Shown here: one piece after another, positions 1 through 64,000 of the stretch
Numbering within the stretch: position 1 is the first letter of the stretch
Layout of the letters: each line of letters begins with the position of its first letter
Assembly (NCBI RefSeq): GCF_016026235.1
Contig: NZ_CP065613.1
Length of the DNA: 64,000 bases
From: Escherichia coli
GTDB taxonomy: Bacteria > Pseudomonadota > Gammaproteobacteria > Enterobacterales > Enterobacteriaceae
Reading direction: 5' to 3' (one strand)
Program-made: the position numbers and the translations under genes
The notes under the pieces: generated by a model
Database searches by the model: none
Told to the model about the DNA's origin: nothing
The model's input: the letters and a program-made list of their open reading frames with translations, nothing else

Positions 1-229
1 TGGTGTCATCCGCGCCCTGGTCAATCACCTTCAACACGTCGCTTTCGCCAATCACGCTGGCGGTAAGCTGAATACCGCCGGTTCCCCAGCCGTACGGCAT
101 CGGCATCTCACGCCCGCCAAACGGCACCTGATAACCGGGGATCGCCACCGCTTTTAAGATGGCGCGGCGGATCATGCGTTTGGTCTGCTCGTCGAGGTAG
201 GCAAAGTTGTAGCCGCTCAGATTAGCCAT
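1..229 (-). CDS. phnJ: C-P lyase subunit PhnJ, 5' portion only (gene continues past window start)
   Basis: Minus-strand ATG at 229..227; translation begins MANLSGYNFAYLDEQ, matching the PhnJ N-terminus; sits immediately downstream of phnI. Confidence 0.85.
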   Translation of the reverse strand, partial: MANLSGYNFAYLDEQTKRMIRRAILKAVAIPGYQVPFGGREMPMPYGWGTGGIQLTASVIGESDVLKVIDQGADDT

Positions 230-1286
230 GGTTCTGCTCCTGTTGCAGACGTTTGAGTAGCTCCAGTTCGGCCTGGAAATCGACGTAGTGCGGGAGTTTG
301 AGGTGCGAGACAAAGCCTGCGGCTTCGACGTTGTCGGCATGCGCCAGCACGAACTCTTCATCCTGCGCCGGGCCTGTCGCGTGCTCGCCGTACTCCGGAG
401 CCTGCAACGCACGATCGACCAGCGCCATCGCCATCGCTTTGCGCTCGCTCATGCCGAACACCAGCCCGTAGCCGCGCGTGAAGTGCGGCGGCTCACCCGG
501 CAGGTCGATAAAACCGTTGATCATTTCACACTCAGTCATCAGCAATTCGCCGACGTTCACCGCAAATCCCAGCTCTTTCGGCACAATCGACACGTCGATG
601 TAACCACTGCGGATTTCACCCGCGAACGGGTGGTTGCGCCCGTAACCGCGCTGGGTGGAGTAGGCCAGCGCCAGCAAATAGCCTTCGTCGCCGCGCATCA
701 ACTGCTGCAAACGGGAAGAACGTGAGCAGGGGTAAACCGGCGGCGTGCGGGTGATGTCATCCGGCTGTGCGCCGCTATCCTCTTCAAACTTCGCCAGCCC
801 CTGACGCGCCAGCAGGCTGAAAACGTGCGGCGACGGCTGTTGTTCGCTGTCGGCGGTGGTCAGTGTCGGCGCTTCGCCGTTTGCCAGCAGGGTGAAATCG
901 AGCAGGCGATGGGTGTAGTCGTAGGTTGGGCCAAGCAACTGGCCGCCGGGAATGTCTTTATAAACCGCCGAAATACGCCGTTCGAGACGCATCCCGGTGG
1001 TGTCGAGCGGCTCGCTTACCGCAAGCTTCGCCAGCGTGGTGCGGTAGGCGCGCAGCAGGAAAATTGCTTCGACGTTATCGCCGCTGGCCTGTTTTAGCGC
1101 CAGCGCCGCCAGTTCGCGGTCGGCAATGCCGCCTTCGGTCATCACGCGATCCACCGCAAGATTAAGCTGCTGTTCAATCTGGGCGACGCTCAGTTCGGGC
1201 AAATCGGTATCGCCCCGGCGTCGGCTCTCTTGCAGGGCGTGGGCGGCGTCGATCGCCTTCTCGCCCCCTTTCACGGCAACGTACAT
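222..1286 (-). CDS. phnI: C-P lyase subunit PhnI
   Basis: ORF 222..1406; internal start [16 protein letters not shown] gives ~354 aa; operon position between phnH and phnJ. Confidence 0.9.
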   Translation of the reverse strand: MYVAVKGGEKAIDAAHALQESRRRGDTDLPELSVAQIEQQLNLAVDRVMTEGGIADRELAALALKQASGDNVEAIFLLRAYRTTLAKLAVSEPLDTTGMRLERRISAVYKDIPGGQLLGPTYDYTHRLLDFTLLANGEAPTLTTADSEQQPSPHVFSLLARQGLAKFEEDSGAQPDDITRTPPVYPCSRSSRLQQLMRGDEGYLLALAYSTQRGYGRNHPFAGEIRSGYIDVSIVPKELGFAVNVGELLMTECEMINGFIDLPGEPPHFTRGYGLVFGMSERKAMAMALVDRALQAPEYGEHATGPAQDEEFVLAHADNVEAAGFVSHLKLPHYVDFQAELELLKRLQQEQNHG

Positions 1287-1870
1287 CAGCACACCTCCAC
1301 ATGAGTGGTTCGCGGAATAGCCAGCAGGCGCTCGCCGCAGGTCAGGATCAGGTCGATGCCGAGCGGGAACGGGTGCGGGCGCTCGGTGAGTTCGTGCAGA
1401 ATGCACTCCGGCAGCTGCGGGGCGATCATTCGTTCTTCGGCAATACCCGCGCCGGTGAGACGCAGCATGCGCCCGCCGCTCAGGCTGGCGACCTGTAAAA
1501 TCAGCGTTGCACCCGCTTCCGGCGCAACGGCGGTGCCGGTGGAAAGGGCGTTAAGCTGTTCGCTGGAAATCGCCTCATCCGTTACCGCGAAGGTCGCCTG
1601 TTCCGGCTGGCTGACCAGCGGCGCGTTGGTATGAAAACGCAGGCTCTGGCTGACTATATCGTTACTTAATGGGGCAGAAAGCCACACCGGCGTGTCGTTA
1701 TCGGCCAGCGTCAGCAGCACGCTGGTGGTGGCGATATTCAGCGGCTGCCAGCCGCGTTTAAGCTGATGCAGGGCGACAATCACGCCCGGCTCGCTCATGG
1801 CCTTTAACAGGCGACGAAAACTGTGCTGGGCATCCTGCACGGGAAGCATAAAAGCGGTTTCCAGGGTCAT
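1286..1870 (-). CDS. phnH: C-P lyase subunit PhnH
   Basis: 194 aa ORF, overlapping start/stop with neighbours in the phn operon. Confidence 0.9.
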
Positions 1871-2319
1871 GCGTTGTCTCCGCGAACCATCGTAAAGAAG
1901 TCGACCCGGCTGGCGTTCACTTCGGCCTGGCGTGCGGCAATGCGTGCCATACGGTCAGCGTCCAGCGGGGCAATAAGCGTTTCTGATAAGTTTTGAAAGT
2001 GGCGAGATTGCTGCATCAGCGCGTCAATCAGCGCGCAGCGTTCGGCGTGCTGTTTGTCGCGCCCCAGCACCCAGCTGTAGCCGAGCGTGCCGTCAGTCAG
2101 GCGTACGGCGGCGCGGGTGAGCGTGGCGTCGCCGGCAAAAAAGCGTTCGCCGGTGCCGCCCATTCGCGCCTGAATCTGCACCAGGCCGGTTTCGGCGGCG
2201 CGGATCACCTCATAGTCGGCGGTGATGTTCAGCGCGTTCAGGCGGGCTGCCAGTTCTGCCGGTTGGCTGTGTGCCAGTACGGACATCCAGTGCTGGCGGG
2301 TCGCGGTATCTGCGTGCAT
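1867..2319 (-). CDS. phnG: C-P lyase subunit PhnG
   Basis: 150 aa ORF in operon order. Confidence 0.9.
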
Positions 2320-3045
2320 TCAGTGCTCCATAGTGAATTCAATCATGTCGGCGCGCGTCAGGCTGACGGAGTACTCCGCCGGGCTGCTTTCACCGTCACG
2401 GTGGTTAAGGGTGCGCACGCACAGCAGCGGCGACATATTCGGGATTTCAAGACGCTGGCACTCTTTGGCCTGGGCGCGGCGGGCGCTGATCCGTGTCTGG
2501 CTGCGGCGCAGTGCAATCCCGGTTTGCTCGCGCAGAAAATCGTGCAGCGAGCCGCTGTCGAAGCGTTGCAGCGTCGGCCAGAGGGTGAGGTCCGCGAAGT
2601 AGTGGTCGATTAAACAGAGCGCGATGCCGTTGACCCGGCGCAGGGTGCGCAGGTGGATAACGTTCTCGCCCTCCTTGAACCCCAGCGCGTCAGCGACGTG
2701 ACCGGAGGCCGGGCGCAATACTGACAGCAGTTTTTCGCTGGTGGGATGGCTGCCCTGATCCAGCAGGTTCTGGCTAAAACGCGCCTGGGCGTTGAGCGGG
2801 TAATCGAACGGGCGCATCAGCACCAGTACGCCGACGCCCTGACGGCGCTGTACCCAGCCTTTTTCCACCAGTTGGTCGATGGCGCGGCGCAGGGTGTGGC
2901 GATTTACCTCAAAGCGCGCCGCCAGCTGCTGCTCGGCGGGAAGATAGTCGCCGCAGCGGTAGTGTTGACGAAGCTCCTGCTCAAGTTTTGCGGCTATCTC
3001 CTGATAGCGTGTCGGGTAGCTGGTCGGATGTGTAGACAAGTGCAT
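2320..3045 (-). CDS. phnF: GntR-family repressor of the phn operon
   Basis: 244 aa ORF; likely start MHLSTHPTSYPTRYQEI; HTH-GntR-like N-terminus. Confidence 0.88.
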   Translation of the reverse strand: MHLSTHPTSYPTRYQEIAAKLEQELRQHYRCGDYLPAEQQLAARFEVNRHTLRRAIDQLVEKGWVQRRQGVGVLVLMRPFDYPLNAQARFSQNLLDQGSHPTSEKLLSVLRPASGHVADALGFKEGENVIHLRTLRRVNGIALCLIDHYFADLTLWPTLQRFDSGSLHDFLREQTGIALRRSQTRISARRAQAKECQRLEIPNMSPLLCVRTLNHRDGESSPAEYSVSLTRADMIEFTMEH

Positions 3046-3065
3046 AGCTATCAATGCCTCGCTAA

Positions 3066-3845
3066 TCAGATAAAGTGCTTACGCAACCGTTGAGAGAGGA
3101 AATCCAGCAGGCTGACCGTGACGATAATCAGCACCATCAGGGCGCAGGTTTGCTGGAACTGGAAACCGCGAATCGCTTCCCACAGGGTGACGCCGATCCC
3201 GCCTGCACCGACCATGCCGACGACGGTCGCCGAGCGGACGTTGGATTCGAAGCGATAGAGGGAGTAGGAGATCAGCAGCGGCATCACCTGTGGCAGCACG
3301 CCGTAGAGGATCTCTTCCAGCTTGTTAGCACCGGTGGCGCGAATACCTTCCACCGGGCCGGGTTCGATCGCTTCCACCGCTTCAGAAAGCAGCTTGGAGA
3401 GCACGCCGGTGGTGTGGATAAACAGCGCCAGCACGCCAGCGAACGGGCCGAGGCCGACGGCGACCACGAACAGCATGGCGAAGACCATTTCGTTAATGGC
3501 GCGGCAGGCGTCCATCAGGCGGCGAACGGGCTGGTAAACCCACCACGGCACCAGGTTTTCGGCGCTCATCAGGCCGAAGGGGATGGAGAGAACCACCGCC
3601 AGCGCGGTGCCCCAGACGGCGATTTGCAGCGTGACGGCCATTTCGGTGAGGTAATCCTGCCACTGGCTGAAATCGGGCGGGAAGAAGTCGGCGGCGAATG
3701 TCGCCATGTTGCCGCCGTCTTTAATCAGCGTGAGCGGGGCCATTTCCGCGCCCTGCCACGAGACGACCAACACGGCGAGAACAACGGCCCAGCTCAGAAG
3801 CGAGAACCAGCTGCGCTTGGGTGGGGCGATGGTGATGGTTTGCAT
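3066..3845 (-). CDS. phnE: phosphonate ABC transporter permease, uninterrupted reading frame
   Basis: Continuous ORF 3066..3908; probable start [10 protein letters not shown]; hydrophobic membrane protein; no internal stop or frameshift. Confidence 0.85.
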
Positions 3846-3860
3846 GTTTGGCTCCGGTCT

Positions 3861-3947
3861 GTAGGCCGGATAAGGTGCTTGCACCGCATCCGGCATCAAC
3901 GCCTGCACATTGTCGGATGCGACGCCGGGGCGTCTTATCCGACCTAC
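3861..3947. repeat. REP/BIME palindromic repeats in phnE-phnD intergenic region
   Basis: gtaggccggataagg...gcatccggca and gtcggatgcgacgcc...cttatccgacctac motifs. Confidence 0.7.
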
Positions 3948-3950
3948 GAT

Positions 3951-4967
3951 TTACTGCACCGCTTTACTCACCGAACTCATCGCGCTTAACGCGTTGTTCA
4001 GGCGGTCCAGGTCATCCAGCTGCGCCTGAATCTCGGTGGTTTTTGCCAGCTTGTCCTGCTCATTCAGTCCTTTATTGCTTTTCACGCCCTGCATCTCTTT
4101 AAACAGCGCGAGCTGGCGAATCGGCACCAGTTGCAGGTCGCTGGAAGCGCGGAACGGCGCCCAGCCCAGGCGTTCCAGCACCGCTTTTTCTTCCGGCGTT
4201 TTGCCGTAGTTCATAAAGAAGTCGTAGATCTTGTCTTTGGTGGTTTCGGAAAGGTTTTTACGCCAGACGATCGGATCGCCTGGGATCAGCGGCGACTTCC
4301 AGATCACTTTCAGTTCTTTCAACTTCTCCGGCGCGGAGGTTTTCAGCTTGTCGAGGTTTTCGGTGTTGTTAGTGGCAACATCCACCTGCTTGTTGGCGAC
4401 GGCCAGCGCGTTGGTTTCATGCCCGGCGTTGACGGTGCGCTTAAAGTCGCTGGCGGAGATATTGTTTTTGGCGAAGACGTAGTAGCCGGGGACGAGGAAG
4501 CCGGAGGTAGAGTTAGGATCGCCATTGCCGAAGGTGAGATCTTTTCGCTTGGCCAGCAGATCGTTCAGGTTGTTGATCGGGCTATCTTTGTTGACGATCA
4601 ACACGCTCCAGTAACCCGGCGATCCATCCGCCGCGACGGTCTGGGCGAAGACCTGTCCATTGGCGCGATCCACCGCTTCCATCGCCGACAGGTTGCCGTA
4701 CCAGGCGATATCCACTTTGTTGAAGCGCATTCCCTGGATAATGCCCGCGTAGTCCGGGGCAAAGAAGGCGTTGACCTTCACGCCCAGCTTCTTCTCCATA
4801 TCCTGTAAAAACGGCGTCCATTGCGGTTTCAGGTTTTGCTGTGATTCCGTTGAAATAATGCCGAAATTCAGCGCCTTTTCCTGCTCTTCGGCGTGCGCCG
4901 GGCTAAACAGGGTGCTGAGGCTGAACATGCTGGTGAAGGCCAGCGAGGCAATTATCTTAGCGTTCAT
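3951..4967 (-). CDS. phnD: phosphonate ABC transporter periplasmic binding protein
   Basis: 338 aa ORF with signal peptide (MNAKIIASLAFTSMFSLSTLFSPAHA). Confidence 0.92.
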   Translation of the reverse strand: MNAKIIASLAFTSMFSLSTLFSPAHAEEQEKALNFGIISTESQQNLKPQWTPFLQDMEKKLGVKVNAFFAPDYAGIIQGMRFNKVDIAWYGNLSAMEAVDRANGQVFAQTVAADGSPGYWSVLIVNKDSPINNLNDLLAKRKDLTFGNGDPNSTSGFLVPGYYVFAKNNISASDFKRTVNAGHETNALAVANKQVDVATNNTENLDKLKTSAPEKLKELKVIWKSPLIPGDPIVWRKNLSETTKDKIYDFFMNYGKTPEEKAVLERLGWAPFRASSDLQLVPIRQLALFKEMQGVKSNKGLNEQDKLAKTTEIQAQLDDLDRLNNALSAMSSVSKAVQ

Positions 4968-4991
4968 TCGTTTTCCTCAATGATGGGGATG

Positions 4992-5780
4992 TCAGGCAGC
5001 TTTCGCGTTCTCTTCGACGCGGTTAATGCTGCGGTAGAGATGGTCAAAACGATCGTTATCAAACAATTGGCTGCTGCCGTCGTAGAAGACGTGCCCCTGA
5101 CGCAGGGCGACGATGCGCTCGCAGTAGCGCAGGGCGTAATCCACCTGATGCAGCGTGACGACCACGGTGATGCCGTCGTTCTGGTTGATGTCGCGCAGGG
5201 TGTCCATCACGATGCGCGCCGATTCTGGGTCCAGCGAGGCGATCGGTTCGTCGGCGAGAATCACCTTCGCCTGCTGCATCAGCGCGCGGGCAATCGCTAC
5301 ACGCTGCTGCTGGCCGCCGGAGAGGGTGGAAACGCGCTGATGGGCAAAATGCACCATGCCAACGCGGGTTAGCGCCTGTAATGCGCGCTGTTTCTGCTCG
5401 CGGGTGAAGTAGCTAAAACAGGTGCGCCAGAACGGCGTGCTGCCGAGCGCCCCAATCAGCACGTTCTCCAGTACGCTCAGGCGATTCACCAGGTTGAATT
5501 GTTGGAAGATGTAGCCGGTGTTGGCGCGGCTTTTGCGGATATCGCGGGCCAGGCGGCCTTCGCGCTGGACAGTGCGGCCCAGTAGCTCGATATGGCTACC
5601 GGCGGATTTATCGCCGGTAATCAAACCGCTTAAATGACGTAAAAGGGTGGATTTGCCGGAACCGGACGGCCCAAGCAGAGCCACCATTTCACCATGATGG
5701 ATATTCAGATCAACCGCGTGCAGCGCCTGATGCTGATTGAAGGTTTTGCTCAGTTGTTCGACGCGGATAATCGTTTGCAT
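4992..5780 (-). CDS. phnC: phosphonate ABC transporter ATP-binding protein
   Basis: 262 aa; Walker [10 protein letters not shown] and ABC signature LSGGQQQR. Confidence 0.93.
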
Positions 5781-5821
5781 GATGCAGCCTCCCTAAAAAA
5801 GTGGCTCCATCGTGGCGGATT

Positions 5822-5858
5822 ATTGTGACGGTTTGGTTAATGAAAAGTGACTAACAGA
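5822..5858 (-). promoter_or_regulatory. candidate Pho box (PhoB site) upstream of phnC
   Basis: Minus-strand reading CTGTTAGTCAC...CCGTCACAAT resembles direct-repeat Pho box ~40-80 bp upstream of phnC start. Confidence 0.5.
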
Positions 5859-5912
5859 TGAAGAGTTAACGGGAATTCGATGACAGTGCGGGAGGGCGGG
5901 CCTCCCGGCGGA

Positions 5913-6356
5913 TTATTGCGTTGGTTGTTGTTTGACGACATTAATCATCCACGGTACGCCAAATTTATCGGTGACTTTGCCAAAGCCATGCGCCCAGAAA
6001 GTTTCCTGCCAGGCCATTTCGATTTTTCCGTTAGCTGCAAGGTTATCAAACCAGCGTTTTCCTTCTTCGACCTGTTGCGAATCGAGCACCAGCGTAAAGC
6101 CGGAGTAGCTGGCTTTTCCTGACGGCATGGCATCGCTCATCATGATGTCGCTTCCGGCAATGCGCACGTTGGCATGAGCGATTGCGGTATCGGGAAATTG
6201 CATTCCGGAAGGGCAGTTCTCGGCGCTGTCCTGCGCTGATTTTGGCATTTCGCCGAAGCTGATTTTATAGAGCAGTTCAGCGCCCAACGTACGTTGATAA
6301 TAAGCAATTGCGTCGGCACAGTTACCGGCAAAAGAGAGGTAGGGACTTAACGGCAT
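5913..6356 (-). CDS. yjdN: PhnB/YjdN-like protein (glyoxalase-fold)
   Basis: 147 aa ORF; position between phnC and yjdM. Confidence 0.8.
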   Translation of the reverse strand: MPLSPYLSFAGNCADAIAYYQRTLGAELLYKISFGEMPKSAQDSAENCPSGMQFPDTAIAHANVRIAGSDIMMSDAMPSGKASYSGFTLVLDSQQVEEGKRWFDNLAANGKIEMAWQETFWAHGFGKVTDKFGVPWMINVVKQQPTQ

Positions 6357-6418
6357 GATGGTGACCTCAGTTAAGAGAAGCCAGTTAAGTGTAGTTCGAA
6401 ATTTGTACAGATGAGAGG

Positions 6419-6599
<181 letters not shown>

Positions 6600-6613
6600 C
6601 GATCACAATACAA

Positions 6614-6949
6614 TCAGTTCTTTTTCACGAACTCAGATTTCAGTTTCATCGGACCAAAACCGTCGATTTTGCAATCGATGTTATGGTCGCCTTCAACCAG
6701 GCGGATGTTTTTCACTTTGGTGCCAATTTTCAGCATCGAAGAGCTACCTTTCACCTTCAGATCTTTAATGATGGTAACGCTGTCGCCGTCAGCCAGCAGA
6801 TTGCCGTTAGCATCTTTAACGATCAGCTCATCGCTTTCCTGTGCAGGTTCTGCGTCGTTCCATTCGTAGGCACATTCCGGGCAGATGTACATGCCGTTAT
6901 CTTCGTAGGTGTATTCGGAGTTGCATTTTGGGCAGTGTGGTAATGACAT
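6614..6949 (-). CDS. yjdM: PhnA/YjdM zinc-ribbon protein
   Basis: Start [30 protein letters not shown] (two CxxC pairs); 111 aa. Confidence 0.88.
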
Positions 6950-7350
6950 GTGGATTTCCTCAAAAGTCAGCAGGGCAAAAGCGCCAAAAAACGGCAGATT
7001 GCCGAAAAAGGCCGCAATTATACACAAAATCCCTGAGTTTGTCGGGGGTACTGCTGATTTTAGACGACGATCGTTTTCATTTGAAAGGAAACGCAAAAAG
7101 AAAATAATCTTTTTGCCTCCATTTATTATTTAAGATAAGGTTAATGCTCTACTTGTTCTTTTTTTTATTCACATGATATTTTTATCTTTCTGACGTTTTA
7201 AACGTATCGGAAGATGTTATTTATTCTAATAAAAAACAACACTCTAAATATAAAATTATTTCTTGCAGTAATTATAAAAGCCGAAAACAGAACTCAAAAA
7301 CAATCTGGCTAAATAAAAGTAATAAAATTTGCTTTAAGGAAGAATTTTCT

Positions 7351-9579
7351 ATGTACACACAGACCCTGTATGAGTTAAGTCAGGAGGCTGAACGCCTGTT
7401 ACAGCTTTCTCGCCAACAGTTGCAGTTACTGGAAAAAATGCCTCTCTCTGTACCCAGAGACGATGCGCCACAACGGGCTTTACCCTGGAGTCAGCCTAAT
7501 ATCGCCGAACGTCACGCGATGCTGAATAATGAGTTGCGTAAAATTTCCCGACTGGAAATGGTGCTGGCGATTGTCGGTACCATGAAAGCAGGGAAATCAA
7601 CCACCATTAATGCCATTGTTGGTACGGAGGTACTGCCTAATCGCAATCGCCCAATGACTGCGCTGCCGACGCTTATTCGCCATACACCCGGGCAAAAAGA
7701 ACCGGTACTGCATTTTTCACATGTCGCGCCAATCGATTGTTTAATTCAAAAATTACAACAGCGCCTGCGTGATTGCGATATTAAGCATCTGACCGATGTG
7801 CTGGAAATAGATAAAGATATGCGTGCGCTTATGCAGCGGATCGAAAATGGCGTCGCTTTCGAAAAATATTATCTGGGTGCCCAGCCTATTTTTCATTGTC
7901 TGAAAAGTTTGAATGATTTAGTGCGACTGGCGAAGGCGCTGGACGTCGATTTTCCTTTTTCTGCTTACGCCGCCATTGAGCATATTCCCGTGATTGAAGT
8001 GGAGTTTGTCCATCTGGCGGGGCTGGAGAGTTATCCCGGTCAGTTGACGTTACTGGATACCCCCGGGCCAAATGAAGCCGGGCAACCGCATCTGCAAAAA
8101 ATGCTTAACCAGCAGCTGGCTCGCGCCTCGGCGGTACTGGCGGTGCTGGATTATACGCAACTGAAATCGATCTCCGATGAAGAGGTCCGTGAGGCGATTT
8201 TGGCGGTGGGGCAATCGGTGCCGCTGTATGTGCTGGTCAATAAGTTCGATCAACAGGATCGTAACAGTGACGACGCCGACCAGGTGCGGGCACTGATTTC
8301 CGGGACGCTGATGAAAGGCTGTATTACGCCACAGCAGATATTTCCGGTGTCGTCGATGTGGGGCTACCTGGCAAATCGGGCGCGCCATGAGTTAGCCAAC
8401 AACGGTAAGTTACCACCGCCAGAGCAACAACGCTGGGTGGAAGATTTTGCCCATGCCGCGCTCGGCAGGCGCTGGCGTCATGCCGATCTGGCGGACCTCG
8501 AACATATTCGTCATGCTGCCGATCAGTTGTGGGAAGATTCGCTGTTCGCCCAGCCAATTCAGATGTTGCTTCATGCCGCTTACGCTAACGCCTCGTTGTA
8601 TGCTCTGCGATCTGCCGCGCATAAACTGTTGAATTACGCGCAGCAGGCGCGGGAATACCTGGATTTTCGTGCGCACGGGTTAAACGTCGCTTGTGAACAA
8701 TTGCGGCAAAATATCCACCAGATCGAAGAAAGTTTGCAGCTATTGCAACTCAATCAGGCGCAGGTGAGCGGCGAGATTAAACATGAAATCGAGCTGGCCC
8801 TGACCTCCGCCAACCACTTTCTGCGTCAACAGCAAGATGCGCTGAAGGTGCAGTTAGCCGCCTTGTTTCAGGATGATTCGGAGCCGTTAAGCGAGATGCG
8901 TACCCACTGTGAGACACTGTTACAGACGGCGCAGAACACCATCAGTCGCGACTTTACGCTGCGTTTTGCCGAGCTGGAATCCACCCTTTGCCGAGTGTTA
9001 ACCGATGTTATTCGCCCCATTGAGCAACAAGTCAAAATGGAATTGAGCGAGTCAGGGTTTCGTCCTGGGTTTCATTTTCCTGTTTTTCACGGAGTAGTTC
9101 CCCACGTCAACACTCGCCAGCTGTTCAGTGAAGTCATTTCGCGCCAGGAGGCAACGGACGAGCAGAGCACGCGTTTAGGCGTTGTGCGTGAGACTTTTTC
9201 GCGCTGGTTGAATCAGCCCGACTGGGGATGGGGAAATGAGAAATCCCCGACAGAAACGGTTGATTACAGTGTGTTGCAACGAGCATTAAGCGCAGAAGTC
9301 GATCTTTATTGCCAACAAATGGCTAAAGTTCTGGCAGAGCAGGTCGATGAATCTGTTACGGCAGGCATGAATACTTTTTTCGCTGAGTTCGCTTCATGTT
9401 TGACGGAATTACAGACGCGTTTACGCGAAAGCCTGGCTCTGCGTCAACAAAATGAATCGGTGGTCAGGCTGATGCAGCAGCAATTGCAGCAGACTGTGAT
9501 GACTCACGGCTGGATTTACACCGACGCCCAGCTGTTACGCGATGATATTCAAACACTTTTCACGGCAGAACGATATTGA
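7351..9579 (+). CDS. crfC: dynamin-like GTPase (CrfC/YjdA)
   Basis: 742 aa ORF; P-loop GTMKAGKSTTINAIVG; long coiled-coil C-terminal half. Confidence 0.88.
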   Translation: MYTQTLYELSQEAERLLQLSRQQLQLLEKMPLSVPRDDAPQRALPWSQPNIAERHAMLNNELRKISRLEMVLAIVGTMKAGKSTTINAIVGTEVLPNRNRPMTALPTLIRHTPGQKEPVLHFSHVAPIDCLIQKLQQRLRDCDIKHLTDVLEIDKDMRALMQRIENGVAFEKYYLGAQPIFHCLKSLNDLVRLAKALDVDFPFSAYAAIEHIPVIEVEFVHLAGLESYPGQLTLLDTPGPNEAGQPHLQKMLNQQLARASAVLAVLDYTQLKSISDEEVREAILAVGQSVPLYVLVNKFDQQDRNSDDADQVRALISGTLMKGCITPQQIFPVSSMWGYLANRARHELANNGKLPPPEQQRWVEDFAHAALGRRWRHADLADLEHIRHAADQLWEDSLFAQPIQMLLHAAYANASLYALRSAAHKLLNYAQQAREYLDFRAHGLNVACEQLRQNIHQIEESLQLLQLNQAQVSGEIKHEIELALTSANHFLRQQQDALKVQLAALFQDDSEPLSEMRTHCETLLQTAQNTISRDFTLRFAELESTLCRVLTDVIRPIEQQVKMELSESGFRPGFHFPVFHGVVPHVNTRQLFSEVISRQEATDEQSTRLGVVRETFSRWLNQPDWGWGNEKSPTETVDYSVLQRALSAEVDLYCQQMAKVLAEQVDESVTAGMNTFFAEFASCLTELQTRLRESLALRQQNESVVRLMQQQLQQTVMTHGWIYTDAQLLRDDIQTLFTAERY

Positions 9580-10442
9580 CCAAGACGTTACTGGACGGCC
9601 CCGGTCGCGTGCTGGAGTCGGTTTATCCCCGCTTTTTAGTGGATCTGGCGCAGGGCGATGATGCCCGCCTTCCACAAGCCCATCAGCAGCAGTTTCGTGA
9701 ACGACTGATGCAGGAACTTCTTTCGCGTGTGCAGCTTCAGACATGGACGAACGGCGGCATGTTAAATGCGCCGCTTAGCCTGCGACTGACAATGGTGGAA
9801 AAACTGGCGTCGATGCTGGATCCCGGTCATCTGGCGCTGACGCAGATCGCGCAGCATCTGGCGCTGCTGCAAAAAATGGATCACCGCCAGCACTCTGCTT
9901 TCCCGGAGCTCCCCCAGCAAATTGCCGCCTTGTATGAGTGGTTTTCAGCCCGTTGTCGCTGGAAGGAAAAGGCGTTAACGCAACGAGGCCTACTGGTGCA
10001 GGCAGGTGATCAGAGCGAGCAAATTTTTACCCGCTGGCGTGCTGGGGCGTATAACGCCTGGTCGTTGCCTGGGCGCTGTTTTATCGTTCTCGAAGAGTTG
10101 CGCTGGGGTGCATTTGGCGATGCCTGCCGTCTGGGAAGCCCGCAAGCGGTGGTGTTGTTGCTGGGTGATTTGCGCGAGAAAGCGACACAACATCTGGCAG
10201 AGAGTATCAATGCGGCACCGACCACGCGTCACTATTACCATCAGTGGTTTGCCTCTTCGGGAGGGGAGCATGCTGATTTTTTAAGTTGGCTGGGAAAGTG
10301 GTCCATGGCAGATAAACAGCCCGTTTGCTGGTCAGTGACCCAACGCTGGCAAACAGTCGCGCTGGGGATGCCACGACTCTGTTCAGCGCAGCGTTTGGTG
10401 GGGGCAATGGTCGAGGAAATCTTCTCTGTAAATTTGGCGTAA
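9576..10442 (+). CDS. yjcZ: YjcZ, partner protein of CrfC
   Basis: 288 aa ORF overlapping crfC stop by 4 nt (translationally coupled). Confidence 0.8.
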   Translation: MTKTLLDGPGRVLESVYPRFLVDLAQGDDARLPQAHQQQFRERLMQELLSRVQLQTWTNGGMLNAPLSLRLTMVEKLASMLDPGHLALTQIAQHLALLQKMDHRQHSAFPELPQQIAALYEWFSARCRWKEKALTQRGLLVQAGDQSEQIFTRWRAGAYNAWSLPGRCFIVLEELRWGAFGDACRLGSPQAVVLLLGDLREKATQHLAESINAAPTTRHYYHQWFASSGGEHADFLSWLGKWSMADKQPVCWSVTQRWQTVALGMPRLCSAQRLVGAMVEEIFSVNLA

Positions 10443-10705
10443 ATAATCAGTTACATCAATGAGTCCTAAACGAAATCCATGTGTGAAGTTGATCACAAAT
10501 TTAAACACTGGTAGGGTAAAAAGGTCATTAACTGCCCAATTCAGGCGTCAACTGGTTTGATTGTACATTCCTTAACCGGAGGGTGTAAGCAAACCCGCTA
10601 CGCTTGTTACAGAGATTGCATCCTGCAATTCCCGCTCCCCTTTTGCGGCCGTCGCGCTGATTTTTCTGGCGTTTGCGGAAATGGGCCAACTCTGCGAGGA
10701 AAGCT

Positions 10706-12208
10706 ATGCTGAAAAGGAAAAAAGTAAAACCGATTACCCTTCGTGATGTCACCATTATTGATGACGGTAAACTGCGTAAAGCCATTACCGCAGCATCACT
10801 GGGTAATGCAATGGAATGGTTCGATTTTGGTGTTTATGGTTTTGTTGCTTACGCATTAGGTAAAGTTTTTTTCCCGGGGGCTGACCCCAGCGTGCAGATG
10901 GTTGCTGCACTTGCCACTTTCTCCGTTCCCTTTCTGATTCGACCGCTTGGCGGGCTCTTCTTTGGTATGTTGGGCGATAAATATGGTCGCCAGAAGATCC
11001 TCGCTATCACTATTGTGATTATGTCGATCAGTACGTTCTGTATTGGCTTAATACCGTCCTACGACACGATTGGTATTTGGGCACCGATTCTGCTGTTGAT
11101 CTGTAAGATGGCACAAGGTTTCTCGGTCGGCGGTGAATATACCGGGGCGTCGATATTTGTTGCGGAATACTCCCCTGACCGTAAACGTGGCTTTATGGGC
11201 AGCTGGCTGGACTTCGGTTCTATTGCCGGGTTTGTGCTGGGTGCGGGCGTGGTGGTGTTAATTTCGACCATTGTCGGCGAAGCGAACTTCCTCGACTGGG
11301 GCTGGCGTATTCCGTTCTTTATTGCTCTGCCGTTAGGGATTATCGGGCTTTACCTGCGCCATGCGCTGGAAGAAACTCCGGCGTTCCAGCAGCATGTTGA
11401 TAAACTGGAACAGGGCGACCGCGAAGGTTTGCAGGATGGCCCGAAAGTCTCGTTTAAAGAGATTGCCACTAAATACTGGCGCAGCCTGTTGACATGTATT
11501 GGTCTGGTAATTGCCACCAACGTGACTTACTACATGTTGCTGACCTATATGCCGAGTTATTTGTCGCATAACCTGCATTACTCCGAAGACCACGGGGTGC
11601 TGATTATTATCGCCATTATGATCGGTATGCTGTTTGTCCAGCCGGTGATGGGCTTGCTGAGTGACCGTTTTGGCCGTCGTCCGTTTGTGCTACTTGGTAG
11701 TGTTGCCCTGTTTGTGTTGGCGATCCCGGCGTTTATTCTGATTAACAGTAACGTCATCGGCCTGATTTTTGCCGGGTTACTGATGCTGGCGGTGATCCTT
11801 AACTGCTTTACGGGCGTTATGGCCTCTACCTTGCCAGCGATGTTCCCGACGCATATCCGTTACAGCGCGCTGGCGGCGGCATTTAATATTTCGGTGCTGG
11901 TTGCCGGTCTGACGCCAACACTGGCGGCCTGGCTGGTCGAAAGCTCGCAGAATCTGATGATGCCTGCCTATTACCTGATGGTAGTGGCGGTGATTGGTTT
12001 AATCACCGGCGTAACCATGAAAGAGACGGCAAATCGTCCGTTGAAAGGTGCGACACCGGCGGCGTCAGATATACAGGAAGCGAAGGAAATTCTCGTCGAG
12101 CATTACGATAATATCGAGCAGAAAATCGATGATATTGACCACGAGATTGCCGATTTGCAGGCGAAACGTACCCGCCTGGTGCAGCAACATCCGCGAATTG
12201 ATGAATAA
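10706..12208 (+). CDS. proP: proline/glycine-betaine osmosensing MFS transporter
   Basis: Start MLKRKKVKPITLRDV; 500 aa; 12 TM MFS with C-terminal coiled coil (IDDIDHEIADLQAKRTRL). Confidence 0.92.
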   Translation: MLKRKKVKPITLRDVTIIDDGKLRKAITAASLGNAMEWFDFGVYGFVAYALGKVFFPGADPSVQMVAALATFSVPFLIRPLGGLFFGMLGDKYGRQKILAITIVIMSISTFCIGLIPSYDTIGIWAPILLLICKMAQGFSVGGEYTGASIFVAEYSPDRKRGFMGSWLDFGSIAGFVLGAGVVVLISTIVGEANFLDWGWRIPFFIALPLGIIGLYLRHALEETPAFQQHVDKLEQGDREGLQDGPKVSFKEIATKYWRSLLTCIGLVIATNVTYYMLLTYMPSYLSHNLHYSEDHGVLIIIAIMIGMLFVQPVMGLLSDRFGRRPFVLLGSVALFVLAIPAFILINSNVIGLIFAGLLMLAVILNCFTGVMASTLPAMFPTHIRYSALAAAFNISVLVAGLTPTLAAWLVESSQNLMMPAYYLMVVAVIGLITGVTMKETANRPLKGATPAASDIQEAKEILVEHYDNIEQKIDDIDHEIADLQAKRTRLVQQHPRIDE

Positions 12209-12220
12209 GCTGAAACGGAT

Positions 12221-12250
12221 GGCCTGATGTGACGCTGTCTTATCAGGCCA
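12221..12250. repeat. REP element downstream of proP
   Basis: ggcctgatgtgacgctgtcttatcaggcc palindrome. Confidence 0.6.
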
Positions 12251-12319
12251 ATTGAACTCTTAAGGTTCACTTAATCTCTGCCGCGCATACTCTCCTCCAG
12301 ATTAACGGAGGAGAGTGCA

Positions 12320-12409
12320 ATGAAAAACCGTGTTTATGAAAGTTTAACTACCGTGTTCAGCGTGCTGGTGGTCAGCAGCTTTCTTTATATCTGGTTTGCC
12401 ACGTACTGA
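12320..12409 (+). CDS. pmrR: small membrane protein PmrR-like (29 aa)
   Basis: ATG 12320, MKNRVYESLTTVFSVLVVSSFLYIWFATY, stop 12407..12409; preceded by GGAGGAG SD; overlaps 3' end of basS on the opposite strand. Confidence 0.6.
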   Translation: MKNRVYESLTTVFSVLVVSSFLYIWFATY

Positions 12410-13485
12410 TCTTTCTTCAGCCGTATCCAGGCGCGCGTGCCAGAAGTCTCTTGCCGGTTTTGCAGGAAAAACTGCCCGTGATGCAACTGTGTAATGCGGC
12501 TGACAATACTTAACCCCAGACCAATCCCGCCATAACGGCTGTCCATACGTACAAACGCTTTACTCAACTCCCCGCATTTACTCTCATCAATACCCGGTCC
12601 TTCATCTTCAACGGCCATGACCGCTCCGCTATCTTCTTGCAGCTTAATCATAATGTTGCTGCCTTGCGGGCTGTAACGATGGGCGTTTTCTACTAGGTTT
12701 CGCAATAACATCCGCAGCAGGGTTGCATCACCCTGAACGGTGATGTCGGCGGCGCTCTCTGGCAATAGCAGGGTTTGCTGTCGCTGGTCGAGCATGGTAC
12801 TGAGTTCGTCATACGAGGGGAGAATGACATCTTCCAGCAGTTTTACATGTTGATAATTACCGGAAGAAAATGACTGTCCGGCACGCGCCAGTTGCAGCAG
12901 CTGGGAGACGCTCTCCATCATCTGATCAAGCCGTGCCACTAACGGTGCTACATCAATGTGATGCGTTTTCGCCAGCAGTTCCAGATGCAAACGTACCCCC
13001 GCCAGTGGCGTTCGCAGTTCGTGCGCGACGTCAGCGGTAAATAACCTTTCGTTATCCAGCGTGCTGGTCAGGCGACTGACCAGATCGTTCAACGCCGAAA
13101 CCACCGCTTCGATTTCGAGGGTGGCGCTGTGAATGGCAATGGGCGTTAAGTTGTCGGCGGTGCGCGCTTCCAGCTCTTTTTGCAGCTCCGCCAGCGGGCG
13201 GGTGATGCGGCGTACCGCCTGATAGCAGATAAATAGCGTCAGGCTGACCATAAAGACGCCGGGGACAATCAGGCTGGCGACCGCCTCGCGGATCTCACGC
13301 ATGATGTGGCGATCGTTGTTGCGATTGTCGCGTAGCGCCTGCTCAAACAGCTGAATCTGCTCGGTACTTTCATGCCATAGCCAGAAGACGCTGATCAGCT
13401 CAAACACCAACAAAATGGCCCCGATGGTCAATATCAGCCGTTGGCGCAGCGATATTGGTCGGCGCAGAAAACGCATCAGATTCAA
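12385..13485 (-). CDS. basS: sensor histidine kinase BasS/PmrB
   Basis: 366 aa ORF; H-box ADVAHELRTPLAG; HATPase motifs; start overlaps basR stop. Confidence 0.9.
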   Translation of the reverse strand: MNLMRFLRRPISLRQRLILTIGAILLVFELISVFWLWHESTEQIQLFEQALRDNRNNDRHIMREIREAVASLIVPGVFMVSLTLFICYQAVRRITRPLAELQKELEARTADNLTPIAIHSATLEIEAVVSALNDLVSRLTSTLDNERLFTADVAHELRTPLAGVRLHLELLAKTHHIDVAPLVARLDQMMESVSQLLQLARAGQSFSSGNYQHVKLLEDVILPSYDELSTMLDQRQQTLLLPESAADITVQGDATLLRMLLRNLVENAHRYSPQGSNIMIKLQEDSGAVMAVEDEGPGIDESKCGELSKAFVRMDSRYGGIGLGLSIVSRITQLHHGQFFLQNRQETSGTRAWIRLKKDQYVANQI

Positions 13486-14154
13486 TTAGTTTTCCTCATT
13501 CGCGACAAGCATATAGCCAAAGCCGCGCACGGTGCGGATACGGGCTTTGCCCACTTTGTCGCGCAGATTGTGGATATGCACTTCCAGGGTGTTGGTCGAG
13601 GGTTCATTGTCCCAGTTATAGATGTCGTTGTAGAGAATTTCCCGATGCACCGGACTGCCTGCTTTGAGCATTAACCGTGACAGCAGAGCATATTCTTTGG
13701 GCGTCAGAATCAACTCTTCACCGCCCATCCATACCTGACGGCGCCCCATGTTCAGCGTCAGATTGCCAACAATCAGCTCACTTTCGCCCTGATTATTATG
13801 GCGTCGTAGCAGGGCGCGGATACGGGCATGTAACTCTTCCAGCGCAAAAGGCTTCACCAGATAGTCGTCGGCACCGACATCCAGCCCGGCGATTTTGTCG
13901 GTCAGCGTATCGCGAGCGGTGAGGATCAGTACCGGCAGGGTATATTTTTTCTGCCGGATACGGGCGAGAAAATGCAGTCCATCTTCGTCGGGTAACCCTA
14001 AATCCAGTACCACCAGGCTGTAATGACCGGCCTCAAGGCTTTGTTCCGCCATCCGCGCGGTTGTCACGCCATCGCACGCGTAGCCTTCGGTTTGCACCGC
14101 CAGAATCAATCCCTGCAATAACAGCGTATCGTCTTCAACAATCAGAATTTTCAT
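13486..14154 (-). CDS. basR: response regulator BasR/PmrA
   Basis: 222 aa; MKILIVEDD receiver domain plus OmpR-type wHTH. Confidence 0.93.
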
Positions 14155-15794
14155 TCACTCACTCTCCTGCAAGTTTGCAGAATATCATCCGCAGCCTGGT
14201 AATACTTCGTCTCAACGCCAGTTAATCCCAATAGCGTGGAGAATAAATTGTCTTGTGAATAGTGTTGCGTTTGCGCCTGTTTTTGCAGGCAGTTCTGGTC
14301 AACCTGATACCGTTTTTGATAATCCTCCGACAGCCACAGCAGCATCGGCACCTGTTTTTGGCTATCTGGGGCGATGGCATAAGGCAGACCGTGCAGATAG
14401 ATGCCATTTTCACCTAACGATTCACCGTGGTCAGAAAGATAAACCAGGCTGGTGGTAAATTTATCCTGATGTTCTTTCAGCAGATTAATCGCTTTATCAA
14501 CAATATAGTCGACGTAAACCAGCGTGTTGTCGTAAGTGTTCACCAGTTGCTCTTTGGTACAGGTCTGGATCTCATTGGTGTCGCAGGTTGGGGTAAATTT
14601 CCTGAACTGCGGCGGATAGCGGTTGTAATAGGTCGGACCGTGGCTGCCGATGGTGTGTAAGACAATCACGCCATCACCCTGCAGGTTATTGATGTACTCT
14701 TCCAGCCCGTGGAACAGCACTTCGTCATAGCATTCGCCGTTGATGCACTGACCAGGCAGATTCAGCGCGGTGACGTTCTGGTGAGGCACGCGGTCGCAGG
14801 CACCTTTACAGCCACCATCGTTGTCATTCCACAGCACGTTGATGCCCGCTCGCTGAATGATATCCAGCACGCCTTCCTGGTGCTGTGCCAGCTCTTCTTT
14901 GTAATGCTCACGCGGCATATCCGAGAACATGCACGGTACTGAAACTGCCGTTGCCGTGCCGCAAGATGCGGTATTAGGGAAATAGACCACGTTATCTTTC
15001 GCCAGCCGCGGGTTAGTTTCACGCGGGTAGCCGTTGAGGGAGAAGTTCTCCGCCCGCGAGGTTTCGCCGACAATCAGGATGGTCAAATTTTTACGTTTTT
15101 CGTTCTGCATTAATGGGTTGCGGTGCGCGTCTTCACCAATTCGCACCAGCGGCAGATTTGCCAGTCGCTGATGGGAGTACCATGACCAGCTGGCAACAAT
15201 GCTGTTAGAGGGGCTTAAGGACTTCACCAGCTCTTTGTTGTTGCGGAACAACGAGGCGTAGTCTTTATAAAACAGTGCGGCGACCAGCAAAATCAGCAGT
15301 ACAGAAACCAGAATATTGGCTCCACGGAAAAGAACACTGCGCAGACGCGAGGTGGCAGGTTTGATTTTAATCCAGCAGGCAATCAGCGCAGCAAGCACGC
15401 CGCTGAATCCCAGCGTTAATAACATTTGCGGTGTCATCAGCGCATAGCTTTCTGCCGGAGTGGTATCAATAATATTGGCAATCATCGAGCGGTCGATGAC
15501 GATGCCGTAAGTCATTATGAAATATTGTGCAGCCGCGCCAACCAGAATAAACAGGCAGGCCAGCGGTCGATTAAGCCATAAGAAAGAGCTTAGTGTCAGG
15601 ACAATATTAATCACGCTGAAGGCGACGACCGGCATCGACAAGAAAACCAGTACGTTATGCAGCGAGTCCAGCGGCAGCGCCTGCAACACCTGTTTAAAAA
15701 AGGCAATATTCAGGCAGATAGAGATATAAAAAGCGGCCAACAATAGCCAGGCGAGTAAATTCAAAGAGGGTCTTTTTAGTAGGCGCTTCAACAT
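14151..15794 (-). CDS. eptA: lipid A phosphoethanolamine transferase EptA/PmrC
   Basis: Start [14 protein letters not shown]; 547 aa; sulfatase-like domain; 4-nt overlap with basR (pmrCAB operon). Confidence 0.9.
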
Positions 15795-15844
15795 CACGGT
15801 GTTTCCATCGAACAAAGTGCGCATATGCTCGCAAAGCAAAATTA

Positions 15845-15878
15845 AGCCAACCTTAAGTTCTTAAGGTTGGCTTTTATC
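15845..15878 (-). terminator. intrinsic terminator downstream of adiC
   Basis: Perfect hairpin gccaaccttaag/cttaaggttggc followed by T-run. Confidence 0.6.
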
Positions 15879-15897
15879 TTTGCTGGATTAAGGGGAA

Positions 15898-17235
15898 TTA
15901 ATCTTTGCTTATTGGTGCATCTAAGGGATACGGGTTTTTATGCAGCCGGTTGTAATTCAGCGCATACATGGCGGTGATGACCATCAGGGTGACAAATGAC
16001 CACATAACCTCTTTCGCCCCGGACCCCACCACGGCCCAGATGCAGTAGAGGAAGGCAATGGTAGTAACTGCCAGATATGCCGGGCGTGCTTTACCAAAGT
16101 GACCGTGTCCGAGCAGCAGTAACGCCGCACAGGTGTAAAGATATGGCACCAGTGTAAAGATGACCGAGACGGAAGAAACCAGACCGAATTCTTTGGTCGC
16201 GTTTGGTGAAATGCTGCTGAGCTGGAAGATGGTCATCAAAATACCGACGATAATCAGCCCCGCCACTGGCGTACCCGCTTTATTTACACGGGCAAAAATC
16301 GGTGGGAACAGTCCGTCATCGGCAGCGGCTTTCGCCGTTTGACCCGCCAGCAATGTCCAGCCGCCCAGTGAACCTAAGCAACCCGCAGCTGCGCAGAAGG
16401 AAACAATGGCCCCGGCGGTGTCACCCAACGCCATCCGTGCGGCATCACCGAATGGCGAGGCAGAAACGCGCAGTGCGGCATTAGGGATCATCCCCATAAT
16501 CGCGGTGGTGGAGAGCACATAGCAAACGGCGGCAATCAATACCCCACCGATGGTGGCGATAGGGACATTGCGTTTCGGGTTTTTCACCACACCTGCGGCA
16601 ACGGAGGCACTTTCCACACCGATGAACGACCACAGCGTAACGTTAAGGGTACTTTGAATTGCACCGAAGGTGCCCAGGCCGCTGACGTTCCATGCCGCCA
16701 TATAGGTTTCACCACGGAACCAGAACCAGCCAAATACGGCAATCCCGACGATGGGGATCAGCGCCAGCACGGTGGCAACGGCCTGCACACGGGTGATCAT
16801 TTTCGGACCGACAATGTTCAGCAGGACGAAGATCCACAGCACCACGACGCAGGTGATGGTTAATACCAATGGATCTTTCAGAATCGGGAAGAAGTAACTT
16901 AAATATCCTACGCCAATGACCACCATGGCGATATTGCCGATCCAGCAGGCCAGCCAGTAGAGGACGTTGGTTTGATAACCGAGAAACGGGCCAAAGCAGC
17001 GGCGGGCGTAAGCGTAAGAACCACCAGGACTTGGATCGAGGAACGACATTTTGGCGTATACCATCGAGAGCCCCAGCGCACCGATAATCGTCACCAACCA
17101 TCCATAAATGGCAATCCCGCCAGTGGAGGCCAGGTTTGCAGGTAACAGAAAAACACCTGACCCCATAATATTCCCCGACACCATCAGGGTGACGGGGATT
17201 AAGCCCACTTTGTGAGCATCAGCATCCGAAGACAT
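15898..17235 (-). CDS. adiC: arginine:agmatine antiporter
   Basis: 445 aa APC-family transporter; starts [19 protein letters not shown]. Confidence 0.92.
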
Positions 17236-17371
17236 AATTAAACTCCTGCGAAGGCGAGCTTCGTGATAATAAATTACGTCATATCATACGCCTGCATTCG
17301 ATAGTTGAATTATTATCGACCGGGTTATCGCTGATGCCGTTATTAATATAGCTCTTCGTTAAGGTTAAAAA

Positions 17372-18133
17372 TCAGGCGACAGTGCGTTCTCTGTGCTGAC
17401 TAACATAATGCAGCGGTGTCATACCGTAGAAGTCTTTAAAGACAGAAATAAAGTACGACGTACTGTTGTAGCCGCAGGACTGTGATACCTGAGAGATATT
17501 TTTACCGTCCATCATTAATTCATTTACGGCATAACGCATGCGGCAGGTGGTGATTATTTGGCTATAACTGGTGTTTTCGCTTTTCAGCTTTTTCTTTAAC
17601 AGACTAGGGCTAAGGCATAAACAACTGGCTACCATACTAAGATTCCAGTCTTTGTGAATATCGCTTTCAATAATTTGATAAACGCTGTCACTTACACAAT
17701 TACGTAACATATACATCATTAATGAAAGGAATTTTTTACTGTCGAGAAAACGGGATAGCACCGTGAATAATAATGCGCGTGTTCGTTCCTTTTCTGACTC
17801 AGTTTCTGCGGGCATCATGCTATGTTGCGCGGCAACGCGAAAGACGTCTGGCGTCAGGCATGGCAGGGTGAGTATGGGCGTAGCGCTACGTTGCCATACT
17901 GGTATTTGCGAGAGATCTTTATTCAGAAACCGGAGGTAATCTTTGATGATGTCGTGACTAATATGAGCAACCAAAGTGTTGTTAAGAGAGGAGACGTCGA
18001 TAATATTATTTTCACAATTTAATAACGCCATATGGTTAGCTTTAAGGCTAATAGGTTCTTTCCCATTCACCCTTATCCAGACATCTTTTTCAGTCAATAA
18101 AACAATACAAGGTTGGTCGCTGCAAATCCTCAT
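17372..18133 (-). CDS. adiY: AraC-family regulator AdiY
   Basis: 253 aa; C-terminal AraC HTH; between adiA and adiC. Confidence 0.9.
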   Translation of the reverse strand: MRICSDQPCIVLLTEKDVWIRVNGKEPISLKANHMALLNCENNIIDVSSLNNTLVAHISHDIIKDYLRFLNKDLSQIPVWQRSATPILTLPCLTPDVFRVAAQHSMMPAETESEKERTRALLFTVLSRFLDSKKFLSLMMYMLRNCVSDSVYQIIESDIHKDWNLSMVASCLCLSPSLLKKKLKSENTSYSQIITTCRMRYAVNELMMDGKNISQVSQSCGYNSTSYFISVFKDFYGMTPLHYVSQHRERTVA

Positions 18134-18312
18134 ACATGTACTCCTGAGTGCGAATAAAAGACCAGTTCTCGCTAAAGCAAAGCGATACCGGGAAATGGTT
18201 ATATAATTGTATGATGAATATAAACATGCATAAAAATAACGAGTTTTACTAATATTACAAATTTTTATAGTAATTTCTCATGTACATATTTTTTTACAGG
18301 ATAAATAACAGG

Positions 18313-18342
18313 CAAAAAAAAGCGCGGGGTGGGGCCGCGCAA
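18313..18342 (-). terminator. intrinsic terminator downstream of adiA
   Basis: aaaaaaaagcgcggggtggggccgcgc: GC hairpin followed by U-run on the minus-strand transcript. Confidence 0.6.
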
Positions 18343-18457
18343 AAAGTATGACATTTTTGTTTGCAGCAATTTTTATGAAAACGTTGCCATACTCAAAAGG
18401 CCTAAGGCCAGGCGGCGTAATGTTATTTAAACAATTACGCCTTCAGCGGAATAGTGG

Positions 18458-20725
18458 TTACGCTTTCACACACATAACGTGGTAAATACCGTCAATAATT
18501 TCAGTCCCTTCAGTTTCGTGTTCAAATCCAGGGAAATGGTGGTCCCAGGATTGCAGCGAGCGTAAATAACTTACTTGCGGACTGTTTTTATCGCCGAAGT
18601 TTTCACCAGACAGCAGCATCGGGATTCCTGGCGGATACGGGATAACTGAGTTTGCCGCGATGCGTCCTGGCAGATTTTCAATGGATACCAGTTCGACATT
18701 GTTGTCGACAATCGCGTTGTACGCTTCACGCGGGGTGATTTCCGCCACCGGCAGGCCGGAATAGGCTTCGTTCAACCGTGCGCCAGGGTTGTTTTCTTTC
18801 AGCCAGGCAAACATGGTGTCACCCAGATCGTGAATCCCCATGTTCGCGTAAGTGTCAGGATATTGTTCAACAAGTTCCGGCATCACCTGCGCCAGCGGTG
18901 TGTTGGCGTCATAGTGGCGTTTGAAGGAGCAAAGGGTGTTAACCAGAGTCCCCCATTTCCCACGGGTTACGCCCATAGAGAACAGGAACATAATTTGGAA
19001 GTCAGTGGTGCGGGTAGGCACAATGCCATGGCGACCAAGCCAGGCAGTGACCAGCGCCGCCGGAACACCGGTTTCTTCCAGTTCACCATCTTCACCCATT
19101 CCCGGAGCAAGGATGCTGACTTTAATCGGGTCGAGCATACTCCAGTTATCCGGAATATCTTTGAAGCCGTGCCAGCTTTCGCCCGGATGCATTACCCAGC
19201 AGTCCTGAACGGTGGTCAGCAGTTTTGTTGGTGCGTCAGCAAAGTCATAGGTTTTGCCGGTTTGTGGGTCGGTGACGACTTCTTTGTTCCACGGTTTGAA
19301 GAACCAGCTACCGTCAGCGGTGAACTCTTTATACAGCCGCGCCATCGCCTGACGAAAATCAACCGCTTCGTCAATCACTTCTTGTGTCAGTGACAGGCCG
19401 CTGTTGCCGTCCATCATCGACACCGCCACGTCGTTGGATGCGCAGATGGCATACAGCGGGGAGGTGGTGGCATGCATCATGTAGGCCTGGTTGAAGCGGG
19501 AGAAGTTAATCGCCCCACGACCTTCACGTACATGAATATAAGAAGCCTGTGAAAGCGCATTCAGCAGTTTGTGGGTGGAGTGGGTGGCGAAAACGGTAGG
19601 ACCGTTGTGATCGCCAGGTTCGCCGCGCATGGCATAGTGATCGGCATAGATCGGGTTGAAACGTGCATAGCCGTACCAGGCTTCGTCAAAGTGCAGACGA
19701 TCGGAGGTTTTTTCCAGCAGATCCTGCGCTTCTTTAGCGTTATAACACACGCCGTCATAGGTGCAGTTGGTCACCACGCAGTAAGACGGTTTTTGCCCGG
19801 CTTTGTCTTTAGTCAGCGGGCTTTCACTGATTTTCTTCTGCAAGGATTCAGGTTGCATTTCCTGCGGATAGATTGGCCCGATAATGCCGTAGCGGTTGCG
19901 GCTTGGCACCATATAGACCGGTTTCGCGCCTGTCAGCATCAAACCTTGTTCGATGGATTTATGGCAGTTACGGTCAACAACCACTACATCGTTATCGGTC
20001 ATGCAAGCCTGCATGATGGTGCGGTTAGAGCCGGAAGTACCGACGACTACCGACCAGGAGCGATCGGCACCAAATACGCGTGCGGCATATTTTTCGCTTT
20101 CGCCAAATGCGCCAGTATGGTCAAGCAAAGAACCGAGGGAAGTTCGTTCGATGCCCATGTCGGTGCGAAACAGATTTTCACCATAGTAGTCATGGTAGAA
20201 ACGTCCGGCGGGTGTTTTGGTAAAACCAACGCCGCCCTGGTGGCCTGGCGCTGCCCAGGAATATTCATGGATGTCACTATATTTCATCAGCGCGCTGAAC
20301 AGTGGCGGCAACAGCTGCTGGCGGTAGCGGGTCATCGCGGCAACGGCGCGTCCGGCGATAAAGTCGGCGGTATCTTCCAGAATCCAGGCGAATTCATCGA
20401 CAAGCTCCAGCAGATCCCGGTCCATTGCGGCGAGGGCTTTTTCCCGATCGCCCAACAGGAAGACCGGCACGTTTTGTTGGCGCTCATGAAGCTTACCGAT
20501 CAATTGTCTGACGTTTTGATGTTCGTCCGGATGTTCCATTTGATAGCTGAACATCAGGCAGTCAATGGCTTCGTTCGAAGAGAGAATGGCAAAACCATCA
20601 TCAAAGGAGGTGGATTTAATCACGGTAACATTTTGCTGGCTTAAAGCATCTGCCAGACGCTCAACGGCGTTACCGACCCAGGTGTCTTGATGGAGAAACT
20701 CGCTTTCAACAATTAATACTTTCAT
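18458..20725 (-). CDS. adiA: biodegradative arginine decarboxylase
   Basis: 755 aa; PLP fold-III decarboxylase, paralogous to CadA in this window (STHKLL lysine motif). Confidence 0.93.
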   Translation of the reverse strand: MKVLIVESEFLHQDTWVGNAVERLADALSQQNVTVIKSTSFDDGFAILSSNEAIDCLMFSYQMEHPDEHQNVRQLIGKLHERQQNVPVFLLGDREKALAAMDRDLLELVDEFAWILEDTADFIAGRAVAAMTRYRQQLLPPLFSALMKYSDIHEYSWAAPGHQGGVGFTKTPAGRFYHDYYGENLFRTDMGIERTSLGSLLDHTGAFGESEKYAARVFGADRSWSVVVGTSGSNRTIMQACMTDNDVVVVDRNCHKSIEQGLMLTGAKPVYMVPSRNRYGIIGPIYPQEMQPESLQKKISESPLTKDKAGQKPSYCVVTNCTYDGVCYNAKEAQDLLEKTSDRLHFDEAWYGYARFNPIYADHYAMRGEPGDHNGPTVFATHSTHKLLNALSQASYIHVREGRGAINFSRFNQAYMMHATTSPLYAICASNDVAVSMMDGNSGLSLTQEVIDEAVDFRQAMARLYKEFTADGSWFFKPWNKEVVTDPQTGKTYDFADAPTKLLTTVQDCWVMHPGESWHGFKDIPDNWSMLDPIKVSILAPGMGEDGELEETGVPAALVTAWLGRHGIVPTRTTDFQIMFLFSMGVTRGKWGTLVNTLCSFKRHYDANTPLAQVMPELVEQYPDTYANMGIHDLGDTMFAWLKENNPGARLNEAYSGLPVAEITPREAYNAIVDNNVELVSIENLPGRIAANSVIPYPPGIPMLLSGENFGDKNSPQVSYLRSLQSWDHHFPGFEHETEGTEIIDGIYHVMCVKA

Positions 20726-20923
20726 CATTGCTTACCCGGTTATGAAGGAATCTTCGTTGCGGGCAAGTATCTTCCGGCCTTTTCGGGCTGTAAAGCGCGT
20801 GAAAAACAAACATTTTTGAAATATTTATTTTTATAAACAATGCGTTATGTGATTATTTTAAATTATTTTCACTGCTTATTATCGACGGCTAAACTATTTT
20901 TTTGGCTGATACTGATATCGTCT

Positions 20924-21832
20924 TTAGCCGGGAAACGTCTGGCGGCGCTGTTGGCTAAGTTTGCGGTATTGTTGCGGCGACATGCCGACATATTTGCCGA
21001 ACGTGCTGTAAAAACGACTACTTGAACGAAAGCCTGCCGTCAGGGCAATATCGAGAATACTTTTATCGGTATCGCTCAGTAACGCGCGAACGTGGTTGAT
21101 GCGCATCGCGGTTATGTACTGTTTCATCGTCAATTGCATGACCCGCTGGAATATCCCCATTGCATAGTTGGCGTTAAGTTTGACGTGCTCAGCCACATCG
21201 TTGATGGTCAGCGCCTGATCATAGTTTTCGGCAATAAAGCCCAGCATCTGGCTAACATAAAATTGCGCATGGCGCGAGACGCTGTTTTTGTGTGTGCGCG
21301 AGGTTTTATTGACCAGAATCGGTTCCCAGCCAGAGAGGCTAAATCGCTTGAGCATCAGGCCAATTTCATCAATGGCGAGCTGGCGAATTTGCTCGTTCGG
21401 ACTGTTCAATTCCTGCTGCCAGCGGCGCACTTCAAACGGGCTAAGTTGCTGTGTCGCCAGTGATTTGATCACCATACCGTGAGTGACGTGGTTAATCAGG
21501 TCTTTATCCAGCGGCCAGGAGAGAAACAGATGCATCGGCAAATTAAAAATCGCCATGCTCTGACAGGTTCCGGTATCTGTTAGTTGGTGCGGTGTACAGG
21601 CCCAGAACAGCGTGATATGTCCCTGATTGATACTCACTTTTTCATTGTTGATCAGGTATTCCACATCGCCATCGAAAGGCACATTCACTTCGACCTGACC
21701 ATGCCAGTGGCTGGTGGGCATGATATGTGGTGCGCGAAACTCAATCTCCATCCGCTGGTATTCCGAATACATCGACAGCGGGCTGCGGGTCTGTTTTTCG
21801 TCGCTGCTGCACATAAACGTATCTGTATTCAT
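20924..21832 (-). CDS. melR: AraC-family melibiose operon activator
   Basis: 302 aa; divergent from melAB. Confidence 0.92.
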   Translation of the reverse strand: MNTDTFMCSSDEKQTRSPLSMYSEYQRMEIEFRAPHIMPTSHWHGQVEVNVPFDGDVEYLINNEKVSINQGHITLFWACTPHQLTDTGTCQSMAIFNLPMHLFLSWPLDKDLINHVTHGMVIKSLATQQLSPFEVRRWQQELNSPNEQIRQLAIDEIGLMLKRFSLSGWEPILVNKTSRTHKNSVSRHAQFYVSQMLGFIAENYDQALTINDVAEHVKLNANYAMGIFQRVMQLTMKQYITAMRINHVRALLSDTDKSILDIALTAGFRSSSRFYSTFGKYVGMSPQQYRKLSQQRRQTFPG

Positions 21833-22114
21833 GGATGGCTCTCTTTCCTGGAATATCAGAATTATGGCAGGAGTGAGGGAGGATGACTGCGAGTGGGAGC
21901 ACGGTTTTCACCCTCTTCCCAGAGAGGCGAGGGGACTGTCCGAGCATCATGAGGCCGAAAACTCTGCTTTTCAGGTAATTTATTCCCATAAACTCAGATT
22001 TACTGCTGCTTCACGCAGGATCTGAGTTTATGGGAATGCTCAACCTGGAAGCCGGAGGTTTTATGCAGATTTGCCTGCCATGATGAAGTTATTCAAGCAA
22101 GCCAGGAGATCTGC

Positions 22115-23470
22115 ATGATGTCTGCACCCAAAATTACATTTATCGGCGCTGGTTCGACGATTTTCGTTAAAAATATTCTTGGTGATGTGTTCCATCGCGA
22201 GGCGCTGAAAACGGCGCATATTGCCCTGATGGACATTGACCCCACCCGCCTGGAAGAGTCGCATATTGTGGTGCGTAAGCTGATGGATTCAGCAGGGGCC
22301 AGCGGCAAAATCACCTGCCACACCCAACAGAAAGAAGCCTTAGAGGATGCCGATTTTGTCGTGGTGGCATTTCAGATTGGCGGTTATGAACCTTGCACGG
22401 TGACTGATTTCGAGGTCTGTAAGCGGCATGGTCTGGAACAAACCATTGCCGATACGTTGGGGCCGGGCGGTATTATGCGCGCGCTACGTACCATTCCGCA
22501 TCTGTGGCAAATTTGCGAGGACATGACGGAAGTCTGCCCCGATGCCACCATGCTCAACTATGTTAACCCAATGGCGATGAATACCTGGGCGATGTATGCC
22601 CGCTATCCGCATATCAAACAGGTCGGGCTGTGCCATTCGGTGCAGGGAACGGCGGAAGAGCTGGCGCGTGACCTCAATATCGACCCGGCTACGCTGCGTT
22701 ACCGTTGCGCAGGTATCAACCATATGGCGTTTTACCTGGAGCTGGAGCGCAAAACCGCCGACGGCAGTTACGTGAATCTCTACCCGGAACTGCTGGCGGC
22801 TTATGACGCAGGGCAGGCACCGAAGCCGAATATTCACGGCAATACTCGCTGCCAGAATATTGTGCGCTATGAAATGTTCAAAAAGCTGGGCTACTTCGTC
22901 ACGGAATCGTCAGAACATTTTGCTGAGTACACACCGTGGTTTATTAAGCCAGGTCGTGAGGATTTGATTGAGCGTTATAAAGTACCGCTGGATGAGTACC
23001 CGAAACGCTGCGTCGAGCAGCTGGCGAACTGGCATAAAGAGCTGGAGGAGTATAAAAACGCCTCCCGGATTGATATTAAACCGTCACGGGAATATGCCAG
23101 CACAATCATGAACGCTATCTGGACTGGCGAGCCGAGTGTGATTTACGGCAACGTCCGTAACGATGGTTTGATTGATAACCTGCCACAAGGATGTTGCGTG
23201 GAAGTAGTCTGTCTGGTTGATGCTAATGGCATTCAGCCGACCAAAGTCGGTACGCTACCTTCGCATCTGGCCGCCCTGATGCAAACCAACATCAACGTAC
23301 AGACGCTGCTGACCGAAGCTATTCTTACGGAAAATCGCGACCGTGTTTACCACGCCGCGATGATGGACCCGCATACTGCCGCCGTGCTGGGCATTGACGA
23401 AATATATGCTCTTGTTGACGACCTGATTGCCGCCCACGGCGACTGGCTGCCAGGCTGGTTGCACCGTTAA
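22115..23470 (+). CDS. melA: alpha-galactosidase (GH4, NAD/Mn-dependent)
   Basis: 451 aa; N-terminal Rossmann motif KITFIGAGS. Confidence 0.93.
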   Translation: MMSAPKITFIGAGSTIFVKNILGDVFHREALKTAHIALMDIDPTRLEESHIVVRKLMDSAGASGKITCHTQQKEALEDADFVVVAFQIGGYEPCTVTDFEVCKRHGLEQTIADTLGPGGIMRALRTIPHLWQICEDMTEVCPDATMLNYVNPMAMNTWAMYARYPHIKQVGLCHSVQGTAEELARDLNIDPATLRYRCAGINHMAFYLELERKTADGSYVNLYPELLAAYDAGQAPKPNIHGNTRCQNIVRYEMFKKLGYFVTESSEHFAEYTPWFIKPGREDLIERYKVPLDEYPKRCVEQLANWHKELEEYKNASRIDIKPSREYASTIMNAIWTGEPSVIYGNVRNDGLIDNLPQGCCVEVVCLVDANGIQPTKVGTLPSHLAALMQTNINVQTLLTEAILTENRDRVYHAAMMDPHTAAVLGIDEIYALVDDLIAAHGDWLPGWLHR

Positions 23471-23572
23471 AACGCGACTAAACGCTACTGCGCCGGGGGA
23501 TTTATTCCGGCGCACACCTCTGACGATACCAATAACAGAAGGCGGGCGTTGGTAACAGCGACCCGATACCCT

Positions 23573-24994
23573 ATGAGCATTTCAATGACTACAAAACTCA
23601 GTTATGGATTTGGAGCGTTCGGGAAGGATTTTGCGATCGGCATTGTGTATATGTACCTCATGTATTACTACACCGATGTCGTTGGGCTGTCTGTGGGTTT
23701 GGTCGGTACTTTGTTTCTGGTGGCGAGGATCTGGGATGCTATTAACGATCCGATTATGGGATGGATTGTAAATGCTACGCGATCGCGATGGGGTAAGTTC
23801 AAACCCTGGATCCTGATCGGTACGTTGGCAAACTCTGTAATCTTATTTCTCCTCTTTAGTGCGCATCTGTTTGAAGGTACTACTCAGATTGTCTTTGTTT
23901 GCGTGACCTACATCCTCTGGGGCATGACTTACACCATTATGGATATTCCCTTCTGGTCGCTGGTTCCAACCATCACGCTCGATAAACGTGAGCGTGAACA
24001 ACTGGTTCCTTATCCGCGTTTTTTTGCCAGTCTGGCGGGCTTTGTTACGGCAGGTGTGACGCTACCATTTGTTAATTATGTCGGCGGTGGCGATCGGGGA
24101 TTTGGCTTTCAGATGTTCACACTGGTACTGATCGCCTTTTTTATTGTTTCAACCATCATCACTCTGCGCAATGTGCATGAAGTCTTTTCGTCAGACAATC
24201 AACCGTCTGCTGAAGGAAGCCATCTGACACTTAAAGCCATCGTTGCGCTTATTTATAAAAACGATCAGCTTTCATGCCTCTTGGGTATGGCTCTTGCTTA
24301 TAATGTAGCCAGCAATATTATTACCGGCTTTGCTATCTATTATTTCTCATATGTTATCGGTGATGCGGATTTGTTCCCCTATTATCTGTCGTATGCGGGA
24401 GCTGCTAACCTGGTGACGTTAGTATTCTTCCCACGCTTAGTTAAATCATTATCCCGACGCATTTTATGGGCCGGAGCATCTATTCTTCCGGTGTTAAGCT
24501 GTGGTGTTCTCCTGTTAATGGCATTAATGAGCTATCACAACGTCGTCCTCATTGTGATTGCGGGTATTTTGCTGAATGTGGGAACGGCGCTTTTCTGGGT
24601 ATTACAGGTCATCATGGTGGCAGATACCGTTGATTACGGTGAATATAAACTGCACGTACGCTGTGAAAGTATCGCTTACTCCGTGCAGACTATGGTGGTG
24701 AAGGGCGGTTCAGCCTTTGCGGCTTTTTTCATTGCGGTTGTGTTAGGGATGATTGGCTATGTACCGAATGTTGAACAGTCTACGCAAGCCCTATTAGGTA
24801 TGCAGTTTATTATGATTGCTCTACCAACTCTGTTTTTCATGGTAACGCTGATTCTCTACTTCCGTTTCTATCGCCTCAATGGTGACACGCTGCGCAGGAT
24901 CCAGATCCATCTGCTGGATAAATATCGCAAAGTACCGCCCGAGCCTGTTCATGCTGATATTCCGGTCGGTGCAGTGAGTGATGTGAAAGCCTGA
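23573..24994 (+). CDS. melB: melibiose:Na+ symporter
   Basis: Start [20 protein letters not shown]; 473 aa. Confidence 0.92.
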
Positions 24995-25017
24995 CGTGGA
25001 CAATAGCTAACGAAAAT

Positions 25018-25114
25018 GGCCTGATGTGTTATGTTTATCAGGCCACGTCTTAATACAATGCTTTGGATTTGCAAATTTTGTAGACCGGATAAGGAATTCA
25101 CGCCGCATCCGGCA
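25018..25114. repeat. REP elements downstream of melB
   Basis: ggcctgatgtg...tatcaggcc and tagaccggataagg...gcatccggca. Confidence 0.65.
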
Positions 25115-25132
25115 TCAACAAAGCGCACGTTG

Positions 25133-25762
25133 TTATCCGGTTATCAAGCCAAAGCGCCGTAGCTGGCGGCAATGAAAGCGAGCGAGGAATATCACCGTCG
25201 TTAATGCGCCAAGCAGCGCGCAGAACATATCGGATTGCGTGTCCCACTGGTCGCCCTGGGTGCCGAGAAAATCATCCGCTCCCTGGCCCATTGCCAGCGC
25301 CGCCCACCACTCGATTAATTCATACATCGCGCTTATCGCCAGCGCCACGCAGCAGACCAGGAACGCCACCATTTTACGTCCGCGCACGTACATCCCGCGA
25401 ACGAGAATTTCTCGTGCCACCAGTGCAGGCACCAGCCCCTGGAAAAAGTGCCCCAGCTTGTCATACGGATTACGACTCAACCCCAGCCATTCCTGCACCT
25501 CAAAACCAACGGGGACTTTCGCGTAGGTGTATTGTCCGCCGACCATCAGGATGATGGCGTGAAAGAAAATGAGCGTATAAAGCAGCGGCGTTAACGGATA
25601 ACGTTTCGCGATGGCAAGGAGTAGCGGCACGACAATAATCACCGGTGTCACTTCCATCAGCCAGGTGAGTTTGTCATGGGCCGAAATGCCGGTATAAATC
25701 AGGATTAACGTTAGCGCCAGTGCGCCGGTGTTAAGAATTAACGGCTTGAGTGTGCGGGTCAT
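25133..25762 (-). CDS. yjdF: inner membrane protein YjdF
   Basis: 209 aa hydrophobic ORF. Confidence 0.8.
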   Translation of the reverse strand: MTRTLKPLILNTGALALTLILIYTGISAHDKLTWLMEVTPVIIVVPLLLAIAKRYPLTPLLYTLIFFHAIILMVGGQYTYAKVPVGFEVQEWLGLSRNPYDKLGHFFQGLVPALVAREILVRGMYVRGRKMVAFLVCCVALAISAMYELIEWWAALAMGQGADDFLGTQGDQWDTQSDMFCALLGALTTVIFLARFHCRQLRRFGLITG

Positions 25763-25884
25763 GGTGAGTTCGCAAGTCAGGGAAAATACTGACTATTCAC
25801 CAGCAAGCGTGAAATTACAATCGCAAAAGAGGTGGCCCAGGGGGATCACCTAGCAGCATGCTGCCAGGCGCTGGGCCGAAGAGG

Positions 25885-27531
25885 TTACTTAGTGCAGTTC
25901 GCGCACTGTTTGTTGACGATCTGCTGGAAGAAGTCGTTACCTTTGTCATCGACCAGGATAAACGCCGGGAAATCTTCTACTTCGATTTTCCAGATAGCTT
26001 CCATACCCAGCTCCGGATAAGCGACGCATTCCAGATGCTTGATGCTCTGCTGCGCCAGTACCGCCGCCGGACCGCCGATACTACCGAGGTAGAAGCCGCC
26101 GTGTTTATGACACGCGTCGGTAACCTGCTGACTGCGGTTACCTTTCGCTAGCATGATCATGCTGCCGCCGTGGGATTGCAGCAGATCCACGTAGGAGTCC
26201 ATACGACCTGCGGTGGTTGGGCCAAGTGAACCTGATGGATAACCGGCAGGGGTTTTCGCCGGACCCGCGTAGTAGATCGGGTGATCTTTGATGTACTGCG
26301 GAAGTTCTTTACCGGCGTCAATCAGCTCTTTCAGCTTGGCGTGTGCAATATCTCGGCCCACGATAATGGTGCCGGTGAGCGACAAACGAGTGGAAACCGG
26401 ATATTGCGAAAGCTGGGCGAGGATCTCTTTCATCGGGCGGTTAAGGTCGACCTTCACCGCTTCGCCTTCACCGGCCTGGCGCAGTTCTTGTGGAATGTAC
26501 TGACCTGGATTGTGTTCCAGTTTTTCGATCCAGATACCTTCGCGGTTGATTTTCGCTTTAATGTTACGGTCAGCGGAGCAGGAGACGCCCATGCCTACCG
26601 GGCAGGATGCGCCGTGACGTGGCAGACGGATAACGCGAATGTCGTGCGCGAAGTATTTACCGCCAAACTGCGCGCCAAGACCGAGTTTCTGGGCCTCTTC
26701 CAGCAGTTCCTGTTCCAGCTGGACATCGCGGAACGCCTGACCATGTTCGTTCCCTTCCGTCGGCAGTTCATCGTAATAGTGAGCGCTTGCTAACTTAACG
26801 GTTTTCAGGTTGGTTTCCGCAGACGTACCGCCAATCACAAACGCGATATGGTACGGCGGGCAGGCTGCAGTACCGAGGGTACGCATTTTCTCGACGAGGA
26901 AGTTTTTCAGTTTGCCGGGAGTCAGCAGGGCTTTGGTTTCCTGGTAGAGATAGGTTTTGTTGGCAGAGCCGCCGCCTTTCGCAACGCAAAGGAATTTGTA
27001 CTCATCGCCATCTACCGCGTACAGGTCGATTTGTGCAGGCAGGTTAGTGCCGGTGTTGACCTCTTTGTACATGTCCAGCGCCGCGTTTTGCGAGTAGCGC
27101 AGGTTATCCTCGATATAGGTGTTATAGACGCCTTTCGACAGCGCTTCTTCATCACCGCCACCGGTCCACACGCGCTGGCCTTTTTTACCGACGATGATCG
27201 CGGTGCCGGTATCCTGGCAGGTCGGCAGCACGCCTTTGGCGGCGATTTCGGAGTTTCTTAAGAATTGCAGTGCCACGTACTTGTCGTTTTCGCTGGCTTC
27301 TGGATCGTGAAGAATAGCCGCAACCTGTTTCTGGTGTGCCGGACGGAGCATGAAAGAAGCGTCGTGAAAGGCTTGCTGCGCCAGCAGGGTCAGGGCTTCT
27401 GGTTCCACTTTCAGGATGGTTTCGCCGTCGAAGTCGGCAACGCTAACGTAATCGGAAGTGAGTAGATAGTATTCGGTATTGTCTTTCCCCATCGGGAAAG
27501 GTGCCTGGTAGATAAAGGGTTTGTTTGACAT
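25885..27531 (-). CDS. fumB: class I (Fe-S) fumarate hydratase, anaerobic
   Basis: 548 aa. Confidence 0.93.
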
Positions 27532-27608
27532 AGCTTCCAGCCTGTAACTCTGTATTTGTTATTCGAAAATGGCGTGCCGCGTAGTCACGGGCGGCACGCA
27601 AAGTGCAT

Positions 27609-28949
27609 TTATAAGAACCCGTACATCGCGGCGAAGATCCAGCCGAAGACGCACGATACGCTCACACCAATCAACCCCGGCAGAATAAAACTGTGGTTGA
27701 TGACGAAGCGACCGATGTGGGTGGTGCCGGAACGGTCAAACTGAATCGCTGCCAGATCGCTCGGATAAGTCGGCAGGATGTAATAACCGTAGCAAGCCGG
27801 TGCTGAAGCCACGATGTATGCCGGATCAACGCCGATCGCCAGCGCGACCGGAACAATCGCCGCCAGCGCCGCAGCCTGAGAGTTTACAAACTTGGAAACC
27901 AGCAGCAGAACAATGGCATACGCCCACGGATACTCTTTCACCATTTCACCCAGTACGCCCTGAATTTCAGACATATGCGCACCGAACATGGTTTCTGCCA
28001 TCCATGCGATACCGTACACCGCCACGATGGCGATCATACCGGAACGGAAGACTTCGTTTTTTGAGATAGACGCGGGATTGGTTTTGGTCAGGATAATAAT
28101 CAGCGCCCCGGTCAGCAGCATAAACATCTGAATAACCAGTACCATCGACAGCGGTTTGCCGCCGAAGGATGGACGCAGGTCCGAATCAGCACCAAGAAGG
28201 GCGACTACAGCGATTGCCCCGAGGAAAATCCACATTGCCAGCCAGTTGCTTTTCGGCAGTTTTTTATCCAGCAGCGTCGCGGTATCACCGTAAACATACT
28301 CACGGTTTTCCGGTACGGAGATGAATTTCTGGAACTCTTCGTCTTTATCCAGATCTTTACCGCGGAACCAGCTGAAGATACCGATCGCCAGGATACCGAT
28401 TAACGTCGATGGAATGGTGATTGCCAGCAGATCGAGGAACTCAAGATGGCGACCATCAAAGGTGACATTACCCAGCATCGCAACCAGAGACACGACCGCA
28501 ACCGACACCGGACTGGCGATAATCCCCATCTGTGCACCGATAGAACTTGCCGCCATCGGACGTTCCGGACGGATGTTGTTCTTAATGGCGACGTCGTAGA
28601 TGATCGGCAGAATGGTGTAAACCACATGACCCGTACCGCAAAGAATGGTCAGTGTACAGGTCACAAACGGCGCGACAATTGAGACATATTTCGGGTTGCG
28701 GCGCAGCAGCTTCTCGGCAATTTGCAGCATGACATCAAGACCGCCCGAAGCTTGCAAGGTCGCCGATGCCGCCACCACCGCAATGATAACCAGCATGACA
28801 TCAACTGGTGGTTTACCTGGCTGAAGGTGGAAGACGAAGACCAGAATGACCAGACCGATACCGCCTAATAAACCCAGCGCGATACCACCCTTTCTGGCAC
28901 CATAAAACAGACATATCAGTATTATGATAAGTTGGATAGTAAATAACAT
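27609..28949 (-). CDS. dcuB: anaerobic C4-dicarboxylate transporter DcuB
   Basis: 446 aa; paralog of dcuA in this window. Confidence 0.93.
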
Positions 28950-29519
28950 GTGTGAACCCTCGCGATAATCCTATTTAAATTTTTGCTGAATAGATCACAG
29001 TCACGTTCTGTTTTGTATGAACTGTTTTCAGAGCCTGACTAAATATCCGTTTGGTCGTTACCGGCTTTAGCAAATGCCTCACAGTGAATATTGGCTGATT
29101 AAAGCAGCGGCAAATTTATGCACTGTGATAAGCGGCTTTTTCAGAGAGAAAAACTCTCTGGCGATGGGTTTATAGTTTGTACTGCGCAGATGTTAATGTT
29201 TTGTTTGCTGTTATCTTATTGATATTTATCGGTCTATTTTTTGTTCTCAGGGCAGATATCATTAGGTTTAAAGATTAATCTGATCTACCCATTTGTGGGT
29301 AAAAATACACATAATGCGGGTGACATAATAGTTAATTAACTTTTGTTAGCGTTTTGAAATTAAAAACACCGTTCACCTGAAGAGATATTAATTTTTAGCG
29401 ATGATGGAGGGATAATTATATTTGATCTGGCACAAGTTTTACTGATGAAGGATGTAACTTGTGCCAGGGGTATTTTGCATTACGGTAATAATTATTACTT
29501 ACAGATAACCAGCGATCCG

Positions 29520-30239
29520 TTATTGGCAATATTGTTTCAGCAGTGAGTAGTGTTCTGCCTGAATACGGTAACGGTAAACCGGACGCCCCGTGACGCCATA
29601 ATGGATACTGGTGAACAAGATGTGGCAGTTGACCAGCCAGATGAGGTATTTTCGGCAGGAAACACGCGAGATGTTAACCTCGTTAGCCAGCTCGTCGGTT
29701 GAAAACTCATAGTCCTGATGCGCGTCAATCCACTGGCACAGCGTGCGTAACGTCTGCGGCGTTAAGCCTTTTGGCAAGCGACGAGGATCCTGTTCGTTGG
29801 AGCTGCTGCCGTGGATTAGCTGATCAAGCTCGGCCTGGTCATAATACTGATGTTTTTCCAGCGCCATTTTCTTTTGCCGCCAGCCGGTGAGCGCCTCTTC
29901 AAAGCGGGAAGCCTGGAAGGGTTTGATCAGGTAATCCACGACACCGTAATGCAGCGAATCTTTAATGGTTGCCGCATCGGCTGCGGAGGAGATGACAATC
30001 ACATCACTTTTGCAACGCGCGTTATGCAGGACAGGCAGTAAATCGAGCCCGTTCTCTTTTTGCATATAGATATCGAGCAATATCAGGTCGATAGGCGTAT
30101 CGCTATTGAAGATAATCTCTTTGGCTTTCTCCAGCGTCGAGGCTGTTCCACAGCATTGAAAGCCTGGGATTTGTGCTACGTATCGGCGATTCAGCTCCGC
30201 GACCATTGCGTCGTCATCGATAATTAATACATTGATCAT
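29520..30239 (-). CDS. dcuR: response regulator DcuR
   Basis: 239 aa; MINVLIIDDD receiver domain. Confidence 0.92.
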   Translation of the reverse strand: MINVLIIDDDAMVAELNRRYVAQIPGFQCCGTASTLEKAKEIIFNSDTPIDLILLDIYMQKENGLDLLPVLHNARCKSDVIVISSAADAATIKDSLHYGVVDYLIKPFQASRFEEALTGWRQKKMALEKHQYYDQAELDQLIHGSSSNEQDPRRLPKGLTPQTLRTLCQWIDAHQDYEFSTDELANEVNISRVSCRKYLIWLVNCHILFTSIHYGVTGRPVYRYRIQAEHYSLLKQYCQ

Positions 30240-31867
30240 CTGTTCGACCTCTCCCCGTCCCAGGGTATCTGGACAAAAAATTGTGTGAAAATCCCGGGTT
30301 CCGATTCCACGGCGATGCTGCCGCCGAGATTTTCTACCTGTTGTTTGACAAGTGCTAAACCGACGCCTCGCTCGCTTCCTTTTGTCGAGACACCTTTGTC
30401 AAAAATGTGATCGATTTTGTCGGGTGCGATCCCCGGTCCATCATCGTTAACTTCGCAGTGCAGCCAGCCGTGACGGTAGTGCAATGTTACGCTAATTTCG
30501 CCACCGGGTTCCGGCCCTAATGCTTCCAGCGCGTTTTCTATCAGATTTCCCAATGTGGTAATCAGCGTCGCGACCTGGTCCTCACTGCCGCTGTCTGGCA
30601 GCAGGCTTTCACTGTTTAAAATCAGCGTATGGCCTAAATCGGTCGCGCGGTTAATCTTGCTGATTAAAAAACCAGCGATAACCGGAGATTTGATCTTACC
30701 CAGCAGAGACCCAATCTCTTCCTGATAGTTATTGGCTGTTTTGAGAATGTAATCTTCCAACTGCTTATAACTCTTCAGATGCAATAATCCGAGAATCACA
30801 TGCAATTTATTCATAAATTCGTGGGATCGTTCACGAAGTGCATCAGCATAGTTGACCAGACCGTCGAGTCGCTGCATCAGTTTACGAACTTCAGTTTTGT
30901 CCCTGAAGGTTGAAATGGCACCGATGATAACGCCATTACTGCGCACCGGAACGGTGTTGATCAGTAATAGCCGGTCTTTAATCGTAATCTCTTCGTCGCG
31001 GCGCGGCGTACCGTCGCGTAACACTTCCGAGACATCTACCACCTGTGACCATGAGTGGCTTAGCGTCGACAGTTTCTCATCGTCCTGCGACTTACGGTAA
31101 TTCAGCAATTCTTGTGCGGCATCGTTGATCAGCGTGACCTCGCCGCGATCGTCCACGGCAACGACGCCTTCTTTGATAGACTGCAACATGGCCTGGCGCT
31201 GCTCAAACAGCGTGGAGATTTCGTAGGGTTCCAGGCCGAAAAGGATTTTTTTCAGTACCTTAACCAGAATGCAGGTGCCAATCAGTCCGACCAGCATGCC
31301 AAATAATACCGACCAGATAATGCTCCAGCGACTGTCATTGATTTGTTGGGTCACGCGGCTTAACTCAAGGCCGATCGCCACCACGCCAATTTGTTTATGA
31401 TTTTCATCGTAGATGGGGGTAAATACGCGTAAAGCCTGCGCCAGAAAACCGCGATTGATAGCGACATTTTCTTTGCCATTCAGCGCTTTAAGGATGTCAT
31501 CACCTTTAAATGGCTGACCAATACGCTGGGCTTCAGGATGCGAGTAGCGAAGACTTTGCATATCGGTAACGACAATAAACAGCAGATCGTTGCGTTTGCG
31601 CACGGCTTCCGCGATGGCCTGGATTCCGCTCTCCTGCGGTTTTTTCTGCAAGCCCTGACGGATTTCCGGCGAGTCGGCGAGAGTACGCGCCACTGCCAGT
31701 GCCTTGTTGGCCAGCCCGTCTCGCGTCATATCACTGATTTGCGAGAAGTAAATCAGATGCACCACCAATAGCACCGAGAACAGTACCGCGCTGACCATTA
31801 AGATCACTGTGGTACTCAATTTCATCGGACGTTTGCGTAACATGCGGTAGGGCAATGAATGTCTCAT
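30236..31867 (-). CDS. dcuS: C4-dicarboxylate sensor kinase DcuS
   Basis: 543 aa; 4-nt overlap with dcuR. Confidence 0.92.
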   Translation of the reverse strand: MRHSLPYRMLRKRPMKLSTTVILMVSAVLFSVLLVVHLIYFSQISDMTRDGLANKALAVARTLADSPEIRQGLQKKPQESGIQAIAEAVRKRNDLLFIVVTDMQSLRYSHPEAQRIGQPFKGDDILKALNGKENVAINRGFLAQALRVFTPIYDENHKQIGVVAIGLELSRVTQQINDSRWSIIWSVLFGMLVGLIGTCILVKVLKKILFGLEPYEISTLFEQRQAMLQSIKEGVVAVDDRGEVTLINDAAQELLNYRKSQDDEKLSTLSHSWSQVVDVSEVLRDGTPRRDEEITIKDRLLLINTVPVRSNGVIIGAISTFRDKTEVRKLMQRLDGLVNYADALRERSHEFMNKLHVILGLLHLKSYKQLEDYILKTANNYQEEIGSLLGKIKSPVIAGFLISKINRATDLGHTLILNSESLLPDSGSEDQVATLITTLGNLIENALEALGPEPGGEISVTLHYRHGWLHCEVNDDGPGIAPDKIDHIFDKGVSTKGSERGVGLALVKQQVENLGGSIAVESEPGIFTQFFVQIPWDGERSNR

Positions 31868-32047
31868 CAGCTTCCTTGTGTGACAAATTTCTTAAGCATT
31901 ATCTCTGATGAGGCGGGTAATTCAAAGGGAGTAAGAATGATTGGCTATATAGGGGAAGAGACTCTGGCAACGGAAACTGCCAGTGCTGTATGAAGATTCC
32001 AGGGCTATGCTTATAGCGATAATCATACTGATGAGAGAGGGAAAGTC

Positions 32048-32278
32048 ATGGATCAGGCGCTACTGGACGAGGGTTATCGCTGTTATACCGGCGAAAAGAT
32101 CGATGTCTATTTCAACACTGCGATATGTCAGCATTCTGGCAATTGCGTACGTGGCAACGGCAAGTTATTTAATCTCAAACGAAAGCCGTGGATCATGCCG
32201 GATGAAGTCGACGTCGCCACTGTGGTTAAAGTGATTGATACGTGCCCGAGCGGCGCGCTGAAATACCGTCATAAATAA
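32048..32278 (+). CDS. yjdI: small Cys-rich protein YjdI
   Basis: 76 aa; CxxxC...C motifs. Confidence 0.75.
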
Positions 32279-32289
32279 GCGAGGGTAAA

Positions 32290-32562
32290 ATGGAAATACG
32301 CGAAGGCCACAATAAATTTTACATTAATGACGAACAAGGCAAGCAAATCGCTGAAATTGTCTTTGTGCCGACTGGAGAGAATTTAGCGATTATCGAACAT
32401 ACCGATGTCGATGAAAGCCTGAAAGGGCAGGGGATTGGTAAACAGCTGGTTGCAAAAGTCGTGGAAAAAATGCGTCGGGAAAAACGAAAAATTATCCCAT
32501 TATGTCCATTTGCGAAACACGAATTTGATAAAACGCGGGAGTATGATGATATTCGTAGTTGA
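32290..32562 (+). CDS. yjdJ: GNAT-like small acetyltransferase YjdJ
   Basis: 90 aa; GQGIGKQL acetyl-CoA binding-like motif. Confidence 0.75.
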
Positions 32563-32788
32563 TGGAAGAGTACAGAGCCACGATATTTTTCATGCTCTCC
32601 GCGGAGTGATGCAGGAGAGCATCTGAAGGGTCGGGGGATGCACAAAGAATGGGCAGAGAGCGCGTTTTTTTGTCCCAAGTCATCCCCTTTACTGAGCAAA
32701 AAAAAGAATATCTCCTATATGAGAATCATCAATCGGGGTTAATAAGTTTTGCGTCCCCAGAGCGTTCAATATTGATAGGAGTCATATT

Positions 32789-33085
32789 ATGGAAGGTAAA
32801 AACAAGTTCAATACTTATGTTGTTTCTTTTGATTATCCATCATCTTATTCCTCAGTGTTCTTAAGGTTAAGATCATTGATGTATGATATGAATTTCTCCT
32901 CTATCGTGGCTGATGAATATGGGATACCACGACAATTGAATGAAAACTCCTTCGCAATAACGACATCGTTAGCCGCAAGTGAAATCGAGGATTTAATCAG
33001 GCTCAAATGCTTAGACTTACCGGATATTGATTTTGACCTCAACATTATGACAGTTGATGACTATTTCCGTCAGTTTTACAAGTAG
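32789..33085 (+). CDS. ghoS: type V antitoxin GhoS (endoribonuclease)
   Basis: 98 aa ORF immediately upstream of ghoT-like small hydrophobic ORF. Confidence 0.8.
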   Translation: MEGKNKFNTYVVSFDYPSSYSSVFLRLRSLMYDMNFSSIVADEYGIPRQLNENSFAITTSLAASEIEDLIRLKCLDLPDIDFDLNIMTVDDYFRQFYK

Positions 33086-33112
33086 CCAGGAAGGATAAGA
33101 AGAACATAAAAA

Positions 33113-33286
33113 ATGGCACTATTCTCTAAAATATTAATTTTTTATGTGATTGGTGTGAACATATCCTTTGTCATTATCTGGTTTATCTCACATGAGAAAA
33201 CACATATTCGTTTACTTAGTGCATTCCTGGTCGGAATAACCTGGCCAATGAGTCTGCCTGTGGCATTACTTTTTTTTCTCTTTTAG
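33113..33286 (+). CDS. ghoT: small membrane toxin GhoT (57 aa)
   Basis: ATG 33113; MALFSKILIFYVIGVNISFVIIWFISHEKTHIRLLSAFLVGITWPMSLPVALLFFLF; stop TAG 33284..33286; not in the supplied ORF track (<60 aa). Confidence 0.75.
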   Translation: MALFSKILIFYVIGVNISFVIIWFISHEKTHIRLLSAFLVGITWPMSLPVALLFFLF

Positions 33287-33404
33287 GAGCTGTAGTTGAG
33301 TGGACCCGCTGGTTATCGTGAAACGAAGCGTCTCTCCTCAAAACTGGATTTGCGGAACGATGAACGAAGCAGTCGCCTGACTGCTTCGTTCATTAAAGTG
33401 AAAA

Positions 33405-34922
33405 TTATTTCTGTGGGCGCATCGCCGGGAAGAGAATAACGTCGCGAATAGTATGACTGTTTGTAAACAGCATAATCATTCGGTCGATACCAATACCCAG
33501 ACCAGCGGTTGGCGGCAGACCATATTCCAGCGCAGTCACGTAATCTTCGTCATAGAACATGGCTTCGTCGTCACCTGCAGCTTTAGCGTTAACCTGTTCC
33601 TGGAAACGTTCAGCCTGATCTTCTGCGTCGTTTAATTCGCTAAAACCATTACCGATTTCACGACCACCGATGAAGAATTCAAAACGGTCGGTGATTTCTG
33701 GGTTAACATCATTACGGCGTGCCAGCGGTGACACTTCTGCCGGATATTCCGTAATAAAGGTTGGCTGAATCAGATGTGCTTCTGCCACTTCATCAAAGAT
33801 CTCCGTGACAATACGTCCCAGCCCCCAGCTTTTCTCTACCGTAATACCGATAGATTCAGCTAATTCTTTAGCAGCATCAAAATTATCCAGGTCGGCCATA
33901 TCGGTTTCTGGACGATATTTTTTGATTGCTTCGCGCATGGTGAGTTTTTCAAACGGTTTGCCGAAATCAAACACATGCTCGCCATAAGTGACTTTAGTGG
34001 TACCCAGAACCTCTTGTGCCAGGGTGCGGAACAGGGACTCTGTCAGTTCAATCAAATCGTGGTAATCCGCATACGCCATGTAGAGTTCCATCATTGTGAA
34101 CTCAGGATTATGGCGAACAGAAATACCTTCATTACGGAAGTTACGGTTGATTTCGAATACCCGTTCAAAACCGCCTACAACCAGACGTTTCAGATACAGC
34201 TCTGGCGCGATACGCAGATACATATCTAAATCCAGAGCATTATGATGGGTAATAAACGGGCGAGCAGATGCCCCACCTGGAATTACCTGCATCATCGGGG
34301 TTTCTACTTCCATAAAGCCGCGCGCGACCATGAACTGACGGATAGCGGCCAGAATTTTTGAACGGACAACGAACGTTTGACGGGATTTATCGTTAGCGAT
34401 GAGGTCCAGATAACGTTGACGATAACGGACTTCCTGATCCTGCAGACCATGGAATTTATCTGGTAAAGGACGTAGTGCTTTAGTCAGCAGGCGCAGCTCA
34501 GTACAGTGAATGGAAAGCTCACCCGTTTGCGTCTTAAACAGCGTACCGCGGGCACCGATAATGTCACCCAGATCCCATTTTTTAAACTGATCGTTATAAA
34601 CACCTTCTGGCAGGCTATCTCTTGCAACGTACAGTTGAATACGGCCACCGACATCCTGCAACGTTACAAAGGAGGCTTTCCCCATGATACGACGGGTCAT
34701 CATTCGGCCAGCAACCGAGACTTCAATGTTTAAGGATTCCAGTTCCTGGTTATTCTTCGCATCAAACTCTTCGTGCAACTGGTCAGAGGTATGGTCGCGG
34801 CGAAAATCATTGGGAAACGCCACACCTTGCTGACGTAGTGCCGCCAGTTTTTCGCGGCGATTTCTCAGTTCATCGTTAAAATCAATAGCCTCATTGGCTC
34901 CCCGTGTTTCTTGTTCAGACAT
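33405..34922 (-). CDS. lysU: lysyl-tRNA synthetase, inducible isoform
   Basis: Start [26 protein letters not shown]; 505 aa class II aaRS. Confidence 0.92.
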
Positions 34923-35158
34923 TTTGGTTCCTCTAAATCCAGCTTTCAATTTAGCGTAGATAAAGAGACAGATCGGTACACTGTATTATCTGCCTCGACT
35001 ATTAATAACTCAGTTTATCTTATCGAAACTAACGCTTACCTCAAGTTGATATCACTAATAAATAACCATCAAAATGGTTTAAATGACTTATTAATCTCGA
35101 TTTACCAGTGTGATAAACTGAAAGTTAATTTATTCATAACTAATTGTTTTTACGACAG

Positions 35159-36616
35159 TTAATCGTTGCTCTCCTGTACCATATTCGTCGGCGTGCTAAA
35201 CAGGAAACGGGTAGCAAAGGCCAATACGACGATGATCGCGACACAAGCCAACGTCCACTCTCCCATCTGAGAAAAGAATCGCTGGTAAGCTGCAATTGCC
35301 ATACCGCTAATTTGCGACTCTGTCGTCTGCTGTGCCACTACGCCTGCCAGCCAGTTGGCGACCGCGCCTGTTGCCAGCATATAAATCCCGGTTAATACGC
35401 CAGACATTTTCAGACGCGTGATTTGCGCAATCGCCACCGGGTCAATAAAGAGTTCGGCAAAGCCCATTAGCGCCAACCCGGATATCATCACGCCCATTGA
35501 CGCTTGACCGTCAGCCGCTGCATGTCGGGCATCAAATGCCAACAACATAAAGCCACAAGCCATCAGCAGTAAGCCAAAGGCAAACTTCAACCAGACGCGC
35601 AATGTTGAGTTGCCGCGGCTTTCTGGCGACGCCAGCCAGGCCAGTACAACCCCAGCGAGCATCACCGCAATTGCATTCACCGACTGGAATAGTGCTGTAG
35701 GTACTTCAATATTGAATGCCTGACGATTCACAAAGCGATCGATAAACAAGCTGATGGTACTGCCGCCCTGTTGTGCCAGTACCCAGAACAATGTCCCGAC
35801 AAACATCAACAATACAATTTGCCAAAGAGCACGGCGGTGTTCGGGGAATTTGATCATCATGCGGGCAATGATTTGTGCGGCAATGAGGCAAACGATCGCC
35901 AGCAAATATCCGGACCAGTCGTTCTCCAGCAGCAGGGTAAAAAATACTGGGGCTAAACAGAGCATCACCACTAACCAGCTCCATACCGGTAAGGCAAATT
36001 TGACGCTAGTGAGCGCTTTTTTATCCATACTACGCGTGGACTGGAAATGACGATGCCCGCTTAAGAAAATCAACAAACCGATAAACATGCCGCCACCCGC
36101 AAGGGCAAAGCCAACATGCCATCCATACCACTGAGCAGCCAGGCCGCAGGCGATTGGGGCGGCGATAGAACCGATATTGCCCGCAGCATACAGCAGCGAA
36201 AAACCGCCATCACGTCGATGATCGTTCTCGTCGTAGAGCTCGCCAAGCAAACAGCTGATGTTTGATTTGAATAAACCGTAGCCACAAATAATGATTGCCA
36301 GCGCCAGATACAGGCTAAAGGTTGAATTTGTATCAATACCCAGCACCACATGGCCAAGGGTCATTAACAGCGCGCCGGCAATCACTGCAGTGCGGTTGCC
36401 GAGCAGGCGGTCGGCAAGCCAGCCGCCGAGAATAGGGGTAACGTAAACCAGAGAAGCATATGCGCTGAACAGGCTGATGGCATGGTTATCATCAAAACCA
36501 AGCTGATGGGTGAGATAGAGAATGAGTAAGGCACGCATGCCGTAAAAACTGAAGTACTCCCAGATTTGGATCGCCACGATATAGTATATCGCGCGCGGCT
36601 GTGAGGGTGTTTTCAT
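35159..36616 (-). CDS. dtpC: dipeptide/tripeptide:H+ permease (POT family)
   Basis: 485 aa. Confidence 0.9.
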
Positions 36617-36674
36617 GTGTTCTCCTTATGAGCAAAAAAGGGAAGTGGCAAGCCACTTCCCTTGTACGAGCTAA

Positions 36675-38822
36675 TTATTTTTTGCTTTCTTCTTTCAATA
36701 CCTTAACGGTATAGCGGCCATCAGCCTGACGGTATGCACCGTGAATATCGGTTTCAAAGCCCGGATAGTGAGCGCCGATTTCACACAGCATCTGCAGGAA
36801 CTCCAGAACCGGACGGCTTTCTTCGGTGATCATTTCACCCGGCATTACCAGAGGAACTCCCGGCGGATATGGAAGGATCATATTGGCGTTAATACGACCT
36901 ACCATTTCGTCGAGGTAAACTTCTTCGGTCATACCGTGCAGCTCTTTCTGGAACGCAGCATACGGAGTCATTACCATTGTCGGCAGCACTTCAAATGCGC
37001 GATACATCAGATCCGGCAGATTGTGGTGAACAATCAGTTTGTGGATATTCTGAGCCAGTTCCTGAATACGCATGTTTTCATAGAATTCAGGATCTTCACG
37101 ATACAGAGACGGCAGCATGTTTTTCACACGCAGGTTCAGGTCGAACGCACGTTTGAAGTCAGTCAGAGCACGCAGCAGGCTCAGTGCTTTGGTCTTATCG
37201 ATACCGATGCTGAACAGGAACAGCAGGTTATACGGACCGGTTTTCTCAACAACGATGCCATGTTCGTCGAGGTATTTCGCCACGATGCTGGCCGGAATAC
37301 CAAAGTCGCTCATGGTGCCGTCTTTTTCCATCCCCGGAGTCAGCAGGGTGACTTTGATCGGGTCAAGATACATGTGCTCGTTATCGATGTTTTTGAAGCC
37401 GTGCCAGGTGCTGTCAGAACGCAGCGGCCAGCATTCAGTCGTATCGATATGATCCGGCTGCCATACATCAAAGAACCAGCCATCAGATTCCGTTCTCAGA
37501 CGTTTGATCTCTTTACGGAATTTGATCGCACGTTCAATGGAACCGTTGATCAGACGTTTACCTGCATTGCCTTTCATCATCGCCGCAGCGGTTTCAGTGG
37601 ACGCCACGATACCGTAGTGAGGAGAAGTGGTGGTGTGCATCATGTAGGCTTCGTTAAAGGTTTCTTCGTTTACGTCACCTTTAACGTGGATCATGGAAGC
37701 CTGAGAGAACGCCGCCAGCAGTTTGTGAGTGGACTGGGTTTCGTAAATCACTTTCCCTTCTACACGGCCACCGCTCATACCGCATTTACCTTCGTAAATC
37801 GGTGAGAAGTTGGTGTAAGGCACCCACGCGGAGTCAAAGTGGATGGATTTCACATCCAGTGTTTTCTTGATGAAGTCGGTGTTGTACAGCAGACCATCAT
37901 AGGTAGAGTTGGTAATTACAGCATGTACCGGCCAGGTTGCGTTTGGTGTTTCTTTCACGCGCTTAGCAATGGTAGCGTGCTGGAATTCACTCTGTGGGAT
38001 ACCACCAAGAATACCGTAAGCGTTACGGGTCGGGCGGAAATAGATTGGCGTAACATCGCTCATCATCATCAGGTGGGTCAGCGATTTGTGGCAGTTACGG
38101 TCAATCAGAATGGTGCTGCCTGCCGGAGCAGAGTACATGCCAACAATTTTGTTCGCAGTGGAAGTACCGTTGGTCACCATGTAGCTGCGGTCTGCGTTAA
38201 AGACGCGAGCGATATACTGTTCTGCTTCTTTGTGTGGACCACTGTGATCCAGCAGAGAACCCAGTTCAGATACTGAAATGGAAATATCAGATTTCATGGT
38301 ATTCGGACCAAAGAAATCATAGAACAGGCTACCTACCGGGCTTTTCTGAAATGCAGTACCGCCCATGTGACCAGGAGTACAGAAAGTATATTTACCTTCA
38401 CGAACATATTTAAACAGTGCTTTAGTCAGCGGAGGCAGAATAGTGTTGATATATTCGTCAGTGGTCTGCTTGATCTTATTAGCAATATCTTCAGCAGCAC
38501 CCAGCGCATATTCAAAGAAGCTAATCTGTAAACGCAGGTCATTCAGGCTTACATCGAGAGTGGAATACGTATTAGCGAACGCGTACAACGGCAGGTTCTC
38601 GTTCATTTTGCTAATTTCTTCGCACAGCTCGAGATTATATTTATCCCAGTCAAAAATAACGCCGCACAGACGCGCATTGTTTTCGATCAGTTTTAATAAG
38701 TCGTCACGGTCGTTCGGGTAAACAATCTGGAAGTTCAGACGTTCAAGCGCGCGATGAAGTTCACGGATGGGTTCTTCTTTAAAATAAACCCCCATGTGAT
38801 TCAATATTGCAATAACGTTCAT
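36675..38822 (-). CDS. cadA: inducible lysine decarboxylase
   Basis: Start MNVIAILNHMGVYFKEEPIRELH; 715 aa; intact. Confidence 0.94.
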   Translation of the reverse strand: MNVIAILNHMGVYFKEEPIRELHRALERLNFQIVYPNDRDDLLKLIENNARLCGVIFDWDKYNLELCEEISKMNENLPLYAFANTYSTLDVSLNDLRLQISFFEYALGAAEDIANKIKQTTDEYINTILPPLTKALFKYVREGKYTFCTPGHMGGTAFQKSPVGSLFYDFFGPNTMKSDISISVSELGSLLDHSGPHKEAEQYIARVFNADRSYMVTNGTSTANKIVGMYSAPAGSTILIDRNCHKSLTHLMMMSDVTPIYFRPTRNAYGILGGIPQSEFQHATIAKRVKETPNATWPVHAVITNSTYDGLLYNTDFIKKTLDVKSIHFDSAWVPYTNFSPIYEGKCGMSGGRVEGKVIYETQSTHKLLAAFSQASMIHVKGDVNEETFNEAYMMHTTTSPHYGIVASTETAAAMMKGNAGKRLINGSIERAIKFRKEIKRLRTESDGWFFDVWQPDHIDTTECWPLRSDSTWHGFKNIDNEHMYLDPIKVTLLTPGMEKDGTMSDFGIPASIVAKYLDEHGIVVEKTGPYNLLFLFSIGIDKTKALSLLRALTDFKRAFDLNLRVKNMLPSLYREDPEFYENMRIQELAQNIHKLIVHHNLPDLMYRAFEVLPTMVMTPYAAFQKELHGMTEEVYLDEMVGRINANMILPYPPGVPLVMPGEMITEESRPVLEFLQMLCEIGAHYPGFETDIHGAYRQADGRYTVKVLKEESKK

Positions 38823-38901
38823 AGTCATATCTCCAGGTAAAAAAGGCCCCTCCCAACACATGGGACAAAATGAAAGGAGGAGCCTCGGAAAATACTTTTA
38901 A

Positions 38902-40236
38902 TTAATGTGCGTTAGACGCGGTGTGGTTATCCATTGAGTGGCTCTGGCGCTCGTGCATTTTGCGAGCGTAGAACATCAGGATAATCAGGCTGACGATGAA
39001 GGTACCTGCCAGCTCGAAGGAGCTTGCGCCCATCAGCGCGATGAAGCAGAACACGCAACCCAGTACAGAGCAGATCAGGCTGACAAAGTTGCGGATGTTA
39101 ACGCCTTCAAAACGAATCAGGTCAACGCAAGAGTAGAAGTACGGCAGCATAGTCAGCAGTACTGCGATACCGGTCAGTTCACCGAACAGGTCAGATGCTT
39201 TACCACCGGCAGAGTTCATCAGAGTGATGAGGATCATCAGGGCAGTCATTTTCACTGCAGCCAGCAGCAGACCTTTTTTCGGAATACCGTTGCTGTCGAC
39301 TTCACCATAAACTTTCGGGAAGTTACCGTCGTTAGCGGCACGTACACCTGCCTGGCCTACCAACATCATCCAGGATCCCAGAGAAGTCAGGCACGCAAAG
39401 GCGGTGAATGCAGAAACCAGCGGCGCAGCCCAGTTACCGAGGATGGTTGAAGCACTGATTGCAAACGGAGCACCGGAAGCTGCCATTACAGAAGATGGAT
39501 ACATACCGGAAAGCACCTGAGTCGCAGCGATGTAAACAATACCTGCTAAACCAGTACCCAGCATGGTTGCCAGCGGAACGGTACGTTTCGGGTTTTTAAC
39601 CATACCAGTACTTACTGCTGCGGATTCAACACCCACGAAGGCCCACAGGCAGAGCAGAATACTTTTAATGATCGCATGACCATCAGTGGTATCCGCAGTA
39701 TTCCAGTTAGCTGCATAAGTTGCCGCATCAAACCAATGCCAGCCAACAATAGCAGTCATCACCACAGGAATAAGAACCAGCACCAGACCAATAGTGGTTA
39801 AACGGCTTACCCAAGTACCGCCGAGCATATTTACAAAGGTAAATACCCAGACGATAGCAATACAGGCGATACCCGCCGGAACAGGATCATTTAATACTGG
39901 GAAGAAGGTGGAAAGATAAGATACCGCGGTAATACCAATCGCCAGGTTACCAATCCAGTTAGCATGGTAATAAAGAACACCTGTCTGAAAACCAAATGCA
40001 GGGGAAATTTCTCCGGCATAAGCAATTGGGCCACCTTGTTGCGGGTTTTTTGTTGCCAGTCGGGCATATACATACGCCAGCGACATTGCACCAATAATAG
40101 AGATAATCCAACCCCAGATAGCAATACCACCGATACTTGCTAGGTTCGCAGGTAATAATGCAATACCGCTCCCCATCATATTACCGGCAACAACACCGGT
40201 ACAGGCAAATAGCCCGATCTTCTTGGCAGAACTCAT
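38902..40236 (-). CDS. cadB: lysine:cadaverine antiporter
   Basis: 444 aa APC transporter; intact. Confidence 0.93.
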   Translation of the reverse strand: MSSAKKIGLFACTGVVAGNMMGSGIALLPANLASIGGIAIWGWIISIIGAMSLAYVYARLATKNPQQGGPIAYAGEISPAFGFQTGVLYYHANWIGNLAIGITAVSYLSTFFPVLNDPVPAGIACIAIVWVFTFVNMLGGTWVSRLTTIGLVLVLIPVVMTAIVGWHWFDAATYAANWNTADTTDGHAIIKSILLCLWAFVGVESAAVSTGMVKNPKRTVPLATMLGTGLAGIVYIAATQVLSGMYPSSVMAASGAPFAISASTILGNWAAPLVSAFTAFACLTSLGSWMMLVGQAGVRAANDGNFPKVYGEVDSNGIPKKGLLLAAVKMTALMILITLMNSAGGKASDLFGELTGIAVLLTMLPYFYSCVDLIRFEGVNIRNFVSLICSVLGCVFCFIALMGASSFELAGTFIVSLIILMFYARKMHERQSHSMDNHTASNAH

Positions 40237-40601
40237 GCTCTTCTCCTAATTTCATTTTTGAATTTGGAGTCCGGGTCATGATGTATAACTATTTCCTGAC
40301 CAGACCAAACTGGCGCTAAGATTACTCACGAAAAAAGGATTAATCCTAAAGATTAGGTGAAATAACACAAAAGTTTCTGTAAGTGAGAACTTGAGGTTTT
40401 TTATTAACACATCAGGATCGCAAGTTGATATCATGAAAAGATAAACATTCAATGTTTACAATAGATTGCGTGACGTCTTCTGGTTAAATTTATGTAATAA
40501 AAATTATGCGGCAAATAAATTGCCGCAACATATTATACCAACAGGAACATACAAAAACTCAACAACAAATATTCCCTAGCATGAATCAACCCAGGAGTTA
40601 C
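40237..40601 (-). promoter_or_regulatory. Pcad promoter/operator region (cadBA control region)
   Basis: Intergenic cadC-cadB; AT-rich with perfect palindrome tgcggcaaataaattgccgca at 40507..40527. Confidence 0.5.
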
Positions 40602-41510
40602 TTATTCTGAAGCGAGAAATTTGTCGAGATAAGGTACAACATAAGGAACAGAAGTCTGGAATATACCATTTTCAATCCAGTAAAGGGTGTTTGCCCCTGG
40701 GCGTAAATTAAAGGCGGTGAGATATGCATCAGCCGCTTCCCGGTTCATCCCCTTCATTTCATAAACCTTGCCAAGCAACACATAATTTAGCCAGGACATT
40801 TCAAGATCAATGCCAGTATTTATCGCCTGGTAAGACTCATCTGTTTTACCTTTTACCAGAGCACTGACCGCTTTTATTTGATATATAATGGACAGGTTGT
40901 TCAATTCCGGCAGTGTAACAATGTTGTCTATTTCTGTGTTCAGTGCTGCTAATTGTTTTTCATCTAAAGGGTGTTGAGAATGGCGCACGATATCAACTAA
41001 TGCTTTTTCTGCTCTCGCGTAGGTAAATTCTGGGGATGATTGAACAATCTCACCTAATAATTCACTGGCACGATTCAATGATTTGTCATCGCCATGCAGT
41101 AAATAATCATGAGCCTGATAAAAATTAGTTAATAACGCACCACGATGAGGCAAAATTTGCTGGAGCGTCTCCTGCATTCGTTGTGGCCACGGTTGGTTTA
41201 ACGCTTTTGATAAACTCTCCAGTAAATCATTTTGAATCGCCAGCTGATTACCGTTAGTGATGACATAACGTTTATCCAGCATGGTTGAACCATCTGCATT
41301 GTCTACCAATTTTATCGACATAAAGCATTGTTGAGCACGGTATTGGCGCTGATTAACAAAGGCAATAGATAATGTTTTACCGGAACTGCTCGGTTCATCA
41401 ATGTTGTAGTTGATTTTGTCATGCACCATAAAGGTGGAGAAGGTGTTAAGTGATGTCGCCACCAAATCACCCACGCCTATCGCGTAAGAGAGCTGATACG
41501 GGGAACTCCA

Positions 41511-42803
41511 CTGAGGGATCCCCAGAAAATTTAGTAAACCATTATCATATTGGTATACCGTTGCTGTAGAACTTTCAGCCCTGCGTCAAGTGACAGTGTG
41601 TTTAGTATGAGTGGAGAATGTCGAATCACATTCTCCGCCAGTTTTAATAACGAGATGACTCGCCTGTGCTTCACTGTATTTGCCTGATATTTATGATGTA
41701 TCCCTTTGTTTTCCAGGCTGAAACCGCTTAACCACATAATGATACTGGCTAATGTTGCGATCAGACTCAATACCGTGACCCGCCCGGATGAATGACTGGC
41801 ACCAAACCGTAGTCCAAATCCCCAGCGAGGATTTTTTCATCCCTGAAATTTTGCTCAATTTGCATTCTACGGCTGTATAATTTCATTACCTGTTTTGGCG
41901 AGAACTCAGTACTGTTTGTGAAAATAAACCATGGTGATTTCCCGGCAGTACGAGCTTTAGCCGTCACCGATGGTCTGGTTGCTCTTTCCTTCGAGCGTTT
42001 AAATCTACGACCTTTAGGCTTACTTTTATAAAGATAAAAATGCCCTTCATGTTGTGCATTTTTATCTCGACCCAGCAGGCCTTCACCTAAATAAATTGCT
42101 GTCGTTGATGCTTTTGTGCCTGAGTCCGACACCTTTTCCCAGCCATTACCAACATTGTAATAATGATTGCCCAGTACCCGGCAAATATAGGTCCAGCCAC
42201 GGGAGCGGAGCTGTTGGAACCATCGCCCCTGAAAACCGGCATCTGTAATAACAATGACATCAGTCCCGGGGGAAAAGCACTCAGCAAGCGATTCCAGAAA
42301 ACGCTCATGTACATCTGCATTCGCTGTCTGTGATGATGGAACGACACAACTCATCAACGGTAAAGAACGCCCGTCACATGCCAGGCTTGCCCGCAAAAGC
42401 TGAAAACGAGAGGCATGATAAGCACTCCAGTCAATGAGTATCACAACACGAGACATTCCCCGCGTAATCTTTTGGGTAATTCGCTGAAAAATGGTGGAAA
42501 CCTCATTTTGCAAATGTCGATTCCCCAACAGTCGATCCACCCGCTTTATTTTGTTTTTAACTGATGCCGTACCGGTTAAATGACGCCCGATACTGGTAAG
42601 TGTGAGGGAAGCGCCATTTATTACAGCATTAGTTGCGTCAATCAGTGATTTTTGACGGTAAAGATGCAAAGGGGCCAGTATGTTGTTAAGGAAATTTTGG
42701 CATAATGAACGTGCAGGCATAGTGGTGATCTCCTTGAAATTGTTAGCACAATCAATTAGATCACATCTCACTATGCCTGTCTTGTTTTCTGGGGATTCCT
42801 CAG
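41511..42803 (-). mobile_element. IS10-like insertion sequence (IS4 family), ~1293 bp, inserted in cadC
   Basis: Imperfect terminal inverted repeats CTGAGGGATCCCCAGAAAA (41511..) and revcomp CTGAGGAATCCCCAGAAAA (..42803); flanking direct repeat gggaactcc(a) at 41501..41510 and 42804..42813; encodes IS10-related transposase. Confidence 0.85.
41531..42720 (-). pseudogene. IS10-family DDE transposase, disrupted by a frameshift near 41797..41808
   Basis: ATG 42720 preceded by AAGGAGAT SD; motifs KRVDRLLGNRHL, ILIDWS, ITDAGF, YSRRMQIEQNFRDEK align with IS10 transposase; frame ends at 41767 and C-terminal homology (QANTVKHRRV...) continues in another frame (41531..41770). Confidence 0.75.
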
Positions 42804-44018
42804 GGGAACTCCAGCTGTTACAACTTTTATTTACCATATTAATGTCAATATCGCGTGGATTGAGCAAAATACGCGATTTGCTCATCGGAAGACGTGTATC
42901 AAGACTTGAAAACGCTACCAGTGCTACACAGATACCTAAGGACAACAGGAAAAAAAACCATACCCAAAAGGTAGTGAATCGTTTGCTTTTAACTGGGGAT
43001 TGTTCAGGTGGCGTTGCGGTGTTTTGAATGTTAAGGCTGTGGGAGGGAGAATCTGTGGCAGGAACCGCCTCTGGTATAGGGGGAGGCGAAGATAGCATTA
43101 TTTCCTCTCCCTCTTCTTCGCTGTACCAGATAACCGGCACCATTAATTTATAGCCGCGCTTTGGTACAGTAGCGATATAGACAGGACTATCTTCATCATT
43201 ATCTTTTAATGAATTACGTAGTTCTGAGATACTCTGCGTCACAACGTGATTGGTGACAATACTTCTCTTCCAGACATTATCGATAAGTTCATCCCTGCTA
43301 AGTACTTCGCCACTGTGTTGAGCAAAGAAAACCAGAAGATCGATTAATCTCGGCTCAAGGGTAAGTTGACGCCCATTGCGGCTAATTTGGTTTATGGACG
43401 GAGTAACAAGCCATTCGCCAACGCGAACTACAGGTTGTTGCATAATAGAAACTCATTCGAAAAGGGAATGATGCAATGATAATTGCCACAACCTATTTTT
43501 ACCATCTATAGATGGGTTTATTTACATATTATTGGTGAATGCAAGACGTTATTTTTACCAGCCATAAACTTCTTGATTACATGGTATTACGAAAGGATTT
43601 TACTGAGAACCAGAAGTAATATTCCTTACCATCAAAATTCATCATCTTTGCCAAAGAAAAATGTTCAGAAAATAATCCATGGAAAATTGTCCGGAGCGCT
43701 TACTATTTTAATGGATTGTTAGTCTTTGCATGAGCAAGGGGACTGATACATTTCTCTTTGTTCTCATTCAGAAAATCTCATCAGTCGCCGTTCAGACCGG
43801 TGTTGTGCTTTATGGATGCGTTACGCTCCTGATGACGTCATTTGACGTTCAACAGCATCACGGGGTCGCACGACATTTCACGTCAGTTAGTGCTATAGCT
43901 CAGGAACAAATTTTCCCGAATTGGGATATGCCCGCAAATTGCTGGTGATGTGGGGAGAATCTGGTTGAGTTCGGTAGAATTGATTTGGCGGCAGAACGCT
44001 TAAATCGTGGCGTCCTGA

Positions 44019-44050
44019 AACGAAAAACGGACCTCCGTGGAGGTCCGTTT
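44019..44050 (-). terminator. intrinsic terminator downstream of pheU
   Basis: aaacggacctccgtggaggtccgttt hairpin followed by U-run on the minus-strand transcript. Confidence 0.7.
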
Positions 44051-44059
44051 ATATGAATT

Positions 44060-44135
44060 TGGTGCCCGGACTCGGAATCGAACCAAGGACACGGGGATTT
44101 TCAATCCCCTGCTCTACCGACTGAGCTATCCGGGC
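44060..44135 (-). tRNA. pheU: tRNA-Phe (GAA anticodon)
   Basis: Reverse complement reads GCCCGGATAGCTCAGTCGGTAGAGCAGGGGATTGAAAATCCCCGTGTCCTTGGTTCGATTCCGAGTCCGGGCACCA (76 nt with encoded CCA). Confidence 0.97.
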
Positions 44136-44241
44136 AACGGGGCGCATTAAACCGTAATCTGCACATCTCGTCAACCTAATTTCAGTAAAAGCGATTCAAC
44201 TGCTTAAGATTGCGGCAAATCGCTTCTTTTCTGTGTTTCTG

Positions 44242-44817
44242 TCAGGTCAATGCGCCACCCTGGCGGCAGCGGGCGAAGCGCAGGATATCTTCCGCCAGCC
44301 GATGTGCAGTGTCGACATCCGCCTGGCTACGATTCACCAGCATCCGGCTCAGGCATCCTTCCAGCACCAGTTCCATCTGCTTTGCTACCATCGCCGGATC
44401 GTCAACTTCCAGCGTGGTTAACAGTTCGTGGGTGAAATCGTAGGCCGCGCTTTTTTGCTGATCGGCCAGTTGATGAATAGGGTGGCCAGGATCGGGATAA
44501 AACGTACAGGCAGCGATAAATAGACAGCCCGGATAGCGGTTGTTTTTAACGCACTCCGATAACGCCTGATAACGTGCCAGCAGCTTTTGTTCGGCGGTTT
44601 GCGTTTCGTCCAGCATCAGCTGACGACGCCAGACATCTATCTGTTGGCTAAGATAACGCAGCGCATCGTAGAGGATTGCCTCTTTGTCTGGCCAGAAGCG
44701 GCGCAGCTCGTCCAGTGGATAATCCACACGTTCAGCAACCATCTCCAGCGTGGTGTTGGCAATCCCTTGTAATTCTAATAATTTCAGGGCTTCTCCCAGT
44801 ACATCTTCACGTTGCAC
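44242..44817 (-). CDS. yjdC: TetR-family transcriptional regulator YjdC
   Basis: ORF 44242..44841; TetR-type N-terminal HTH; start probably the GTG giving [14 protein letters not shown]. Confidence 0.8.
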
Positions 44818-44853
44818 GCTATTTTCCTCCGTCTTTCCCACTGCAAGTGTCGT

Positions 44854-46551
44854 TCACGGTTGGCGATCGCGCAAATGTGCGCTGAAGGTTTCAGCATCCA
44901 TAAAGCCCGTGACGCGTGCTTGTGGATGCTCCTGGCCTTGTCCGTCAAAAAAGAGAATTGTCGGTAGGCCAAGGACATTAAGATGCTTTAACAGCGCCAC
45001 ATCTTGTGCGTCGTTGGCCGTGACGTTGGCCTGAAGTAAGACCGTGTCTGCTAACGCTTTTTGCACCTGCGGGTCGCTGAAGGTGTATTTCTCAAACTCT
45101 TTACAGGCGACGCACCAGTCGGCATAAAGATCTAACATCACCGATTTGCCTTTGGCTTCAACGAGCGCCTGATTTAACTCATCTACCGTTTTGATTTGTG
45201 TAAAGTTGAGATGCGTCTGAGTTTGCGCGGTATGCGTCGCACCAAATGCCCAATCCTGAAGTGGGCGCACGCTAACCAATGCCGCTGCCAGCAGGATTAT
45301 TTGCATCACGCGCATCCAGCCGCGTTTGGCCTGTAGGCTGGTGATAAAGGCCCAGCCAAAGAATGCGACACCCAGCGCCGACCACAAGCGTAATCCCCAT
45401 ATATCACCAATCACTCGCTCCAGCAGGAAGACCGGCAGTGCGAGGATCACAAAACCAAACGCGGTTTTGACTTGTTCCATCCACGGGCCGCTTTTCGGCA
45501 GCAAGCGGTTACCAAAGACGGTAATTAGCATCAGCGGCAGGCCCATGCCCAACGCATAGAGATAAAGCGTGCCGCCGCCCAGCCACATGTTCCCGCTTTG
45601 GGCGATATACAGCAGAATCGCGCTAAGCGGTGCGGTGGTGCATGGTGAACAGATCAGTCCGGCAATCGCCCCCATAATAAACACTCCGCCGGGTGAGCCG
45701 CCCTGTTGGCGATTGCTCATCAGCGTGAGGCGCGTTTGCAGCGAGGAGGGGAGTTGTAGAGTAAACAAGCCAAACATTGACATCGCCAGCAAGGTAAAGA
45801 CGATGGCGAGGCCAATGAGCACGTATGGGTGCTGTAGCGCCGCCTGGAACTGTAACCCTGCGGCGGCAACTACCAGACCCAGCGCCGTGTAAGTCAGTGC
45901 CATCCCCTGCACATAAATAAAGGTCAGCAACAATGCTCTGGCAGTGGAGAGCCGCTGTTTACCACCCAGCACGATGCCAGAAATCAGTGGGTACATTGGC
46001 AGCACGCATGGCGTAAAGGCGATACCAATACCGATCAACAACGCCCAGAGCGCGGAAAAGGGCAATTGCGCGGTGGGCTGCTCTTGCTGCGGAACAGACA
46101 CAGGCTGTGGCGCTGCGTTGTTGGCGACCACTTCGCTTAACGGAACGGTTTTGGTTTCTGGCGGATAACAGAAACCGGCATCAGCACAGCCCTGGTAGGT
46201 GACAGTTAACGTCGCTCCCGCACTCGCCTGGTTGATGGTTACGGGAAGCGTCAGCCGATCGCGGTAAATCTCGCTTTTGCCGTAAAACTCATCTTCATGC
46301 CAGACGCCTTGCGGAAGCTGCACGTCGGCAATTTTCGCGTGTTCCGGCGTAATGCGGATCTGTTTACGGTAGAGGTAGTAACCGTCTTTGATCTGCCAGG
46401 TCAGATTAAGGTCATGTTGGTTTTGCTGAAAATCAAAAGTAAAGGCTTGATCCGCGGGGACAAATTGTGAACGTCCCGGCGCGTCGAATAATCCGGCAAA
46501 AACGGAAGTGCTGCAAAGTAGCAGGATCAGCGTAAAGATGCGTTGAGCCAT
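44854..46551 (-). CDS. dsbD: thiol:disulfide interchange protein DsbD
   Basis: Start [19 protein letters not shown]; 565 aa; CVAC thioredoxin motif in C-terminal domain. Confidence 0.92.
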
Positions 46552-46865
46552 GAGAGGTAATCTGTGTCTCCGTGTGTAACAGGTAAAACCAGAAGTTCCG
46601 GGGTTTGATATGGATGATGAGACTTCAGGCATTCCAGCAGTGCCTGCTGGTGAGATACGGTAGTTTTTAAAATCATCTGCACTTCGTATTCTTGCTCCAG
46701 CTTACCTTCCCAGTAATAGAGAGAGGTAGCGCCGGGGATCAAGGTCGCGCAGGCCGCCAGTTTTTCCGCCAGCACTTTGGCAGCTAAATCCTGGGCTGTC
46801 GCTTCATCTGGTGCCGTACATAGCACCACGACAGACGCGGTATTCGAACTTTTTTCATCAAGCAT
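46527..46865 (-). CDS. cutA: divalent-cation tolerance protein CutA
   Basis: Start [21 protein letters not shown]; 112 aa; overlaps dsbD start. Confidence 0.9.
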
Positions 46866-46980
46866 AAACACCTCGCAAGAACAGATGGAACCGCAAGAGA
46901 GAGGTCACTATACAACGTACGGGGGAAGGATGTTAGTCGGCGGGAAAGAAAGCGGGGCGTGAACGCCCCGCGATTGATCA

Positions 46981-48282
46981 TTACAGCATGAAGCTACCCA
47001 GCACGAAGCCGAAGCAAACGGCCAGGGCAACACCCAGAGTACCCGGGATGAAGAACGGATGGTTGAAGACGAATTTACCGATACGGGTAGTACCCGTGTC
47101 ATCCATCTGTACCGCAGCAACCAGCGTCGGGTAGGTCGGCAGAATGAACAGACCAGACACCGCAGCGAAAGAAGCAACAGCGGTCAGCGGAGAAACGTTC
47201 AGTGCCAGAGCCATCGGCATCAGTGCTTTTGCGGTTGCAGCCTGAGAGTACAGCAGAGCAGAAGCAAAGAAGAAGATGACGGCCAGCAGCCACGGATGAC
47301 CCTGAATCACTTCACCAGCGGTATCTTTGATCCAGTCGATGTTGTTGGAAACGAAAGTATCGCCCAGCCACGCAACACCCAGGATACAAATACAGGCGCT
47401 CATACCTGCTTTGAAGGTGCTGGAGTTGAGGATGTTGTCGGTATCAACTTTACAGATAACAGTGGTCAGAGTTGCAACGCTGAGCATGATGATCAGGATT
47501 GCGTTGGTGGTGTTCATCAGCGGTTTTTCAACCAGACCCATGCTTGGGCTGTTGATGATTGCATAGATAACCACGCCAACTACGCCCAGCAGGAACAGCC
47601 AGACGGACGTTTTTGCACCGGATTTGATTTCAATCTGCTTTTCACCGCGCAGTTCAACCAGGCCCTCTTCCAGACGCTTGCGATAAATCGGATCGTCAGA
47701 GAGTTTGGAGTTGAACAGCATAGTGACCAGGAAGGACATCACCAGAACCGCCAGCAGGGTGGACGGGATGACCACGGAGAGCAGATGGAGGTAGCTGATG
47801 CCATGACCTTCCATCACGGAAGACATGTAAACCACTGCCGCTGAGATTGGCGATGCGGTGATCGCAATCTGCGCGGATACCACTGCAGTAGACAGCGGAC
47901 GGGAAGGTTTAACGCCTTGTTCCTTCGCAACTTCAGCGATAACTGGCAGTGTCGCCAGAGAGATGTTGCCAGTACCAGCAAAGATAGTCAGGAAATAGGT
48001 CACGATCGGTGCGAGGATCGTGATGTATTTCGGGTTACGGCGCAGCAGCTTTTCTGTCTGATGAACCAGATAGTCCAGACCGCCAGCAACCTGCATGGCA
48101 GAAATAGCGGCGATAACCGCCATGATAATGGAAATGACATCGAACGGGATGTTACCGGGTTTAACGCCAATAGCGGCAAGAACCAGCACCCCCAATCCGC
48201 CTGCAAAACCAATACCTATTCCCCCCAATCTGGCGCCCAAGAAGATCGCCAGCAAAACTATGATGAGTTCTACAACTAGCAT
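46981..48282 (-). CDS. dcuA: C4-dicarboxylate transporter DcuA
   Basis: 433 aa; cotranscribed downstream of aspA. Confidence 0.93.
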   Translation of the reverse strand: MLVVELIIVLLAIFLGARLGGIGIGFAGGLGVLVLAAIGVKPGNIPFDVISIIMAVIAAISAMQVAGGLDYLVHQTEKLLRRNPKYITILAPIVTYFLTIFAGTGNISLATLPVIAEVAKEQGVKPSRPLSTAVVSAQIAITASPISAAVVYMSSVMEGHGISYLHLLSVVIPSTLLAVLVMSFLVTMLFNSKLSDDPIYRKRLEEGLVELRGEKQIEIKSGAKTSVWLFLLGVVGVVIYAIINSPSMGLVEKPLMNTTNAILIIMLSVATLTTVICKVDTDNILNSSTFKAGMSACICILGVAWLGDTFVSNNIDWIKDTAGEVIQGHPWLLAVIFFFASALLYSQAATAKALMPMALALNVSPLTAVASFAAVSGLFILPTYPTLVAAVQMDDTGTTRIGKFVFNHPFFIPGTLGVALAVCFGFVLGSFML

Positions 48283-48349
48283 ATTAGCCTTCCTTGTTTT
48301 TTAACAAGTTGATATTAGATTGTTATTTTTAAGTTACTGCTCACAAGAA

Positions 48350-48380
48350 AAAAGGCACGTCATCTGACGTGCCTTTTTTA
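48350..48380 (-). terminator. hairpin between aspA and dcuA (attenuator/terminator, bidirectional in form)
   Basis: aaaaaaggcacgtcatctgacgtgcctttttt: symmetric stem with A-run and T-run on either side. Confidence 0.6.
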
Positions 48381-48399
48381 TTTGTACTACCCTGTACGA

Positions 48400-49836
48400 T
48401 TACTGTTCGCTTTCATCAGTATAGCGTTTTGCTTTGTAAGCCGGGTGCATCAGATTCTGTACGGAGAAAATATCGTCAAGTTCCGCTTCAGTCAACAGAC
48501 CGCGTTCCAGAACGACTTCACGTACACTCTTACCGGTTTCGGCACAGATTTTACCCACGATGTCACCGTTGTGGTGACCGATGAACGGGTTCAGGTAAGT
48601 AACGATACCGATAGAGTTGTAAACGTAACCTTCGCACACTTCTTTGTTAGCAGTGATGCCGTTAATGCATTTTTCCAGCAGGTTGTAGCAAGCGTTGGTC
48701 AGAATGTGAACGGATTCGAACATAGCCTGGCCAATGACCGGCTCCATAACGTTCAACTGCAGTTGACCTGCTTCTGCTGCCATGGTAACAGTGGTGTCGT
48801 TACCGATGACTTTGAAGCATACCTGGTTAACCACTTCCGGAACAACCGGGTTTACTTTAGCTGGCATGATGGAAGAGCCCGCCTGCAGTTCCGGCAGGTT
48901 GATCTCGTTCAGGCCGGCACGTGGACCAGAAGAGAGCAAGCGCAGGTCGTTACAGATTTTGGACATCTTCACAGCCAGGCGTTTCAGCGCGCCGTGAACC
49001 ATAACATAAGCGCCGCAGTCAGAGGTCGCTTCGATCAGGTCTTCAGCCGGTACGCATGGGAAGCCAGTAACTTCAGCCAGTTTTTTCACTGCCAGCGGAG
49101 AGTACTCTTTCGGCGTGTTCAGACCAGTACCGATTGCTGTTGCGCCAAGGTTAACTTCCAGCAGCAGTTCAGCGGTACGTTGGATGTTTTTCACTTCTTC
49201 TTTCAGCAGGATGCTGAAAGCGCGGAATTCCTGACCGAGGGTCATCGGTACTGCGTCCTGCAGCTGGGTACGCCCCATTTTCAGGATGTCCTGGAATTCG
49301 ACAGCTTTACGTTCAAAGCCTTCACGCAGTTGGTTAATCGCATCTACCAGCTTAATCAGGGAAGAGTAAACTGCGATACGGAAACCGGTCGGGTAGGCGT
49401 CGTTAGTGGACTGACATTTGTTAACATGGTCGTTCGGGTTCAGGTACTGATATTCACCTTTCTGGTGACCCATCAGTTCCAGACCGATATTGGCCAGCAC
49501 TTCGTTGGTGTTCATGTTTACGGAAGTACCTGCGCCGCCCTGGTAGACGTCTACCGGGAACTGATCCATGCATTTTCCGTTGTTCAGGACTTCATCACAT
49601 GCGGCAATGATGGCATTCGCTACACTTTTAGGAATGGTTTGCAGCTCTTTGTTTGCCATAGCTGCGGCTTTTTTAACCATTACCATACCGCGAACAAATT
49701 CAGGAATATCACTGATTTTGTTGTTGCTGATATAGAAGTTTTCAATCGCTCTCAGAGTGTGAACACCATAGTAGGCATCAGCTGGAACTTCCCTGGTACC
49801 CAACAGATCTTCTTCGATACGAATGTTGTTTGACAT
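48400..49836 (-). CDS. aspA: aspartate ammonia-lyase
   Basis: Start [24 protein letters not shown]; 478 aa; fumarase/aspartase signature [10 protein letters not shown]. Confidence 0.94.
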
Positions 49837-50172
49837 GTGAACCTTCTTTTTCAAGCTGCCAATGATTTGCTTTAAACACACAGAATATATGTGGTTTCGA
49901 ATGTTTTTCGACCGACGATTATCCCCTGCATCGACCGAATACCCGAGATCATATGCTGCTTGAGGATTTCTACCGTAATCTGGATCACTTTAAGTGTCGG
50001 TTTTTACCCCTTAATTATTAATTTGTGAAATAGATCACCGCTTTGGGATTACTACCAAAAATAGTTGCGCAAACATCTTGAAATTTTGCTAATGACCACA
50101 ATATAAGCTGAACGCGATTCGCAACCCATTCAGGTAGCCGGGTTTTACCGGCTGCTATTACAGGAGAAACCT

Positions 50173-50649
50173 TTGCGCTGGTTACCTTTTATTGCCATTT
50201 TCCTTTATGTCTATATTGAGATTTCAATCTTTATTCAGGTTGCCCATGTATTGGGGGTATTGCTGACCCTCGTGCTGGTTATATTCACGTCAGTTATCGG
50301 TATGTCACTGGTACGTAACCAGGGCTTTAAGAATTTCGTGCTGATGCAGCAAAAAATGGCGGCGGGTGAAAACCCAGCGGCGGAGATGATTAAAAGTGTT
50401 TCGCTGATCATTGCCGGTTTGCTGCTTTTATTACCGGGCTTTTTCACCGACTTCCTCGGTCTTCTGCTTTTATTGCCGCCGGTGCAAAAGCATCTGACAG
50501 TGAAGTTGATGCCGCATTTGCGCTTTTCTCGTATGCCAGGCGGCGGTTTTAGCGCCGGGACCGGTGGCGGTAATACTTTTGATGGTGAGTACCAGCGAAA
50601 GGATGATGACCGCGACCGCCTTGATCATAAAGACGATCGCCAGGATTAA
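50173..50649 (+). CDS. fxsA: inner membrane protein FxsA
   Basis: 158 aa; hydrophobic N-terminus, acidic C-terminal tail. Confidence 0.88.
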   Translation: MRWLPFIAIFLYVYIEISIFIQVAHVLGVLLTLVLVIFTSVIGMSLVRNQGFKNFVLMQQKMAAGENPAAEMIKSVSLIIAGLLLLLPGFFTDFLGLLLLLPPVQKHLTVKLMPHLRFSRMPGGGFSAGTGGGNTFDGEYQRKDDDRDRLDHKDDRQD

Positions 50650-50664
50650 TGTCGAAACGCCGGA

Positions 50665-51921
50665 TTATGTGGTTATGCCATTTTCCGGCGTTTTTCGTTT
50701 TGGCAAAAACAGCCATAACCCCGCCAGCATGAGCAGCGCATAGAGACTTTTCCAGCCGACCATTGCCAGTAACAGAACGCATAACAGCCCGCCAACGACC
50801 GCCAGTAGTCGATAACGTCCTTGCAATAATTTACAGCCTGCCAGCATGCATAACAGATAAATCATAATAAAGATGCCATTGGCATAAATAATAAGAGCGT
50901 CCAGATTGATCTCTAAAGCATGAATCACCAGCGTGCTCACCACGCAGCAGCCGAGCACCGCATTGAGGGCATTATTCGGGATATGGCGAGAAGAGAGGCG
51001 CGCGAGGTAGTGGTCAGGATTATGTTGCGCCTGCGACCAGACCAGACGGGCGAAGCTCTGTATATAAATGTTGAGACTGGCAAAGCAGGCCAGATAGCCA
51101 ATCACGCAGGCAATCCATAACGCTCCTACTCCGAACAGTTGCACTACAATTTTTGGAAGCGATGCTGCCGCCGCCATTTGTTCACCATAGGCGTCGAAGT
51201 GTAAGACGACTACCGTACAGCCCCAGTAGACTAATCCTGCCAGCAGCAGACCAATCATCAAAGCACGAGGAAAATCACGTTCTGGATTTTTAAATTCCGA
51301 GGCAAGATGGGCAAATGCTTCAAGACCGACAAAACACCAGAACATCACTGATAACGCAGCAAATAACCCGGTAAGTTCGATATTTATTGGCGCGGGGAAG
51401 GGGATACTCGCAGGTTTGATATCGCCCGCCCACCAGATAGCGACAATCAGTGCGACGATAAGTCCGGCAATAACGGTTTGTAGATTTGCACTGGAACTGG
51501 CACCGCGAGTACCGATATACCACACCAACGCCAGCGTACCGAGTTCTGCCAACAACAGTTGCCAGCTATGCCAGCCAAACATCGCCTGGCCGAACCCGGC
51601 AGCAATTTGTAGTGCGGCGGGTAAACCCACAGGAATGACTGATAAAAACAGCCAGCCGGTGACTCGCTCAAGCCGCGAACCAAACGCCATACCTACGAAG
51701 TGCGCGACGCCGCCTGCGCTGGGATAGTGGCGACCCAGAATCGCAAACACAATCGCAATCGGGAACACTAAGATAATCAAAACGGGCCACGCCCACAGGC
51801 TGTTATTGCCCGCTACCAGTGCAGCTAACGCAGGAACGGCAAACACGCCAGTGCCTAATAATGACGTCGATAGCAGGCCAACGCCCTGGGCCAGCCCCAG
51901 TTCTTGTTTGAGTCCACTCAT
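50665..51921 (-). CDS. yjeH: APC-family amino acid exporter YjeH
   Basis: Start MSGLKQELGLAQGVGLL; 418 aa. Confidence 0.88.
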   Translation of the reverse strand: MSGLKQELGLAQGVGLLSTSLLGTGVFAVPALAALVAGNNSLWAWPVLIILVFPIAIVFAILGRHYPSAGGVAHFVGMAFGSRLERVTGWLFLSVIPVGLPAALQIAAGFGQAMFGWHSWQLLLAELGTLALVWYIGTRGASSSANLQTVIAGLIVALIVAIWWAGDIKPASIPFPAPINIELTGLFAALSVMFWCFVGLEAFAHLASEFKNPERDFPRALMIGLLLAGLVYWGCTVVVLHFDAYGEQMAAAASLPKIVVQLFGVGALWIACVIGYLACFASLNIYIQSFARLVWSQAQHNPDHYLARLSSRHIPNNALNAVLGCCVVSTLVIHALEINLDALIIYANGIFIMIYLLCMLAGCKLLQGRYRLLAVVGGLLCVLLLAMVGWKSLYALLMLAGLWLFLPKRKTPENGITT

Positions 51922-52084
51922 GGGTTGATGTCCGATTGCGCCCAAATTTTGGGCAACTGCGTAGATTTTCGATGGTAGCACAATCAGATTCGCTTATGAC
52001 GGCGATGAAGAAATTGCGATGAAATGTGAGGTGAATCAGGGTTTTCACCCGATTTTGTGCTGATCAGAATTTTTTTTCTTTTTC

Positions 52085-52120
52085 CCCCTTGAAGGGGCGA
52101 AGCCTCATCCCCATTTCTCT
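52085..52120 (+). promoter_or_regulatory. sigma-32 heat-shock promoter of groSL
   Basis: ccCTTGAAgg (-35) and CCCCATTTC (-10) match the sigma-32 consensus, ~80 bp upstream of groS. Confidence 0.7.
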
Positions 52121-52145
52121 GGTCACCAGCCGGGAAACCACGTAA

Positions 52146-52490
<345 letters not shown>

Positions 52491-52521
52491 TCCTCGCACG
52501 ACACTGAACATACGAATTTAA

Positions 52522-54180
<1,659 letters not shown>

Positions 54181-54207
54181 TTGCCCTGCACCTCGCAGAA
54201 ATAAACA

Positions 54208-54240
54208 AACCCCCGGGCAGAAATGTCTGGGGGTTTTTCT
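54208..54240 (+). terminator. groSL intrinsic terminator
   Basis: aaacccccgggcagaaatgtctgggggtttttctttt. Confidence 0.8.
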
Positions 54241-54317
54241 TTTGGTCATCTTTCTAGTATAAGATTCAGACACGGACGACGCGAGTGGCGTCCAGCTCAT
54301 TGATTATGGGGAATAAC

Positions 54318-54671
54318 ATGCACGTAAAATACTTAGCAGGGATTGTCGGTGCCGCGCTACTGATGGCGGGTTGTAGCTCCAGCAACGAATTGAGTGCTGC
54401 CGGTCAGAGTGTACGCATTGTGGACGAGCAGCCAGGCGCAGAGTGCCAGCTGATTGGTACTGCGACAGGTAAGCAAAGCAACTGGCTTTCCGGGCAACAC
54501 GGAGAAGAGGGCGGTTCTATGCGCGGCGCAGCAAACGATCTGCGCAACCAGGCGGCTGCAATGGGCGGTAACGTGATTTATGGCATCAGTAGCCCGTCGC
54601 AGGGAATGTTGTCCAGTTTTGTCCCGACGGATAGCCAGATTATCGGTCAGGTTTATAAGTGCCCGAACTGA
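54318..54671 (+). CDS. yjeI: lipoprotein YjeI
   Basis: Start MHVKYLAGIVGAALLMAGCSS (lipobox); 117 aa. Confidence 0.85.
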   Translation: MHVKYLAGIVGAALLMAGCSSSNELSAAGQSVRIVDEQPGAECQLIGTATGKQSNWLSGQHGEEGGSMRGAANDLRNQAAAMGGNVIYGISSPSQGMLSSFVPTDSQIIGQVYKCPN

Positions 54672-54705
54672 TGTGATCCAGAGGCTGGGTGACAAACGTA
54701 TAATT

Positions 54706-54808
<103 letters not shown>

Positions 54809-54873
54809 CCAACGATCACGTTATCAGTCATTTCAGGCTGGATGGCTCCAGCCTCGCATTAGCAAAGATAAGA

Positions 54874-55743
54874 TTATTTCGCCTGTGGTGCAGTTTTGCT
54901 GGTGGATTGAACACGTAAGTGATGCAGCGCGCGTAAGCATTGATCCTGGGTTAGCGGTTGGGCGTTATTTGCCGCTACGGTGCGAACATAGACCTGACAT
55001 GGCACACCCGCGAGTTTTTTCAGTCGTGGGCTGAAATCAAGCATTCGGCGAGTGATCGCCTCTACTTCTTTACCCGGCGTTGCTTCACGCGTTTTCACCA
55101 CTGCGCCGCTAAATTGTTCTTTGCCACTTTCATCTTTAAAGCGGTAAAGCACCGCCAGATAATGGTCGAACAAGTTATGTTTCCATTCCGGTTGGGAATA
55201 GGTGTCATATTCCAGATTGCCATTTTCCTGGCAGTCAACGTCATATAACGGCAGGAAATCTAACAGTGAGGTAATACGTAATGCCAGTTCACGCATTTCC
55301 GCATTATTAATTGCATGAATGATTGCTCGCGCCAGCATTTCAATCTGCAACTCATTGACGACTAACTCACATTTGCTACCGTCATGTAGCGTTAATACGA
55401 AGGTAAGATTTTCGCCTTGATTATCGGTAAGTTCCAGCGTGTTAACCCGACGATTAATATCGGCATTTTTAAGCTCATCAACCAGAATTTCTGGGATATT
55501 TTCTGCCATTTTCTTAATGACTTTATCGCGAGCTTGCTCATACTGAAGGCGTGTAGCAGCATCCAGTTTATGCTTTTGATGCAGACGACTTTCCAGCGCA
55601 ATCAGCAGGTCGCGCAGTTCCATGACAGACATAAAGAACAACGATTCTTTATTGCGAGGTTCTTTAATTTTCAGCGCCAGTGCAATGAAATTATTACTCT
55701 TGCGAATAACACCGGTATTAACACCCTTGATGCTTATGGCCAT
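54874..55743 (-). CDS. yjeJ: uncharacterised protein YjeJ
   Basis: 289 aa ORF in AT-rich context. Confidence 0.8.
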   Translation of the reverse strand: MAISIKGVNTGVIRKSNNFIALALKIKEPRNKESLFFMSVMELRDLLIALESRLHQKHKLDAATRLQYEQARDKVIKKMAENIPEILVDELKNADINRRVNTLELTDNQGENLTFVLTLHDGSKCELVVNELQIEMLARAIIHAINNAEMRELALRITSLLDFLPLYDVDCQENGNLEYDTYSQPEWKHNLFDHYLAVLYRFKDESGKEQFSGAVVKTREATPGKEVEAITRRMLDFSPRLKKLAGVPCQVYVRTVAANNAQPLTQDQCLRALHHLRVQSTSKTAPQAK

Positions 55744-56004
55744 GTAGGTTCTCCCTAACCATTTCTCAATTAAATAATTAATTTTAATTTATAAGCCAGA
55801 TAAATGGGCTTGGTAGTAATAGTTGTTAAAATAACATAAATAGCCGTACTCACTCTATATAAACAGAAAAGAAAGGTTAATTATTGGTGTTAGTTATATA
55901 AAGAGTAACAACAGCAATACATATGAATAATTAAAGGTTATGCAACGTGCAAAGATTAAATTTTCCAGTTTAATGACAGGTTGCTGTACTTGCGTTTGTT
56001 GCTC

Positions 56005-56106
56005 TTGCCGGATGTGGCGTAAACGCCTTATCCGGCCTACAGTTCATTGCAAATCCATTCAATTTCAATGCACGATGTAGGCCTGATAAGCGTAGCGCAT
56101 CAGGCA
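56005..56106. repeat. REP elements upstream of yjeJ / downstream of epmB
   Basis: gccggatgtggcgtaaacgccttatccggcctac and gtaggcctgataagcgtagcgcatcaggc. Confidence 0.8.
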
Positions 56107-56137
56107 ATTTTAATGTTTAACTTCCCTGTTTAATCAG

Positions 56138-57166
56138 TTACTGCTGGCGTAGCTGGAGATCCAGCGGCGTTTTGCTGGGTTCGCCGCCGATTTCTCGCGC
56201 CAGTTTCGGCACCAGATAACCCGACACCAATGTCAGCAACTCACGCATAATCTGCCGTGCTTCGTCATCACTCACCATAAAATGCGCCGCGCCCTGTACT
56301 TTATCGAGCACATGCAGGTAATACGGCATCACGCCGGCATCGAACAACGCATTACTCAGGTTTGCCAACGTTTGTGCGTTATCGTTCACACCACGTAACA
56401 GAACGCTCTGGTTAAGCAGGGTGACACCGACACGGCGCAATTTAGCCATCGCCTGACGGAACGTTTCATCTACCTCATTGGCATGATTGATGTGATTCAC
56501 CAGCAAGATTTGCAGCGTAGAACGGGCAAAGCGTTCAACCAGCGCCTCGGTGATGCGTGCCGGGATCACAATCGGCAGACGACTGTGAATCCGCAGACGT
56601 TTGATATGCGGGATGGCTTCCAGTTGTGTGAGCAACCAGTCCAGCTCGTGATCTTTCGCCATCAGCGGATCGCCGCCGGAGAAAATCATCTCGTCCAGTT
56701 CCGGATGCGCAGCAACATACTCAAGTGCAGTTTGCCAGTTACGCTTGTTGCCCTGATTTTCGGCATAGGGGAAGTGACGACGGAAGCAATAGCGGCAATT
56801 TACCGCGCAGCCGCCTTTGACCAGCAAAAGCGCCCGGTTGTGGTATTTATGCAACAAACCAGGCACTACGCTGTGCTGTTCTTCCAGTGGGTCGGTGGAG
56901 AATCCGGGTGCGACGACAAACTCATCTTGCGAGGTAAGTACCTGACGCAAAAGAGGATCGCCCGGATTGCCTTTCTCCATTCGATCGATAAATGAGCGGG
57001 GCACACGCAGGGCAAACAGCTTTTTGGCGCTGCGTCCGGCCAACAGTTTTTCGTCCGCGTCTATATTCAAAAGACGCAGAAGTTCATCAGGATCGGTCAC
57101 AACATCGGCAAGTTGCGTTAACCAATCTTCTCTGGATGGGGTATTTAGGGTTACAATATGCGCCAT
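56138..57166 (-). CDS. epmB: EF-P beta-lysylation lysine 2,3-aminomutase
   Basis: 342 aa; radical-SAM CxxxCxxC (CAVNCRYCFRR). Confidence 0.92.
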   Translation of the reverse strand: MAHIVTLNTPSREDWLTQLADVVTDPDELLRLLNIDADEKLLAGRSAKKLFALRVPRSFIDRMEKGNPGDPLLRQVLTSQDEFVVAPGFSTDPLEEQHSVVPGLLHKYHNRALLLVKGGCAVNCRYCFRRHFPYAENQGNKRNWQTALEYVAAHPELDEMIFSGGDPLMAKDHELDWLLTQLEAIPHIKRLRIHSRLPIVIPARITEALVERFARSTLQILLVNHINHANEVDETFRQAMAKLRRVGVTLLNQSVLLRGVNDNAQTLANLSNALFDAGVMPYYLHVLDKVQGAAHFMVSDDEARQIMRELLTLVSGYLVPKLAREIGGEPSKTPLDLQLRQQ

Positions 57167-57207
57167 TTTGTGGCTTAGCTACCAATTAACAAATTTCAGA
57201 GGGCCTT

Positions 57208-57774
57208 ATGGCAACGTACTATAGCAACGATTTTCGTGCTGGTCTTAAAATCATGTTAGACGGCGAACCTTACGCGGTTGAAGCGAGTGAATTCGTAAAA
57301 CCGGGTAAAGGCCAGGCATTTGCTCGCGTTAAACTGCGTCGTCTGCTGACCGGTACTCGCGTAGAAAAAACCTTCAAATCTACTGATTCCGCTGAAGGCG
57401 CTGATGTTGTCGATATGAACCTGACTTACCTGTACAACGACGGTGAGTTCTGGCACTTCATGAACAACGAAACTTTCGAGCAGCTGTCTGCTGATGCAAA
57501 AGCAATTGGCGATAACGCTAAATGGCTGCTGGATCAGGCAGAGTGTATCGTAACTCTGTGGAATGGTCAGCCGATCTCCGTTACTCCGCCGAACTTCGTT
57601 GAACTGGAAATCGTTGATACCGATCCGGGCCTGAAAGGTGATACCGCAGGTACTGGCGGCAAACCGGCTACCCTGTCTACTGGCGCTGTGGTTAAAGTTC
57701 CGCTGTTCGTACAAATCGGCGAAGTCATCAAAGTGGATACCCGCTCTGGTGAATACGTCTCTCGCGTGAAGTAA
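57208..57774 (+). CDS. efp: elongation factor P
   Basis: 188 aa; [22 protein letters not shown]... with KPGKGQA loop. Confidence 0.97.
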
Positions 57775-57825
57775 TGCGGTTATGGTGCGGCCTGCAGGCT
57801 GCACCATCACTTATTCAGGTCAGAG

Positions 57826-57951
57826 ATGATGAAACGCCTTATCGTTCTTGTTTTGCTTGCCAGCACGCTGCTCACGGGCTGTAACACCGCTCGCGGTTTC
57901 GGCGAAGACATCAAACATCTCGGCAACTCCATCTCTCGCGCTGCCAGCTAA
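57826..57951 (+). CDS. ecnA: entericidin A small lipoprotein (41 aa)
   Basis: [41 protein letters not shown]; lipobox LTGC; below ORF-track size cutoff. Confidence 0.8.
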
Positions 57952-58061
57952 TTTTTCTTCTCTTCCGAAAAATCATCAGATTTCCGTCATTTTTGGCGAT
58001 GTTGTCTATTATTAATTTGCTATAGGCAAACATAAATAACATTACCTAAAAGGAAGACGTT

Positions 58062-58208
58062 ATGGTGAAGAAGACAATTGCAGCGATCTTTTCTGTTCTG
58101 GTGCTTTCAACAGTATTAACTGCCTGCAACACCACGCGTGGCGTTGGTGAAGACATTTCTGATGGCGGTAACGCGATTTCTGGTGCAGCAACGAAAGCGC
58201 AGCAATAA
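58062..58208 (+). CDS. ecnB: entericidin B small lipoprotein (48 aa)
   Basis: [48 protein letters not shown]; paralog of ecnA. Confidence 0.8.
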
Positions 58209-58244
58209 GCAATATGATCCTACCCACGTAATATGGACACAGGC

Positions 58245-59111
58245 CTAAGCGAGGTTCTGGTTTTCAAATTGTTCCGGACTGAGGCCGCCACACCAACTGT
58301 GCCGCCGCCACCGATTGTAATCACATTCGATATAATTAAACACCGTTGCCCGCATTATTTCCCAGCTGATAAAGTGTTCTCCATGGATACATTCCACTTT
58401 CAGCGAATGAAAGAAGCTTTCCACGCAGGCATTATCGTAGCAGCAACCTTTTGCGCTCATACTTCCACGCAGATTATGCCGCTTCAGTTGCGCCTGATAA
58501 TCTGCTGAACAGTACTGGCCTCCACGGTCCGTGTGAACGATAACGTTCCGGGGCCTCTTACGCCGCCACAGCGCCATCTGCAGGGCATCGCAGGCCAGTT
58601 GCGCCGTCATGCGTGGCGACATTGACCAGCCAATAACGGCACGTGACCACAGGTCAATGACCACTGCCAGATACAGCCAGCCTTCATCTGTACGTAAGTA
58701 CGTGATGTCTCCTGCCCACTTCTGGTTCGGGCCACTGGCGTAAAAATCCTGCTCCAACAGATTTTCTGACACAGGCAGGCCGTGTGCGCGGTAGCTGACC
58801 GGGCTGAACTTCCGGGAGGCATTTGCCCTCAGTCCCTGACGGCGCAGGCTTGCCGCCACGGTTTTTACGTTAAAGGGGTAACCCTGAGCACGCAGTTCAT
58901 CCGTCAGGCGTGGGGCACCGTAACGCTGTTTTGACCGGGTAAAAGCCGCGAGGACAACGCTGTCGCAGTGTTGGCGGAACTGCTGACGCGTGCTTATCCT
59001 TGTCCGCCGCTGACACCACGTATACCAGCCGCTGCGGGCCACCCGGAACACGCGGCACATTGCTTTGATGCTGAACTCAGCCTGATGTTTTTCAATAAAG
59101 ACATACTTCAT
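58245..59111 (-). CDS. insF: IS3 transposase OrfB (DDE integrase domain)
   Basis: 288 aa; [21 protein letters not shown]...; ATGA overlap with orfA stop. Confidence 0.9.
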
Positions 59112-59407
59112 TTCAGGCGCTTCGCGAAGTATGTCGCGGCCTTTTGGAGGATAGCCAGCTCTTCATCCCGTTCTGCCAGCTGGCGTTTGAGACGTGCAAT
59201 CTCGGTAGACATCTCCAGTTCACGTTCAGAAGACGTCTGCTGATTTTGCTGTTTACTGCGCCAGTTGTAGAGCTGTGATTCATACAGGCTGAGTTCACGG
59301 GCTGCGGCAGTAACACCGATGCGTTCAGCAAGCTTCAGGGCTTCACTGCGAAATTCAGGCGAATGCTGTTTACGGGGTTTTTTACTGGTTGATACTGTTT
59401 TTGTCAT
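59108..59407 (-). CDS. insE: IS3 transposase OrfA (HTH)
   Basis: Start [29 protein letters not shown]; ~99 aa. Confidence 0.88.
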
Positions 59408-59580
59408 GTGAGTCACCTCTGACTGAGAGTTTACTCACTTAGCCGCGTGTCCACTATTGCTGGGTAAGATCAATAACGGTACGACAGCTGTGTCGTGCCG
59501 TTTGTTTTCTCTGCGATAGTCACAAAGGTAATAGTTGAAATTCCCCTGCCACCTGGCAAAATATCCGTTCAACCATCAGC

Positions 59581-59630
59581 TTTGCAGGACGACCTGCAAA
59601 CGCGTCTTTTCACCGGGGACGGCCCCAATT
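59581..59630 (+). ncRNA. guanidine-II riboswitch (mini-ykkC) in gdx leader
   Basis: Two short hairpins with ACGR loops: gcaggACGAcctgc (59584..59597) and ggggACGGcccc (59615..59626), followed by SD GGAG and gdx ATG at 59645. Confidence 0.8.
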
Positions 59631-59644
59631 CTCCGGAGCCTGAT

Positions 59645-59962
59645 ATGTCCTGGATTATCTTAGTTATTGCTGGTCTGCTGGAAGTGGTATGGGCCGTTGG
59701 CCTGAAATATACCCACGGCTTTAGTCGTTTGACGCCGAGTGTTATTACTGTGACGGCGATGATTGTCAGTATGGCGCTACTTGCCTGGGCGATGAAATCG
59801 TTACCAGTAGGGACGGCTTATGCCGTGTGGACGGGTATTGGCGCAGTCGGCGCGGCCATCACCGGCATTGTACTGCTCGGTGAGTCCGCTAACCCGATGC
59901 GCCTGGCGAGTCTGGCGTTAATCGTATTGGGGATTATTGGTCTGAAACTCAGCACTCACTAA
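59645..59962 (+). CDS. gdx: SMR-family guanidinium exporter
   Basis: Start [22 protein letters not shown]; 105 aa, 4 TM; ORF-track upstream extension is probably not translated. Confidence 0.9.
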
Positions 59963-60492
59963 CTACCGGGCTGCTGTACCCAAATAAACTTACTGACATC
60001 AAACCCTTCCCGGGTCGCGACTGCCAGCATCTCCTGTTTCACTTCGTCAGAAATGGTTGGCGTGCGGGAGAGTATCCACAGGTAGTCGCGGTCCGGGCCG
60101 CAAACCAGCGCATGGCGGTATTCCCGATCAAGTGCAATGACGTTATAACCGCCATAGAAAGGACCAAAGAATGACACTTTCAGCGCAGCGCGAGTTGGTA
60201 CGCCGGTAAAGTACGCTTTCCCTTCACTCTGCTGCCACATTCCTCTGTCAGGGTTATAGCCTTTATTAATGACATTCAGGCCGCCGTCATCACGCAGGCT
60301 GTATGTTGCGGTGACTTTTTCCAGTCCACGTTCAAAGCGGTGATCAAAACGGGCAATCTCATACCAGGTACCGAGATAGCGTTTAGCGTCGAAATTATTC
60401 ACTACGGTCACGCCACGCGGCGGCGTAGGAGAACTGCAGGCAACGACCAGAAATGCAGCTGTCGCTGCGGCAACGAGAGGGAGCAGGCGCAT
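59959..60492 (-). CDS. blc: outer membrane lipocalin Blc
   Basis: 177 aa; lipobox VVACSS. Confidence 0.9.
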
Positions 60493-60580
60493 AAATGTTT
60501 CCTTACTGGTTTTTTTCTAAGTGTAGATGACAGCAAGGAAAAGCGGAGAAAAGGTCCGAAAATTCGGACCCGATGAAATT

Positions 60581-62136
<1,556 letters not shown>

Positions 62137-62146
62137 CTCAGGCTCC

Positions 62147-63279
<1,133 letters not shown>

Positions 63280-63287
<8 letters not shown>

Positions 63288-64000
63288 TCGCCTTCTCCTT
63301 CTTATTGGCTGCTTCCGCCTTATCGGCTGCATCCGCTTCGCCACCGTAAACGCGTTTAGCTGGCGGCAGCGTAGTAATCTTCACGTCGCTGTACTCCAGG
63401 CGAGTCGTGCCATCAGCATCGCGGAAGGCGAGGGTGTGTTTGAGGAAGTTGACGTCGTCACGCTCGGTGCAACCTTCGTCCAGACGCTGGTGTGCGCCGC
63501 GGGACTCTTTACGTGCCATTGCGGAGTGCGCCATACATTCAGCAACGTTCAGACCGTGGCCCAGTTCAATGGTGTAGAGCAGGTCGGTGTTGAACACGCT
63601 GGAAGTGTCGGTGATGCGCACGCGCTTGAAGCGTTCCTGCAGCTCTGCCAGCTTGTCGATGGTTTTCTGCATCAGTTCCGGCGTACGGTAGATACCGCAG
63701 CCTTCTTCCATAGCCAGGCCCATTTCGTCGCGGATCTTCGCCCAGTTTTCGCCGCCATCCTGGTTAACCAGATCTTTCAGACGTTGTTCAACGCCAGCTG
63801 CCTGCGCTTCAATTGCCGCTTCGTTGCCATTACCGGCAGTTGCTGCACGCTCTGTCGCTTGTTCACCGGCCAGACGGCCGAAGACCACCAGTTCCGCCAG
63901 GGAGTTAGAACCCAGACGGTTTGCACCGTGCAGACCAACAGAGGAACATTCACCCACGGCGAACAGACCTTTAATGCGGGTTTCACAGTTCTGATCGGTT
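63280..64000 (-). CDS. frdA: fumarate reductase flavoprotein subunit, 3' portion only (gene continues past window end)
   Basis: In-frame ORF open to window end; C-terminal sequence ...[40 protein letters not shown]. Confidence 0.9.

Follow-up and report, generated by a model that had tools for sequence, protein, structure and literature searches.

The phnE gene of this chromosome is an ordinary in-frame 'ON' allele with two copies of an 8-bp repeat. The note that began this work had gone further, regarding the whole phn operon as fully functional and the strain as probably proficient in the use of phosphonates. We think it moderately likely instead that the PhnCDE transporter of the strain works but that cleavage of the C-P bond is crippled by PhnJ C241Y, a change found in a near-identical assembly. 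The window (the whole 64,000-nucleotide stretch analysed) opens within phnJ. To the right follow phnI, H, G, F, E, D and C, the phn genes all lying on the minus strand, and then yjdN, yjdM, crfC, proP and further genes. It contains only 76 of the 281 codons of phnJ (27%). Codon 241 would fall 492-494 nt past position 1, and phnK-P are all outside.

The phnE gene and its repeat tract

phnE (3066..3845, minus strand) encodes the permease of the phosphonate ABC transporter. Translation from the ATG at 3845 gives 259 codons with no internal stop, so the earlier reading of a single uninterrupted ORF is correct. The 259-aa product matches the NCBIfam model TIGR01097 (PhnE) with 311.5 bits against a cutoff of 216.7, residues 16-258 aligning with model positions 8-251 of 252. 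Since the match is above the cutoff over essentially the whole model, phnE is not a chance ORF. The mechanical ORF reaches an upstream GTG at 3908, 21 codons beyond the ATG, which gives 280 aa; the 780-bp ATG form is the one annotated by RefSeq in other E. coli. The GTG is in frame and lies within the spacer between phnD and phnE (3846..3950, minus strand), which is 105 bp long, GC-rich and palindromic, has GGAG 8 nt ahead of the phnE start codon, and is of equal length in K-12 and EC2641. By its sequence the spacer appears to be REP-like. When positions 1-7200 of the window were compared with E. coli genomes the median was 27 places per genome, indicating multi-copy short elements in the phn-yjdM region. 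These are probably REP-like sequences located in the spacer and in the yjdN-yjdM region (6420-6602), the latter being internally duplicated.

Pairwise alignment of phnE with that of K-12 revealed a single 8-nt gap at gene positions 406-413, together with 15 scattered base substitutions. The K-12 tract reads GCTGGCGT GCTGGCGT GCTGGCGc, where the window has GCTGGCGT GCTGGCGc. There are therefore two tandem 8-bp units at 3425..3440 on the minus strand (gene positions 406-421) and three in K-12. The K-12 record is annotated as frameshifted, a 788-bp pseudogene. Having two copies, the window gene lacks the three-copy GCTGGCGT tract of the K-12-type cryptic allele. The extra repeat is thus absent, as had been anticipated, and with seven visible phn genes intact the locus is indeed not K-12-like at phnE. 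Reversion of K-12 phnE occurs by loss of 5'-GCTGGCGT at positions 407-414 (PMC6469041), and has been put down to slippage between direct repeats (PMC4759930). The 8-nt difference between K-12 and the window is the published K-12 lesion, and it is through slippage in the repeat at 3425..3440 that phnE is turned on or off.

The number of repeats was surveyed in the complete RefSeq E. coli set using a 96-nt probe taken from K-12, with the triple repeat at its centre. The probe matched 5,335 of 5,426 genomes. A match of at least 95% identity was taken to have no gap and hence three copies, and one of 80-95% to have two. The three-copy class comprises 1,009 genomes (~19% of the 5,335), and the two-copy class 4,328, all listed cases of which span 88 nt in the record. 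The two-copy state seen in the window is therefore that of ~81% of the matched genomes, in agreement with a published statement that phnE is functional in the majority of E. coli (PMC6469041). The exact PhnE protein of the window is found on at least 1,000 contigs. The three-repeat frameshifted gene also occurs outside laboratory strains, in isolates from humans, cattle, wastewater and seawater. An intact phnE is what the wild type usually has at this well-studied locus, and was already known. Because most E. coli share it, it tells us little about this chromosome in particular.

The other phn genes of the window and their promoter

All the remaining full-length phn genes of the window are on the minus strand and intact, as the earlier note had proposed. 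phnC, D, F, G, H and I have their K-12 lengths, ATG starts and one terminal stop each, and their proteins differ from those of K-12 by 1-8 amino acids. phnC (4992..5780) encodes the 262-aa ATP-binding subunit (NF007438, 601.8 bits against a cutoff of 365), phnD (3951..4967) the 338-aa periplasmic phosphonate-binding protein (TIGR03431, 376.4 against 261.1), and phnF (2320..3045) a GntR-family regulator of 241 aa (NF007486, 516.3 against 363). The C-P lyase core subunits PhnG (1867..2319, 150 aa) and PhnH (1286..1870, 194 aa) were assigned from the K-12 comparison and NCBIfam, and PhnI (222..1286, 354 aa) from a precomputed assignment of the identical protein to the Pfam family PF05861. NCBIfam cutoffs are exceeded by PhnC, D, E, F, G and H; no NCBIfam model matched PhnI. 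The phnJ segment (1..229, minus strand) comprises codons 1-76, which are identical to K-12 (window 229-2), and cysteines 241, 244, 266 and 272 lie past the left window edge.

Between 5780 and 3066 on the minus strand the transporter genes stand in the order phnC-phnD-phnE, and each of their products is above its cutoff. PhnC has 8 residues that differ from K-12, and its Walker A, signature and Walker B motifs are all there. With phnC, phnD and phnE all intact, and transcribed from the promoter that precedes phnC, PhnCDE should be able to import phosphonate (and phosphate), and we conclude from these sequences that PhnCDE-mediated uptake is probably intact. phnC is also the most divergent of the phn genes relative to K-12, with 94.8% nucleotide identity and W124Y and G127R among its 8 changes. 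Its 90%-identity cluster also includes alleles from Citrobacter farmeri and Shigella flexneri, which suggests that it may be an imported or an old divergent allele.

The closest complete RefSeq genome to the window is FDAARGOS_943 (NZ_CP065615.1), with 100.0% identity over window positions 18000-30000 and 99.86% in the phn region. Six nonsynonymous differences and one synonymous difference separate phnC-I of the window clone from those of FDAARGOS_943, and the density of differences there is ~5 times that of the flanking 14.5 kb. The PhnI of the window is a rare allele with E237K, found on only 26 contigs in a collection of 15 billion proteins. The lysine is derived, as K-12, EC2641 and FDAARGOS_943 all have glutamate.

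The sequence is conserved over the 132 nt that precede phnC. The alignment in this region reveals direct repeats CTGTTAGTCAC TTTTCATTAAC CAAACCGTCAC (5825..5857, minus strand) that resemble a Pho box, and we take these to be a putative PhoB site. A PhoB site upstream of phnC was reportedly described by Makino and colleagues in 1991. The tract, which may also be written CTGTTAGTCAC-TTTTAATTAAC-CAAATCGTCAC, departs from K-12 and EC2641 at two bases, window positions 5842 and 5831, and both substitutions are common to FDAARGOS_943. Such changes, or the missense differences in PhnC (8), PhnF (I123F) and PhnI (E237K), might leave the operon poorly expressed or silent despite an intact phnE. The location of the two substitutions in the repeat region is consistent with this, as is the 6:1 excess of nonsynonymous over synonymous differences from FDAARGOS_943 in phnC-I. 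Yet one of the substitutions converts TTTTAAT to TTTTCAT, which is nearer to the Pho box consensus CTGTCAT, the ATPase motifs of PhnC are intact, and the PhnC and PhnD alleles of the window are present on 111 and 167 contigs respectively. We consider a silent operon of this kind very improbable.

Two insertions were seen elsewhere in the window. cadC is interrupted after approximately codon 213 by a ~1.29 kb IS4-family element (41514-42802) that has IS10-like ends (CTGAGGrATCCCCAGAAAA) and a truncated transposase ORF. A cadC remnant remains at 42803-43443 on the minus strand, within a fusion ORF at 41767-43443. The sequence predicts that CadC, the lysine decarboxylase activator, is lost, a type of lesion known from Shigella and EIEC. 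An IS3 copy (58215-59470) lies between ecnB and sugE relative to K-12, with orfA at 59108-59416 and orfB at 58245-59111, both on the minus strand.

PhnJ C241Y and the cleavage of the C-P bond

An exact-protein look-up with the PhnI of the window led to contig DAEAOC010000028.1 of the public E. coli assembly GCA_018228405.1. Over 10,229 shared nt it differs from the window at a single base, a synonymous change in phnF at window position 2977, and the seven proteins PhnC-I are the same in both. Each of the 14 phn ORFs of the assembly has its full length, those of phnJ, K, L, M, N, O and P encoding 281, 252, 226, 378, 185, 144 and 252 aa respectively. However, its PhnJ carries C241Y relative to K-12 (TGC to TAC), with cysteines 244, 266 and 272 remaining. 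FDAARGOS_943 differs from the clone at three positions in phnJ-P, namely C241Y and two synonymous changes.

The linkage between the PhnI allele of the window and PhnJ-C241Y was assessed from adjacency of accessions and from contig counts. The listed GenBank accessions of the two proteins are adjacent, pair by pair (EFK2889179/80, EFK6633594/95, EFK6689213/14 and EHD3362506/07). Exact matches to PhnJ-C241Y are found on 28 contigs and those to the PhnI on 26, with the same longest contig of 5,069,623 bp, and the contig-size distributions match between the two look-ups, including four blocks with contigs >1 Mb. The set of 26 fits inside the set of 28, and not the reverse. From the adjacent accessions, the two counts and the shared longest contig it follows that the PhnI allele and PhnJ-C241Y co-occur in the same assemblies. 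Codon 241 is outside the window, and given this linkage the genome from which the window derives very probably carries PhnJ C241Y itself. A 45-mer containing the TAC at phnJ codon 241 was absent from all 5,426 complete RefSeq E. coli genomes.

Cleavage of the C-P bond requires PhnG-M, of which PhnJ is the catalytic radical-SAM subunit. A radical-SAM enzyme that loses a ligand of its cluster would be expected to become inactive. The 4Fe-4S cluster of PhnJ is bound by Cys241, Cys244 and Cys266, with radical attack by Cys272 (PMC7916636). The putative Fe4S4 site has also been given as cysteines 241, 244, 266 and 272 (PMC9947105), and the four cysteines are described as conserved and as the cluster site (PMC11978286). 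We examined the conservation of Cys241 by searching 1.84 billion cluster representatives without a profile and aligning 36 matches that reach the C-terminal domain with PhnJ from K-12 and from the near-identical assembly. Cys241 is kept in 30 of 30 sequences whose CxxC region is undisrupted, even at identities as low as 40%. Seven other sequences lack it. These are fragments or are locally frameshifted, and six lack Cys244 as well; we discounted these seven 50%-identity cluster representatives as real exceptions because the surrounding motif is disrupted in every one. Among the aligned sequences the isolated replacement of Cys241 occurs only in the PhnJ of the clone. We infer that C241Y would abolish PhnJ activity.

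Our preferred reading then takes the following form. The chromosome would belong to a small E. coli clone with PhnJ C241Y, encoded in a gene that is mostly outside the window. The substitution would remove a ligand of the Fe4S4 cluster needed for C-P bond cleavage, and the resulting phenotype would be uptake without C-P lyase catabolism. Both the effect of C241Y and the identity of codon 241 in the source genome are steps that we infer. There are two further points against it. The three cysteines that stay (244, 266 and 272) might still hold the cluster, and all 14 ORFs of the clone are intact, with no secondary decay, as would be expected under continued selection or after a very recent mutation. 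Even so, we hold this reading to be somewhat probable.

Alternatively, the whole of phnCDEFGHIJKLMNOP could be functional and phosphonates used, if PhnJ of the source strain is wild type or if C241Y is tolerated. phnE and phnC-I are intact, and so are the 14 ORFs of the near-identical assembly; ~81% of complete genomes have the two-repeat phnE, and the close relative FDAARGOS_943 has a wild-type PhnJ. Against this, the derived PhnI allele of the window is found in the same assemblies as PhnJ-C241Y, and Cys241 is conserved and an assigned cluster ligand. We therefore regard a functional operon as rather unlikely, though with an appreciable chance of being correct. The claims of full function and probable proficiency thus went beyond a window that ends at phnJ codon 76, and for the source strain proficiency in C-P cleavage is, on balance, likely to be false. 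Growth on phosphonates should not be assumed, given a near-identical genome with a damaging-looking change in PhnJ just outside the window.

If C241Y is inactivating, this would be a natural cryptic phn operon distinct from the K-12 frameshift, and would call for care when the use of phosphonate or glyphosate, or methane production from methylphosphonate, is predicted from genomes. The cryptic state would be missed by annotation at the level of ORFs, and unlike the K-12 lesion it would not revert by slippage. The residue that probably decides the phenotype of the clone is a missense change, invisible to inspection of ORFs, and the lesson for the method is that 'all ORFs intact' had been stretched to the half of the operon outside the window. 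PhnJ-C241Y in a small clone is a modest, testable lead.

Comparison with known phn systems

The phn operon of FDAARGOS_943 has PhnC and PhnD alleles identical to those of the window, but is damaged in other ways. It has an 83-bp deletion in phnE (equivalent to window 3449-3531), annotated as frameshifted (18714-19410), and stop-loss of phnG by TGA to TGC (equivalent to window 1867; 20157-20672). Both genes are intact in the window. There is in addition a ~1.5 kb deletion in crfC (equivalent to window 8067-9583; 14492-15208). Among complete RefSeq E. coli, no full-length match to phnE exceeds 98.7%, because the 83-bp deletion lowers the coverage rank of FDAARGOS_943. This low value had raised the possibility of an origin from Shigella or a cryptic Escherichia clade, which we rejected because source databases assign the exact proteins to E. 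coli and because of the 100.0% identity to FDAARGOS_943 over window positions 18000-30000. In contrast to the C241Y of the near-identical assembly, PhnJ of FDAARGOS_943 is wild type. The lesions in its phn operon are independent of that of the window clone. The differences between the two relatives in phnC-I and phnJ-P, though few, fit relaxed selection on phosphonate use in the lineage. There is about an even chance that the clone has silently lost C-P lyase activity by C241Y while keeping 14 ORFs and the importer, in parallel with decay in FDAARGOS_943 under relaxed selection.

The window phnE corresponds to the functional two-repeat gene of E. coli B, most natural E. coli and K-12 phnE+ revertants, having the same 780 bp and 259 aa, the same two GCTGGCGT copies and the same position in phnCDE. 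Almost every complete E. coli genome matches it at 95-99% nucleotide identity, and we see no functionally relevant difference from the functional gene, the 15 base substitutions relative to K-12 notwithstanding. The cryptic K-12 phnE has the gene, locus and slippage-prone repeat tract in common with the window, but has a third repeat and so a frameshift, whereas the window, without the third repeat, has an open frame. Gain of one unit could in principle turn the window allele into the K-12 state; phase variation of phnE was reportedly described by Iqbal and colleagues in 2004 (cited in PMC6469041).

Compared with the C-P lyase core of K-12, PhnG, PhnH and PhnI of the window are full length and 1-3 residues away. 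The solved E. coli PhnJ chains (4XB6 and 7Z15-7Z19) have cysteine at position 241. PhnJ of the near-identical assembly aligns with the solved chain over residues 1-281, but has tyrosine in place of Cys241 at the Fe4S4 site.

Follow-up and report, generated by a model that had tools for sequence, protein, structure and literature searches.

Composition, conservation and probable H-NS silencing of the AT-rich DNA upstream of the crfC-yjcZ operon of Escherichia coli

The crfC(rdcA)-yjcZ(rdcB) operon of Escherichia coli is preceded by a stretch of strongly AT-rich DNA, which a first-pass annotation had described as phased, curved, and silenced by H-NS. The locus raises the question of whether this DNA is a silenced promoter region and, if so, which property of its sequence H-NS would recognize. 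Our analysis of a 64-kb stretch of the E. coli chromosome (the window) leads us to conclude, with good confidence, that positions 7097 to 7350 are the upstream regulatory/promoter region of the operon and are silenced by H-NS.

Locus and composition of the AT-rich block

The intergenic region between the divergent genes yjdM and crfC comprises 401 bp (6950 to 7350), and the AT-rich block forms its crfC-proximal two-thirds (Table 1). As had been annotated, the block lies directly 5′ of crfC, whose start codon is at 7351, and the gene identities also hold: Pfam assigns Dynamin_N to CrfC and the YjcZ family to the product of the gene after it, which is followed by proP. Bases 6900 to 7400 are present in 5413 of 5426 complete E. 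coli genomes, flanked by annotated yjdM and crfC.

Some observations concern the wider locus. The yjcZ (rdcB) allele of the window encodes 288 amino acids, with an in-frame deletion of four residues (TVPT) and a few substitutions relative to RdcB of MG1655. The yjdN-yjdM interval strongly matches Rfam RF02564 (naRNA4, a REP-derived element; 6520 to 6596, 104 bits, minus strand), and in strain S51 the same interval carries an IS1397 insertion (annotated coding sequence at 5255 to 6603 of the S51 locus, L001). In E. coli AVS0747 (L027), the match stops ∼12 bp beyond the start codon of yjdM, and the genes that follow are unrelated (electron-transfer flavoprotein genes and a cupin pseudogene); this rare deletion or rearrangement has removed the intergenic region and crfC from that position. 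Fragments of crfC with 98% identity to E. coli occur on two short public contigs, L016 and L018, which bear the labels “Leptolinea sp. MAG” and “Gleimia coleocanis,” and L016 also has an AT-rich upstream region identical to that of E. coli; both are most likely E. coli contamination of those assemblies.

Table 1. Positions of genes, sites, and segments at the yjdM-crfC-yjcZ locus (window coordinates)
Feature	Position	Strand	Remarks
yjdM (phnA) coding sequence, divergent from crfC	6614..6949	-	ORF and RefSeq annotation; Pfam YjdM and Zn_Ribbon_YjdM; ATG at 6949
yjdM-proximal third of the intergenic region	6950..7096		55% AT, outside the AT-rich block; probably yjdM promoter and yjdM 5′ UTR
Exact DnaA box TTATACACA	7018..7026	+	Overlaps putative yjdM -10; conserved in Escherichia and C. 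koseri
Perfect 9-bp inverted repeat GCAAAAAGA-N6-TCTTTTTGC	7093..7116		Start of the AT-rich block (GC-to-AT transition); overlaps -10 of the 7081-7108 sigma70-like match
Distal AT-rich segment, likely H-NS platform	7097..7255		77.4% AT; fast evolving, composition kept
Exact DnaA box TTATTCACA	7165..7173	+	In the AT-rich block; polymorphic; MG1655 has TAATTCACA (8/9 bases)
Proximal conserved module	7256..7350	+	74.7% AT; probably core promoter, short 5′ UTR, and Shine-Dalgarno sequence of crfC
Conserved motif GTAATTATAAAAGCCGAAAA	7268..7287	+	Nearly invariant in Escherichia and Citrobacter; holds GCCGAAAA and weak plus-strand -10-like hexamers
Conserved motif TGGCTAAATAAAAGTAATAAAATTTGCTTTAAGGAAG	7306..7342	+	Shine-Dalgarno sequence at its end; conserved throughout the alignment (8 taxa, with Yokenella)
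crfC (yjdA/rdcA), dynamin-like GTPase	7351..9579	+	Annotation; Pfam Dynamin_N, E = 2.8e-18
Sigma28 (FliA) promoter inside crfC, driving yjcZ	9324..9351	+	Exact match to the ChIP-seq motif TAAAGTTCTGGCAGAGCAGGTCGATGAA of Fitzgerald 2014
yjcZ (rdcB)	9576..10442	+	4-nt overlap with the crfC stop; Pfam YjcZ, E = 1.5e-137

The block is 76.4% AT over 254 bp, compared to 49.5% for the whole window, which bears out the annotated ∼250 bp at ∼75% AT, and the string that had been quoted from it, tttttttattcacatgatatttttatctttc, is located at 7160 to 7190. Over this length, AT content is nowhere higher in the 64 kb: 0.013% of all 254-bp segments reach 76.4%, and all of these lie inside the block. AT content climbs from ∼55% to >70% near 7070 and drops back at the crfC start codon. 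TpA steps occur at a density of 0.11 per bp, compared to 0.047 for the window (2.3-fold enrichment), so that the block has the extended (at least 100 bp) AT-rich, TpA-rich DNA of an H-NS-silenced promoter region. Inside crfC-yjcZ, the maximum AT content of any 254-bp segment is 57.9%, and 7097 to 7350 alone in the transcription unit is strongly AT rich. Small open reading frames in the AT-rich DNA are of 20 to 32 codons only and have no supporting evidence.

Similar tracts had been annotated upstream of yjeJ and dcuB. Their positions are correct, but they are not equally extreme: the yjeJ/epmB intergenic region (55745 to 55980) is 72.5% AT, and the dcuB/dcuR intergenic region (28950 to 29520) averages 63.9% AT and peaks at 69.7%. 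Further AT peaks of the window (at least 68% over 254 bp) are found at 18041 to 18318, 34898 to 35160, 40254 to 40570, and 43423 to 43688. Forrest 2022 lists cadB, adiY, and adiC, as well as dcuB and yjeJ, as “H-NS bound.” By approximate colinearity with strain S51, the peak at 34898 to 35160 corresponds to DNA upstream of the lysine-tRNA ligase gene beside dtpC, and that at 40254 to 40570 corresponds to the cadC-cadB intergenic region.

Classical curved-DNA sites of H-NS are AT rich, contain phased A-tracts, and lie upstream of repressed promoters. The crfC block resembles them in its AT richness, its many A/T runs, and its place upstream of a repressed promoter but differs in having neither helical phasing nor curvature beyond composition. 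It contains 13 homopolymer A or T runs of at least 4 bases, and their spacing is irregular; 10- to 11-bp periodicity is absent, as the AA/TT Fourier power of the block at 10 to 11.25 bp is equalled by 54% of dinucleotide shuffles. The description of the tracts as phased is therefore not upheld. The same is true of “curved,” for which curvature prediction had been proposed as the check: under two wedge models (Trifonov and AA-wedge angles, sanity checked on synthetic phased A6 tracts), the block is no more extreme than its own dinucleotide shuffles in mean curvature, in maximum curvature, or in end-to-end ratio. Mean predicted curvature is 10.0 degrees per turn in the block compared to the window average of 6.8, an elevation due to composition alone.

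Within the intergenic region, predicted curvature exceeds that of shuffles only in the yjdM-proximal segment, 6950 to 7096, whose mean curvature and end-to-end ratio are reached by 0 to 3% of shuffles and whose maximum curvature is reached by 3 to 7%. A promoter scan places a predicted yjdM promoter here on the minus strand (-35 CCGACA, 7045 to 7040; -10 TATAAT, 7022 to 7017). None of the 147 columns of the segment is variable among 9 E. coli strains, and about 6940 to 7070 is near-identical to the sequence of Citrobacter koseri. For noncoding DNA, 6950 to 7070 is unusually constrained (97% identity in other Escherichia species), and its A-tracts have a predicted curvature exceeding that of shuffles. 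A small hairpin and T-run (7004 to 6992, minus strand) would sit in the yjdM leader, the predicted fold of which is not significantly stable (z = −1.21).

H-NS binding and silencing

Published data support the annotation of the block as H-NS-silenced promoter DNA, through both H-NS binding and a rise in crfC mRNA in Δhns strains. According to Taniguchi 2019 (PMC6374313), crfC is repressed by H-NS, for whose binding at the crfC promoter region Oshima 2006 and Shimada 2011 are cited, and by RT-qPCR crfC mRNA was “markedly increased” in a Δhns strain. In Curran 2017, crfC-yjcZ is flagged as H-NS associated in the Kahramanoglou and Oshima data sets, and overproduction of SlyA increased crfC-yjcZ expression 2.6-fold. 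The yjdA-yjcZ transcription unit is marked as H-NS bound in S2 Table of Higashi 2016, and crfC, dcuB, and yjeJ all belong to the “H-NS bound” gene set in the source data of Forrest 2022.

H-NS occupancy and derepression in hns mutants had been proposed as checks, and both are on record. Occupancy was positive in Oshima 2006, Shimada 2011, and Kahramanoglou, as reported in the papers citing them, and in Higashi 2016 and Forrest 2022. Derepression was found both by RT-qPCR and by RNA-seq, and its size differs between studies: in the Δhns RNA-seq data of Forrest 2022, the change for crfC is small and borderline (logFC of 0.77, ∼1.7-fold; −log10 P of 1.31, P about 0.05) and the weakest of the three genes, with log2 changes of 1.53 for dcuB and 2.32 for yjeJ. 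The DNA upstream of dcuB (28964 to 29533) and yjeJ (about 55630 to 55980) resembles the crfC block in that AT peaks abut H-NS-bound genes; these peaks reach 70 to 71% AT, compared to 76% for the crfC block, yet in those data crfC shows the weakest response to loss of H-NS. Silencing of the crfC promoter region by H-NS is an already published, ordinary feature.

H-NS binds preferentially to AT-rich DNA in which TpA steps are frequent, and the high-affinity nucleation motif TCGATAAATT is a supporting, not an obligatory, feature of the regions that it silences. In the block, this motif has no match within 2 mismatches and, within 3 mismatches, has 3 matches compared to 7.6 expected from shuffles, i.e., it is not enriched. 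As TpA steps are enriched and the motif is neither found nor enriched, H-NS binding looks composition driven. Since no 254-bp segment of crfC-yjcZ approaches the AT content of the upstream block, the block would be the only plausible H-NS loading site, and we infer specific binding of H-NS to 7097 to 7350 within the locus, as well as its exact footprint, on this basis.

Most likely, H-NS would load on the block, the only AT-rich, TpA-rich DNA of the transcription unit, and then polymerize across the promoter, holding crfC transcription low. Removal of H-NS raises crfC mRNA, as does overproduction of the H-NS antagonist SlyA. Consistent with low activity of the upstream promoter, Fitzgerald 2014 found no FliA peak upstream of yjdA and placed a FliA-dependent promoter at the yjdA 3′ end. 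The H-NS-repressed, SlyA- or LeuO-antagonized promoters listed with crfC-yjcZ in Curran 2017 (hlyE, casA, leuO, and elf) are all AT rich upstream and H-NS associated, and crfC-yjcZ is like them in being induced by SlyA overproduction. It differs from them in that the crfC promoter was not among the SlyA EMSA targets of that study and in that the genes of the operon are of ordinary composition (48.6% AT). The relaxed SlyA site TTAN6TAA has one match in the block, which is the chance level. The crfC case is one of an AT-rich promoter before a gene of normal GC content, not a silenced AT-rich island.

DnaA and FliA as possible further inputs

The DnaA box consensus, TTATNCACA, has three exact matches in the 64 kb, and two of these fall in the 401-bp intergenic region. 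This concentration raises the possibility of a promoter governed mainly by DnaA, through which production of the clamp-binding protein CrfC would be linked to the replication initiator. Taniguchi 2019 (PMC6374313) points to DnaA boxes in the crfC promoter and reports a ∼2-fold rise of crfC mRNA at 42°C that was lost in dnaA46; the two boxes may fit this modest DnaA-dependent effect. However, the effect is small as reported and perhaps indirect, the box within the AT-rich block is imperfect in MG1655 and differs again in other E. coli strains, and the conserved box lies on the yjdM -10, away from crfC. We consider a mainly DnaA-controlled promoter unlikely; DnaA could be an additional input and is no alternative to silencing by H-NS.

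The consensus of sigma28 (FliA) class 3 promoters is TAAAGTTT-N11-GCCGATAA. Sites were scored with a position weight matrix (PWM) built from 49 published ChIP-seq motifs, the weakest bound site of which scores 7.9 bits. The best sigma28 score of the window, 17.7 bits, is that of the intragenic site in crfC (Table 1), with which an independent RpoF SELEX peak coincides. Upstream of crfC, the conserved -10-like element GCCGAAAA at 7280 to 7287 has 7 of 8 bases of GCCGATAA and a -10 half-score of +10.5 bits, as a class 3 promoter would. The block differs from such promoters in having no -35 element, as TCTTGCAG, at 7261 to 7268 where TAAAGTTT would be expected 11 nucleotides upstream of the -10, gives a half-score of −6.1 bits. 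The candidate upstream promoter was rejected because its total of 3.5 bits falls below every one of the ChIP-defined sites; 310 positions of the window score as well.

A functional FliA class 3 promoter in the block, with GCCGAAAA as its -10 and through which the flagellar cascade would switch on the operon from upstream, is nevertheless suggested by several observations. The -10-like element is identical to that of tsr and conserved in Escherichia and Citrobacter. In Zhao 2007, yjdA was down 12.3-fold in a ΔfliA strain and up 5.3-fold on FliA induction, and the sigmaF holoenzyme transcribed upstream fragments of “most of” ten tested genes in vitro; later papers, including Taniguchi 2019 (PMC6374313), follow Zhao 2007 in calling the operon FlhDC/FliA controlled. 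Against this stand the low score of the whole site and the location of the only FliA ChIP-seq/RpoF SELEX peak, which is inside yjdA, where the intragenic promoter can account for the FliA-dependent yjdA signal. In the words of Fitzgerald 2014, the promoter upstream “has been incorrectly predicted.” We regard such a promoter as quite improbable. With the only peak inside crfC and the upstream site failing the PWM, flagellar input acts mainly on yjcZ, from within crfC, and the locus looks flagellar regulated despite its silenced upstream promoter because yjcZ has its own intragenic FliA promoter.

The conserved motif pair beside the crfC start codon is a residual curiosity. The pair GTAATTATAAAAGCCGAAAA and CYGGCTAAATAAAAGTAATAAAATTTGCGTTAAGGAA could form an undescribed control module, e.g., a promoter that depends on an activator or a sigma28 promoter lacking its -35, masked by H-NS in vivo, although we judge this to be distinctly unlikely. 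If true, crfC would need relief from H-NS and a second signal, and the in vitro transcription by sigmaF in Zhao 2007 would be reconciled with the missing upstream FliA ChIP peak.

Conservation, leader length, and biological meaning

Orthologues of crfC with usable upstream DNA were found, in a species-representative scan, in two other Escherichia species, C. koseri, three Citrobacter amalonaticus strains, and Yokenella. In these three genera, the 250 bp upstream of crfC are 68 to 75% AT, compared to 45 to 51% for the loci overall and 53 to 61% for their neighboring noncoding DNA. The block itself falls into two parts. Identity to Citrobacter and Yokenella is 53 to 60% in the distal part (7097 to 7255) and 71 to 76% in the first 900 nucleotides of the crfC coding sequence; the proximal part (7256 to 7350) is 74 to 80% identical to Citrobacter, 59% identical to Yokenella, and 93 to 94% identical to the other Escherichia species. 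Nucleotide diversity (pi) among the 9 E. coli strains is 0.035 in the distal part, 0.014 in the proximal part, 0.0095 in the crfC coding sequence, and 0.000 in the yjdM-proximal segment.

These comparisons indicate that the distal ∼160 bp turn over at about the neutral rate with composition retained and that the proximal ∼95 bp, about as conserved as the coding sequence, probably behave like a core promoter and short leader. Within the model of silencing by H-NS, the distal part would be a composition-based H-NS platform, in which AT content is kept and the sequence is free to drift, and the proximal part would most likely carry the core promoter, a short 5′ UTR, and the ribosome-binding site. 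The proximal motifs contain -10-like elements (AATTAT/TATAAA at 7270 to 7278 and, in the TGGCTAAATAAAAGTAATAAAATTTGCTTTAAGGAAG motif, TAAAAT at 7323 to 7328), and the TGGCTAAATAAAAGTAATAAAATTTGCTTTAAGGAAG motif also contains the Shine-Dalgarno sequence AAGGAAG (7336 to 7342).

Turnover of the distal part at the neutral rate is equally expected of an unconstrained spacer. Its AT richness could thus be a by-product of mutation bias between divergent promoters, with H-NS binding there of little regulatory consequence, and the neutral-like diversity, the near-random identity across genera, the lack of a specific H-NS motif, curvature, or phasing, and the mere 1.7-fold change in one Δhns RNA-seq data set are all in keeping with this. 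Such a spacer would not be expected to retain its AT content in three genera despite turnover, at a level well above that of neighboring noncoding DNA, and both the marked derepression of crfC in the Δhns strain by RT-qPCR (Taniguchi 2019) and the induction of the operon by SlyA overproduction (Curran 2017) argue for a regulatory consequence of H-NS. We therefore give the by-product explanation little credence and retain a composition-based platform for H-NS as the preferred reading of the distal part.

The core promoter cannot be picked out by motif score. A sigma70 PWM scan gives many middling candidates on both strands and no clear winner, as the DNA is AT rich, and promoter-like (-10-like) hexamers are ∼4-fold overrepresented on both strands because of composition alone. 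The best plus-strand sigma70-like match of the intergenic region is TTGAAA (7081 to 7086), a 16-bp spacer, and AATAAT (7103 to 7108), with 10 of 12 bases. A perfect TATAAT on the minus strand (7276 to 7271) lies within the motif GTAATTATAAAAGCCG, which is conserved across genera, and might possibly serve a divergent or antisense start near 7264, directed towards yjdM through the AT-rich tract. The supplements of Kim 2012 have no transcription start entry for yjdA or yjdM. The inverted repeat at 7093 to 7116 is flagged as terminator-like on the minus strand; it is invariant among the compared E. coli strains save for one spacer change (7098) in a single strain. Other Escherichia species keep it with 1 or 2 uncompensated changes, and Citrobacter lacks it.

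A start near 7115 from the 7081-7108 match, which is conserved within Escherichia, would give a ∼235-nucleotide leader and place most of the block in the transcript, where it could act as RNA through structure, sRNA pairing, or Rho-dependent attenuation; this is very improbable, as that match is absent in Citrobacter and its like are abundant through composition, the distal 160 bp are unconserved across genera and vary about neutrally within E. coli, and a structured regulatory 5′ leader or riboswitch was rejected, with no Rfam family at threshold in the block (a chance-level match only, E = 0.88), a minimum free energy of 7115 to 7370 no better than that of shuffles (z = −0.21), and 0 compensatory pairs when the aligned sequences of the conserved proximal part were folded. 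Because there is no sign of a functional RNA and the best distal sigma70 match is confined to Escherichia, a short crfC leader is favored over the long one that had been annotated, with the AT-rich tract mostly upstream of the predicted start.

The analysis refines the published picture of the crfC promoter in three respects. Silencing would depend on base composition and not on phasing, curvature, or a specific H-NS motif; the block appears to consist of a fast-drifting AT-rich platform and a conserved 95-bp core; and the upstream FliA promoter still cited in some papers fails a motif test. CrfC (RdcA) has been tied to sister-chromosome handling and to activation of DgcE, the main diguanylate cyclase, which switches on biofilm formation, and because of these roles the amount of CrfC matters. 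Correct localization of CrfC, as published, requires that H-NS hold the CrfC level low.

Follow-up and report, generated by a model that had tools for sequence, protein, structure and literature searches.

The small proteins MgrB and MgtS share the general design of PmrR: they too are shorter than 50 amino acids, possess a single transmembrane (TM) segment, are induced by a two-component system and bind a larger inner-membrane protein (PMC11429745). However, they have no sequence relationship to PmrR, and their targets differ, being PhoQ for MgrB, and MgtA and PitA for MgtS. In E. coli, pmrR lies on the strand opposite the eptA-pmrAB operon, with its 3' end overlapping pmrB and a PmrA box in its promoter (PMC8129183), and its 90-bp open reading frame (ORF) and the 25-bp overlap with pmrB have both been described (PMC8004244). 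According to the published model, the sensor PmrB (BasS) would respond to Fe3+ or mild acid, or become activated via PhoPQ and PmrD in low Mg2+; phosphorylated PmrA would then bind a CTTAAG-N5-CTTAAT box (12259..12275 in our coordinates) and bring about transcription of pmrR. In this model the peptide inserts into the inner membrane and blocks LpxT, the enzyme that adds the second phosphate to position 1 of lipid A. This block would free position 1 for EptA-dependent phosphoethanolamine, and the expected result is a less negatively charged surface, higher polymyxin resistance and lower deoxycholate resistance. Direct binding of PmrR to LpxT is cited in one report (PMC4651636).

The PmrA dependence of pmrR, its translation, the membrane association of the peptide and its genetic dependence on lpxT are known from published E. 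coli experiments. Removal of just the PmrA box of pmrR abolishes PmrR function: a PmrA-constitutive strain so altered became sensitive to polymyxin B and resistant to deoxycholate, regained its polymyxin resistance when lpxT was deleted as well, and was complemented by ectopic pmrR (PMC8129183). A second study found that the Ribo-RET start-site signal of PmrR rises 5-fold in low Mg2+, that PmrR-6xHis is present in the membrane fraction, that deletion of pmrR causes a growth defect complemented only with an intact ATG, that a transcriptional reporter of pmrR does not respond to low Mg2+, and that plasmid-expressed PmrR is harmful without stress (PMC11429745). The low-Mg2+ growth phenotypes of both pmrR deletion and overexpression remained in the absence of lpxT (PMC11429745), and therefore LpxT may not be the sole partner of PmrR.

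The ORF analysed here agrees with PmrR of Salmonella enterica and E. coli in length, sequence, PmrA-box promoter and convergent site at the 3' end of pmrB. For E. coli, lpxT-independent phenotypes have been noted (PMC11429745), and a plasmid result is at odds with the feedback model for Salmonella (PMC8004244). The ORF belongs to the NF033224 family and has the E. coli K-12-type sequence; at the gene level we see no difference from the described system.

A known system of another kind is the fold-back inhibition of the IS10 transposase gene. There the ribosome-binding site pairs with sequence upstream of the gene's own transcription start, and only transcripts that enter from outside form the inhibitory stem.

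Identity of the open reading frame

The window, a 64-kb stretch of Escherichia coli DNA, contains a small ORF at 12320-12409 (Table 1). The preliminary description had proposed a 29-codon frame at these coordinates, a strong Shine-Dalgarno (SD) sequence GGAGGAG and a convergent overlap of about 25 nt with the basS stop region; all of these were exact, the ORF to the base. RefSeq gives the same boundaries for pmrR and for pmrB (low end 12385) in a genome that is 100% identical over 12150-12600. The same description spoke of a single-TM peptide resembling PmrR, which understates the case, since the RefSeq annotation and the NCBIfam equivalog NF033224 (PmrR) identify the peptide as PmrR itself. 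The match to this model scored 74.2 bits (E = 5.2e-21; curated cutoff 30 bits), with residues 1-29 aligned to positions 1-29 of its 29. The best 19-residue window of the peptide, LTTVFSVLVVSSFLYIWFA, has a Kyte-Doolittle hydropathy of 1.94. A 451-bp segment around the ORF was matched in 5,412 of 5,426 complete E. coli genomes, at 95-99% identity over the query in most of them, and every genome among the matches listed carries the annotation "pmrR: LpxT activity modulator PmrR" between proP and pmrB.

Table 1. Features around pmrR and end points of published pmrB constructs, in window coordinates.
Feature	Position	Strand	Description
proP	10673..12208	+	ORF list; upstream neighbour, co-oriented with pmrR
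REP-like imperfect hairpin TGGCCTGATGTGAC / GTCTTATCAGGCCA	12220..12250	.	Between proP stop (12208) and PmrA box
PmrA (BasR) box CTTAAGGTTCACTTAAT	12259..12275	+	CTTAAG-N5-CTTAAT; perfect YTTAAK-N5-YTTAAK, 44 nt before pmrR ATG
Putative -10 hexamer CATACT	12286..12291	+	10 nt after PmrA box
Inverted repeat ACTCTCCTCC (12289..12298) / GGAGGAGAGT (12307..12316)	12289..12316	.	Perfect 10 bp, 8-nt loop
SD sequence GGAGGAG	12308..12314	+	5-nt gap to pmrR ATG
pmrR coding sequence	12320..12409	+	ATG start, 29 codons, 29 aa (MKNRVYESLTTVFSVLVVSSFLYIWFATY), single hydrophobic segment
Weak terminator-like hairpin TGCTGGTGGTCAGCA with U-rich tail GCTTTCTTTA	12363..12377	+	Inside pmrR coding sequence
Overlap of the 3' ends of pmrR (+) and basS/pmrB (-)	12385..12409	both	25 nt, both stop codons counted
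basS/pmrB	12385..13485	-	Sensor kinase gene, last gene of eptA-basR-basS
basR/pmrA	13486..14154	-	ORF list
eptA	14151..15839	-	ORF list
adiC	15898..17235	-	ORF list
+86 construct	ends 12299		Cuts stem, without -10; not colistin resistant (PMC8004244)
+103 construct	ends 12282		Stem and -10 regained, no PmrA box; colistin MIC 4 ug/mL (PMC8004244)
+126 construct	ends 12259		Whole PmrA box added; colistin MIC 16 ug/mL (PMC8004244)

The ORF is thus almost certainly pmrR, the PmrA (BasR)-activated gene of a 29-residue inner-membrane peptide that inhibits LpxT. An alternative explanation is that an open frame has arisen by chance between proP and basS and expresses no peptide. Its length of just 29 codons would be compatible with this, as would the fact that Pfam has no family for the peptide and returned a sub-threshold match only. 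However, the equivalog match, the purifying selection described below, and the fact that many genera keep the length, start codon, SD and PmrA box all speak against a chance frame, as do the published translation, membrane localisation and ATG-dependent complementation (PMC11429745). This alternative has practically no likelihood left and must be regarded as already refuted. Gene identity, PmrA box, SD, membrane-type composition, purifying selection and the position beside pmrB are what our sequence analysis contributes. The gene is already known, annotated and functionally characterised in E. coli, and finding it adds nothing new; the tests of PmrA dependence and of a tagged peptide suggested in the preliminary description have likewise been published for E. 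coli, with positive outcome.

On the opposite strand, eptA and basR share 4 nt (14151..14154), and basR and basS abut with a gap of 0 (13485/13486). Such close spacing is common in co-translated operons. The start of basS in the ORF list is an upstream TTG.

Distribution and conservation

We examined the DNA following the pmrB stop codon in 80 loci anchored on PmrB, with one genome per species. Anchoring on PmrB avoids a bias towards loci that possess pmrR; the 80 include no Salmonella locus. With the start codons of pmrR re-anchored relative to the PmrA box, 57 of the 80 loci possess a PmrR-like ORF of 28-33 aa that is convergent with pmrB, among them loci in Escherichia, Citrobacter, Klebsiella, Raoultella, Kluyvera, Kosakonia and Phytobacter, and also in Pseudocitrobacter, Trabulsiella, Yokenella, Pluralibacter and several genomes labelled Enterobacter. 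No such ORF followed pmrB in seven Enterobacteriaceae loci of the sample (L011, L014, L018, L033, L036, L046 and L048), in five of which uvrB visibly converges directly on pmrB, nor in any locus from Pectobacterium, Rahnella, Rouxiella, Ewingella or Chimaeribacter.

The peptides are uniform in design. They are 29-30 aa long in 55 of the 57 loci, and a hydrophobic 19-mer occurs in all 57, the lowest hydropathy being 1.73. They end in W-x-x-[TS]-[YF]: among 54 distinct peptides, 50 have W at -5; position -2 is T or S, and position -1 is Y or F. The pN/pS ratios of 0.22, 0.18, 0.15 and 0.27 in four clades reveal purifying selection. A PmrA box with 0-1 mismatch is found in all 57 loci and ends 40-46 nt before the start codon, most commonly 42. 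Escherichia and Citrobacter have proP upstream of pmrR, and most of the other genera have uvrB, co-oriented with pmrR in both cases; where uvrB takes the place of proP, the chromosomal surroundings of the pmrCAB-pmrR block are therefore different.

When eight peptides chosen to represent genera other than Escherichia and Citrobacter were compared with NF033224, seven scored below the cutoff or were unmatched. Genes of this kind are therefore probably left unannotated by the NCBI pipeline in clinically important species. The Klebsiella-type peptide is MQKINFREYLAVATALVIIVAFFHQWVLTF. Positional orthologues in loci L009-L063 (e.g., L024, Klebsiella pneumoniae) retain the PmrA box and the SD stem, and their peptides are still close to 30 aa in length and finish with W-x-x-[TS]-[YF].

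Promoter of pmrR

The preliminary description had advised looking for a PmrA box upstream of the ORF, and a perfect one, CTTAAGGTTCACTTAAT, is indeed present. Only two perfect matches to YTTAAK-N5-YTTAAK occur in the 64-kb window, where 0.12 are expected, and the second, CTTAAGGTTGGCTTAAT at 15857..15841 on the - strand, belongs to the eptA promoter. The hexamer GAGCAT is found in the eptA promoter at the same 10-nt spacing from the box that separates the box of pmrR from CATACT, and both hexamers have A at position 2 and T at position 6. At pmrR, the pattern nAnACT is nearly invariant in the 55 aligned sequences (A30 in 51/55, A32 in 54/55, C33 in 50/55 and T34 in 55/55). If CATACT acts as the -10 element, transcription would be predicted to start near 12298, 7 nt after the hexamer. 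We found neither a mapped pmrR start nor published distances from PmrA boxes to transcription starts in the searchable literature. A scan with the sigma-70 consensus returned no promoter at pmrR, as expected because the promoter is activator dependent and has no -35 element.

The PmrA box of eptA also forms the 3' arm of a hairpin on the - strand (15844..15873, 13-bp stem, followed by AATTTTGCTT). This hairpin lies about 25 nt past the stop codon of adiC, whose coordinates end at 15898; the probable terminator of adiC and the activator site of the eptA-basRS promoter therefore share the same DNA.

A conserved stem at the Shine-Dalgarno sequence

The SD of pmrR is located within the right arm of a perfect inverted repeat, whose left arm extends from within the putative -10 hexamer up to the predicted transcription start. 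In an alignment of 55 sequences from the PmrA box to the start codon (alignment A1), the SD core GAGG is conserved, and the arms of the stem differ between genera yet stay complementary (e.g., GGAGGAGAGT, TGAGGATAGTGT, CAGGAGAGT and GGAGGGCAGT). We assessed covariation over the 11 pairs of the stem in this alignment, using as controls the partner column slid by 1-3 positions and 500 shuffles. Cells of the stem were paired in 86.3% of cases, as against 37-52% in the slid controls; 50 cells had changed on both sides, against 5-15; and the covariation score was 0.273, against 0.125 or less. None of the 500 shuffles reached the observed value for any of the three measures, although these counts overstate independence in that the sequences are related; at least three different pairs switch in different clades. 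One pair alternates between CG (19), AU (17), GC (6) and GU (6). An independent RNAalifold run also recovered the core of the stem.

This conservation raises the possibility that the stem acts as a translational insulator, so that only RNA initiated at the PmrA-dependent promoter is translated while read-through RNA from the constitutively expressed proP or uvrB stays silent, and a peptide harmful when mis-expressed remains under the strict control of PmrA. We put this forward as a tentative reading, a little less likely than not. Given a start some 7 nt past the -10 hexamer, the PmrA-driven mRNA would not contain the left arm, and would have a 5' UTR of about 22 nt and a free SD. The read-through RNA would contain both arms and its SD would be sequestered. 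In partition-function calculations the mean probability that the SD is unpaired was 0.38 for RNA from the predicted start and 0.14 for read-through RNA, and the SD was less accessible in the read-through RNA at 49 of 54 loci. For pmrR of the window the corresponding values were 0.25 and 0.10, the SD being partly paired even in the short RNA. The modelled difference has the expected direction and is moderate in size. The existence of read-through RNA is supported by the co-orientation of the upstream gene with pmrR, whether it is proP or uvrB, and by SEnd-seq data in which the upstream transcript extends into the pmrR coding sequence (PMC10687069). An insulator would also fit the harm caused by plasmid-expressed PmrR in unstressed cells.

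Our searches of the available literature turned up no account of this stem, and the conserved SD hairpin is the one detail of pmrR that is possibly new. If the hairpin works as proposed, it would resemble the fold-back inhibition of IS10 in design only: pmrR is a chromosomal regulator and not a transposase, and its transcription start is a prediction. An RNA thermometer is an unlikely role for a perfect, G+C-rich helix of 10 bp, given that the 53-nt segments from Escherichia that include it fold at about -20 kcal/mol.

The stem forms in folds of both strands, including that of the pmrB 3' UTR. It could thus instead act on the - strand, where it would terminate the eptA-basRS mRNA or stabilise its 3' end, and have no part in sequestering the SD. 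We consider this improbable. The stem folds equally well on the - strand, and the outermost pair shows a bias in this direction, with A.C on the + strand, equivalent to G.U on the - strand, in 18 sequences. However, in the core pairs G.U outnumbers A.C on the + strand by 34 to 8, so that the same sequences would have many A.C mismatches on the - strand; this excess therefore favours an RNA acting on the + strand. In addition, the - strand has no U-tract after the stem, and the arms invariably consist of the SD on one side and a segment bordering the -10 on the other, as would be expected of an element that controls pmrR.

The pmrB constructs of Xu et al. (2021; PMC8004244) bear on the same question. 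Their primers confirm our mapping of the constructs, +176 corresponding to 12209 and +126 to 12259, where the PmrA box begins. The +86 construct, which loses one arm of the stem, gave low pmrB mRNA and no resistance, and the +103 construct, which regains the stem, gave partial resistance, in line with a 3'-end hairpin of pmrB; however, the half-life of the pmrB mRNA did not differ for the +86 and +126 constructs (PMC8004244). The colistin MICs follow the stepwise recovery of the pmrR promoter elements (Table 1), a connection not made by the authors (PMC8004244). The requirement for 103-126 bp downstream of pmrB in colistin resistance (Xu et al. 2021) may have its explanation in these elements, since the end points restore first the stem and the -10 and then the PmrA box. 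The constructs may exert their effect by way of PmrR, of the stem on the pmrB mRNA, or of the two together.

Within pmrR itself, the hairpin at 12363..12377 was the sole terminator-like site in a scan of both strands over 12150..12650. Its position is consistent with SEnd-seq data in which the transcript of the upstream gene ends inside the pmrR coding sequence (PMC10687069). An RNA ending at this site would be without the pmrR stop codon (12407..12409). We rejected the idea of a conserved attenuation design, as the site is present in just 8 of the 57 loci.

Overlap with basS

The tail-to-tail adjacency of pmrR and pmrB is conserved; the length of their overlap is not. The coding overlap ranges from -8 to +57 nt across loci, with one outlier of 139 nt. 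It measures 25 nt in Escherichia, 4-7 nt in most Citrobacter, 4 or 22 nt in Klebsiella and Raoultella, 0 or less in most Kluyvera and in Phytobacter, and up to 57 nt in Pseudocitrobacter. The outlier is Citrobacter koseri NCTC10786 (L008), in which the pmrB frame extends 139 nt into and past pmrR, suggesting a changed stop codon or a C-terminal extension. Because the length varies over this range, we regard the overlap of 25 nt in the window as incidental, a by-product of packing a tiny gene tail-to-tail with pmrB, and reject the notion that it is functional as a conserved feature.

The preliminary description also raised the possibility that transcription and termination of pmrR interfere with the 3' end of the pmrCAB mRNA. 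In its general form this would make pmrR-basS an excludon or antisense device, in which pmrR transcription enters basS and shapes or lowers the eptA-basRS mRNA, or the reverse, by polymerase collision or by RNase III cleavage of the duplex. The two genes are convergent, and the pair appears on a published list of convergent excludons drawn from E. coli RNA-seq coverage, in which overlap of the transcripts is reported (PMC12288877). The coding sequences overlap by 25 nt, our scan showed no terminator-like site between the two stop codons for either transcript, the convergent placement is kept in 57 loci, and plasmids that differ in how much DNA follows pmrB differ about 315-fold in pmrB mRNA (PMC8004244). 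Nevertheless, we think such a device unlikely. With overlaps of -8 to +57 nt, no particular duplex is under selection. Both promoters have perfect PmrA boxes and are driven by the same activator, the opposite of the mutually exclusive expression that characterises excludons. After deletion of the pmrR PmrA box, arnT was still induced about 50-fold, albeit in a PmrA-constitutive strain, which the authors read as intact function of eptA-pmrAB (PMC8129183), and adding the pmrR promoter region raised, rather than lowered, pmrB mRNA (PMC8004244).

Implications

As a gene, pmrR of the window is a rediscovery of an annotated gene with a published role in resistance to polymyxin and bile salts. Its promoter architecture recurs at PmrR-like genes of Klebsiella, Raoultella, Kluyvera, Kosakonia, Phytobacter and others. 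The conserved stem that can sequester the SD suggests that translation of a small protein is tied to the gene's own promoter, and such promoter-tied translation may extend to other small-protein genes that are squeezed between larger genes.

Follow-up and report, generated by a model that had tools for sequence, protein, structure and literature searches.

Does the 64,000-nucleotide stretch of Escherichia coli DNA analysed here (the window) carry a type V toxin–antitoxin pair, in which the antitoxin is a protein endoribonuclease cleaving the toxin mRNA, and is the toxin gene of this pair one that a length-filtered list of open reading frames overlooks? A sequence-only reading of the window had proposed just this, pointing to a 98-aa ghoS-like ORF and, 27 bp downstream, to a gene for a 57-aa hydrophobic two-helix peptide that was absent from the ORF track, and it had named a homology search as a check. 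The comparisons reported below indicate that the locus is almost certainly the chromosomal ghoS-ghoT operon of E. coli, the founding type V toxin–antitoxin system, in its normal chromosomal place. We make this assignment because of the identity of GhoS, and the near-identity of GhoT, with the proteins of the founding member, the GhoS/GhoT system of E. coli K-12, which was reportedly described by Wang et al. in 2012 (Nat Chem Biol 8:855, as cited in PMC4010927). The features to which the argument refers are as follows.

32777..32781, plus strand: AGGAG, a Shine-Dalgarno-like motif 7 nt 5′ of the ghoS ATG, read from the sequence, with a putative function.
32789..33085, plus strand: ghoS (yjdK), encoding the 98-aa endoribonuclease antitoxin; ATG start; assigned by Pfam, PDB identity and RefSeq annotation.
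32909..33011, plus strand: span of the three 5′-GCU (MqsR-preferred) sites in the ghoS mRNA, at 32909-32911, 33001-33003 and 33009-33011.
33086..33112, plus strand: the ghoS-ghoT spacer of 27 nt, purine/A-rich, CCAGGAAGGATAAGAAGAACATAAAAA, read from the sequence.
33113..33286, plus strand: ghoT (yjdO), encoding the 57-aa membrane toxin with two hydrophobic helices; ATG start; assigned by Pfam and K-12 identity.
33275..33277, plus strand: ghoT codon 55, TTT (Phe) here versus TCT (Ser) in K-12, through a C>T change at 33276 within a T-run.
33359..33394, no strand assigned: a hairpin (stem of 16 bp, loop of 4 nt) in the interval that separates the stop codon of ghoT (33284-33286) from that of the convergent gene lysU (33405-33407).

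The antitoxin gene was found where the sequence-only reading had placed it. Its product matches the Pfam family PF11080 (Endoribonuclease GhoS) with an E-value of 6.1e-41 and a score of 138.8 bits (cutoff 21), and all of its residues are the same as in the K-12 GhoS/YjdK protein of PDB entry 2LLZ, chain A, an E. coli chain titled ‘uncharacterized protein YjdK’ (98/98, E 7.8e-62). At the DNA level, the gene differs from MG1655 b4128 by two synonymous changes. The translation bears L25, R28 and M31, just as the K-12 protein does; R28 is the most important catalytic residue of GhoS, with L25 and M31 as its neighbours (PMC4010927). A search with the NCBIfam HMMs returned no match for either the GhoS or the GhoT protein. 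NCBIfam seemingly has no HMM for these two proteins, and the RefSeq names probably rest on another type of evidence; the silence of this library does not argue against the GhoS/GhoT identity.

The toxin gene likewise turned out to be an ATG-initiated ORF at 33113..33286, separated from ghoS by exactly 27 nt, and it is missing from the ORF track because its 57 codons fall below the default cutoff of the ORF tool, 60 aa. The peptide is strongly hydrophobic (GRAVY 1.56), with hydrophobic segments at about residues 1-26 and 34-57 and a polar loop, SHEKTHIR, between them, thus bearing out the description of a two-helix peptide; two transmembrane domains have been predicted for GhoT, and in its homologue OrtT they span residues 6-26 and 34-54 (PMC4344625). 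The Pfam profile PF10753 (Toxin_GhoT_OrtT) is covered over all of its positions (1-55 of 55) with an E-value of 4e-24, and 56 of the 57 residues are the same as in K-12 GhoT (MG1655 b4559). Both F38, which is invariant in the alignment of homologues, and I21 are present; the substitution F38R abolishes GhoT toxicity (PMC4344625). A database entry titled ‘type V toxin-antitoxin system toxin GhoT [Escherichia coli]’ already has the exact peptide sequence of the window. One might suppose that ghoS alone is real and that the 57-codon frame is open by chance, since the ORF is short and the locus is AT-rich, with a GC content of about 35% versus 50.5% for the window as a whole. But the end-to-end match to a Pfam profile speaks against this, as do the 44-61% identity of the peptide to OrtT and to its homologues in Pantoea, Klebsiella and Proteus, the annotation of ghoT in the RefSeq records examined and the published toxicity of K-12 GhoT (PMC4344625). 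The probability left to a chance ORF is negligible, and the conservation across genera rules this reading out.

The two genes show a bicistronic layout: they share a strand, and the one for the antitoxin lies directly 5′ of the one for the toxin. In the spacer, AGGAAGGA lies 17 nt and AAGAAG 10 nt from the ghoT ATG, so that the ribosome-binding site of ghoT is only weak or distant. The RNA fold of the ghoS/ghoT junction showed no more structure than shuffled sequence did (z = 0.10), and since this fold is at chance level, the idea of a sequestered ghoT ribosome-binding site was dropped. Upstream, a consensus scan of the plus strand over the 226-nt region 5′ of ghoS gave no convincing sigma-70 promoter; the best candidates were TTGATG (TTGACA-like) at 32559, followed after 17 nt by GATATT (8/12), and another one within yjdJ. 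Downstream, a consensus scan of the locus called no canonical intrinsic terminator. Folding of the region 33287..33410 gave a minimum free energy of -42.8 kcal/mol with z = -4.68, and none of the 200 shuffled sequences folded as well. The hairpin at 33359..33394 was found by this folding only, the terminator scan having skipped it for want of a trailing U-run; probably, it serves as a shared bidirectional structure at the ends of the ghoT and lysU transcripts. A smaller 9-bp inverted repeat (ATGCTCTCC, 13 nt, GGAGAGCAT) was seen at 32592..32622 in the yjdJ-ghoS intergenic region, just 3′ of yjdJ, again with no U-run after it; this repeat could mark the end of the yjdIJ transcript.

According to the mechanism drawn from published K-12 work, ghoS and ghoT would be carried on one transcript. 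GhoT, a small two-helix inner-membrane peptide, would damage the membrane and lower the ATP level, and its overproduction would give rise to ‘ghost’ cells and to lysis or dormancy; GhoT has been described as a membrane-lytic small protein causing membrane damage, ATP loss and lysis (PMC4344625). GhoS, a stable Cas2-like sequence-specific endoribonuclease, would neutralise GhoT by cutting the ghoT part of the mRNA, neither binding the toxin nor repressing the promoter. The published data describe GhoS as stable under stress, as exerting no transcriptional control of the pair and as cleaving the ghoT mRNA specifically (PMC4344625); its targets comprise the ghoT mRNA and about 20 other mRNAs (PMC4010927). 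The proposal that the antitoxin of the locus is an endoribonuclease acting on the toxin mRNA agrees with the mechanism published for these very two genes (PMC4344625, PMC4010927, PMC3905216).

The same published cleavage of the ghoT mRNA by the GhoS protein bears on a different view of the locus, namely that ghoT is controlled in the manner of type I toxins (Hok, TisB, Ldr), with a small RNA, either antisense or cis-encoded, as its regulator in place of GhoS. GhoT does resemble type I toxins in its size and hydrophobicity, and two minus-strand promoter-like matches are found inside ghoT (33159>33130). However, the total of four promoter-like matches is no excess over the shuffled sequences (3.0 +/- 2.0), and an Rfam search of 32400..33500 gave no family, antisense sRNAs included, at the gathering threshold or even at E <= 1. 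The empty Rfam result and the unremarkable structure of the junction argue against hidden RNA-based control; the control of ghoT by an antisense sRNA is very improbable, and we rejected it in view of the empty Rfam search.

Under stress, the type II toxin MqsR would cut 5′-GCU sites, which are present in ghoS and not in ghoT, such that the ghoT message would be enriched and the toxin made. MqsR has been found to cut preferentially the ghoS part of the ghoS-ghoT transcript, thereby activating GhoT (PMC3905216, PMC5408214), and the ghoT mRNA is described as having no GCU, the MqsR site (PMC4344625, PMC3905216, PMC5408214). In the window, we counted three GCT in ghoS and none in either the spacer or ghoT. 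That ghoT has no GCU fits the published model but is not statistically significant by itself, the zero count being seen also in 10% of mononucleotide shuffles (P ~0.10). The mqsRA genes map to another part of the E. coli chromosome, beyond the 64 kb of the window.

The genomic surroundings lead to the same assignment. The gene order dcuS-yjdI-yjdJ-ghoS-ghoT-lysU is that of the MG1655 b4125–b4129 region, where the spacing of 27 nt is also the same, and the window segment 28205..38205 is 99.04% identical to MG1655 4348000-4358000 with no gaps. Collinearity with MG1655 (4319378-4381230) extends over the whole window, except for two IS insertions and a difference in repeat copies, and the K-12 proteins of the region are all intact in the window, with the exception of CadC. 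When the 821 bp covering the locus were used as a query against 5,426 complete E. coli genomes, matches were obtained in 5,341 of them, in 5,264 over at least 80% of the query. In the twelve best-matching records, the RefSeq labels read ‘type V toxin-antitoxin system endoribonuclease antitoxin GhoS’ and ‘type V toxin-antitoxin system toxin GhoT’. A few records labelled as E. coli plasmids also contain ghoT (NZ_CP048307.1, NZ_CP128951.1 and NZ_CP134663.1). In NZ_CP048307.1, the one examined, ghoST stands in full chromosomal synteny from fumB to cadB; most likely, this record is a chromosomal segment or a mis-assigned replicon. Given this synteny in a plasmid-labelled record, a mobile plasmid copy of ghoST was rejected.

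Taken together, the two Pfam families, the synteny with K-12 and the RefSeq labels agree with the designation of the locus as a type V GhoS/GhoT pair. The window shares with the K-12 system (YjdK/YjdO; b4128/b4559) the sequence, the gene order, the spacing, the flanks, the key residues (R28 in GhoS, F38 and I21 in GhoT) and the pattern of GCU sites; it differs in having S55F in GhoT, two silent substitutions in ghoS and, in the non-coding flanks, eight SNPs. The ghoST locus found here is thus already known and routinely annotated, with minor differences from K-12 only. As a discovery it carries little weight: ghoST has been characterised since 2012, the structure of the antitoxin is solved, and the pair is annotated in the RefSeq E. 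coli records examined. Its value is one of calibration, in that a known toxin gene of less than 60 aa was recognised although it was hidden by a length-filtered ORF track. The physiological role of chromosomal toxin–antitoxin loci, ghoST included, is debated.

The GhoT of the window can further be placed among the small proteins that it resembles. Closest is OrtT (YdcX), the orphan GhoT paralogue of E. coli, which has the same Pfam family PF10753, the same length of 57 aa and the same two-helix layout, is 61% identical to the window GhoT and has F38 and the C-terminal PVALLFSLF motif in common with it. OrtT differs in having no adjacent ghoS and in its location elsewhere, beside yncL and ydcY; moreover, OrtT is not neutralised by GhoS, and its mRNA has two GCU sites (PMC4344625). 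GhoS, for its part, has been reported to be homologous in structure to Cas2, with conservation of five catalytic residues (PMC4010927, PMC7438911); unlike the Cas2 endoribonucleases of CRISPR-Cas systems, the GhoS encoded here has no CRISPR context and acts on the ghoT mRNA. The toxins of Hok/Sok, TisB/IstR and Ldr/Rdl and the entericidin pair EcnA/EcnB are, like GhoT, small hydrophobic membrane-damaging peptides kept under control at the post-transcriptional level or by a paired antidote. The antidotes are of different kinds, however: an antisense RNA in the type I systems, a lipoprotein in the case of EcnA, and a protein RNase in that of GhoS. Nor do the type I toxins and EcnA/EcnB have any sequence relation to GhoT, for which Pfam matched the GhoT_OrtT family alone. 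The window itself contains ecnA (57826..57948) and ecnB (58062..58208), encoding the entericidin antidote and the bacteriolytic lipoprotein, both 100% identical to K-12; this is a second small-peptide toxin/antidote locus under the 60-aa ORF cutoff.

The single coding difference of ghoT from K-12, the C>T change at 33276 resulting in S55F, deserves separate consideration. Residue 55 lies within the conserved C-terminal motif PVALLFSLF and is Ser or Ala in the five aligned homologues (K-12 GhoT, OrtT, Pantoea, Proteus and Klebsiella), whereas it is Phe in the window; Ser/Ala at this position is no published defining feature of the GhoT/OrtT family, and it is listed here as the sole deviation found. 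A 245-bp ghoT segment, compared with the complete RefSeq E. coli genomes, had as its best match 99.6% with one mismatch, and none of these genomes was identical to the window over the segment. GhoT with F55 was found on 28 contigs versus at least 1000 for the K-12 allele, so the strain of the window may be put on record as a carrier of an uncommon GhoT allele. The F55 contigs fall into three contexts (L005, L006 and L007). Over 20 kb, GCA_900449985.1 (L007) and the window share 99.995% identity, and GCA_031665325.1 (L005) combines a window-type backbone with an IS1 element within ghoS, whereas the L006 carrier has the K-12-type haplotype at all other variable sites of the locus. With both the window-type and the K-12-type haplotype bearing it, the C>T change at 33276 has arisen, or been transferred, at least twice.

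Two strains with an IS1 insertion in the locus were seen. In L005, the element occupies 8926..9693, corresponding to window positions 32806..32814; it interrupts ghoS at codons 6-9 and is accompanied by a 9-bp duplication, GTTCAATAC. After the IS1, a 97-aa ORF starting with TTG would encode a hybrid GhoS′ with a hybrid N-terminus. In NZ_CM172481.1 (strain GZ2408C), the IS1 lies at about 1000..1787, between ghoS and ghoT. In both strains (GCA_031665325.1 and GZ2408C), ghoT is intact, and its link to ghoS is disturbed.

Judging from its similarity to the K-12 toxin, we infer that the window GhoT with S55F would behave like K-12 GhoT. A bulky aromatic residue at a Ser/Ala position may nevertheless reduce or alter the toxicity. 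The locus would then be ghoST by descent, with a toxin attenuated or inactivated through S55F, a decaying or neutralised module. The change is non-conservative and affects a residue inside a conserved motif, the F55 allele is rare, and the recurrence of the same C>T on two haplotypes would fit with such attenuation, as would the fact that a near-identical F55 strain tolerates the IS1 in ghoS codons 6-9. On the other hand, Phe is hydrophobic and is placed at the end of a transmembrane helix, where it could well be tolerated; the ghoT ORF is otherwise intact and keeps F38 and I21; the recurrence may simply reflect a mutational hotspot in the T-run; and the IS1 strain retains the ORF for the 97-aa GhoS′, such that the antitoxin may still be made. 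We consider attenuation through S55F to be rather unlikely, and it is the sole live alternative among the rival explanations. A further suggestion, that selection has repeatedly favoured S55F as an allele attenuating the toxin or altering its function and that type V toxin loss or retuning would be ongoing in the cadC-disrupted lineage, appears improbable to us; alternatively, the substitution would be a neutral hotspot mutation in the T-run. The reading preferred here thus stays that of a ghoS-ghoT operon of the K-12 type.

The disruption of cadC is one of several further differences observed in the window. The gene is interrupted at about codon 211-216 by a 1.29-kb element of the IS4 family (DDE_Tnp_1, IS10-like) at 41514..42802, and the insertion has created an ORF (41767..43443, minus strand) in which the N-terminus of CadC is fused to the transposase. 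At 41838, the window has T6 versus T7 in the near-identical L005 and L007, resulting in a frameshift of the transposase. In Shigella and enteroinvasive E. coli, the loss of cadC is known as a pathoadaptive change. The second insertion is an IS3 copy at 58215..59470 between ecnB and gdx, with orfA at 59108..59416 and orfB at 58245..59111, both on the minus strand. It has entered just after ecnB, and about 110 nt further on lies the Guanidine-II riboswitch (59581..59627) in front of gdx/sugE; through the insertion, gdx may be cut off from transcription signals on its upstream side.

Elsewhere in the window, naRNA4 (CssrE) repeat units of about 100 bp were found at 3864..3944 and 6420..6596, and in the yjdN-yjdM intergenic array MG1655 has about four more 100-bp units than the window. 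The phnE gene at 3068..3896 aligns with the translation of the K-12 pseudogene (phnE1) as two overlapping pieces in different frames, which suggests that the window may carry the intact, non-duplicated form of phnE. Finally, the sRNA STnc630 (Rfam, 178 bits) at 12251..12416 overlaps the gene for the 29-aa small protein pmrR (12320..12406); the site is downstream of proP, and the 3′ end of basS lies antisense to it.

Follow-up and report, generated by a model that had tools for sequence, protein, structure and literature searches.

The cadC gene of the E. coli DNA analysed here is split after codon 214 by an insertion sequence of the ISEc60 family, which lies in a perfect 10-bp target-site duplication, and the cadB and cadA genes are intact. 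From the sequence and the literature, we infer that the strain is very probably CadC-null, silent for cadBA and lysine-decarboxylase negative, making no cadaverine, although ldcC, a second lysine decarboxylase gene beyond the window, could provide residual weak activity. The window is the whole stretch of 64,000 nucleotides that was analysed (contig NZ_CP065613.1). The observation of an IS-split cadC next to intact cadBA was confirmed, and all sequence claims stand. The allele is new with respect to element and site; its class has already been described.

Structure of the interrupted cadC gene

Transcribed on the minus strand, cadC runs from its start at 43443 to its stop at 40602. The parts of the split gene are as follows.

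42804..43443, minus strand: cadC 5' fragment, codons 1-214, with the wHTH DNA-binding domain, linker, TM helix, R184 and C208 (from the ORF and its translation)
40602..41510, minus strand: cadC 3' fragment, codons 215-512 and stop, the periplasmic pH/cadaverine sensor including C272
41501..41510, unstranded: left copy of the target-site duplication, 10 bp, GGGAACTCCA
42804..42813, unstranded: right copy of the target-site duplication, 10 bp, GGGAACTCCA

The 5' fragment retained the OmpR-type winged-helix domain (Pfam Trans_reg_C at residues 24-100, E = 2e-18), matched positions 1-221 of the NCBIfam CadC profile NF007540, and carried 27 periplasmic residues beyond the TM helix. The C-terminal periplasmic sensor domain is present on the 3' fragment, which matched profile positions 221-515 (E = 1e-127) and lacks both a start codon and an export signal of its own. 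In place of one uninterrupted 512-aa CadC polypeptide, we found 1293 bp of IS sequence and the 10-bp duplication after codon 214. On this structure the split cadC is a predicted pseudogene, a non-functional member of CadC, the ToxR-like membrane-integrated one-component activator.

When mapped on wild-type cadC, the two flanks overlapped by exactly the 10 bp GGGAACTCCA, and the two copies are identical. The repeat appears to be 11 bp long because the terminal base of the IS is G, but its true length is 10 bp. Since 10-bp repeats were also found at six of the seven other ISEc60 copies examined, the repeat in cadC is a footprint of transposition and not a chance repeat. Excision of the IS and one repeat copy in silico gave an open cadC of 1539 bp (512 codons), the product of which differed from K-12 CadC solely by K77N and K328Q. 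An earlier note on this DNA had described the split of cadC into these two fragments by about 1.29 kb of IS sequence, which was confirmed, with the IS now placed at 41511..42803. It had also given the flanking repeat as 9-10 bp; the direct repeat is real, but the shorter length is wrong.

The remainder of the cad locus was found to be undamaged:

38902..40236, minus strand: cadB, lysine/cadaverine antiporter, intact (444 aa)
36675..38822, minus strand: cadA, inducible lysine decarboxylase, intact (715 aa)
40237..40601, minus strand: Pcad, including Cad1/Cad2 where CadC binds, and the terminator of cadC (40507-40527), both intact (from K-12 alignment and a terminator scan)

The CadB and CadA proteins are full length, as the earlier note had it, and 100% identical to those of K-12, with 8 and 11 silent nucleotide differences in the respective genes. 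The adiA-adiY-adiC module proved equally intact: all three genes are full length, AdiC is identical to K-12, and AdiY and AdiA carry one and two conservative substitutions, respectively. The centre of the Cad1 palindrome has G where K-12 has A. Damage to the promoter by this A-to-G change was considered and rejected, the variant being common among complete genomes: other complete genomes, O157:H7 among them, share the 61-bp Cad1 region at 100% identity, and the band of at least 99% identity held 535 genomes. Thus, Pcad is a natural variant here.

The window is collinear with positions 4,319,378 to 4,381,230 of K-12 MG1655, with two structural differences only, one of them in cadC. A second IS (IS3) is also present in the window. 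pheU lies upstream of cadC, and no island is inserted there. The closest genome was FDAARGOS_943, with 100.0% identity over a 24.5-kb query; it differed from the window by about 20 SNPs and 3 indels over about 40 kb aligned.

The ISEc60 element and its target

The inserted element and its parts are listed below.

41511..42803, minus strand: ISEc60-family insertion sequence, 1293 bp, IS4 family, IS10 group (from nucleotide identity, NCBIfam and Pfam)
42784..42803, unstranded: terminal inverted repeat at the transposase-start end, reverse complement CTGAGGAATCCCCAGAAAAC
41511..41530, unstranded: terminal inverted repeat at the transposase-stop end, CTGAGGGATCCCCAGAAAAT
41531..42720, minus strand: transposase gene, frameshifted (from alignment to a 1294-bp reference copy and residue count)
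42708..42786, minus strand: hairpin in read-through RNA entering from cadC (from folding and the 11-nt perfect inverted repeat I13)

The element was 99.9% identical over its full length (1293 of 1294 bp) to copies annotated as 'IS4-like element ISEc60 family transposase' in the genomes of the EIEC O96:H19 strain CFSAN029787, FDAARGOS_943 and a small number of others. Its terminal inverted repeats are about 20 bp long and imperfect, and its transposase is oriented in the same direction as cadC. The transposase matched NCBIfam transpos_IS4_2 and Pfam DDE_Tnp_1, and the Y-2-R-3-E-6-K motif of IS4-type DDE transposases was found in it (YSRRMQIEQNFRDEK). As compared to the 1294-bp reference copies, one base is missing from a run of seven A (A6 here, at about 41832), and the frame breaks after residue 296 of 396, just beyond this motif. 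Owing to this frameshift the copy in cadC, which does not have the intact transposase of an autonomous ISEc60, is probably non-autonomous, unless the missing A is a homopolymer sequencing error.

IS10 is 1329 bp long, generates a 9-bp duplication at the target NGCTNAGCN, and forms in read-through transcripts a hairpin that conceals the start of its transposase. ISEc60 shares with IS10/Tn10 an IS4-family DDE transposase with YREK, termini of the CTGA type, a preference for symmetric targets and a start-hiding hairpin, whereas it differs in length (1293-1294 bp), in the 10-bp duplication, in its target (GGGAWWWCCM as against NGCTNAGCN) and in having only 36% protein identity. IS10 proper was therefore rejected as the identity of the insertion, its transposase being 36% identical to those of IS10A and ISVsa5, its length 1293 bp as against 1329 bp and its duplication 10 bp as against 9 bp. 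The description 'IS10-like' in the earlier note holds at the level of the family (IS4 family, IS10 group), but the element itself is ISEc60. The predicted hairpin in RNA reading through from cadC had a folding energy of -40.1 kcal/mol (z = -5.0), with none of 200 shuffles equally stable, and hides both the transposase RBS (42730-42735) and its ATG (42718-42720). It resembles the IS10 fold-back inhibition, which would protect against outside transcription, and ribosomes started at cadC would pass through it.

Counting the cadC copy, 10-bp duplications flanked seven of the eight ISEc60 copies examined. The seven duplicated targets (GGGAACTCCA, GGGGAAACCC, GGGATAACCT, GGGATAACCA, GGGAAAACCA, GGGATATCCC and CGGAAATCCC) gave a strong, near-palindromic consensus, GGGAWWWCCM, and ISEc60 thus appears to have inserted in a near-consensus target inside cadC. 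Relaxed to GGGRWNNCCN, the motif occurred 15 times in 62.7 kb of window sequence and once in the 5.4-kb cadCBA locus, precisely at the insertion site; none was found in cadA, cadB or Pcad. These counts are merely indicative, because the motif was partly derived from the cadC site itself. The single occurrence nevertheless offers a simple mechanical account of why ISEc60 would strike the regulator and spare cadA and cadB.

An IS copy misplaced into cadC by the assembler is hardly conceivable as an explanation of the split. The related genome FDAARGOS_943 has multiple copies of ISEc60, and the difference in homopolymer length in the present copy could be a polishing error. However, the 10 bp of cadC are duplicated perfectly, with the length and motif typical of the family, and misassembly makes no such duplications; moreover, the remaining window has just three indels in 40 kb from FDAARGOS_943.

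Predicted effect on cadBA expression

The 5' fragment of cadC continues in frame into the IS and forms one long ORF with the transposase.

41767..43443, minus strand: chimeric ORF of 558 codons, comprising CadC(1-214), 27 IS-encoded residues, transposase(1-296) and a 21-residue frameshift tail

When the 558-aa fusion was looked up by exact sequence in a public gene-position index, no record was found. By our account, a real transposition of ISEc60 has cut the ToxR-like membrane-integrated activator CadC after residue 214. The N-terminal part has its DNA-binding domain and membrane anchor but no periplasmic sensor/dimerisation domain, and its reading frame continues into the IS. With no CadC left that can dimerise and respond to the signal, Pcad would stay silenced by H-NS, and the intact cadB and cadA would in consequence be silent at low pH with lysine. 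In a cadC deletion strain, cadBA did not respond to pH 5.8 plus lysine (PMC11484849). The loss of CadC-dependent cadBA induction predicted in the earlier note is thus supported as a prediction, both by the sequence and by the literature (PMC11484849; PMC4156367).

It is highly unlikely that the insertion instead deregulates cadBA, either through trimming of the CadC(1-214)::IS product to CadC1-184 or through dimerisation of the fusion, with signal-independent or partial expression as the outcome. The trimming variant draws on Chen et al. 2024, who propose that DegP/DegQ cut at R184 to give an active membrane-bound CadC1-184 (PMC11484849). The fusion is in frame and has R184-L185 as well as C208, and since C272 is missing from it, the inhibitory C208-C272 disulfide is impossible. 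As the fragment keeps R184 and probably has a misfolded periplasmic tail, processing by DegP/DegQ is conceivable; it might thus be converted into a stub like CadC1-184, with a small chance of some retained activity. CadC1-184 bound Pcad more tightly in vitro in the same study, but in vivo activation by it is not shown in the accessible text (PMC11484849).

The dimerisation variant has a precedent in CadC with a dimerising protein in place of the sensor, which activated Pcad constitutively (PMC8514426). The location of the dimerising partner mattered, however: with the HA4 monobody as sensor, Pcad was 66-fold higher when the dimerising ligand was in the periplasm than when the same ligand was excluded from it and present in the cytoplasm (PMC8514426). 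Export and periplasmic folding of a cytoplasmic-type polypeptide of 340 residues, as the fusion would demand, is unlikely. The DNA-binding domain alone is monomeric, and dimerisation via the periplasmic domain and the TM region has been reported as essential for CadC activity (PMC5430869). Natural cadC mutants of EIEC are lysine-decarboxylase negative (PMC4156367), which also argues against deregulation by the present allele and for silent cadBA.

There is a slim chance that the allele is more than a simple null. In one form of this proposal the fusion would be converted to CadC1-184 and render cadBA signal-blind. In the other, independent of the first, precise excision of the IS would make the locus a reversible OFF state; as cadBA and all other cadC sequence are undamaged, and 10-bp repeats bound the IS, such excision could restore cadC. 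A signal-blind or reversible allele, if real, would be a natural in vivo test of the dimerisation and proteolytic-activation models of CadC. A promoter carried by the IS and directed outward to cadBA was examined and rejected. Near the IS end we found just a weak 9/12 match, promoter-like matches in the region did not exceed the shuffled expectation, and the cadC terminator sits between the IS and Pcad.

Loss of cadC in related strains and in known systems

Enteroinvasive E. coli (EIEC) are lysine-decarboxylase negative mainly through inactivation of cadC, with cadBA intact and the cad region collinear with K-12 (Casalino 2003 as summarised in PMC4156367 and PMC5723341). The EIEC strains HN280, 4608 and 53638, in which cadBA is intact and cadC defective, regain cadaverine when given cadC, and strain 6.81 is known to carry IS1 within cadC (PMC4156367). 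The present locus agrees with this cadC-only silencing in its inactivated cadC and its intact, K-12-collinear cadBA, as well as in its predicted phenotype, a lack of lysine decarboxylase activity that cadC supplied in trans would rescue. The inactivated cad locus of EIEC/Shigella pathoadaptive silencing is thus found here in the form of a split cadC. It differs from the EIEC cases in the element, ISEc60, and in the site after codon 214, and it is known from a chromosomal window alone. The earlier note had presented the regulator-only knockout as a notable allele, which is overstated, since EIEC have already been described as preferentially taking this route (Casalino 2003, via PMC4156367 and PMC5723341). 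What the allele adds is one more independent case, with another IS at another site, of convergent CadC loss in Shigella-like E. coli.

The laboratory allele cadC::Tn10 of the reporter strain EP314, the standard CadC-null, cadBA-silent host for complementation (PMC3096576), likewise has cadC disrupted by an IS10-family element. There, however, the insertion is the composite Tn10 with IS10 ends and a 9-bp duplication, whereas the present one is a single natural ISEc60, flanked by a duplication of 10 bp and encoding a transposase 36% identical to that of IS10. Erosion of the cad locus in Shigella has taken several forms: S. flexneri and S. boydii have a deletion of cadA, in S. dysenteriae the gene carries a frameshift, and in S. 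sonnei it is IS-interrupted (PMC3739510, PMC5723341). The lack of cadaverine, predicted in our case, and the involvement of insertion sequences are common to both, but Shigella has usually lost its structural genes or had them destroyed, whereas here they are untouched and encode proteins identical to those of K-12. In practice, an E. coli strain that is lysine-decarboxylase negative, as predicted here, may be mistaken for Shigella by diagnostic schemes.

A query spanning the cadC-ISEc60 junction was covered to at least 80% in none of 5,426 complete RefSeq E. coli genomes, and an exact search with a 39-mer of the left junction gave no matches in GTDB representative genomes and JGI metagenome contigs. 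The cadC gene of FDAARGOS_943 carries no IS but two derived 1-bp deletions, which are two of the three indels between the strains in 40 kb. By sequence, then, cadC was lost twice, independently, in one narrow lineage. Two different knockouts of the same gene in so narrow a lineage are good evidence for a loss that is favoured, or tolerated at the least, and we infer that an enteroinvasive E. coli background favoured it.

Alternatively, the insertion may be neutral, a side effect of ISEc60 bursting and of the targets it prefers, with no selected (pathoadaptive) loss, cadC having the only suitable target in the locus. We regard this as rather unlikely, though the element does have a strong, near-palindromic target for which cadCBA holds the single site described above, 38 places in the FDAARGOS_943 chromosome record match ISEc60, and another IS, the IS3, lies in the same window. 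Target preference, however, accounts for the place of landing in the locus and not for the persistence of the allele. Moreover, cadC of FDAARGOS_943 was knocked out by another mechanism, and convergent loss of cadC is documented across EIEC serotypes (PMC4156367, PMC5723341), both of which favour selection over a neutral origin.

The plasmid of FDAARGOS_943 contains sepA, virK, capU, an IpaH-type NEL fragment, IS600 and ISSfl3. These genes point to a pINV-like replicon, which is suggestive for the lineage, the source window itself being chromosomal only. In addition to its two cadC deletions, FDAARGOS_943 has the substitution V12G in CadA.

Target choice of ISEc60

A strong, near-palindromic 10-bp target for ISEc60, GGGAWWWCCM, was found at the cadC insertion site (window 41501..41510) and at six loci carrying other copies of the element (L002, L003, L010, L012, L013 and L014). 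The single match to the loose target motif in the cadCBA locus was the ISEc60 insertion site itself, a count to be read with the motif's partial derivation from that site.

Fusion frame, hairpin and transposase frame

Two features span the junction of cadC with ISEc60 or the transposase start:

41767..43443, minus strand: chimeric ORF of 558 codons, CadC(1-214) joined in frame to the transposase across the IS end
42708..42786, minus strand: stable hairpin in read-through RNA (-40 kcal/mol, z = -5)

The transposase part of the fusion would be placed on the periplasmic side. Folding of the read-through RNA is predicted to bury the transposase RBS and start codon within the hairpin, which resembles the fold-back inhibition of IS10. 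The window's copy has A6 in place of A7 on the coding strand at about 41832, shifting the transposase frame past residue 296 of 396. The shortened run is either a genuine decay mutation or a homopolymer error.

Comparison with K-12 and the sister genome

The window differed structurally from K-12 by the cadC insertion and one IS3 copy, and by no others:

58215..59472: IS3 copy, 1258 bp, inserted between ecnB and gdx in intergenic sequence; direct repeat of 3 bp, ATA

In the closest genome, FDAARGOS_943 (L004), cadC is free of the IS and carries two 1-bp deletions, an IS5-family element separates lysU from dtpC, and rdcA is truncated. None of these was present in the window when compared with L004, where the three differences lie at (L004 coordinates):

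32522..34058
26119..26963
1..606

Substitutions in cadC and Pcad

At window 43213, codon 77 of cadC reads K77N, within the CadC DNA-binding domain. The 61-mer containing this change was common to only 2 of 5,238 complete genomes, and FDAARGOS_943 retains K at this residue. K77N may represent drift following cadC inactivation. At the central base (window 40450) of the Cad1 quasi-palindrome, part of the CadC-binding region of Pcad, the window reads TTGAAT as against TTAAAT in K-12. A consensus of TTAxxxxT has been proposed for CadC, and its TTA is lost through this change. The TTGAAT variant is nonetheless frequent in lysine-decarboxylase-positive lineages, such as O157:H7.

Follow-up and report, generated by a model that had tools for sequence, protein, structure and literature searches.

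A copy of the IS10-related insertion sequence ISEc60 in the chromosomal cadC gene of Escherichia coli

The interrupted cadC locus

The window, by which we mean the whole 64,000-nucleotide stretch of Escherichia coli DNA that was analysed, contains a cadC gene divided by an insertion element (41511..42803) whose transposase is encoded on the minus strand. The original prediction gave a size of ~1293 bp, and the element between the termini is exactly 1293 bp long, the canonical length of this element, ISEc60, being 1294 bp. Its ends are 19-nt imperfect terminal inverted repeats which match at 18 of 19 positions and both start with CTGAGG. The transposase-distal repeat, CTGAGGGATCCCCAGAAAA (41511..41529, plus strand), includes a GATC at 41517-41520, and the transposase-proximal repeat, CTGAGGAATCCCCAGAAAA (42785..42803, minus strand), is without GATC. 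These two are the only terminal-repeat matches in the 64-kb window, with 0.00 expected from shuffles. The predicted resemblance of the termini to IS10 ends is borne out by an IS10A control copy, which carries CTGAAGAATCCCC and CTGAAGGATCCCC.

Immediately outside the element, the sequence GGGAACTCCA is present as a 10-bp direct repeat, the target-site duplication, with its left copy at 41501..41510 and its right copy at 42804..42813. The element had been predicted to extend over 41501-42813; it does lie inside these limits, but both outer 10-bp stretches are the direct repeats. The earlier description was silent on these repeats, on the location in cadC and on a 1-nt deletion in the transposase gene. 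If the 10-11 nt at the flanks (GGGGAACTCCA) were counted as part of the element, it would be longer, its inverted repeats would be extended and the duplication would shrink to 2 bp. This assignment is consistent with BLAST matches to other ISEc60 copies, which often run into the flanks (query 1-1312), and with a repeat finder, whose inverted repeat reaches 28 nt (86%). However, the BLAST matches extend into the flanks because of the strong target consensus, the flank differs from copy to copy while being the same on both sides of each copy (GGGAACTCCA, GGGAAATCCC, GGTAAATCCC, GAGATTACGC and others), and uninterrupted cadC already holds GGGAACTCCA once, as at the empty site in E. coli FDAARGOS_943. 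The flanks were therefore rejected as part of the element, an assignment with almost no probability of being correct.

The insertion splits cadC at codon 214. The 5' part of the gene (42804..43443, minus strand; nt 1-640), encoding the DNA-binding domain and the transmembrane helix, reads in frame into the insertion sequence to produce a 558-aa CadC'-linker-transposase ORF. The 3' part (40602..41510, minus strand; from nt 631) encodes the periplasmic sensor domain and is severed from the promoter and start codon. Pfam CadC_C1 is recorded for a protein identical to the 290-aa product of this 3' part, and the identical 290-aa fragment is known from an unrelated cadC mutant. Neither the 558-aa CadC'-transposase fusion nor a 274-aa CadC fragment has an exact match among recorded proteins. 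Relative to uninterrupted cadC, the window contains 1303 extra bases (1293 + 10), and removal of the element with one repeat yields an intact 512-aa CadC. Among 5,426 complete E. coli genomes, none was found to carry ISEc60 at cadC codon 214.

Downstream, cadB (38902-40236, minus strand) and cadA (36675-38822, minus strand) are apparently intact, with full-length NCBIfam matches to PRK10435 (920 bits) and PRK15400 (1628 bits), respectively, and over 36675..40236 the two genes are colinear with K-12 with zero indels. The cadBA operon depends on CadC for activation, and the loss of full-length CadC therefore predicts that cadBA is not inducible and that the strain is lysine-decarboxylase-negative and forms no cadaverine. 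As the insertion is the sole lesion in cadC, it would by itself explain this predicted phenotype. The predicted state would correspond to the known pathoadaptive condition of enteroinvasive E. coli and Shigella, in which lysine decarboxylase is lost (Casalino et al. 2003, as summarised in PMC4156367 and PMC5723341). The window resembles insertions into cadC in these organisms in the same loss of cadC beside a cadBA operon that is intact and colinear with K-12, and differs in the element involved, a published case being an IS1 insertion in strain 6.81 and the present one ISEc60 at codon 214. Inactivation of cadC by an insertion sequence is a routine, well-known event in invasive E. coli and Shigella. 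In FDAARGOS_943, a 99.9%-identical sister strain, the annotation shows cadC disabled in a different way, through two single-base deletions; should these be real, they represent convergent loss inside one lineage.

Identity of the element

We are highly confident that the feature represents a single ISEc60 copy in the chromosomal cadC of an E. coli/Shigella-type genome that is a close relative of E. coli FDAARGOS_943. Over 1293-1312 nt, it is 99.5-99.8% identical at the nucleotide level to dozens of copies named ISEc60 by PGAP, which carry the label 'IS4-like element ISEc60 family transposase' and whose intact protein is WP_001111632.1. Near-identical copies occur on chromosomes and plasmids, with examples in enteroinvasive E. 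coli and on plasmids of S. dysenteriae and E. albertii. The sister strain FDAARGOS_943 contains about 36-38 ISEc60 copies. In a multiple alignment, the window copy equals the 39-copy consensus minus one T. The ISfinder naming convention treats elements with at least about 95% nucleotide identity as the same element. The original prediction implied an unnamed element and stated that a match of >95% to a named insertion sequence would make it routine; the identity to PGAP-named ISEc60 copies is such a match and the element is therefore not new. Judged by its sequence, it is already known, a catalogued IS10-related insertion sequence. The name rests on NCBI annotation of near-identical copies and on MobileElementFinder output in PMC11325645, not on an ISfinder entry, and is established in two published mobile-element surveys, one of them PMC11325645.

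A new, previously unnamed IS4-family insertion sequence would be compatible with a transposase only 36% identical to that of IS10 and with a scan for the exact 33-nt left end, which returned 0 matches among 100,044 species-representative genomes, a set containing no ISEc60 copy with that end. This is nevertheless extremely improbable given the full-length identity of 99.5-99.8% to many copies bearing the ISEc60 annotation, the exact intact 396-aa transposase being indexed in 512 blocks of a public protein collection, and the standing of the ISEc60 name in published mobile-element tables.

Placement in the IS10 group of the IS4 family, but outside IS10 itself, agrees with what had been proposed. 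The protein blocks on which that proposal relied, KRVDRLLGNRHL, ILIDWS, DAGF and YSRRMQIEQNFRD, all lie within the minus-strand ORF. IS4-family hallmarks are a DDE transposase in which the signature Y-(2)-R-(3)-E-(6)-K is found and a transposase gene without a frameshift (PMC2266710). The intact protein matches the transposase family NF033591 transpos_IS4_2 (360 bits, cut-off 152) and PF01609 (E = 2.8e-20), and the signature is present as YSRRMQIEQNFRDEK, corresponding to Y282, R285, E289 and K296. Typical values for the IS10 subgroup are 1200-1350 bp, 5'-CT ends and 9-bp direct repeats (Table 1, PMC2266710); the size of 1293/1294 bp and the CTGAGG ends conform to these values, and the 10-bp repeat is a deviation from the typical value, not an exclusion. 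Similarity to IS10 was expected to be only moderate, and 134 of 372 aligned residues are identical (36%, E = 5e-76). This level of amino acid identity to WP_001206290.1, together with nucleotide searches that returned no IS10 copies, places the element outside IS10.

The transposase gene and its frameshift

Canonical ISEc60 contains one ORF of 396 aa. In the window, the truncated transposase ORF (41767..42720, minus strand) encodes residues 1-296 of 396 followed by 21 out-of-frame residues and a stop. It retains D97, D160, E289 and the Y282-R285-E289-K296 motif, and the C-terminal 100 residues are gone. The displaced C-terminal part forms a 79-aa ORF (41531..41770, minus strand) in frame -1 with respect to the upstream part. 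Exact protein matches to the 317-aa and 79-aa products led to two other assemblies. The frameshift site (41832..41837) is a T6 run on the plus strand, A6 on the coding strand (GAA AAA ATC), whereas T7 (GAA AAA AAT) is found in every well-supported copy, as seen in alignment columns 383-389 and the per-copy run lengths. Thus, the window copy has the ends and gene of canonical ISEc60 and differs from it in length (1293 versus 1294 bp), in A6 versus A7 and in the frameshift after residue 296.

The A6 run can be read in two ways, as a genuine defect or as a homopolymer error within a repeat. If it is real, the copy is unable to supply its own transposase; as the ends are intact, other copies could still move it. 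We place slightly short of an even chance on the true copy being A7, with A6 a residual homopolymer error left by long-read or 454 assembly in a repeat present in many copies, a setting in which polishing with short reads does not work. A6 is present in all ISEc60 copies listed for GCA_900449095.1 and GCA_000188815.2, two assemblies with demonstrable homopolymer errors nearby, and ten places containing the 79-aa ORF among the matches listed are all in these same assemblies. The orthologous insertions in FDAARGOS_943, one at xdhD/xanQ and one at slyX, have A7, A6 is absent from all 98 places in RefSeq complete E. coli genomes, and the 79-aa ORF created by A6 occurs in 8 protein-collection blocks compared with 512 for the intact protein. 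In contrast, the non-repeated sequence of the window is clean, with no CDS frameshifts over 49 kb relative to K-12, and homopolymers of at least 7 bases in the window are concordant in 11 of 11 cases, including the cadC A8 that is shortened in FDAARGOS_943. In addition, homopolymers are true mutational hot spots and RefSeq does contain frameshifted ISEc60 copies, observations which favour a real deletion.

A6 could also be both real and mobile if the full-length transposase were restored by slippage, either an occasional -1 shift of tRNA-Lys on A-AAA-A or slippage during transcription of the A run. Slippage would explain the existence of A6 copies at at least 10 sites, each with its own duplication, most of them clean and 10 bp long, in copies that otherwise equal the consensus apart from a few private changes; a -1 shift at AAA would produce exactly the wild-type ...DEK-NPRW... 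sequence. However, a canonical X XXY YYZ slippery heptamer is absent, IS4-family transposase genes are typically without a frameshift (PMC2266710), the assemblies carrying A6 show homopolymer errors, and better assemblies from this lineage have A7 at the orthologous insertions. Slippage is thus very unlikely. The homopolymer errors and the A7 runs at the orthologous FDAARGOS_943 insertions led us to largely reject a real, proliferating A6 variant.

Target preference, control features and relation to IS10 and ISSfl1

At 22 independent ISEc60 sites, insertion is associated with a 10-bp duplication in each case and with a shared symmetric consensus, cG-GGGAWWTCCC-Cg, a preference which the window site fits. 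With the window and relatives at 85% identity included, the 10-bp duplication is observed at 25 clean sites, and 3 copies read 11 bp. Targets are frequently located in terminator hairpins, and the motif may often top G+C-rich hairpins, for example the intrinsic terminators downstream of dnaJ and slyX. With so strict a target, independent lineages would strike identical sites, in both orientations, and second copies would enter the duplication of a first copy, the resulting tandem pairs then moving as a unit. We tentatively suggest that ISEc60 and its close relatives may constitute an IS10-related clade with an undescribed, unusually strict 10-bp palindromic target rule, although this is somewhat doubtful. 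A description of the rule was not found in the searchable literature, but it may be on record in the ISfinder entry. The same literature yielded no experiments on ISEc60, papers naming ISEc60 or ISSfl1 only tabulating them. Insertion sequence annotation and hot-spot prediction could benefit from three side observations, on the strict and hairpin-like target, on the duplication of 10 bp and on a conserved antisense hairpin; all three leave knowledge of the element class unchanged.

The antisense hairpin, which is RNA-OUT-like (42713..42783, plus strand), overlaps the transposase ATG (42720-42718, minus strand) and is stable, with a dG of -31.6 kcal/mol (z = -7.2). Its position, strand, length and stability match those of RNA-OUT in IS10A, and in the IS10A control, as here, the 5' end is located 8 nt within the CDS. 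Four relatives preserve the stem; among them there are 2 compensatory pairs, as well as 7 one-sided G-U changes consistent with the antisense strand. Against Rfam RF00240, the hairpin (42713-42783, plus strand) scores 16.8 bits (E = 7.7), which does not reach the gathering score of 41 bits, whereas the IS10A control scores 85.9 bits. By analogy with IS10, the hairpin is RNA-OUT-like in predicted function, yet it is not a member of RF00240 by the Rfam criterion.

Candidate promoter motifs are present on both strands of this region. A candidate extended -10 of a pOUT-like promoter, TGGCATAAT (42698..42706, plus strand), is situated 7 nt upstream of the hairpin 5' end, and a candidate extended -10 of a pIN-like promoter, TGATCTAAT (42755..42763, minus strand), overlaps the GATC at 42759-42762. 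Relatives, ISSfl1 among them, conserve the pIN-like motif. A generic two-hexamer promoter scan flagged neither candidate, and the pIN and pOUT assignments are therefore ones that we infer from reading the sequence.

Homology to IS10 suggests how these features might operate. Transposition would be a non-replicative cut-and-paste process in which transposase acts on both ends, excision is hairpin-mediated and the target is cut in a staggered manner. Expression of transposase would be held low by the RNA-OUT-like antisense RNA, which would pair with the mRNA at its 5' end, and read-through transcripts may fold back, hiding the start codon. Dam methylation could act at two GATC sites, one within the transposase promoter, in its -10 region, and the other in the distal end.

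Within the IS4 family, IS10 (IS10R/IS10A/ISVsa5 of Tn10) serves as type member of the IS10 subgroup. ISEc60 resembles it in ends beginning CTGA..(A/G)ATCCCC with GATC solely in the transposase-distal end, in a single DDE/YREK transposase whose D, D and E residues (D97/D160/E289 in ISEc60) align with those of IS10A, in an antisense hairpin with its 5' end 8 nt within the CDS, and in a symmetric target consensus. The IS10 target consensus is NGCTNAGCN, whereas that of ISEc60, GGGAWWTCCC, is another sequence. Further differences are length, 1328-1329 bp in IS10 versus 1294 bp in ISEc60, and an ISEc60 hairpin that falls below the threshold of the RNA-OUT covariance model. The duplication also differs, 9 bp for IS10 (Table 1, PMC2266710) versus 10 bp for ISEc60. 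The closest named relative found is ISSfl1, an IS4-family element from the Shigella flexneri virulence plasmid, with 52% amino acid identity to the ISEc60 transposase. Both of its 13-nt end sequences are identical to those of ISEc60, with GATC again only in the distal end, and ISSfl1 preserves the antisense hairpin, with compensatory changes. ISSfl1 differs in being 1301 bp long and in producing, in the single copy examined, a 9-bp duplication (CCTGAAGGG).

Identity of the element inserted in cadC

The terminal inverted repeats are located at 41511-41529 (+) and 42785-42803 (-), the sole two matches in the window where none is expected by chance, and enclose a segment of 1293 bp. A perfect direct repeat, GGGAACTCCA, is present at 41501-41510 and 42804-42813, and the span originally predicted, 41501-42813, therefore comprises the element plus both copies of this repeat. 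A search with the termini detected no second copy in the 64-kb window. When 5,426 complete E. coli genomes and 72,556 plasmids were searched by megablast, the 1293-bp segment had full-length matches at 99.5–99.8% identity. NCBI labels these "IS4-like element ISEc60 family transposase", their product being an intact protein of 396 aa (WP_001111632.1), and the name ISEc60 is also used in published mobile-element tables. By the NCBI annotation of these near-identical copies, from which the name is taken, the element is ISEc60 and is already catalogued. The novelty implied by the original prediction is consequently lost, the identity to a named IS being far above 95%. Carriers include enteroinvasive E. 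coli CFSAN029787 (chromosome and virulence plasmid) and related strains, the sister genome E. coli FDAARGOS_943 with copies in 36–38 places, two S. dysenteriae virulence plasmids and many E. albertii plasmids. Compared with the consensus of 39 aligned copies, the window copy lacks one T and is otherwise the same.

The placement of the element as IS10-group but not canonical IS10 was correct. The intact transposase matches the NCBIfam IS4 family transposase model NF033591 at 360 bits (cut-off 152) and Pfam PF01609, and the blocks recognized earlier, KRVDRLLGNRHL, ILIDWS, DAGF and YSRRMQIEQNFRD, are all present in the minus-strand ORF. Alignment with IS10A and ISSfl1 reveals D97, D160 and E289 together with a Y282-R285-E289-K296 signature, Y-R-E-K being the signature that defines the IS4 family (PMC2266710). 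The transposase is 36% identical to that of IS10A and 52% identical to that of ISSfl1, and a canonical size of 1294 bp with 5'-CT ends is as expected for the IS10 subgroup (PMC2266710).

Loss of cadC and the host lineage

The IS splits cadC (40602-43443, minus strand) after nt 640, at codon P214. When the IS and one repeat are taken out by fusing 41510 with 42814, the product is identical, base for base, to the empty site in FDAARGOS_943 and translates to the full 512-aa CadC; thus, the IS is the only lesion in cadC. Insertion occurred just past the transmembrane helix, so that the periplasmic sensor domain is severed from the part that binds DNA and spans the membrane. Downstream, cadBA (36675-40236) is full length in both genes, having no indels relative to K-12. 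The same cadC insertion was found in no complete genome of the collection of 5,426 E. coli. [quoted passage not shown] The source strain is predicted to be lysine-decarboxylase-negative and cadaverine-free, as are enteroinvasive E. coli and Shigella. Insertion in cadC is a routine type of event in these bacteria, yet biologically meaningful for the strain.

The cadC frame also stays open across the IS end and on into the transposase gene, creating a 558-aa ORF (41767-43443, -) composed of CadC residues 1–214, a 27-aa linker derived from the IS end, transposase residues 1–296 and 21 out-of-frame residues. Translation started at cadC would bypass a fold-back masking the transposase start codon.

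The window is 99.9–99.97% identical to FDAARGOS_943 over ~45 kb, and the junction of an IS3 copy adjoining ecnAB (~58200-59472) is common to FDAARGOS_943 alone among the 5,426 complete E. coli genomes. The two near-identical strains differ markedly in IS content: FDAARGOS_943 lacks ISEc60 in cadC and carries two extra IS5-family copies, at 35055 between dtpC and lysU and at 54254-54257 near yjeI, as well as IS66 in yjeH at 51620-51627. Beside IS3, ~1.16 kb (59474-60636) is retained in the window and missing in FDAARGOS_943, suggesting that this genome has undergone an IS-adjacent deletion. FDAARGOS_943 cadC (L017; L054:26040-27576) has two 1-nt deletions, relative to window positions 41374 and 42957, one of them in an A8 run, and is annotated as frameshifted by PGAP. 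These deletions reflect either convergent cadC loss in one lineage or sequencing errors; if they are real, cadC has been lost twice independently within one lineage.

Elsewhere in the window, rdcB (~10260) has a 12-nt in-frame deletion relative to K-12; 223 blocks of the public collection contain the 288-aa allele that results, among them the high-copy ISEc60 genome GCA_031665325.1. The region 6420-6603 aligns with the interval between yjdN and yjdM in K-12 (K-12 locus 806-1285) in several registers offset by 100 nt. It is a tandem array of ~100-bp units and appears to be shorter in the window.

The shortened A run of the transposase gene

The window copy contains a run of six A residues (A6, GAA AAA ATC) in place of the canonical seven (A7, GAA AAA AAT), breaking the frame after K296, with the result that all catalytic residues are retained while the last 100 residues are lost. 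Exact-protein look-ups detected the A6 form at at least 10 other sites in GCA_900449095.1 and GCA_000188815.2, most flanked by a clean 10-bp duplication and several at 100% identity to the window copy, giving the first impression that the frameshifted element is still spreading. The evidence argues otherwise. All ISEc60 copies shown for these two assemblies are A6 (L018, L020-L029), homopolymer deletions are clustered nearby, and FDAARGOS_943 has A7 in its orthologous insertions at xdhD/xanQ and slyX. Furthermore, no A6 was found across 98 places in RefSeq complete E. coli, and the intact protein is found in 512 blocks of the collection compared with 8 for the A6-specific ORF. In these assemblies, therefore, A6 most likely reflects sequencing error associated with repeats. 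As to the window's own A6, a real defect and an artefact are about equally probable: polishing fails precisely in repeats, whereas the unique DNA of the window is clean, with no CDS frameshifts over 49 kb and with 11 of 11 long homopolymers agreeing with K-12. The A6 case is a caution for pseudogene calls in IS elements.

Target choice and proposed control in comparison with IS10

A 10-bp duplication is observed at 22 independent insertion sites (loci L001-L039 and window 41501-41510), whereas 9 bp is usual in the IS10 subgroup (PMC2266710) and was seen at one copy of ISSfl1. The target consensus over the 22 sites is symmetric, cG-GGGAWWTCCC-Cg, each G or C position contributing ~1 bit. Many of these sites form the apex of a terminator-like, G+C-rich hairpin with a T run behind it, examples being AAAAAAGCGGGGAATCCCCGCTTTTTTT near slyX and the hairpin downstream of dnaJ. 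Different genomes carry the element at the same site in opposite orientations (L024 and L039; L023 and L027), and independent use in both orientations was seen after dnaJ and in a FAD-oxidase gene. On the enteroinvasive virulence plasmid pCFSAN029787_01 (L002:1708-4305), two copies form a tandem IS-GGTAAATCCC-IS, the second lying in the 10-bp duplication of the first, and sister plasmid CP050863 (L016) has a single ISEc60 at this site. On the GCA_031665585.1 chromosome (L031, L032) this pair recurs, its members again separated by GGTAAATCCC, within a new duplication, GGAAAATCCC; the two copies therefore transposed together. The target rule and the 10-bp length of the duplication, like the antisense hairpin conserved in relatives (below), are side results of modest interest.

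IS10 and IS50 transpose by cut-and-paste through hairpin intermediates, and ISEc60, by analogy, would do the same. A very stable 71-nt hairpin antisense to the transposase and overlapping its start is located at 42713-42783 (+; dG -31.6 kcal/mol, z = -7.2). Its 5' end lies 8 nt inside the CDS, as does that of RNA-OUT, the IS10 antisense RNA, in the IS10A control (L049:190-258); the Rfam RNA-OUT model scores 85.9 bits in the control and gives a full-length, sub-threshold match of 16.8 bits in ISEc60. Four relatives retain the stem: ISSfl1, one from a Salmonella plasmid and two at 82–85% identity. Two of its pairs have changed on both sides, and seven one-sided changes give G-U pairs that would be A-C mismatches in the mRNA; in four of five sequences the antisense fold is stabler than the mRNA-strand fold. 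Candidate extended -10 elements, TGGCATAAT (42698-42706, +) and TGATCTAAT (42763-42755, -), would drive the antisense RNA and the transposase mRNA, respectively; a generic promoter scan flagged neither. The two transcripts would overlap by ~36 nt, as they do in IS10. Inside the IS, the strand antisense to the 3' region of the transposase gene also carries a terminator-like hairpin (41611-41638, +; an 11-bp stem, then a short T run), which might block transcription arriving from the distal end.

Of the two ends, the transposase-distal one alone contains a GATC, and the same is true of IS10A and ISSfl1; the mRNA candidate TGATCTAAT overlaps another GATC (42759-42762). IS10 is under Dam-methylation control, and the GATC placement in ISEc60 fits control of this kind. 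In the mRNA, the palindrome that forms the antisense hairpin has outer arms through which the start codon pairs with sequence closer to the IS end. The upstream arm would be present in read-through transcripts only, a start-codon pairing that parallels the fold-back protection of IS10.

Follow-up and report, generated by a model that had tools for sequence, protein, structure and literature searches.

An ISEc60 insertion joins the start of Escherichia coli cadC to a transposase in one open reading frame, most probably as a by-product of simple transposition

The window analysed here is a 64,000-nucleotide stretch of Escherichia coli DNA (contig NZ_CP065613.1, assembly GCF_016026235.1), chromosomal, in which the cad genes are read on the minus strand. 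Two of them, cadA (36675..38822, minus strand; 715 aa, by sequence comparison) and cadB (38902..40236, minus strand; 444 aa, in the open reading frame (ORF) list), are intact, and the region is colinear with other E. coli. The third gene, cadC, is broken by a copy of the insertion sequence (IS) ISEc60 (41511..42803, minus strand), which separates a 5' part (42804..43443, minus strand) that holds codons 1-213 and the first base of codon 214 from a 3' remnant (40602..41510, minus strand) that holds codons 215-512. The native cadC start codon is present at 43441-43443 on the minus strand. The 5' part encodes the OmpR/ToxR-type winged-helix DNA-binding domain of CadC (aa 24-100; 43144..43374, minus strand; Pfam PF00486 Trans_reg_C, E=1.2e-18), as well as its single transmembrane helix at about aa 156-181 (42901..42978, minus strand), which was located by a hydropathy scan, with the topology taken from the literature (PMC6320335, PMC3096576). 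The periplasmic sensor domain is encoded by the 3' remnant (Pfam PF18500 CadC_C1, E=6.6e-50), where it sits in a separate 290-aa ORF (40602..41474) that lies 1.3 kb downstream. This remnant has no start codon, transmembrane helix or translation signals of its own.

The ISEc60 copy, a 1293-bp IS10-like element of the IS4 family, was delimited by its match to reference copies. A megablast search of 5426 complete E. coli genomes found at least 17 annotated copies with 99.2-99.8% identity to it, and a single missing A is all that distinguishes the copy from two reference copies. Its transposase carries the Y-x2-R-x3-E-x6-K signature (YSRRMQIEQNFRDEK). The element is bounded by 19-bp terminal inverted repeats, namely CTGAGGAATCCCCAGAAAA on the transposase-proximal side (42785..42803, minus strand) and CTGAGGGATCCCCAGAAAA on the transposase-distal side (41511..41529, plus strand), and these are flanked by the two copies of a 10-bp target-site duplication, TGGAGTTCCC in the cadC sense, the upstream copy at 42804..42813 and the downstream copy at 41501..41510. 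When the IS and one copy of the duplication were removed in silico, a perfect 512-aa CadC was restored, so the event in cadC was a simple transposition. Clean duplications of 10 or 11 bp were found for 13 of 18 ISEc60 copies, and from these 13 a near-palindromic consensus, GGGATTTCCC, was built, with which the cadC target agrees at 8 of 10 positions. ISEc60 favours 10-bp targets of this type, and the site at cadC codon 214/215 fits the preference.

A single chimeric ORF crosses the junction between cadC and ISEc60. In the six-frame ORF list, it occupies 41767..43443 on the minus strand, starts with ATG and comprises 558 codons, which encode CadC residues 1-214, a linker of 27 aa, residues 1-296 of the ISEc60 transposase and 21 out-of-frame residues. 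The translation begins with MQQPVVRVGEW, leaves CadC at NSWSSP, passes through the linker EESPENKTGIVRCDLIDCANNFKEITT and enters the transposase at MPARSLCQ. Pfam placed DDE_Tnp_1 (aa 339-537; PF01609, E=7.9e-19) on the same polypeptide as Trans_reg_C, and the hydropathy scan found no hydrophobic helix in the transposase part, the sole such segment being that at about aa 156-181. A first-pass annotation of this DNA had described an ORF of 558 codons that runs from the cadC start through the winged helix, the membrane helix and a linker into the transposase; the ORF list, Pfam and hydropathy all agree with this description. The IS does share its orientation and phase with cadC, with one stop-free ORF spanning the junction, and the linker that had been quoted matches the translation exactly. 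The PPP motif at aa 120 is kept in the chimera, as is Cys208, which no longer has its partner Cys272, and extra cysteines have been gained (at aa 227, 232 and 248, among others).

The span that had been given for the ORF is correct for the sequence as it stands, but its 3' end at 41767 results from the loss of one nucleotide from an A7 run. The window carries A6 at 41832..41837 (minus strand), as a sequence comparison revealed, and A7 was present in 17 of the 17 other ISEc60 copies examined, in which the transposase has 396 aa (WP_001111632.1 for the intact protein). The frameshift falls past residue 296, directly after the K of the signature motif, and a stop follows 21 codons later, so that the ORF ends at 558 codons; the leftover coding sequence for residues 297-396 lies out of frame at 41531..41831 (minus strand), where it appears as a 79-aa ORF (41531..41770). 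Because of this frameshift, the ISEc60 copy in the window is defective, unless the indel is a sequencing error.

The A6 run may be a genuine mutation of recent date, or it may be a miscall of the homopolymer. The latter, in which case the true ORF would be one of 637 codons that joins CadC to a full-length transposase, deserves serious, if tentative, consideration. With the run repaired, the sequence encodes exactly the 637-aa product that was called in a sister assembly, E. coli GCA_900449985.1, under the name 'transposase [Escherichia coli]'; over 7.9 kb, this assembly and the window share 99.987% identity and differ in nothing but the A6/A7 indel. The presence of A7 in every other copy inspected also speaks for a miscall, as does the failure of the 558-aa product to give any match in an exact look-up in a 15-billion-protein collection and a contig index. 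However, homopolymer slippage is a common source of real mutations too, and decayed, frameshifted copies of the ISEc60 family do exist. In addition, the 24 kb compared between the window and the nearest complete genome, FDAARGOS_943 (99.9% identity), contain frame-breaking indels elsewhere that belong to FDAARGOS_943 rather than to the window, and the window thus does not seem to be error-prone.

The joining of the two reading frames can be traced to the leader of the IS. A phase-by-phase stop scan demonstrated that this leader, 83 nt in length (42721..42803, minus strand), is open in the transposase phase, and that a stop closes each of its two other phases, TGA at position 2 in one and TAG at position 31 in the other. 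The linker (P)EESPENKTGIVRCDLIDCANNFKEITT is encoded jointly by the leader and the final cadC base. Because no stop occurs in the transposase phase, any in-phase insertion in the sense orientation joins the host and transposase ORFs, and one-sixth of insertions into any ORF are therefore expected to fuse (one-half for orientation times one-third for phase). A homology search of the protein collection, in which the linker plus transposase served as the query, returned eight host::ISEc60 chimeric products, including the cadC one, with the linker covered at 100% identity. The other seven comprise a TssF-like protein (557 aa), an FAD-binding protein (567 aa, two entries), AldA (680 aa), YdbC (680 aa, from E. 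coli LT-68), a fimbrial usher (664 aa) and, lacking any Pfam domain, a protein of 575 aa. All chimeras read ...(P/S)EESPENKTGIVRCDLIDCANNFKEITTMPARS..., the host being truncated at the (P/S) codon, which is composed of the target's ...CC and the CT of the IS end, and the other chimeras have the same 27-residue linker and the same transposase part as the cadC chimera. A membrane helix ahead of the transposase is confined to the cadC chimera, and the extra frameshift to the window copy. The earlier opinion that the fusion is probably fortuitous is upheld by the open leader, by the expected one-sixth of fusing insertions and by the recurrence of such chimeras: fusion across the junction is no more than chance would give and is a generic property of ISEc60. 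The open phase is restricted to the ISEc60 clade, in which the window copy shares it with a Klebsiella relative (89% protein identity) and with two relatives from E. coli (82-85% nucleotide identity). In relatives at 53-70% protein identity, the leader contains in-phase stops, and an open leader as a conserved trait of the family was rejected for this reason.

RNA folding predicted that the read-through RNA forms a fold-back hairpin at 42714..42779 (minus strand), with an outer stem of 11 bp that pairs 42769-42779 with 42714-42724 (CAGGCAUAGUG with CACUAUGCCUG) and an inner stem of 7 bp. The predicted hairpin buries both the Shine-Dalgarno (SD) sequence of the transposase (AAGGAG) and its AUG (42718-42720). 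The minimum free energy was -43 kcal/mol, as compared with -24.1 ± 3.2 kcal/mol for shuffled sequences (z = -5.9). Among eight relatives, which extend down to 53% protein identity, pairing was retained in 90% of cells versus 29-43% in slid controls, and two of the pairs had compensatory changes; because the sample of eight is small, this conservation is support for the hairpin and not proof of it. If it forms as modelled, the hairpin would keep ribosomes from initiating on their own at the transposase AUG when a transcript reads through from cadC, and it would not stop ribosomes that elongate in frame from the cadC start. A search for an RNA-OUT-like antisense RNA gave no Rfam match, with the pheU tRNA as the only hit, and a consensus scan for a sigma-70 promoter in the leader found none, a weak AAGACA-17-TCTAAT candidate being visible by eye only.

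One may ask whether the open leader is an evolved device, by which in-frame read-in bypasses the hairpin and insertion into an active gene boosts transposase synthesis. The strong and conserved hairpin over the SD sequence and AUG, together with its predicted inability to halt elongating ribosomes, is what such a device would build on, and eight chimeras are on record for an element that reaches up to 38 copies in one genome. We nevertheless consider a device of this kind very unlikely, since the distant relatives with in-phase stops show that openness is not conserved, chance alone would leave about 28 codons free of stops roughly 1 time in 4, and the host helix of the cadC chimera would export the transposase. 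N-terminal extensions would, moreover, be expected to interfere with end binding by the N-terminus of IS4-family transposases.

Megablast against the 5426 complete E. coli genomes detected no ISEc60 in cadC, the best query coverage of 88% being accounted for by the IS alone, and the 31-nt cadC/ISEc60 junction had no match in the GTDB representative genomes or the JGI metagenomes. One genome that had been reached via the 290-aa CadC C-terminal ORF was rejected as a bearer of the same allele, because its cadC contains no IS. No description of a cadC::ISEc60 allele was found in the searched literature, in which ISEc60 is named in two resistance-survey papers. We conclude that the IS has turned cadC into an ordinary pseudogene that carries a chimeric ORF, a new element having used a new site to cause a lesion of a well-known kind.

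The genome of FDAARGOS_943 has ISEc60 at 38 places, and its plasmid carries the invasion-plasmid genes ipaH9.8, ospG and ospC2, which identifies it as enteroinvasive E. coli (EIEC). Its cadC is free of IS and is annotated as frameshifted, with 1-nt deletions at cadC nt 487 and 767; if these deletions are real, they represent an independent inactivation of cadC in a sister lineage. That they might be the scar of an excised ISEc60 was rejected, because nt 487 and 767 are off the target site. According to PMC4156367 and PMC5723341, both of which summarise Casalino et al. 2003, the cad system of EIEC is usually silenced via cadC with cadBA left intact, a cadC plasmid rescues the defect, and an IS1 insertion in cadC has been described for strain 6.81. 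As judged from sequence, the window fits this known pathoadaptive pattern of cad silencing in EIEC, with the kinship of the strain established via its nearest complete relative.

CadC is a single-span protein with the N terminus inside and the C terminus outside, and its periplasmic domain senses pH and drives the dimerisation that activity requires (PMC5430869, PMC6320335, PMC3096576). A cell contains 1-3 molecules of the protein, which needs EF-P for its translation (PMC6320335). The chimera retains the DNA-binding domain, the linker, the transmembrane helix and 27 periplasmic residues of CadC, Cys208 among them, and the whole sensor is lost. If translated from the weak EF-P-dependent signals of cadC, the chimera would be a membrane protein, with a tail of roughly 370 residues (the 27 CadC residues, the IS-encoded linker and the truncated transposase) in the periplasm. 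Behind the CadC helix, the transposase part would end up in the periplasm and hence out of reach of DNA, and this part is in any case catalytically incomplete. Because it derives from a truncated cytoplasmic enzyme, the tail is unlikely to fold there; it is also unlikely to dimerise and would probably be degraded, although its export might instead jam. [quoted passage not shown] Because monomeric fusions are off and unprotected tails are degraded, the default expectation is an inactive, unstable chimera and a cadC null phenotype. With the DNA-binding domain and helix parted from the periplasmic domain that senses pH and dimerises, CadC function would be lost, the intact cadBA genes would not be activated and no cadaverine would be made. 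The expression level, topology, instability and inactivity of the chimera, as well as a lysine decarboxylase (LDC)-negative phenotype, are what we infer for this strain. We hold it highly probable that the ORF is a by-product of simple ISEc60 transposition at cadC codon 214/215, and that the effect of the insertion is loss of CadC.

The first-pass annotation had also raised the idea of a signal-blind CadC derivative with altered activity, and this idea is unsupported: CadC needs periplasmic dimerisation (PMC5430869), and monomeric fusions are off (PMC8410942, PMC8514426). For the chimera to be a stable, signal-blind activator of cadBA, either constitutive or pH-independent but LysP-controlled, its tail would have to dimerise, possibly by self-association of the transposase or by intermolecular disulfides in which the now unpaired Cys208 and the newly gained cysteines take part. 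There are precedents for such behaviour, in that replacement of the sensor by a dimerising protein gives constitutive activation of Pcad (PMC8514426), stray periplasmic cysteines covalently dimerise CadC fusions and thereby switch them on (PMC8514426), in a compartment that would likewise be oxidising for the present tail, and the C208A and C272A changes loosen the pH control of CadC (PMC3096576). The absence of stops across the junction is also compatible with a translated activator, and intact cadBA would fit continued use of the operon. The tail, however, belongs to a cytoplasmic enzyme that lacks its last 100 residues and would face the degradation seen with unpartnered periplasmic domains (PMC8410942), and CadC amounts to only 1-3 copies per cell (PMC6320335). 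EIEC strains with cadC lesions and intact cadBA are, furthermore, LDC-negative and rescued by wild-type cadC (PMC4156367), and cadaverine production is counter-selected in this pathotype (PMC5723341). We therefore regard a signal-blind activator as extremely unlikely and retain loss of CadC as the preferred reading.

The chimeric ORF is of little importance beyond annotation. The allele is a further independent example of the loss of cadaverine production in invasive E. coli lineages by way of cadC, the favoured target for such losses. Wherever ISEc60 has inserted in this manner, long 'fusion proteins' will be reported by gene callers; the eight deposited chimeras have been labelled, among other names, 'transposase', 'aldehyde dehydrogenase A' or 'putative oxidoreductase ydbC', and such entries are best read as a pseudogene plus an IS. 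A translated chimera would be marked by a junction peptide, for example SCNSWSSPEESPENK. If the signal-blind reading were true, the chimera would be a natural counterpart of engineered CadC receptors, and an allele scored as a pathoadaptive knock-out would in fact be a case of regulatory rewiring, through which a pH-blind CadC of an invasive lineage leaves cadBA, or further acid-resistance genes that CadC influences, switched on or rewired.

ISEc60 shares with IS10/Tn10, also of the IS4 family, a DDE transposase with the YREK motif and a symmetric target preference. The inverted repeat of ISEc60 (CTGAGGAATCCCC...) resembles that of IS10, and the target-site duplication seen here, at 10 bp, differs from the 9 bp of IS10. 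Davis, Simons and Kleckner (1985) reportedly described fold-back inhibition for IS10, in which mRNA structure gives protection from outside transcription, and the two elements are alike in a leader hairpin that pairs the upstream leader with the transposase start, known for ISEc60 from prediction. ISEc60 differs from IS10 in that no RNA-OUT match was found in Rfam and no consensus promoter was located. A leader structure that sequesters the SD sequence, comparable to the predicted ISEc60 hairpin, is present in IS200 (PMC4513863).

As a lesion, the insertion resembles the pathoadaptive inactivation of cadC in EIEC and Shigella (PMC4156367, PMC5723341), in that the gene affected is cadC, the mutation was caused by an IS and the lineage is related to pINV-carrying E. 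coli. It differs from the lesions known there in the element, ISEc60, and in the site, codon 214/215, neither of which was found for cadC in the searched literature. As a protein, the chimera has the same layout as the receptors of EMeRALD (PMC8410942) and periplasmic PACE (PMC8514426), in which the CadC DNA-binding domain, juxtamembrane linker and transmembrane helix precede a non-CadC periplasmic part. Those engineered receptors, however, carry folded, secretion-competent domains, selected for their ability to dimerise on demand, and tuned promoters drive their expression, whereas the tail of the cadC chimera is a truncated cytoplasmic transposase and its expression would depend on the native, very weak signals of cadC.

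We found that ISEc60 generated target duplications of 10 bp, or of 11 bp in some cases, among its copies in other genomes (L001, L002 and L014-L028), with a near-palindromic target consensus, GGGATTTCCC. In 5 of the 18 ISEc60 copies the flanks do not match, suggesting that copies recombined with one another after insertion. L020 and L021 form a tandem pair.

The cadC gene of GCA_040812635.1 (L003), an unrelated E. coli lineage with ~1% divergence, carries no IS. Its segment L003:3960-3985 is the counterpart of window 41501-41510 and 42804-42813, the two copies of the cadC target duplication that flank ISEc60. A frameshift in this cadC, by which wild-type CTGGAGTTCCCCGTATC becomes CTGGATTTCCCGTATC, falls exactly within the 10-bp ISEc60 target, and the resulting product ends in NSWISRISSLTR followed by a stop. 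The L003 version of the target, TGGATTTCCC, is nearer to the consensus than the wild-type cadC sequence is, and simple joining of the two duplicated flanks cannot yield it. The frameshift may be an excision scar, a hotspot event or a polishing artefact.

FDAARGOS_943 (L007), the closest complete relative of the window, is an EIEC strain with ipaH9.8, ospG and ospC2. Its cadC (L007:16521-18057), annotated as 'frameshifted', is free of IS but has two 1-nt deletions. The first, at cadC nt 487, shortens a T8 run to T7, and the second lies at nt 767. Either the assembly is wrong at these sites or a sister lineage has lost cadC function independently.

Translation of the CadC polyproline motif requires the EF-P system (PMC6320335), whose genes epmB (56138-57166) and efp (57208-57774) lie inside the window, 13 kb from cadC. 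The arrangement is the usual one of K-12, and the nearness is regarded as a mere coincidence. A complete 1258-bp IS3 copy occupies 58215-59472, between efp and sugE, with orfA at 59108-59416 and orfB at 58245-59111 (both minus strand), and accounts for the ~1.26-kb gap in alignments of the window to most E. coli genomes.

Host-gene::ISEc60 chimeric ORFs have been entered in public databases as ordinary proteins (P0016-P0023), under names that include 'aldehyde dehydrogenase A', 'putative oxidoreductase ydbC' and 'transposase', which makes them an annotation pitfall.

The ISEc60 leader contains a predicted hairpin (window 42714-42779), with counterparts in the leaders of its relatives (L005, L006 and L009-L013), that would sequester the Shine-Dalgarno sequence and start codon of the transposase. 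The hairpin has a folding score of z=-5.9, and over 8 relatives 90% of the cells in its stems are paired, with two compensatory pairs. Such a structure is apparently undescribed so far for ISEc60. By analogy, the predicted hairpins of ISEc60 and its relatives resemble those of IS10 and IS200, and may likewise protect against outside transcription.
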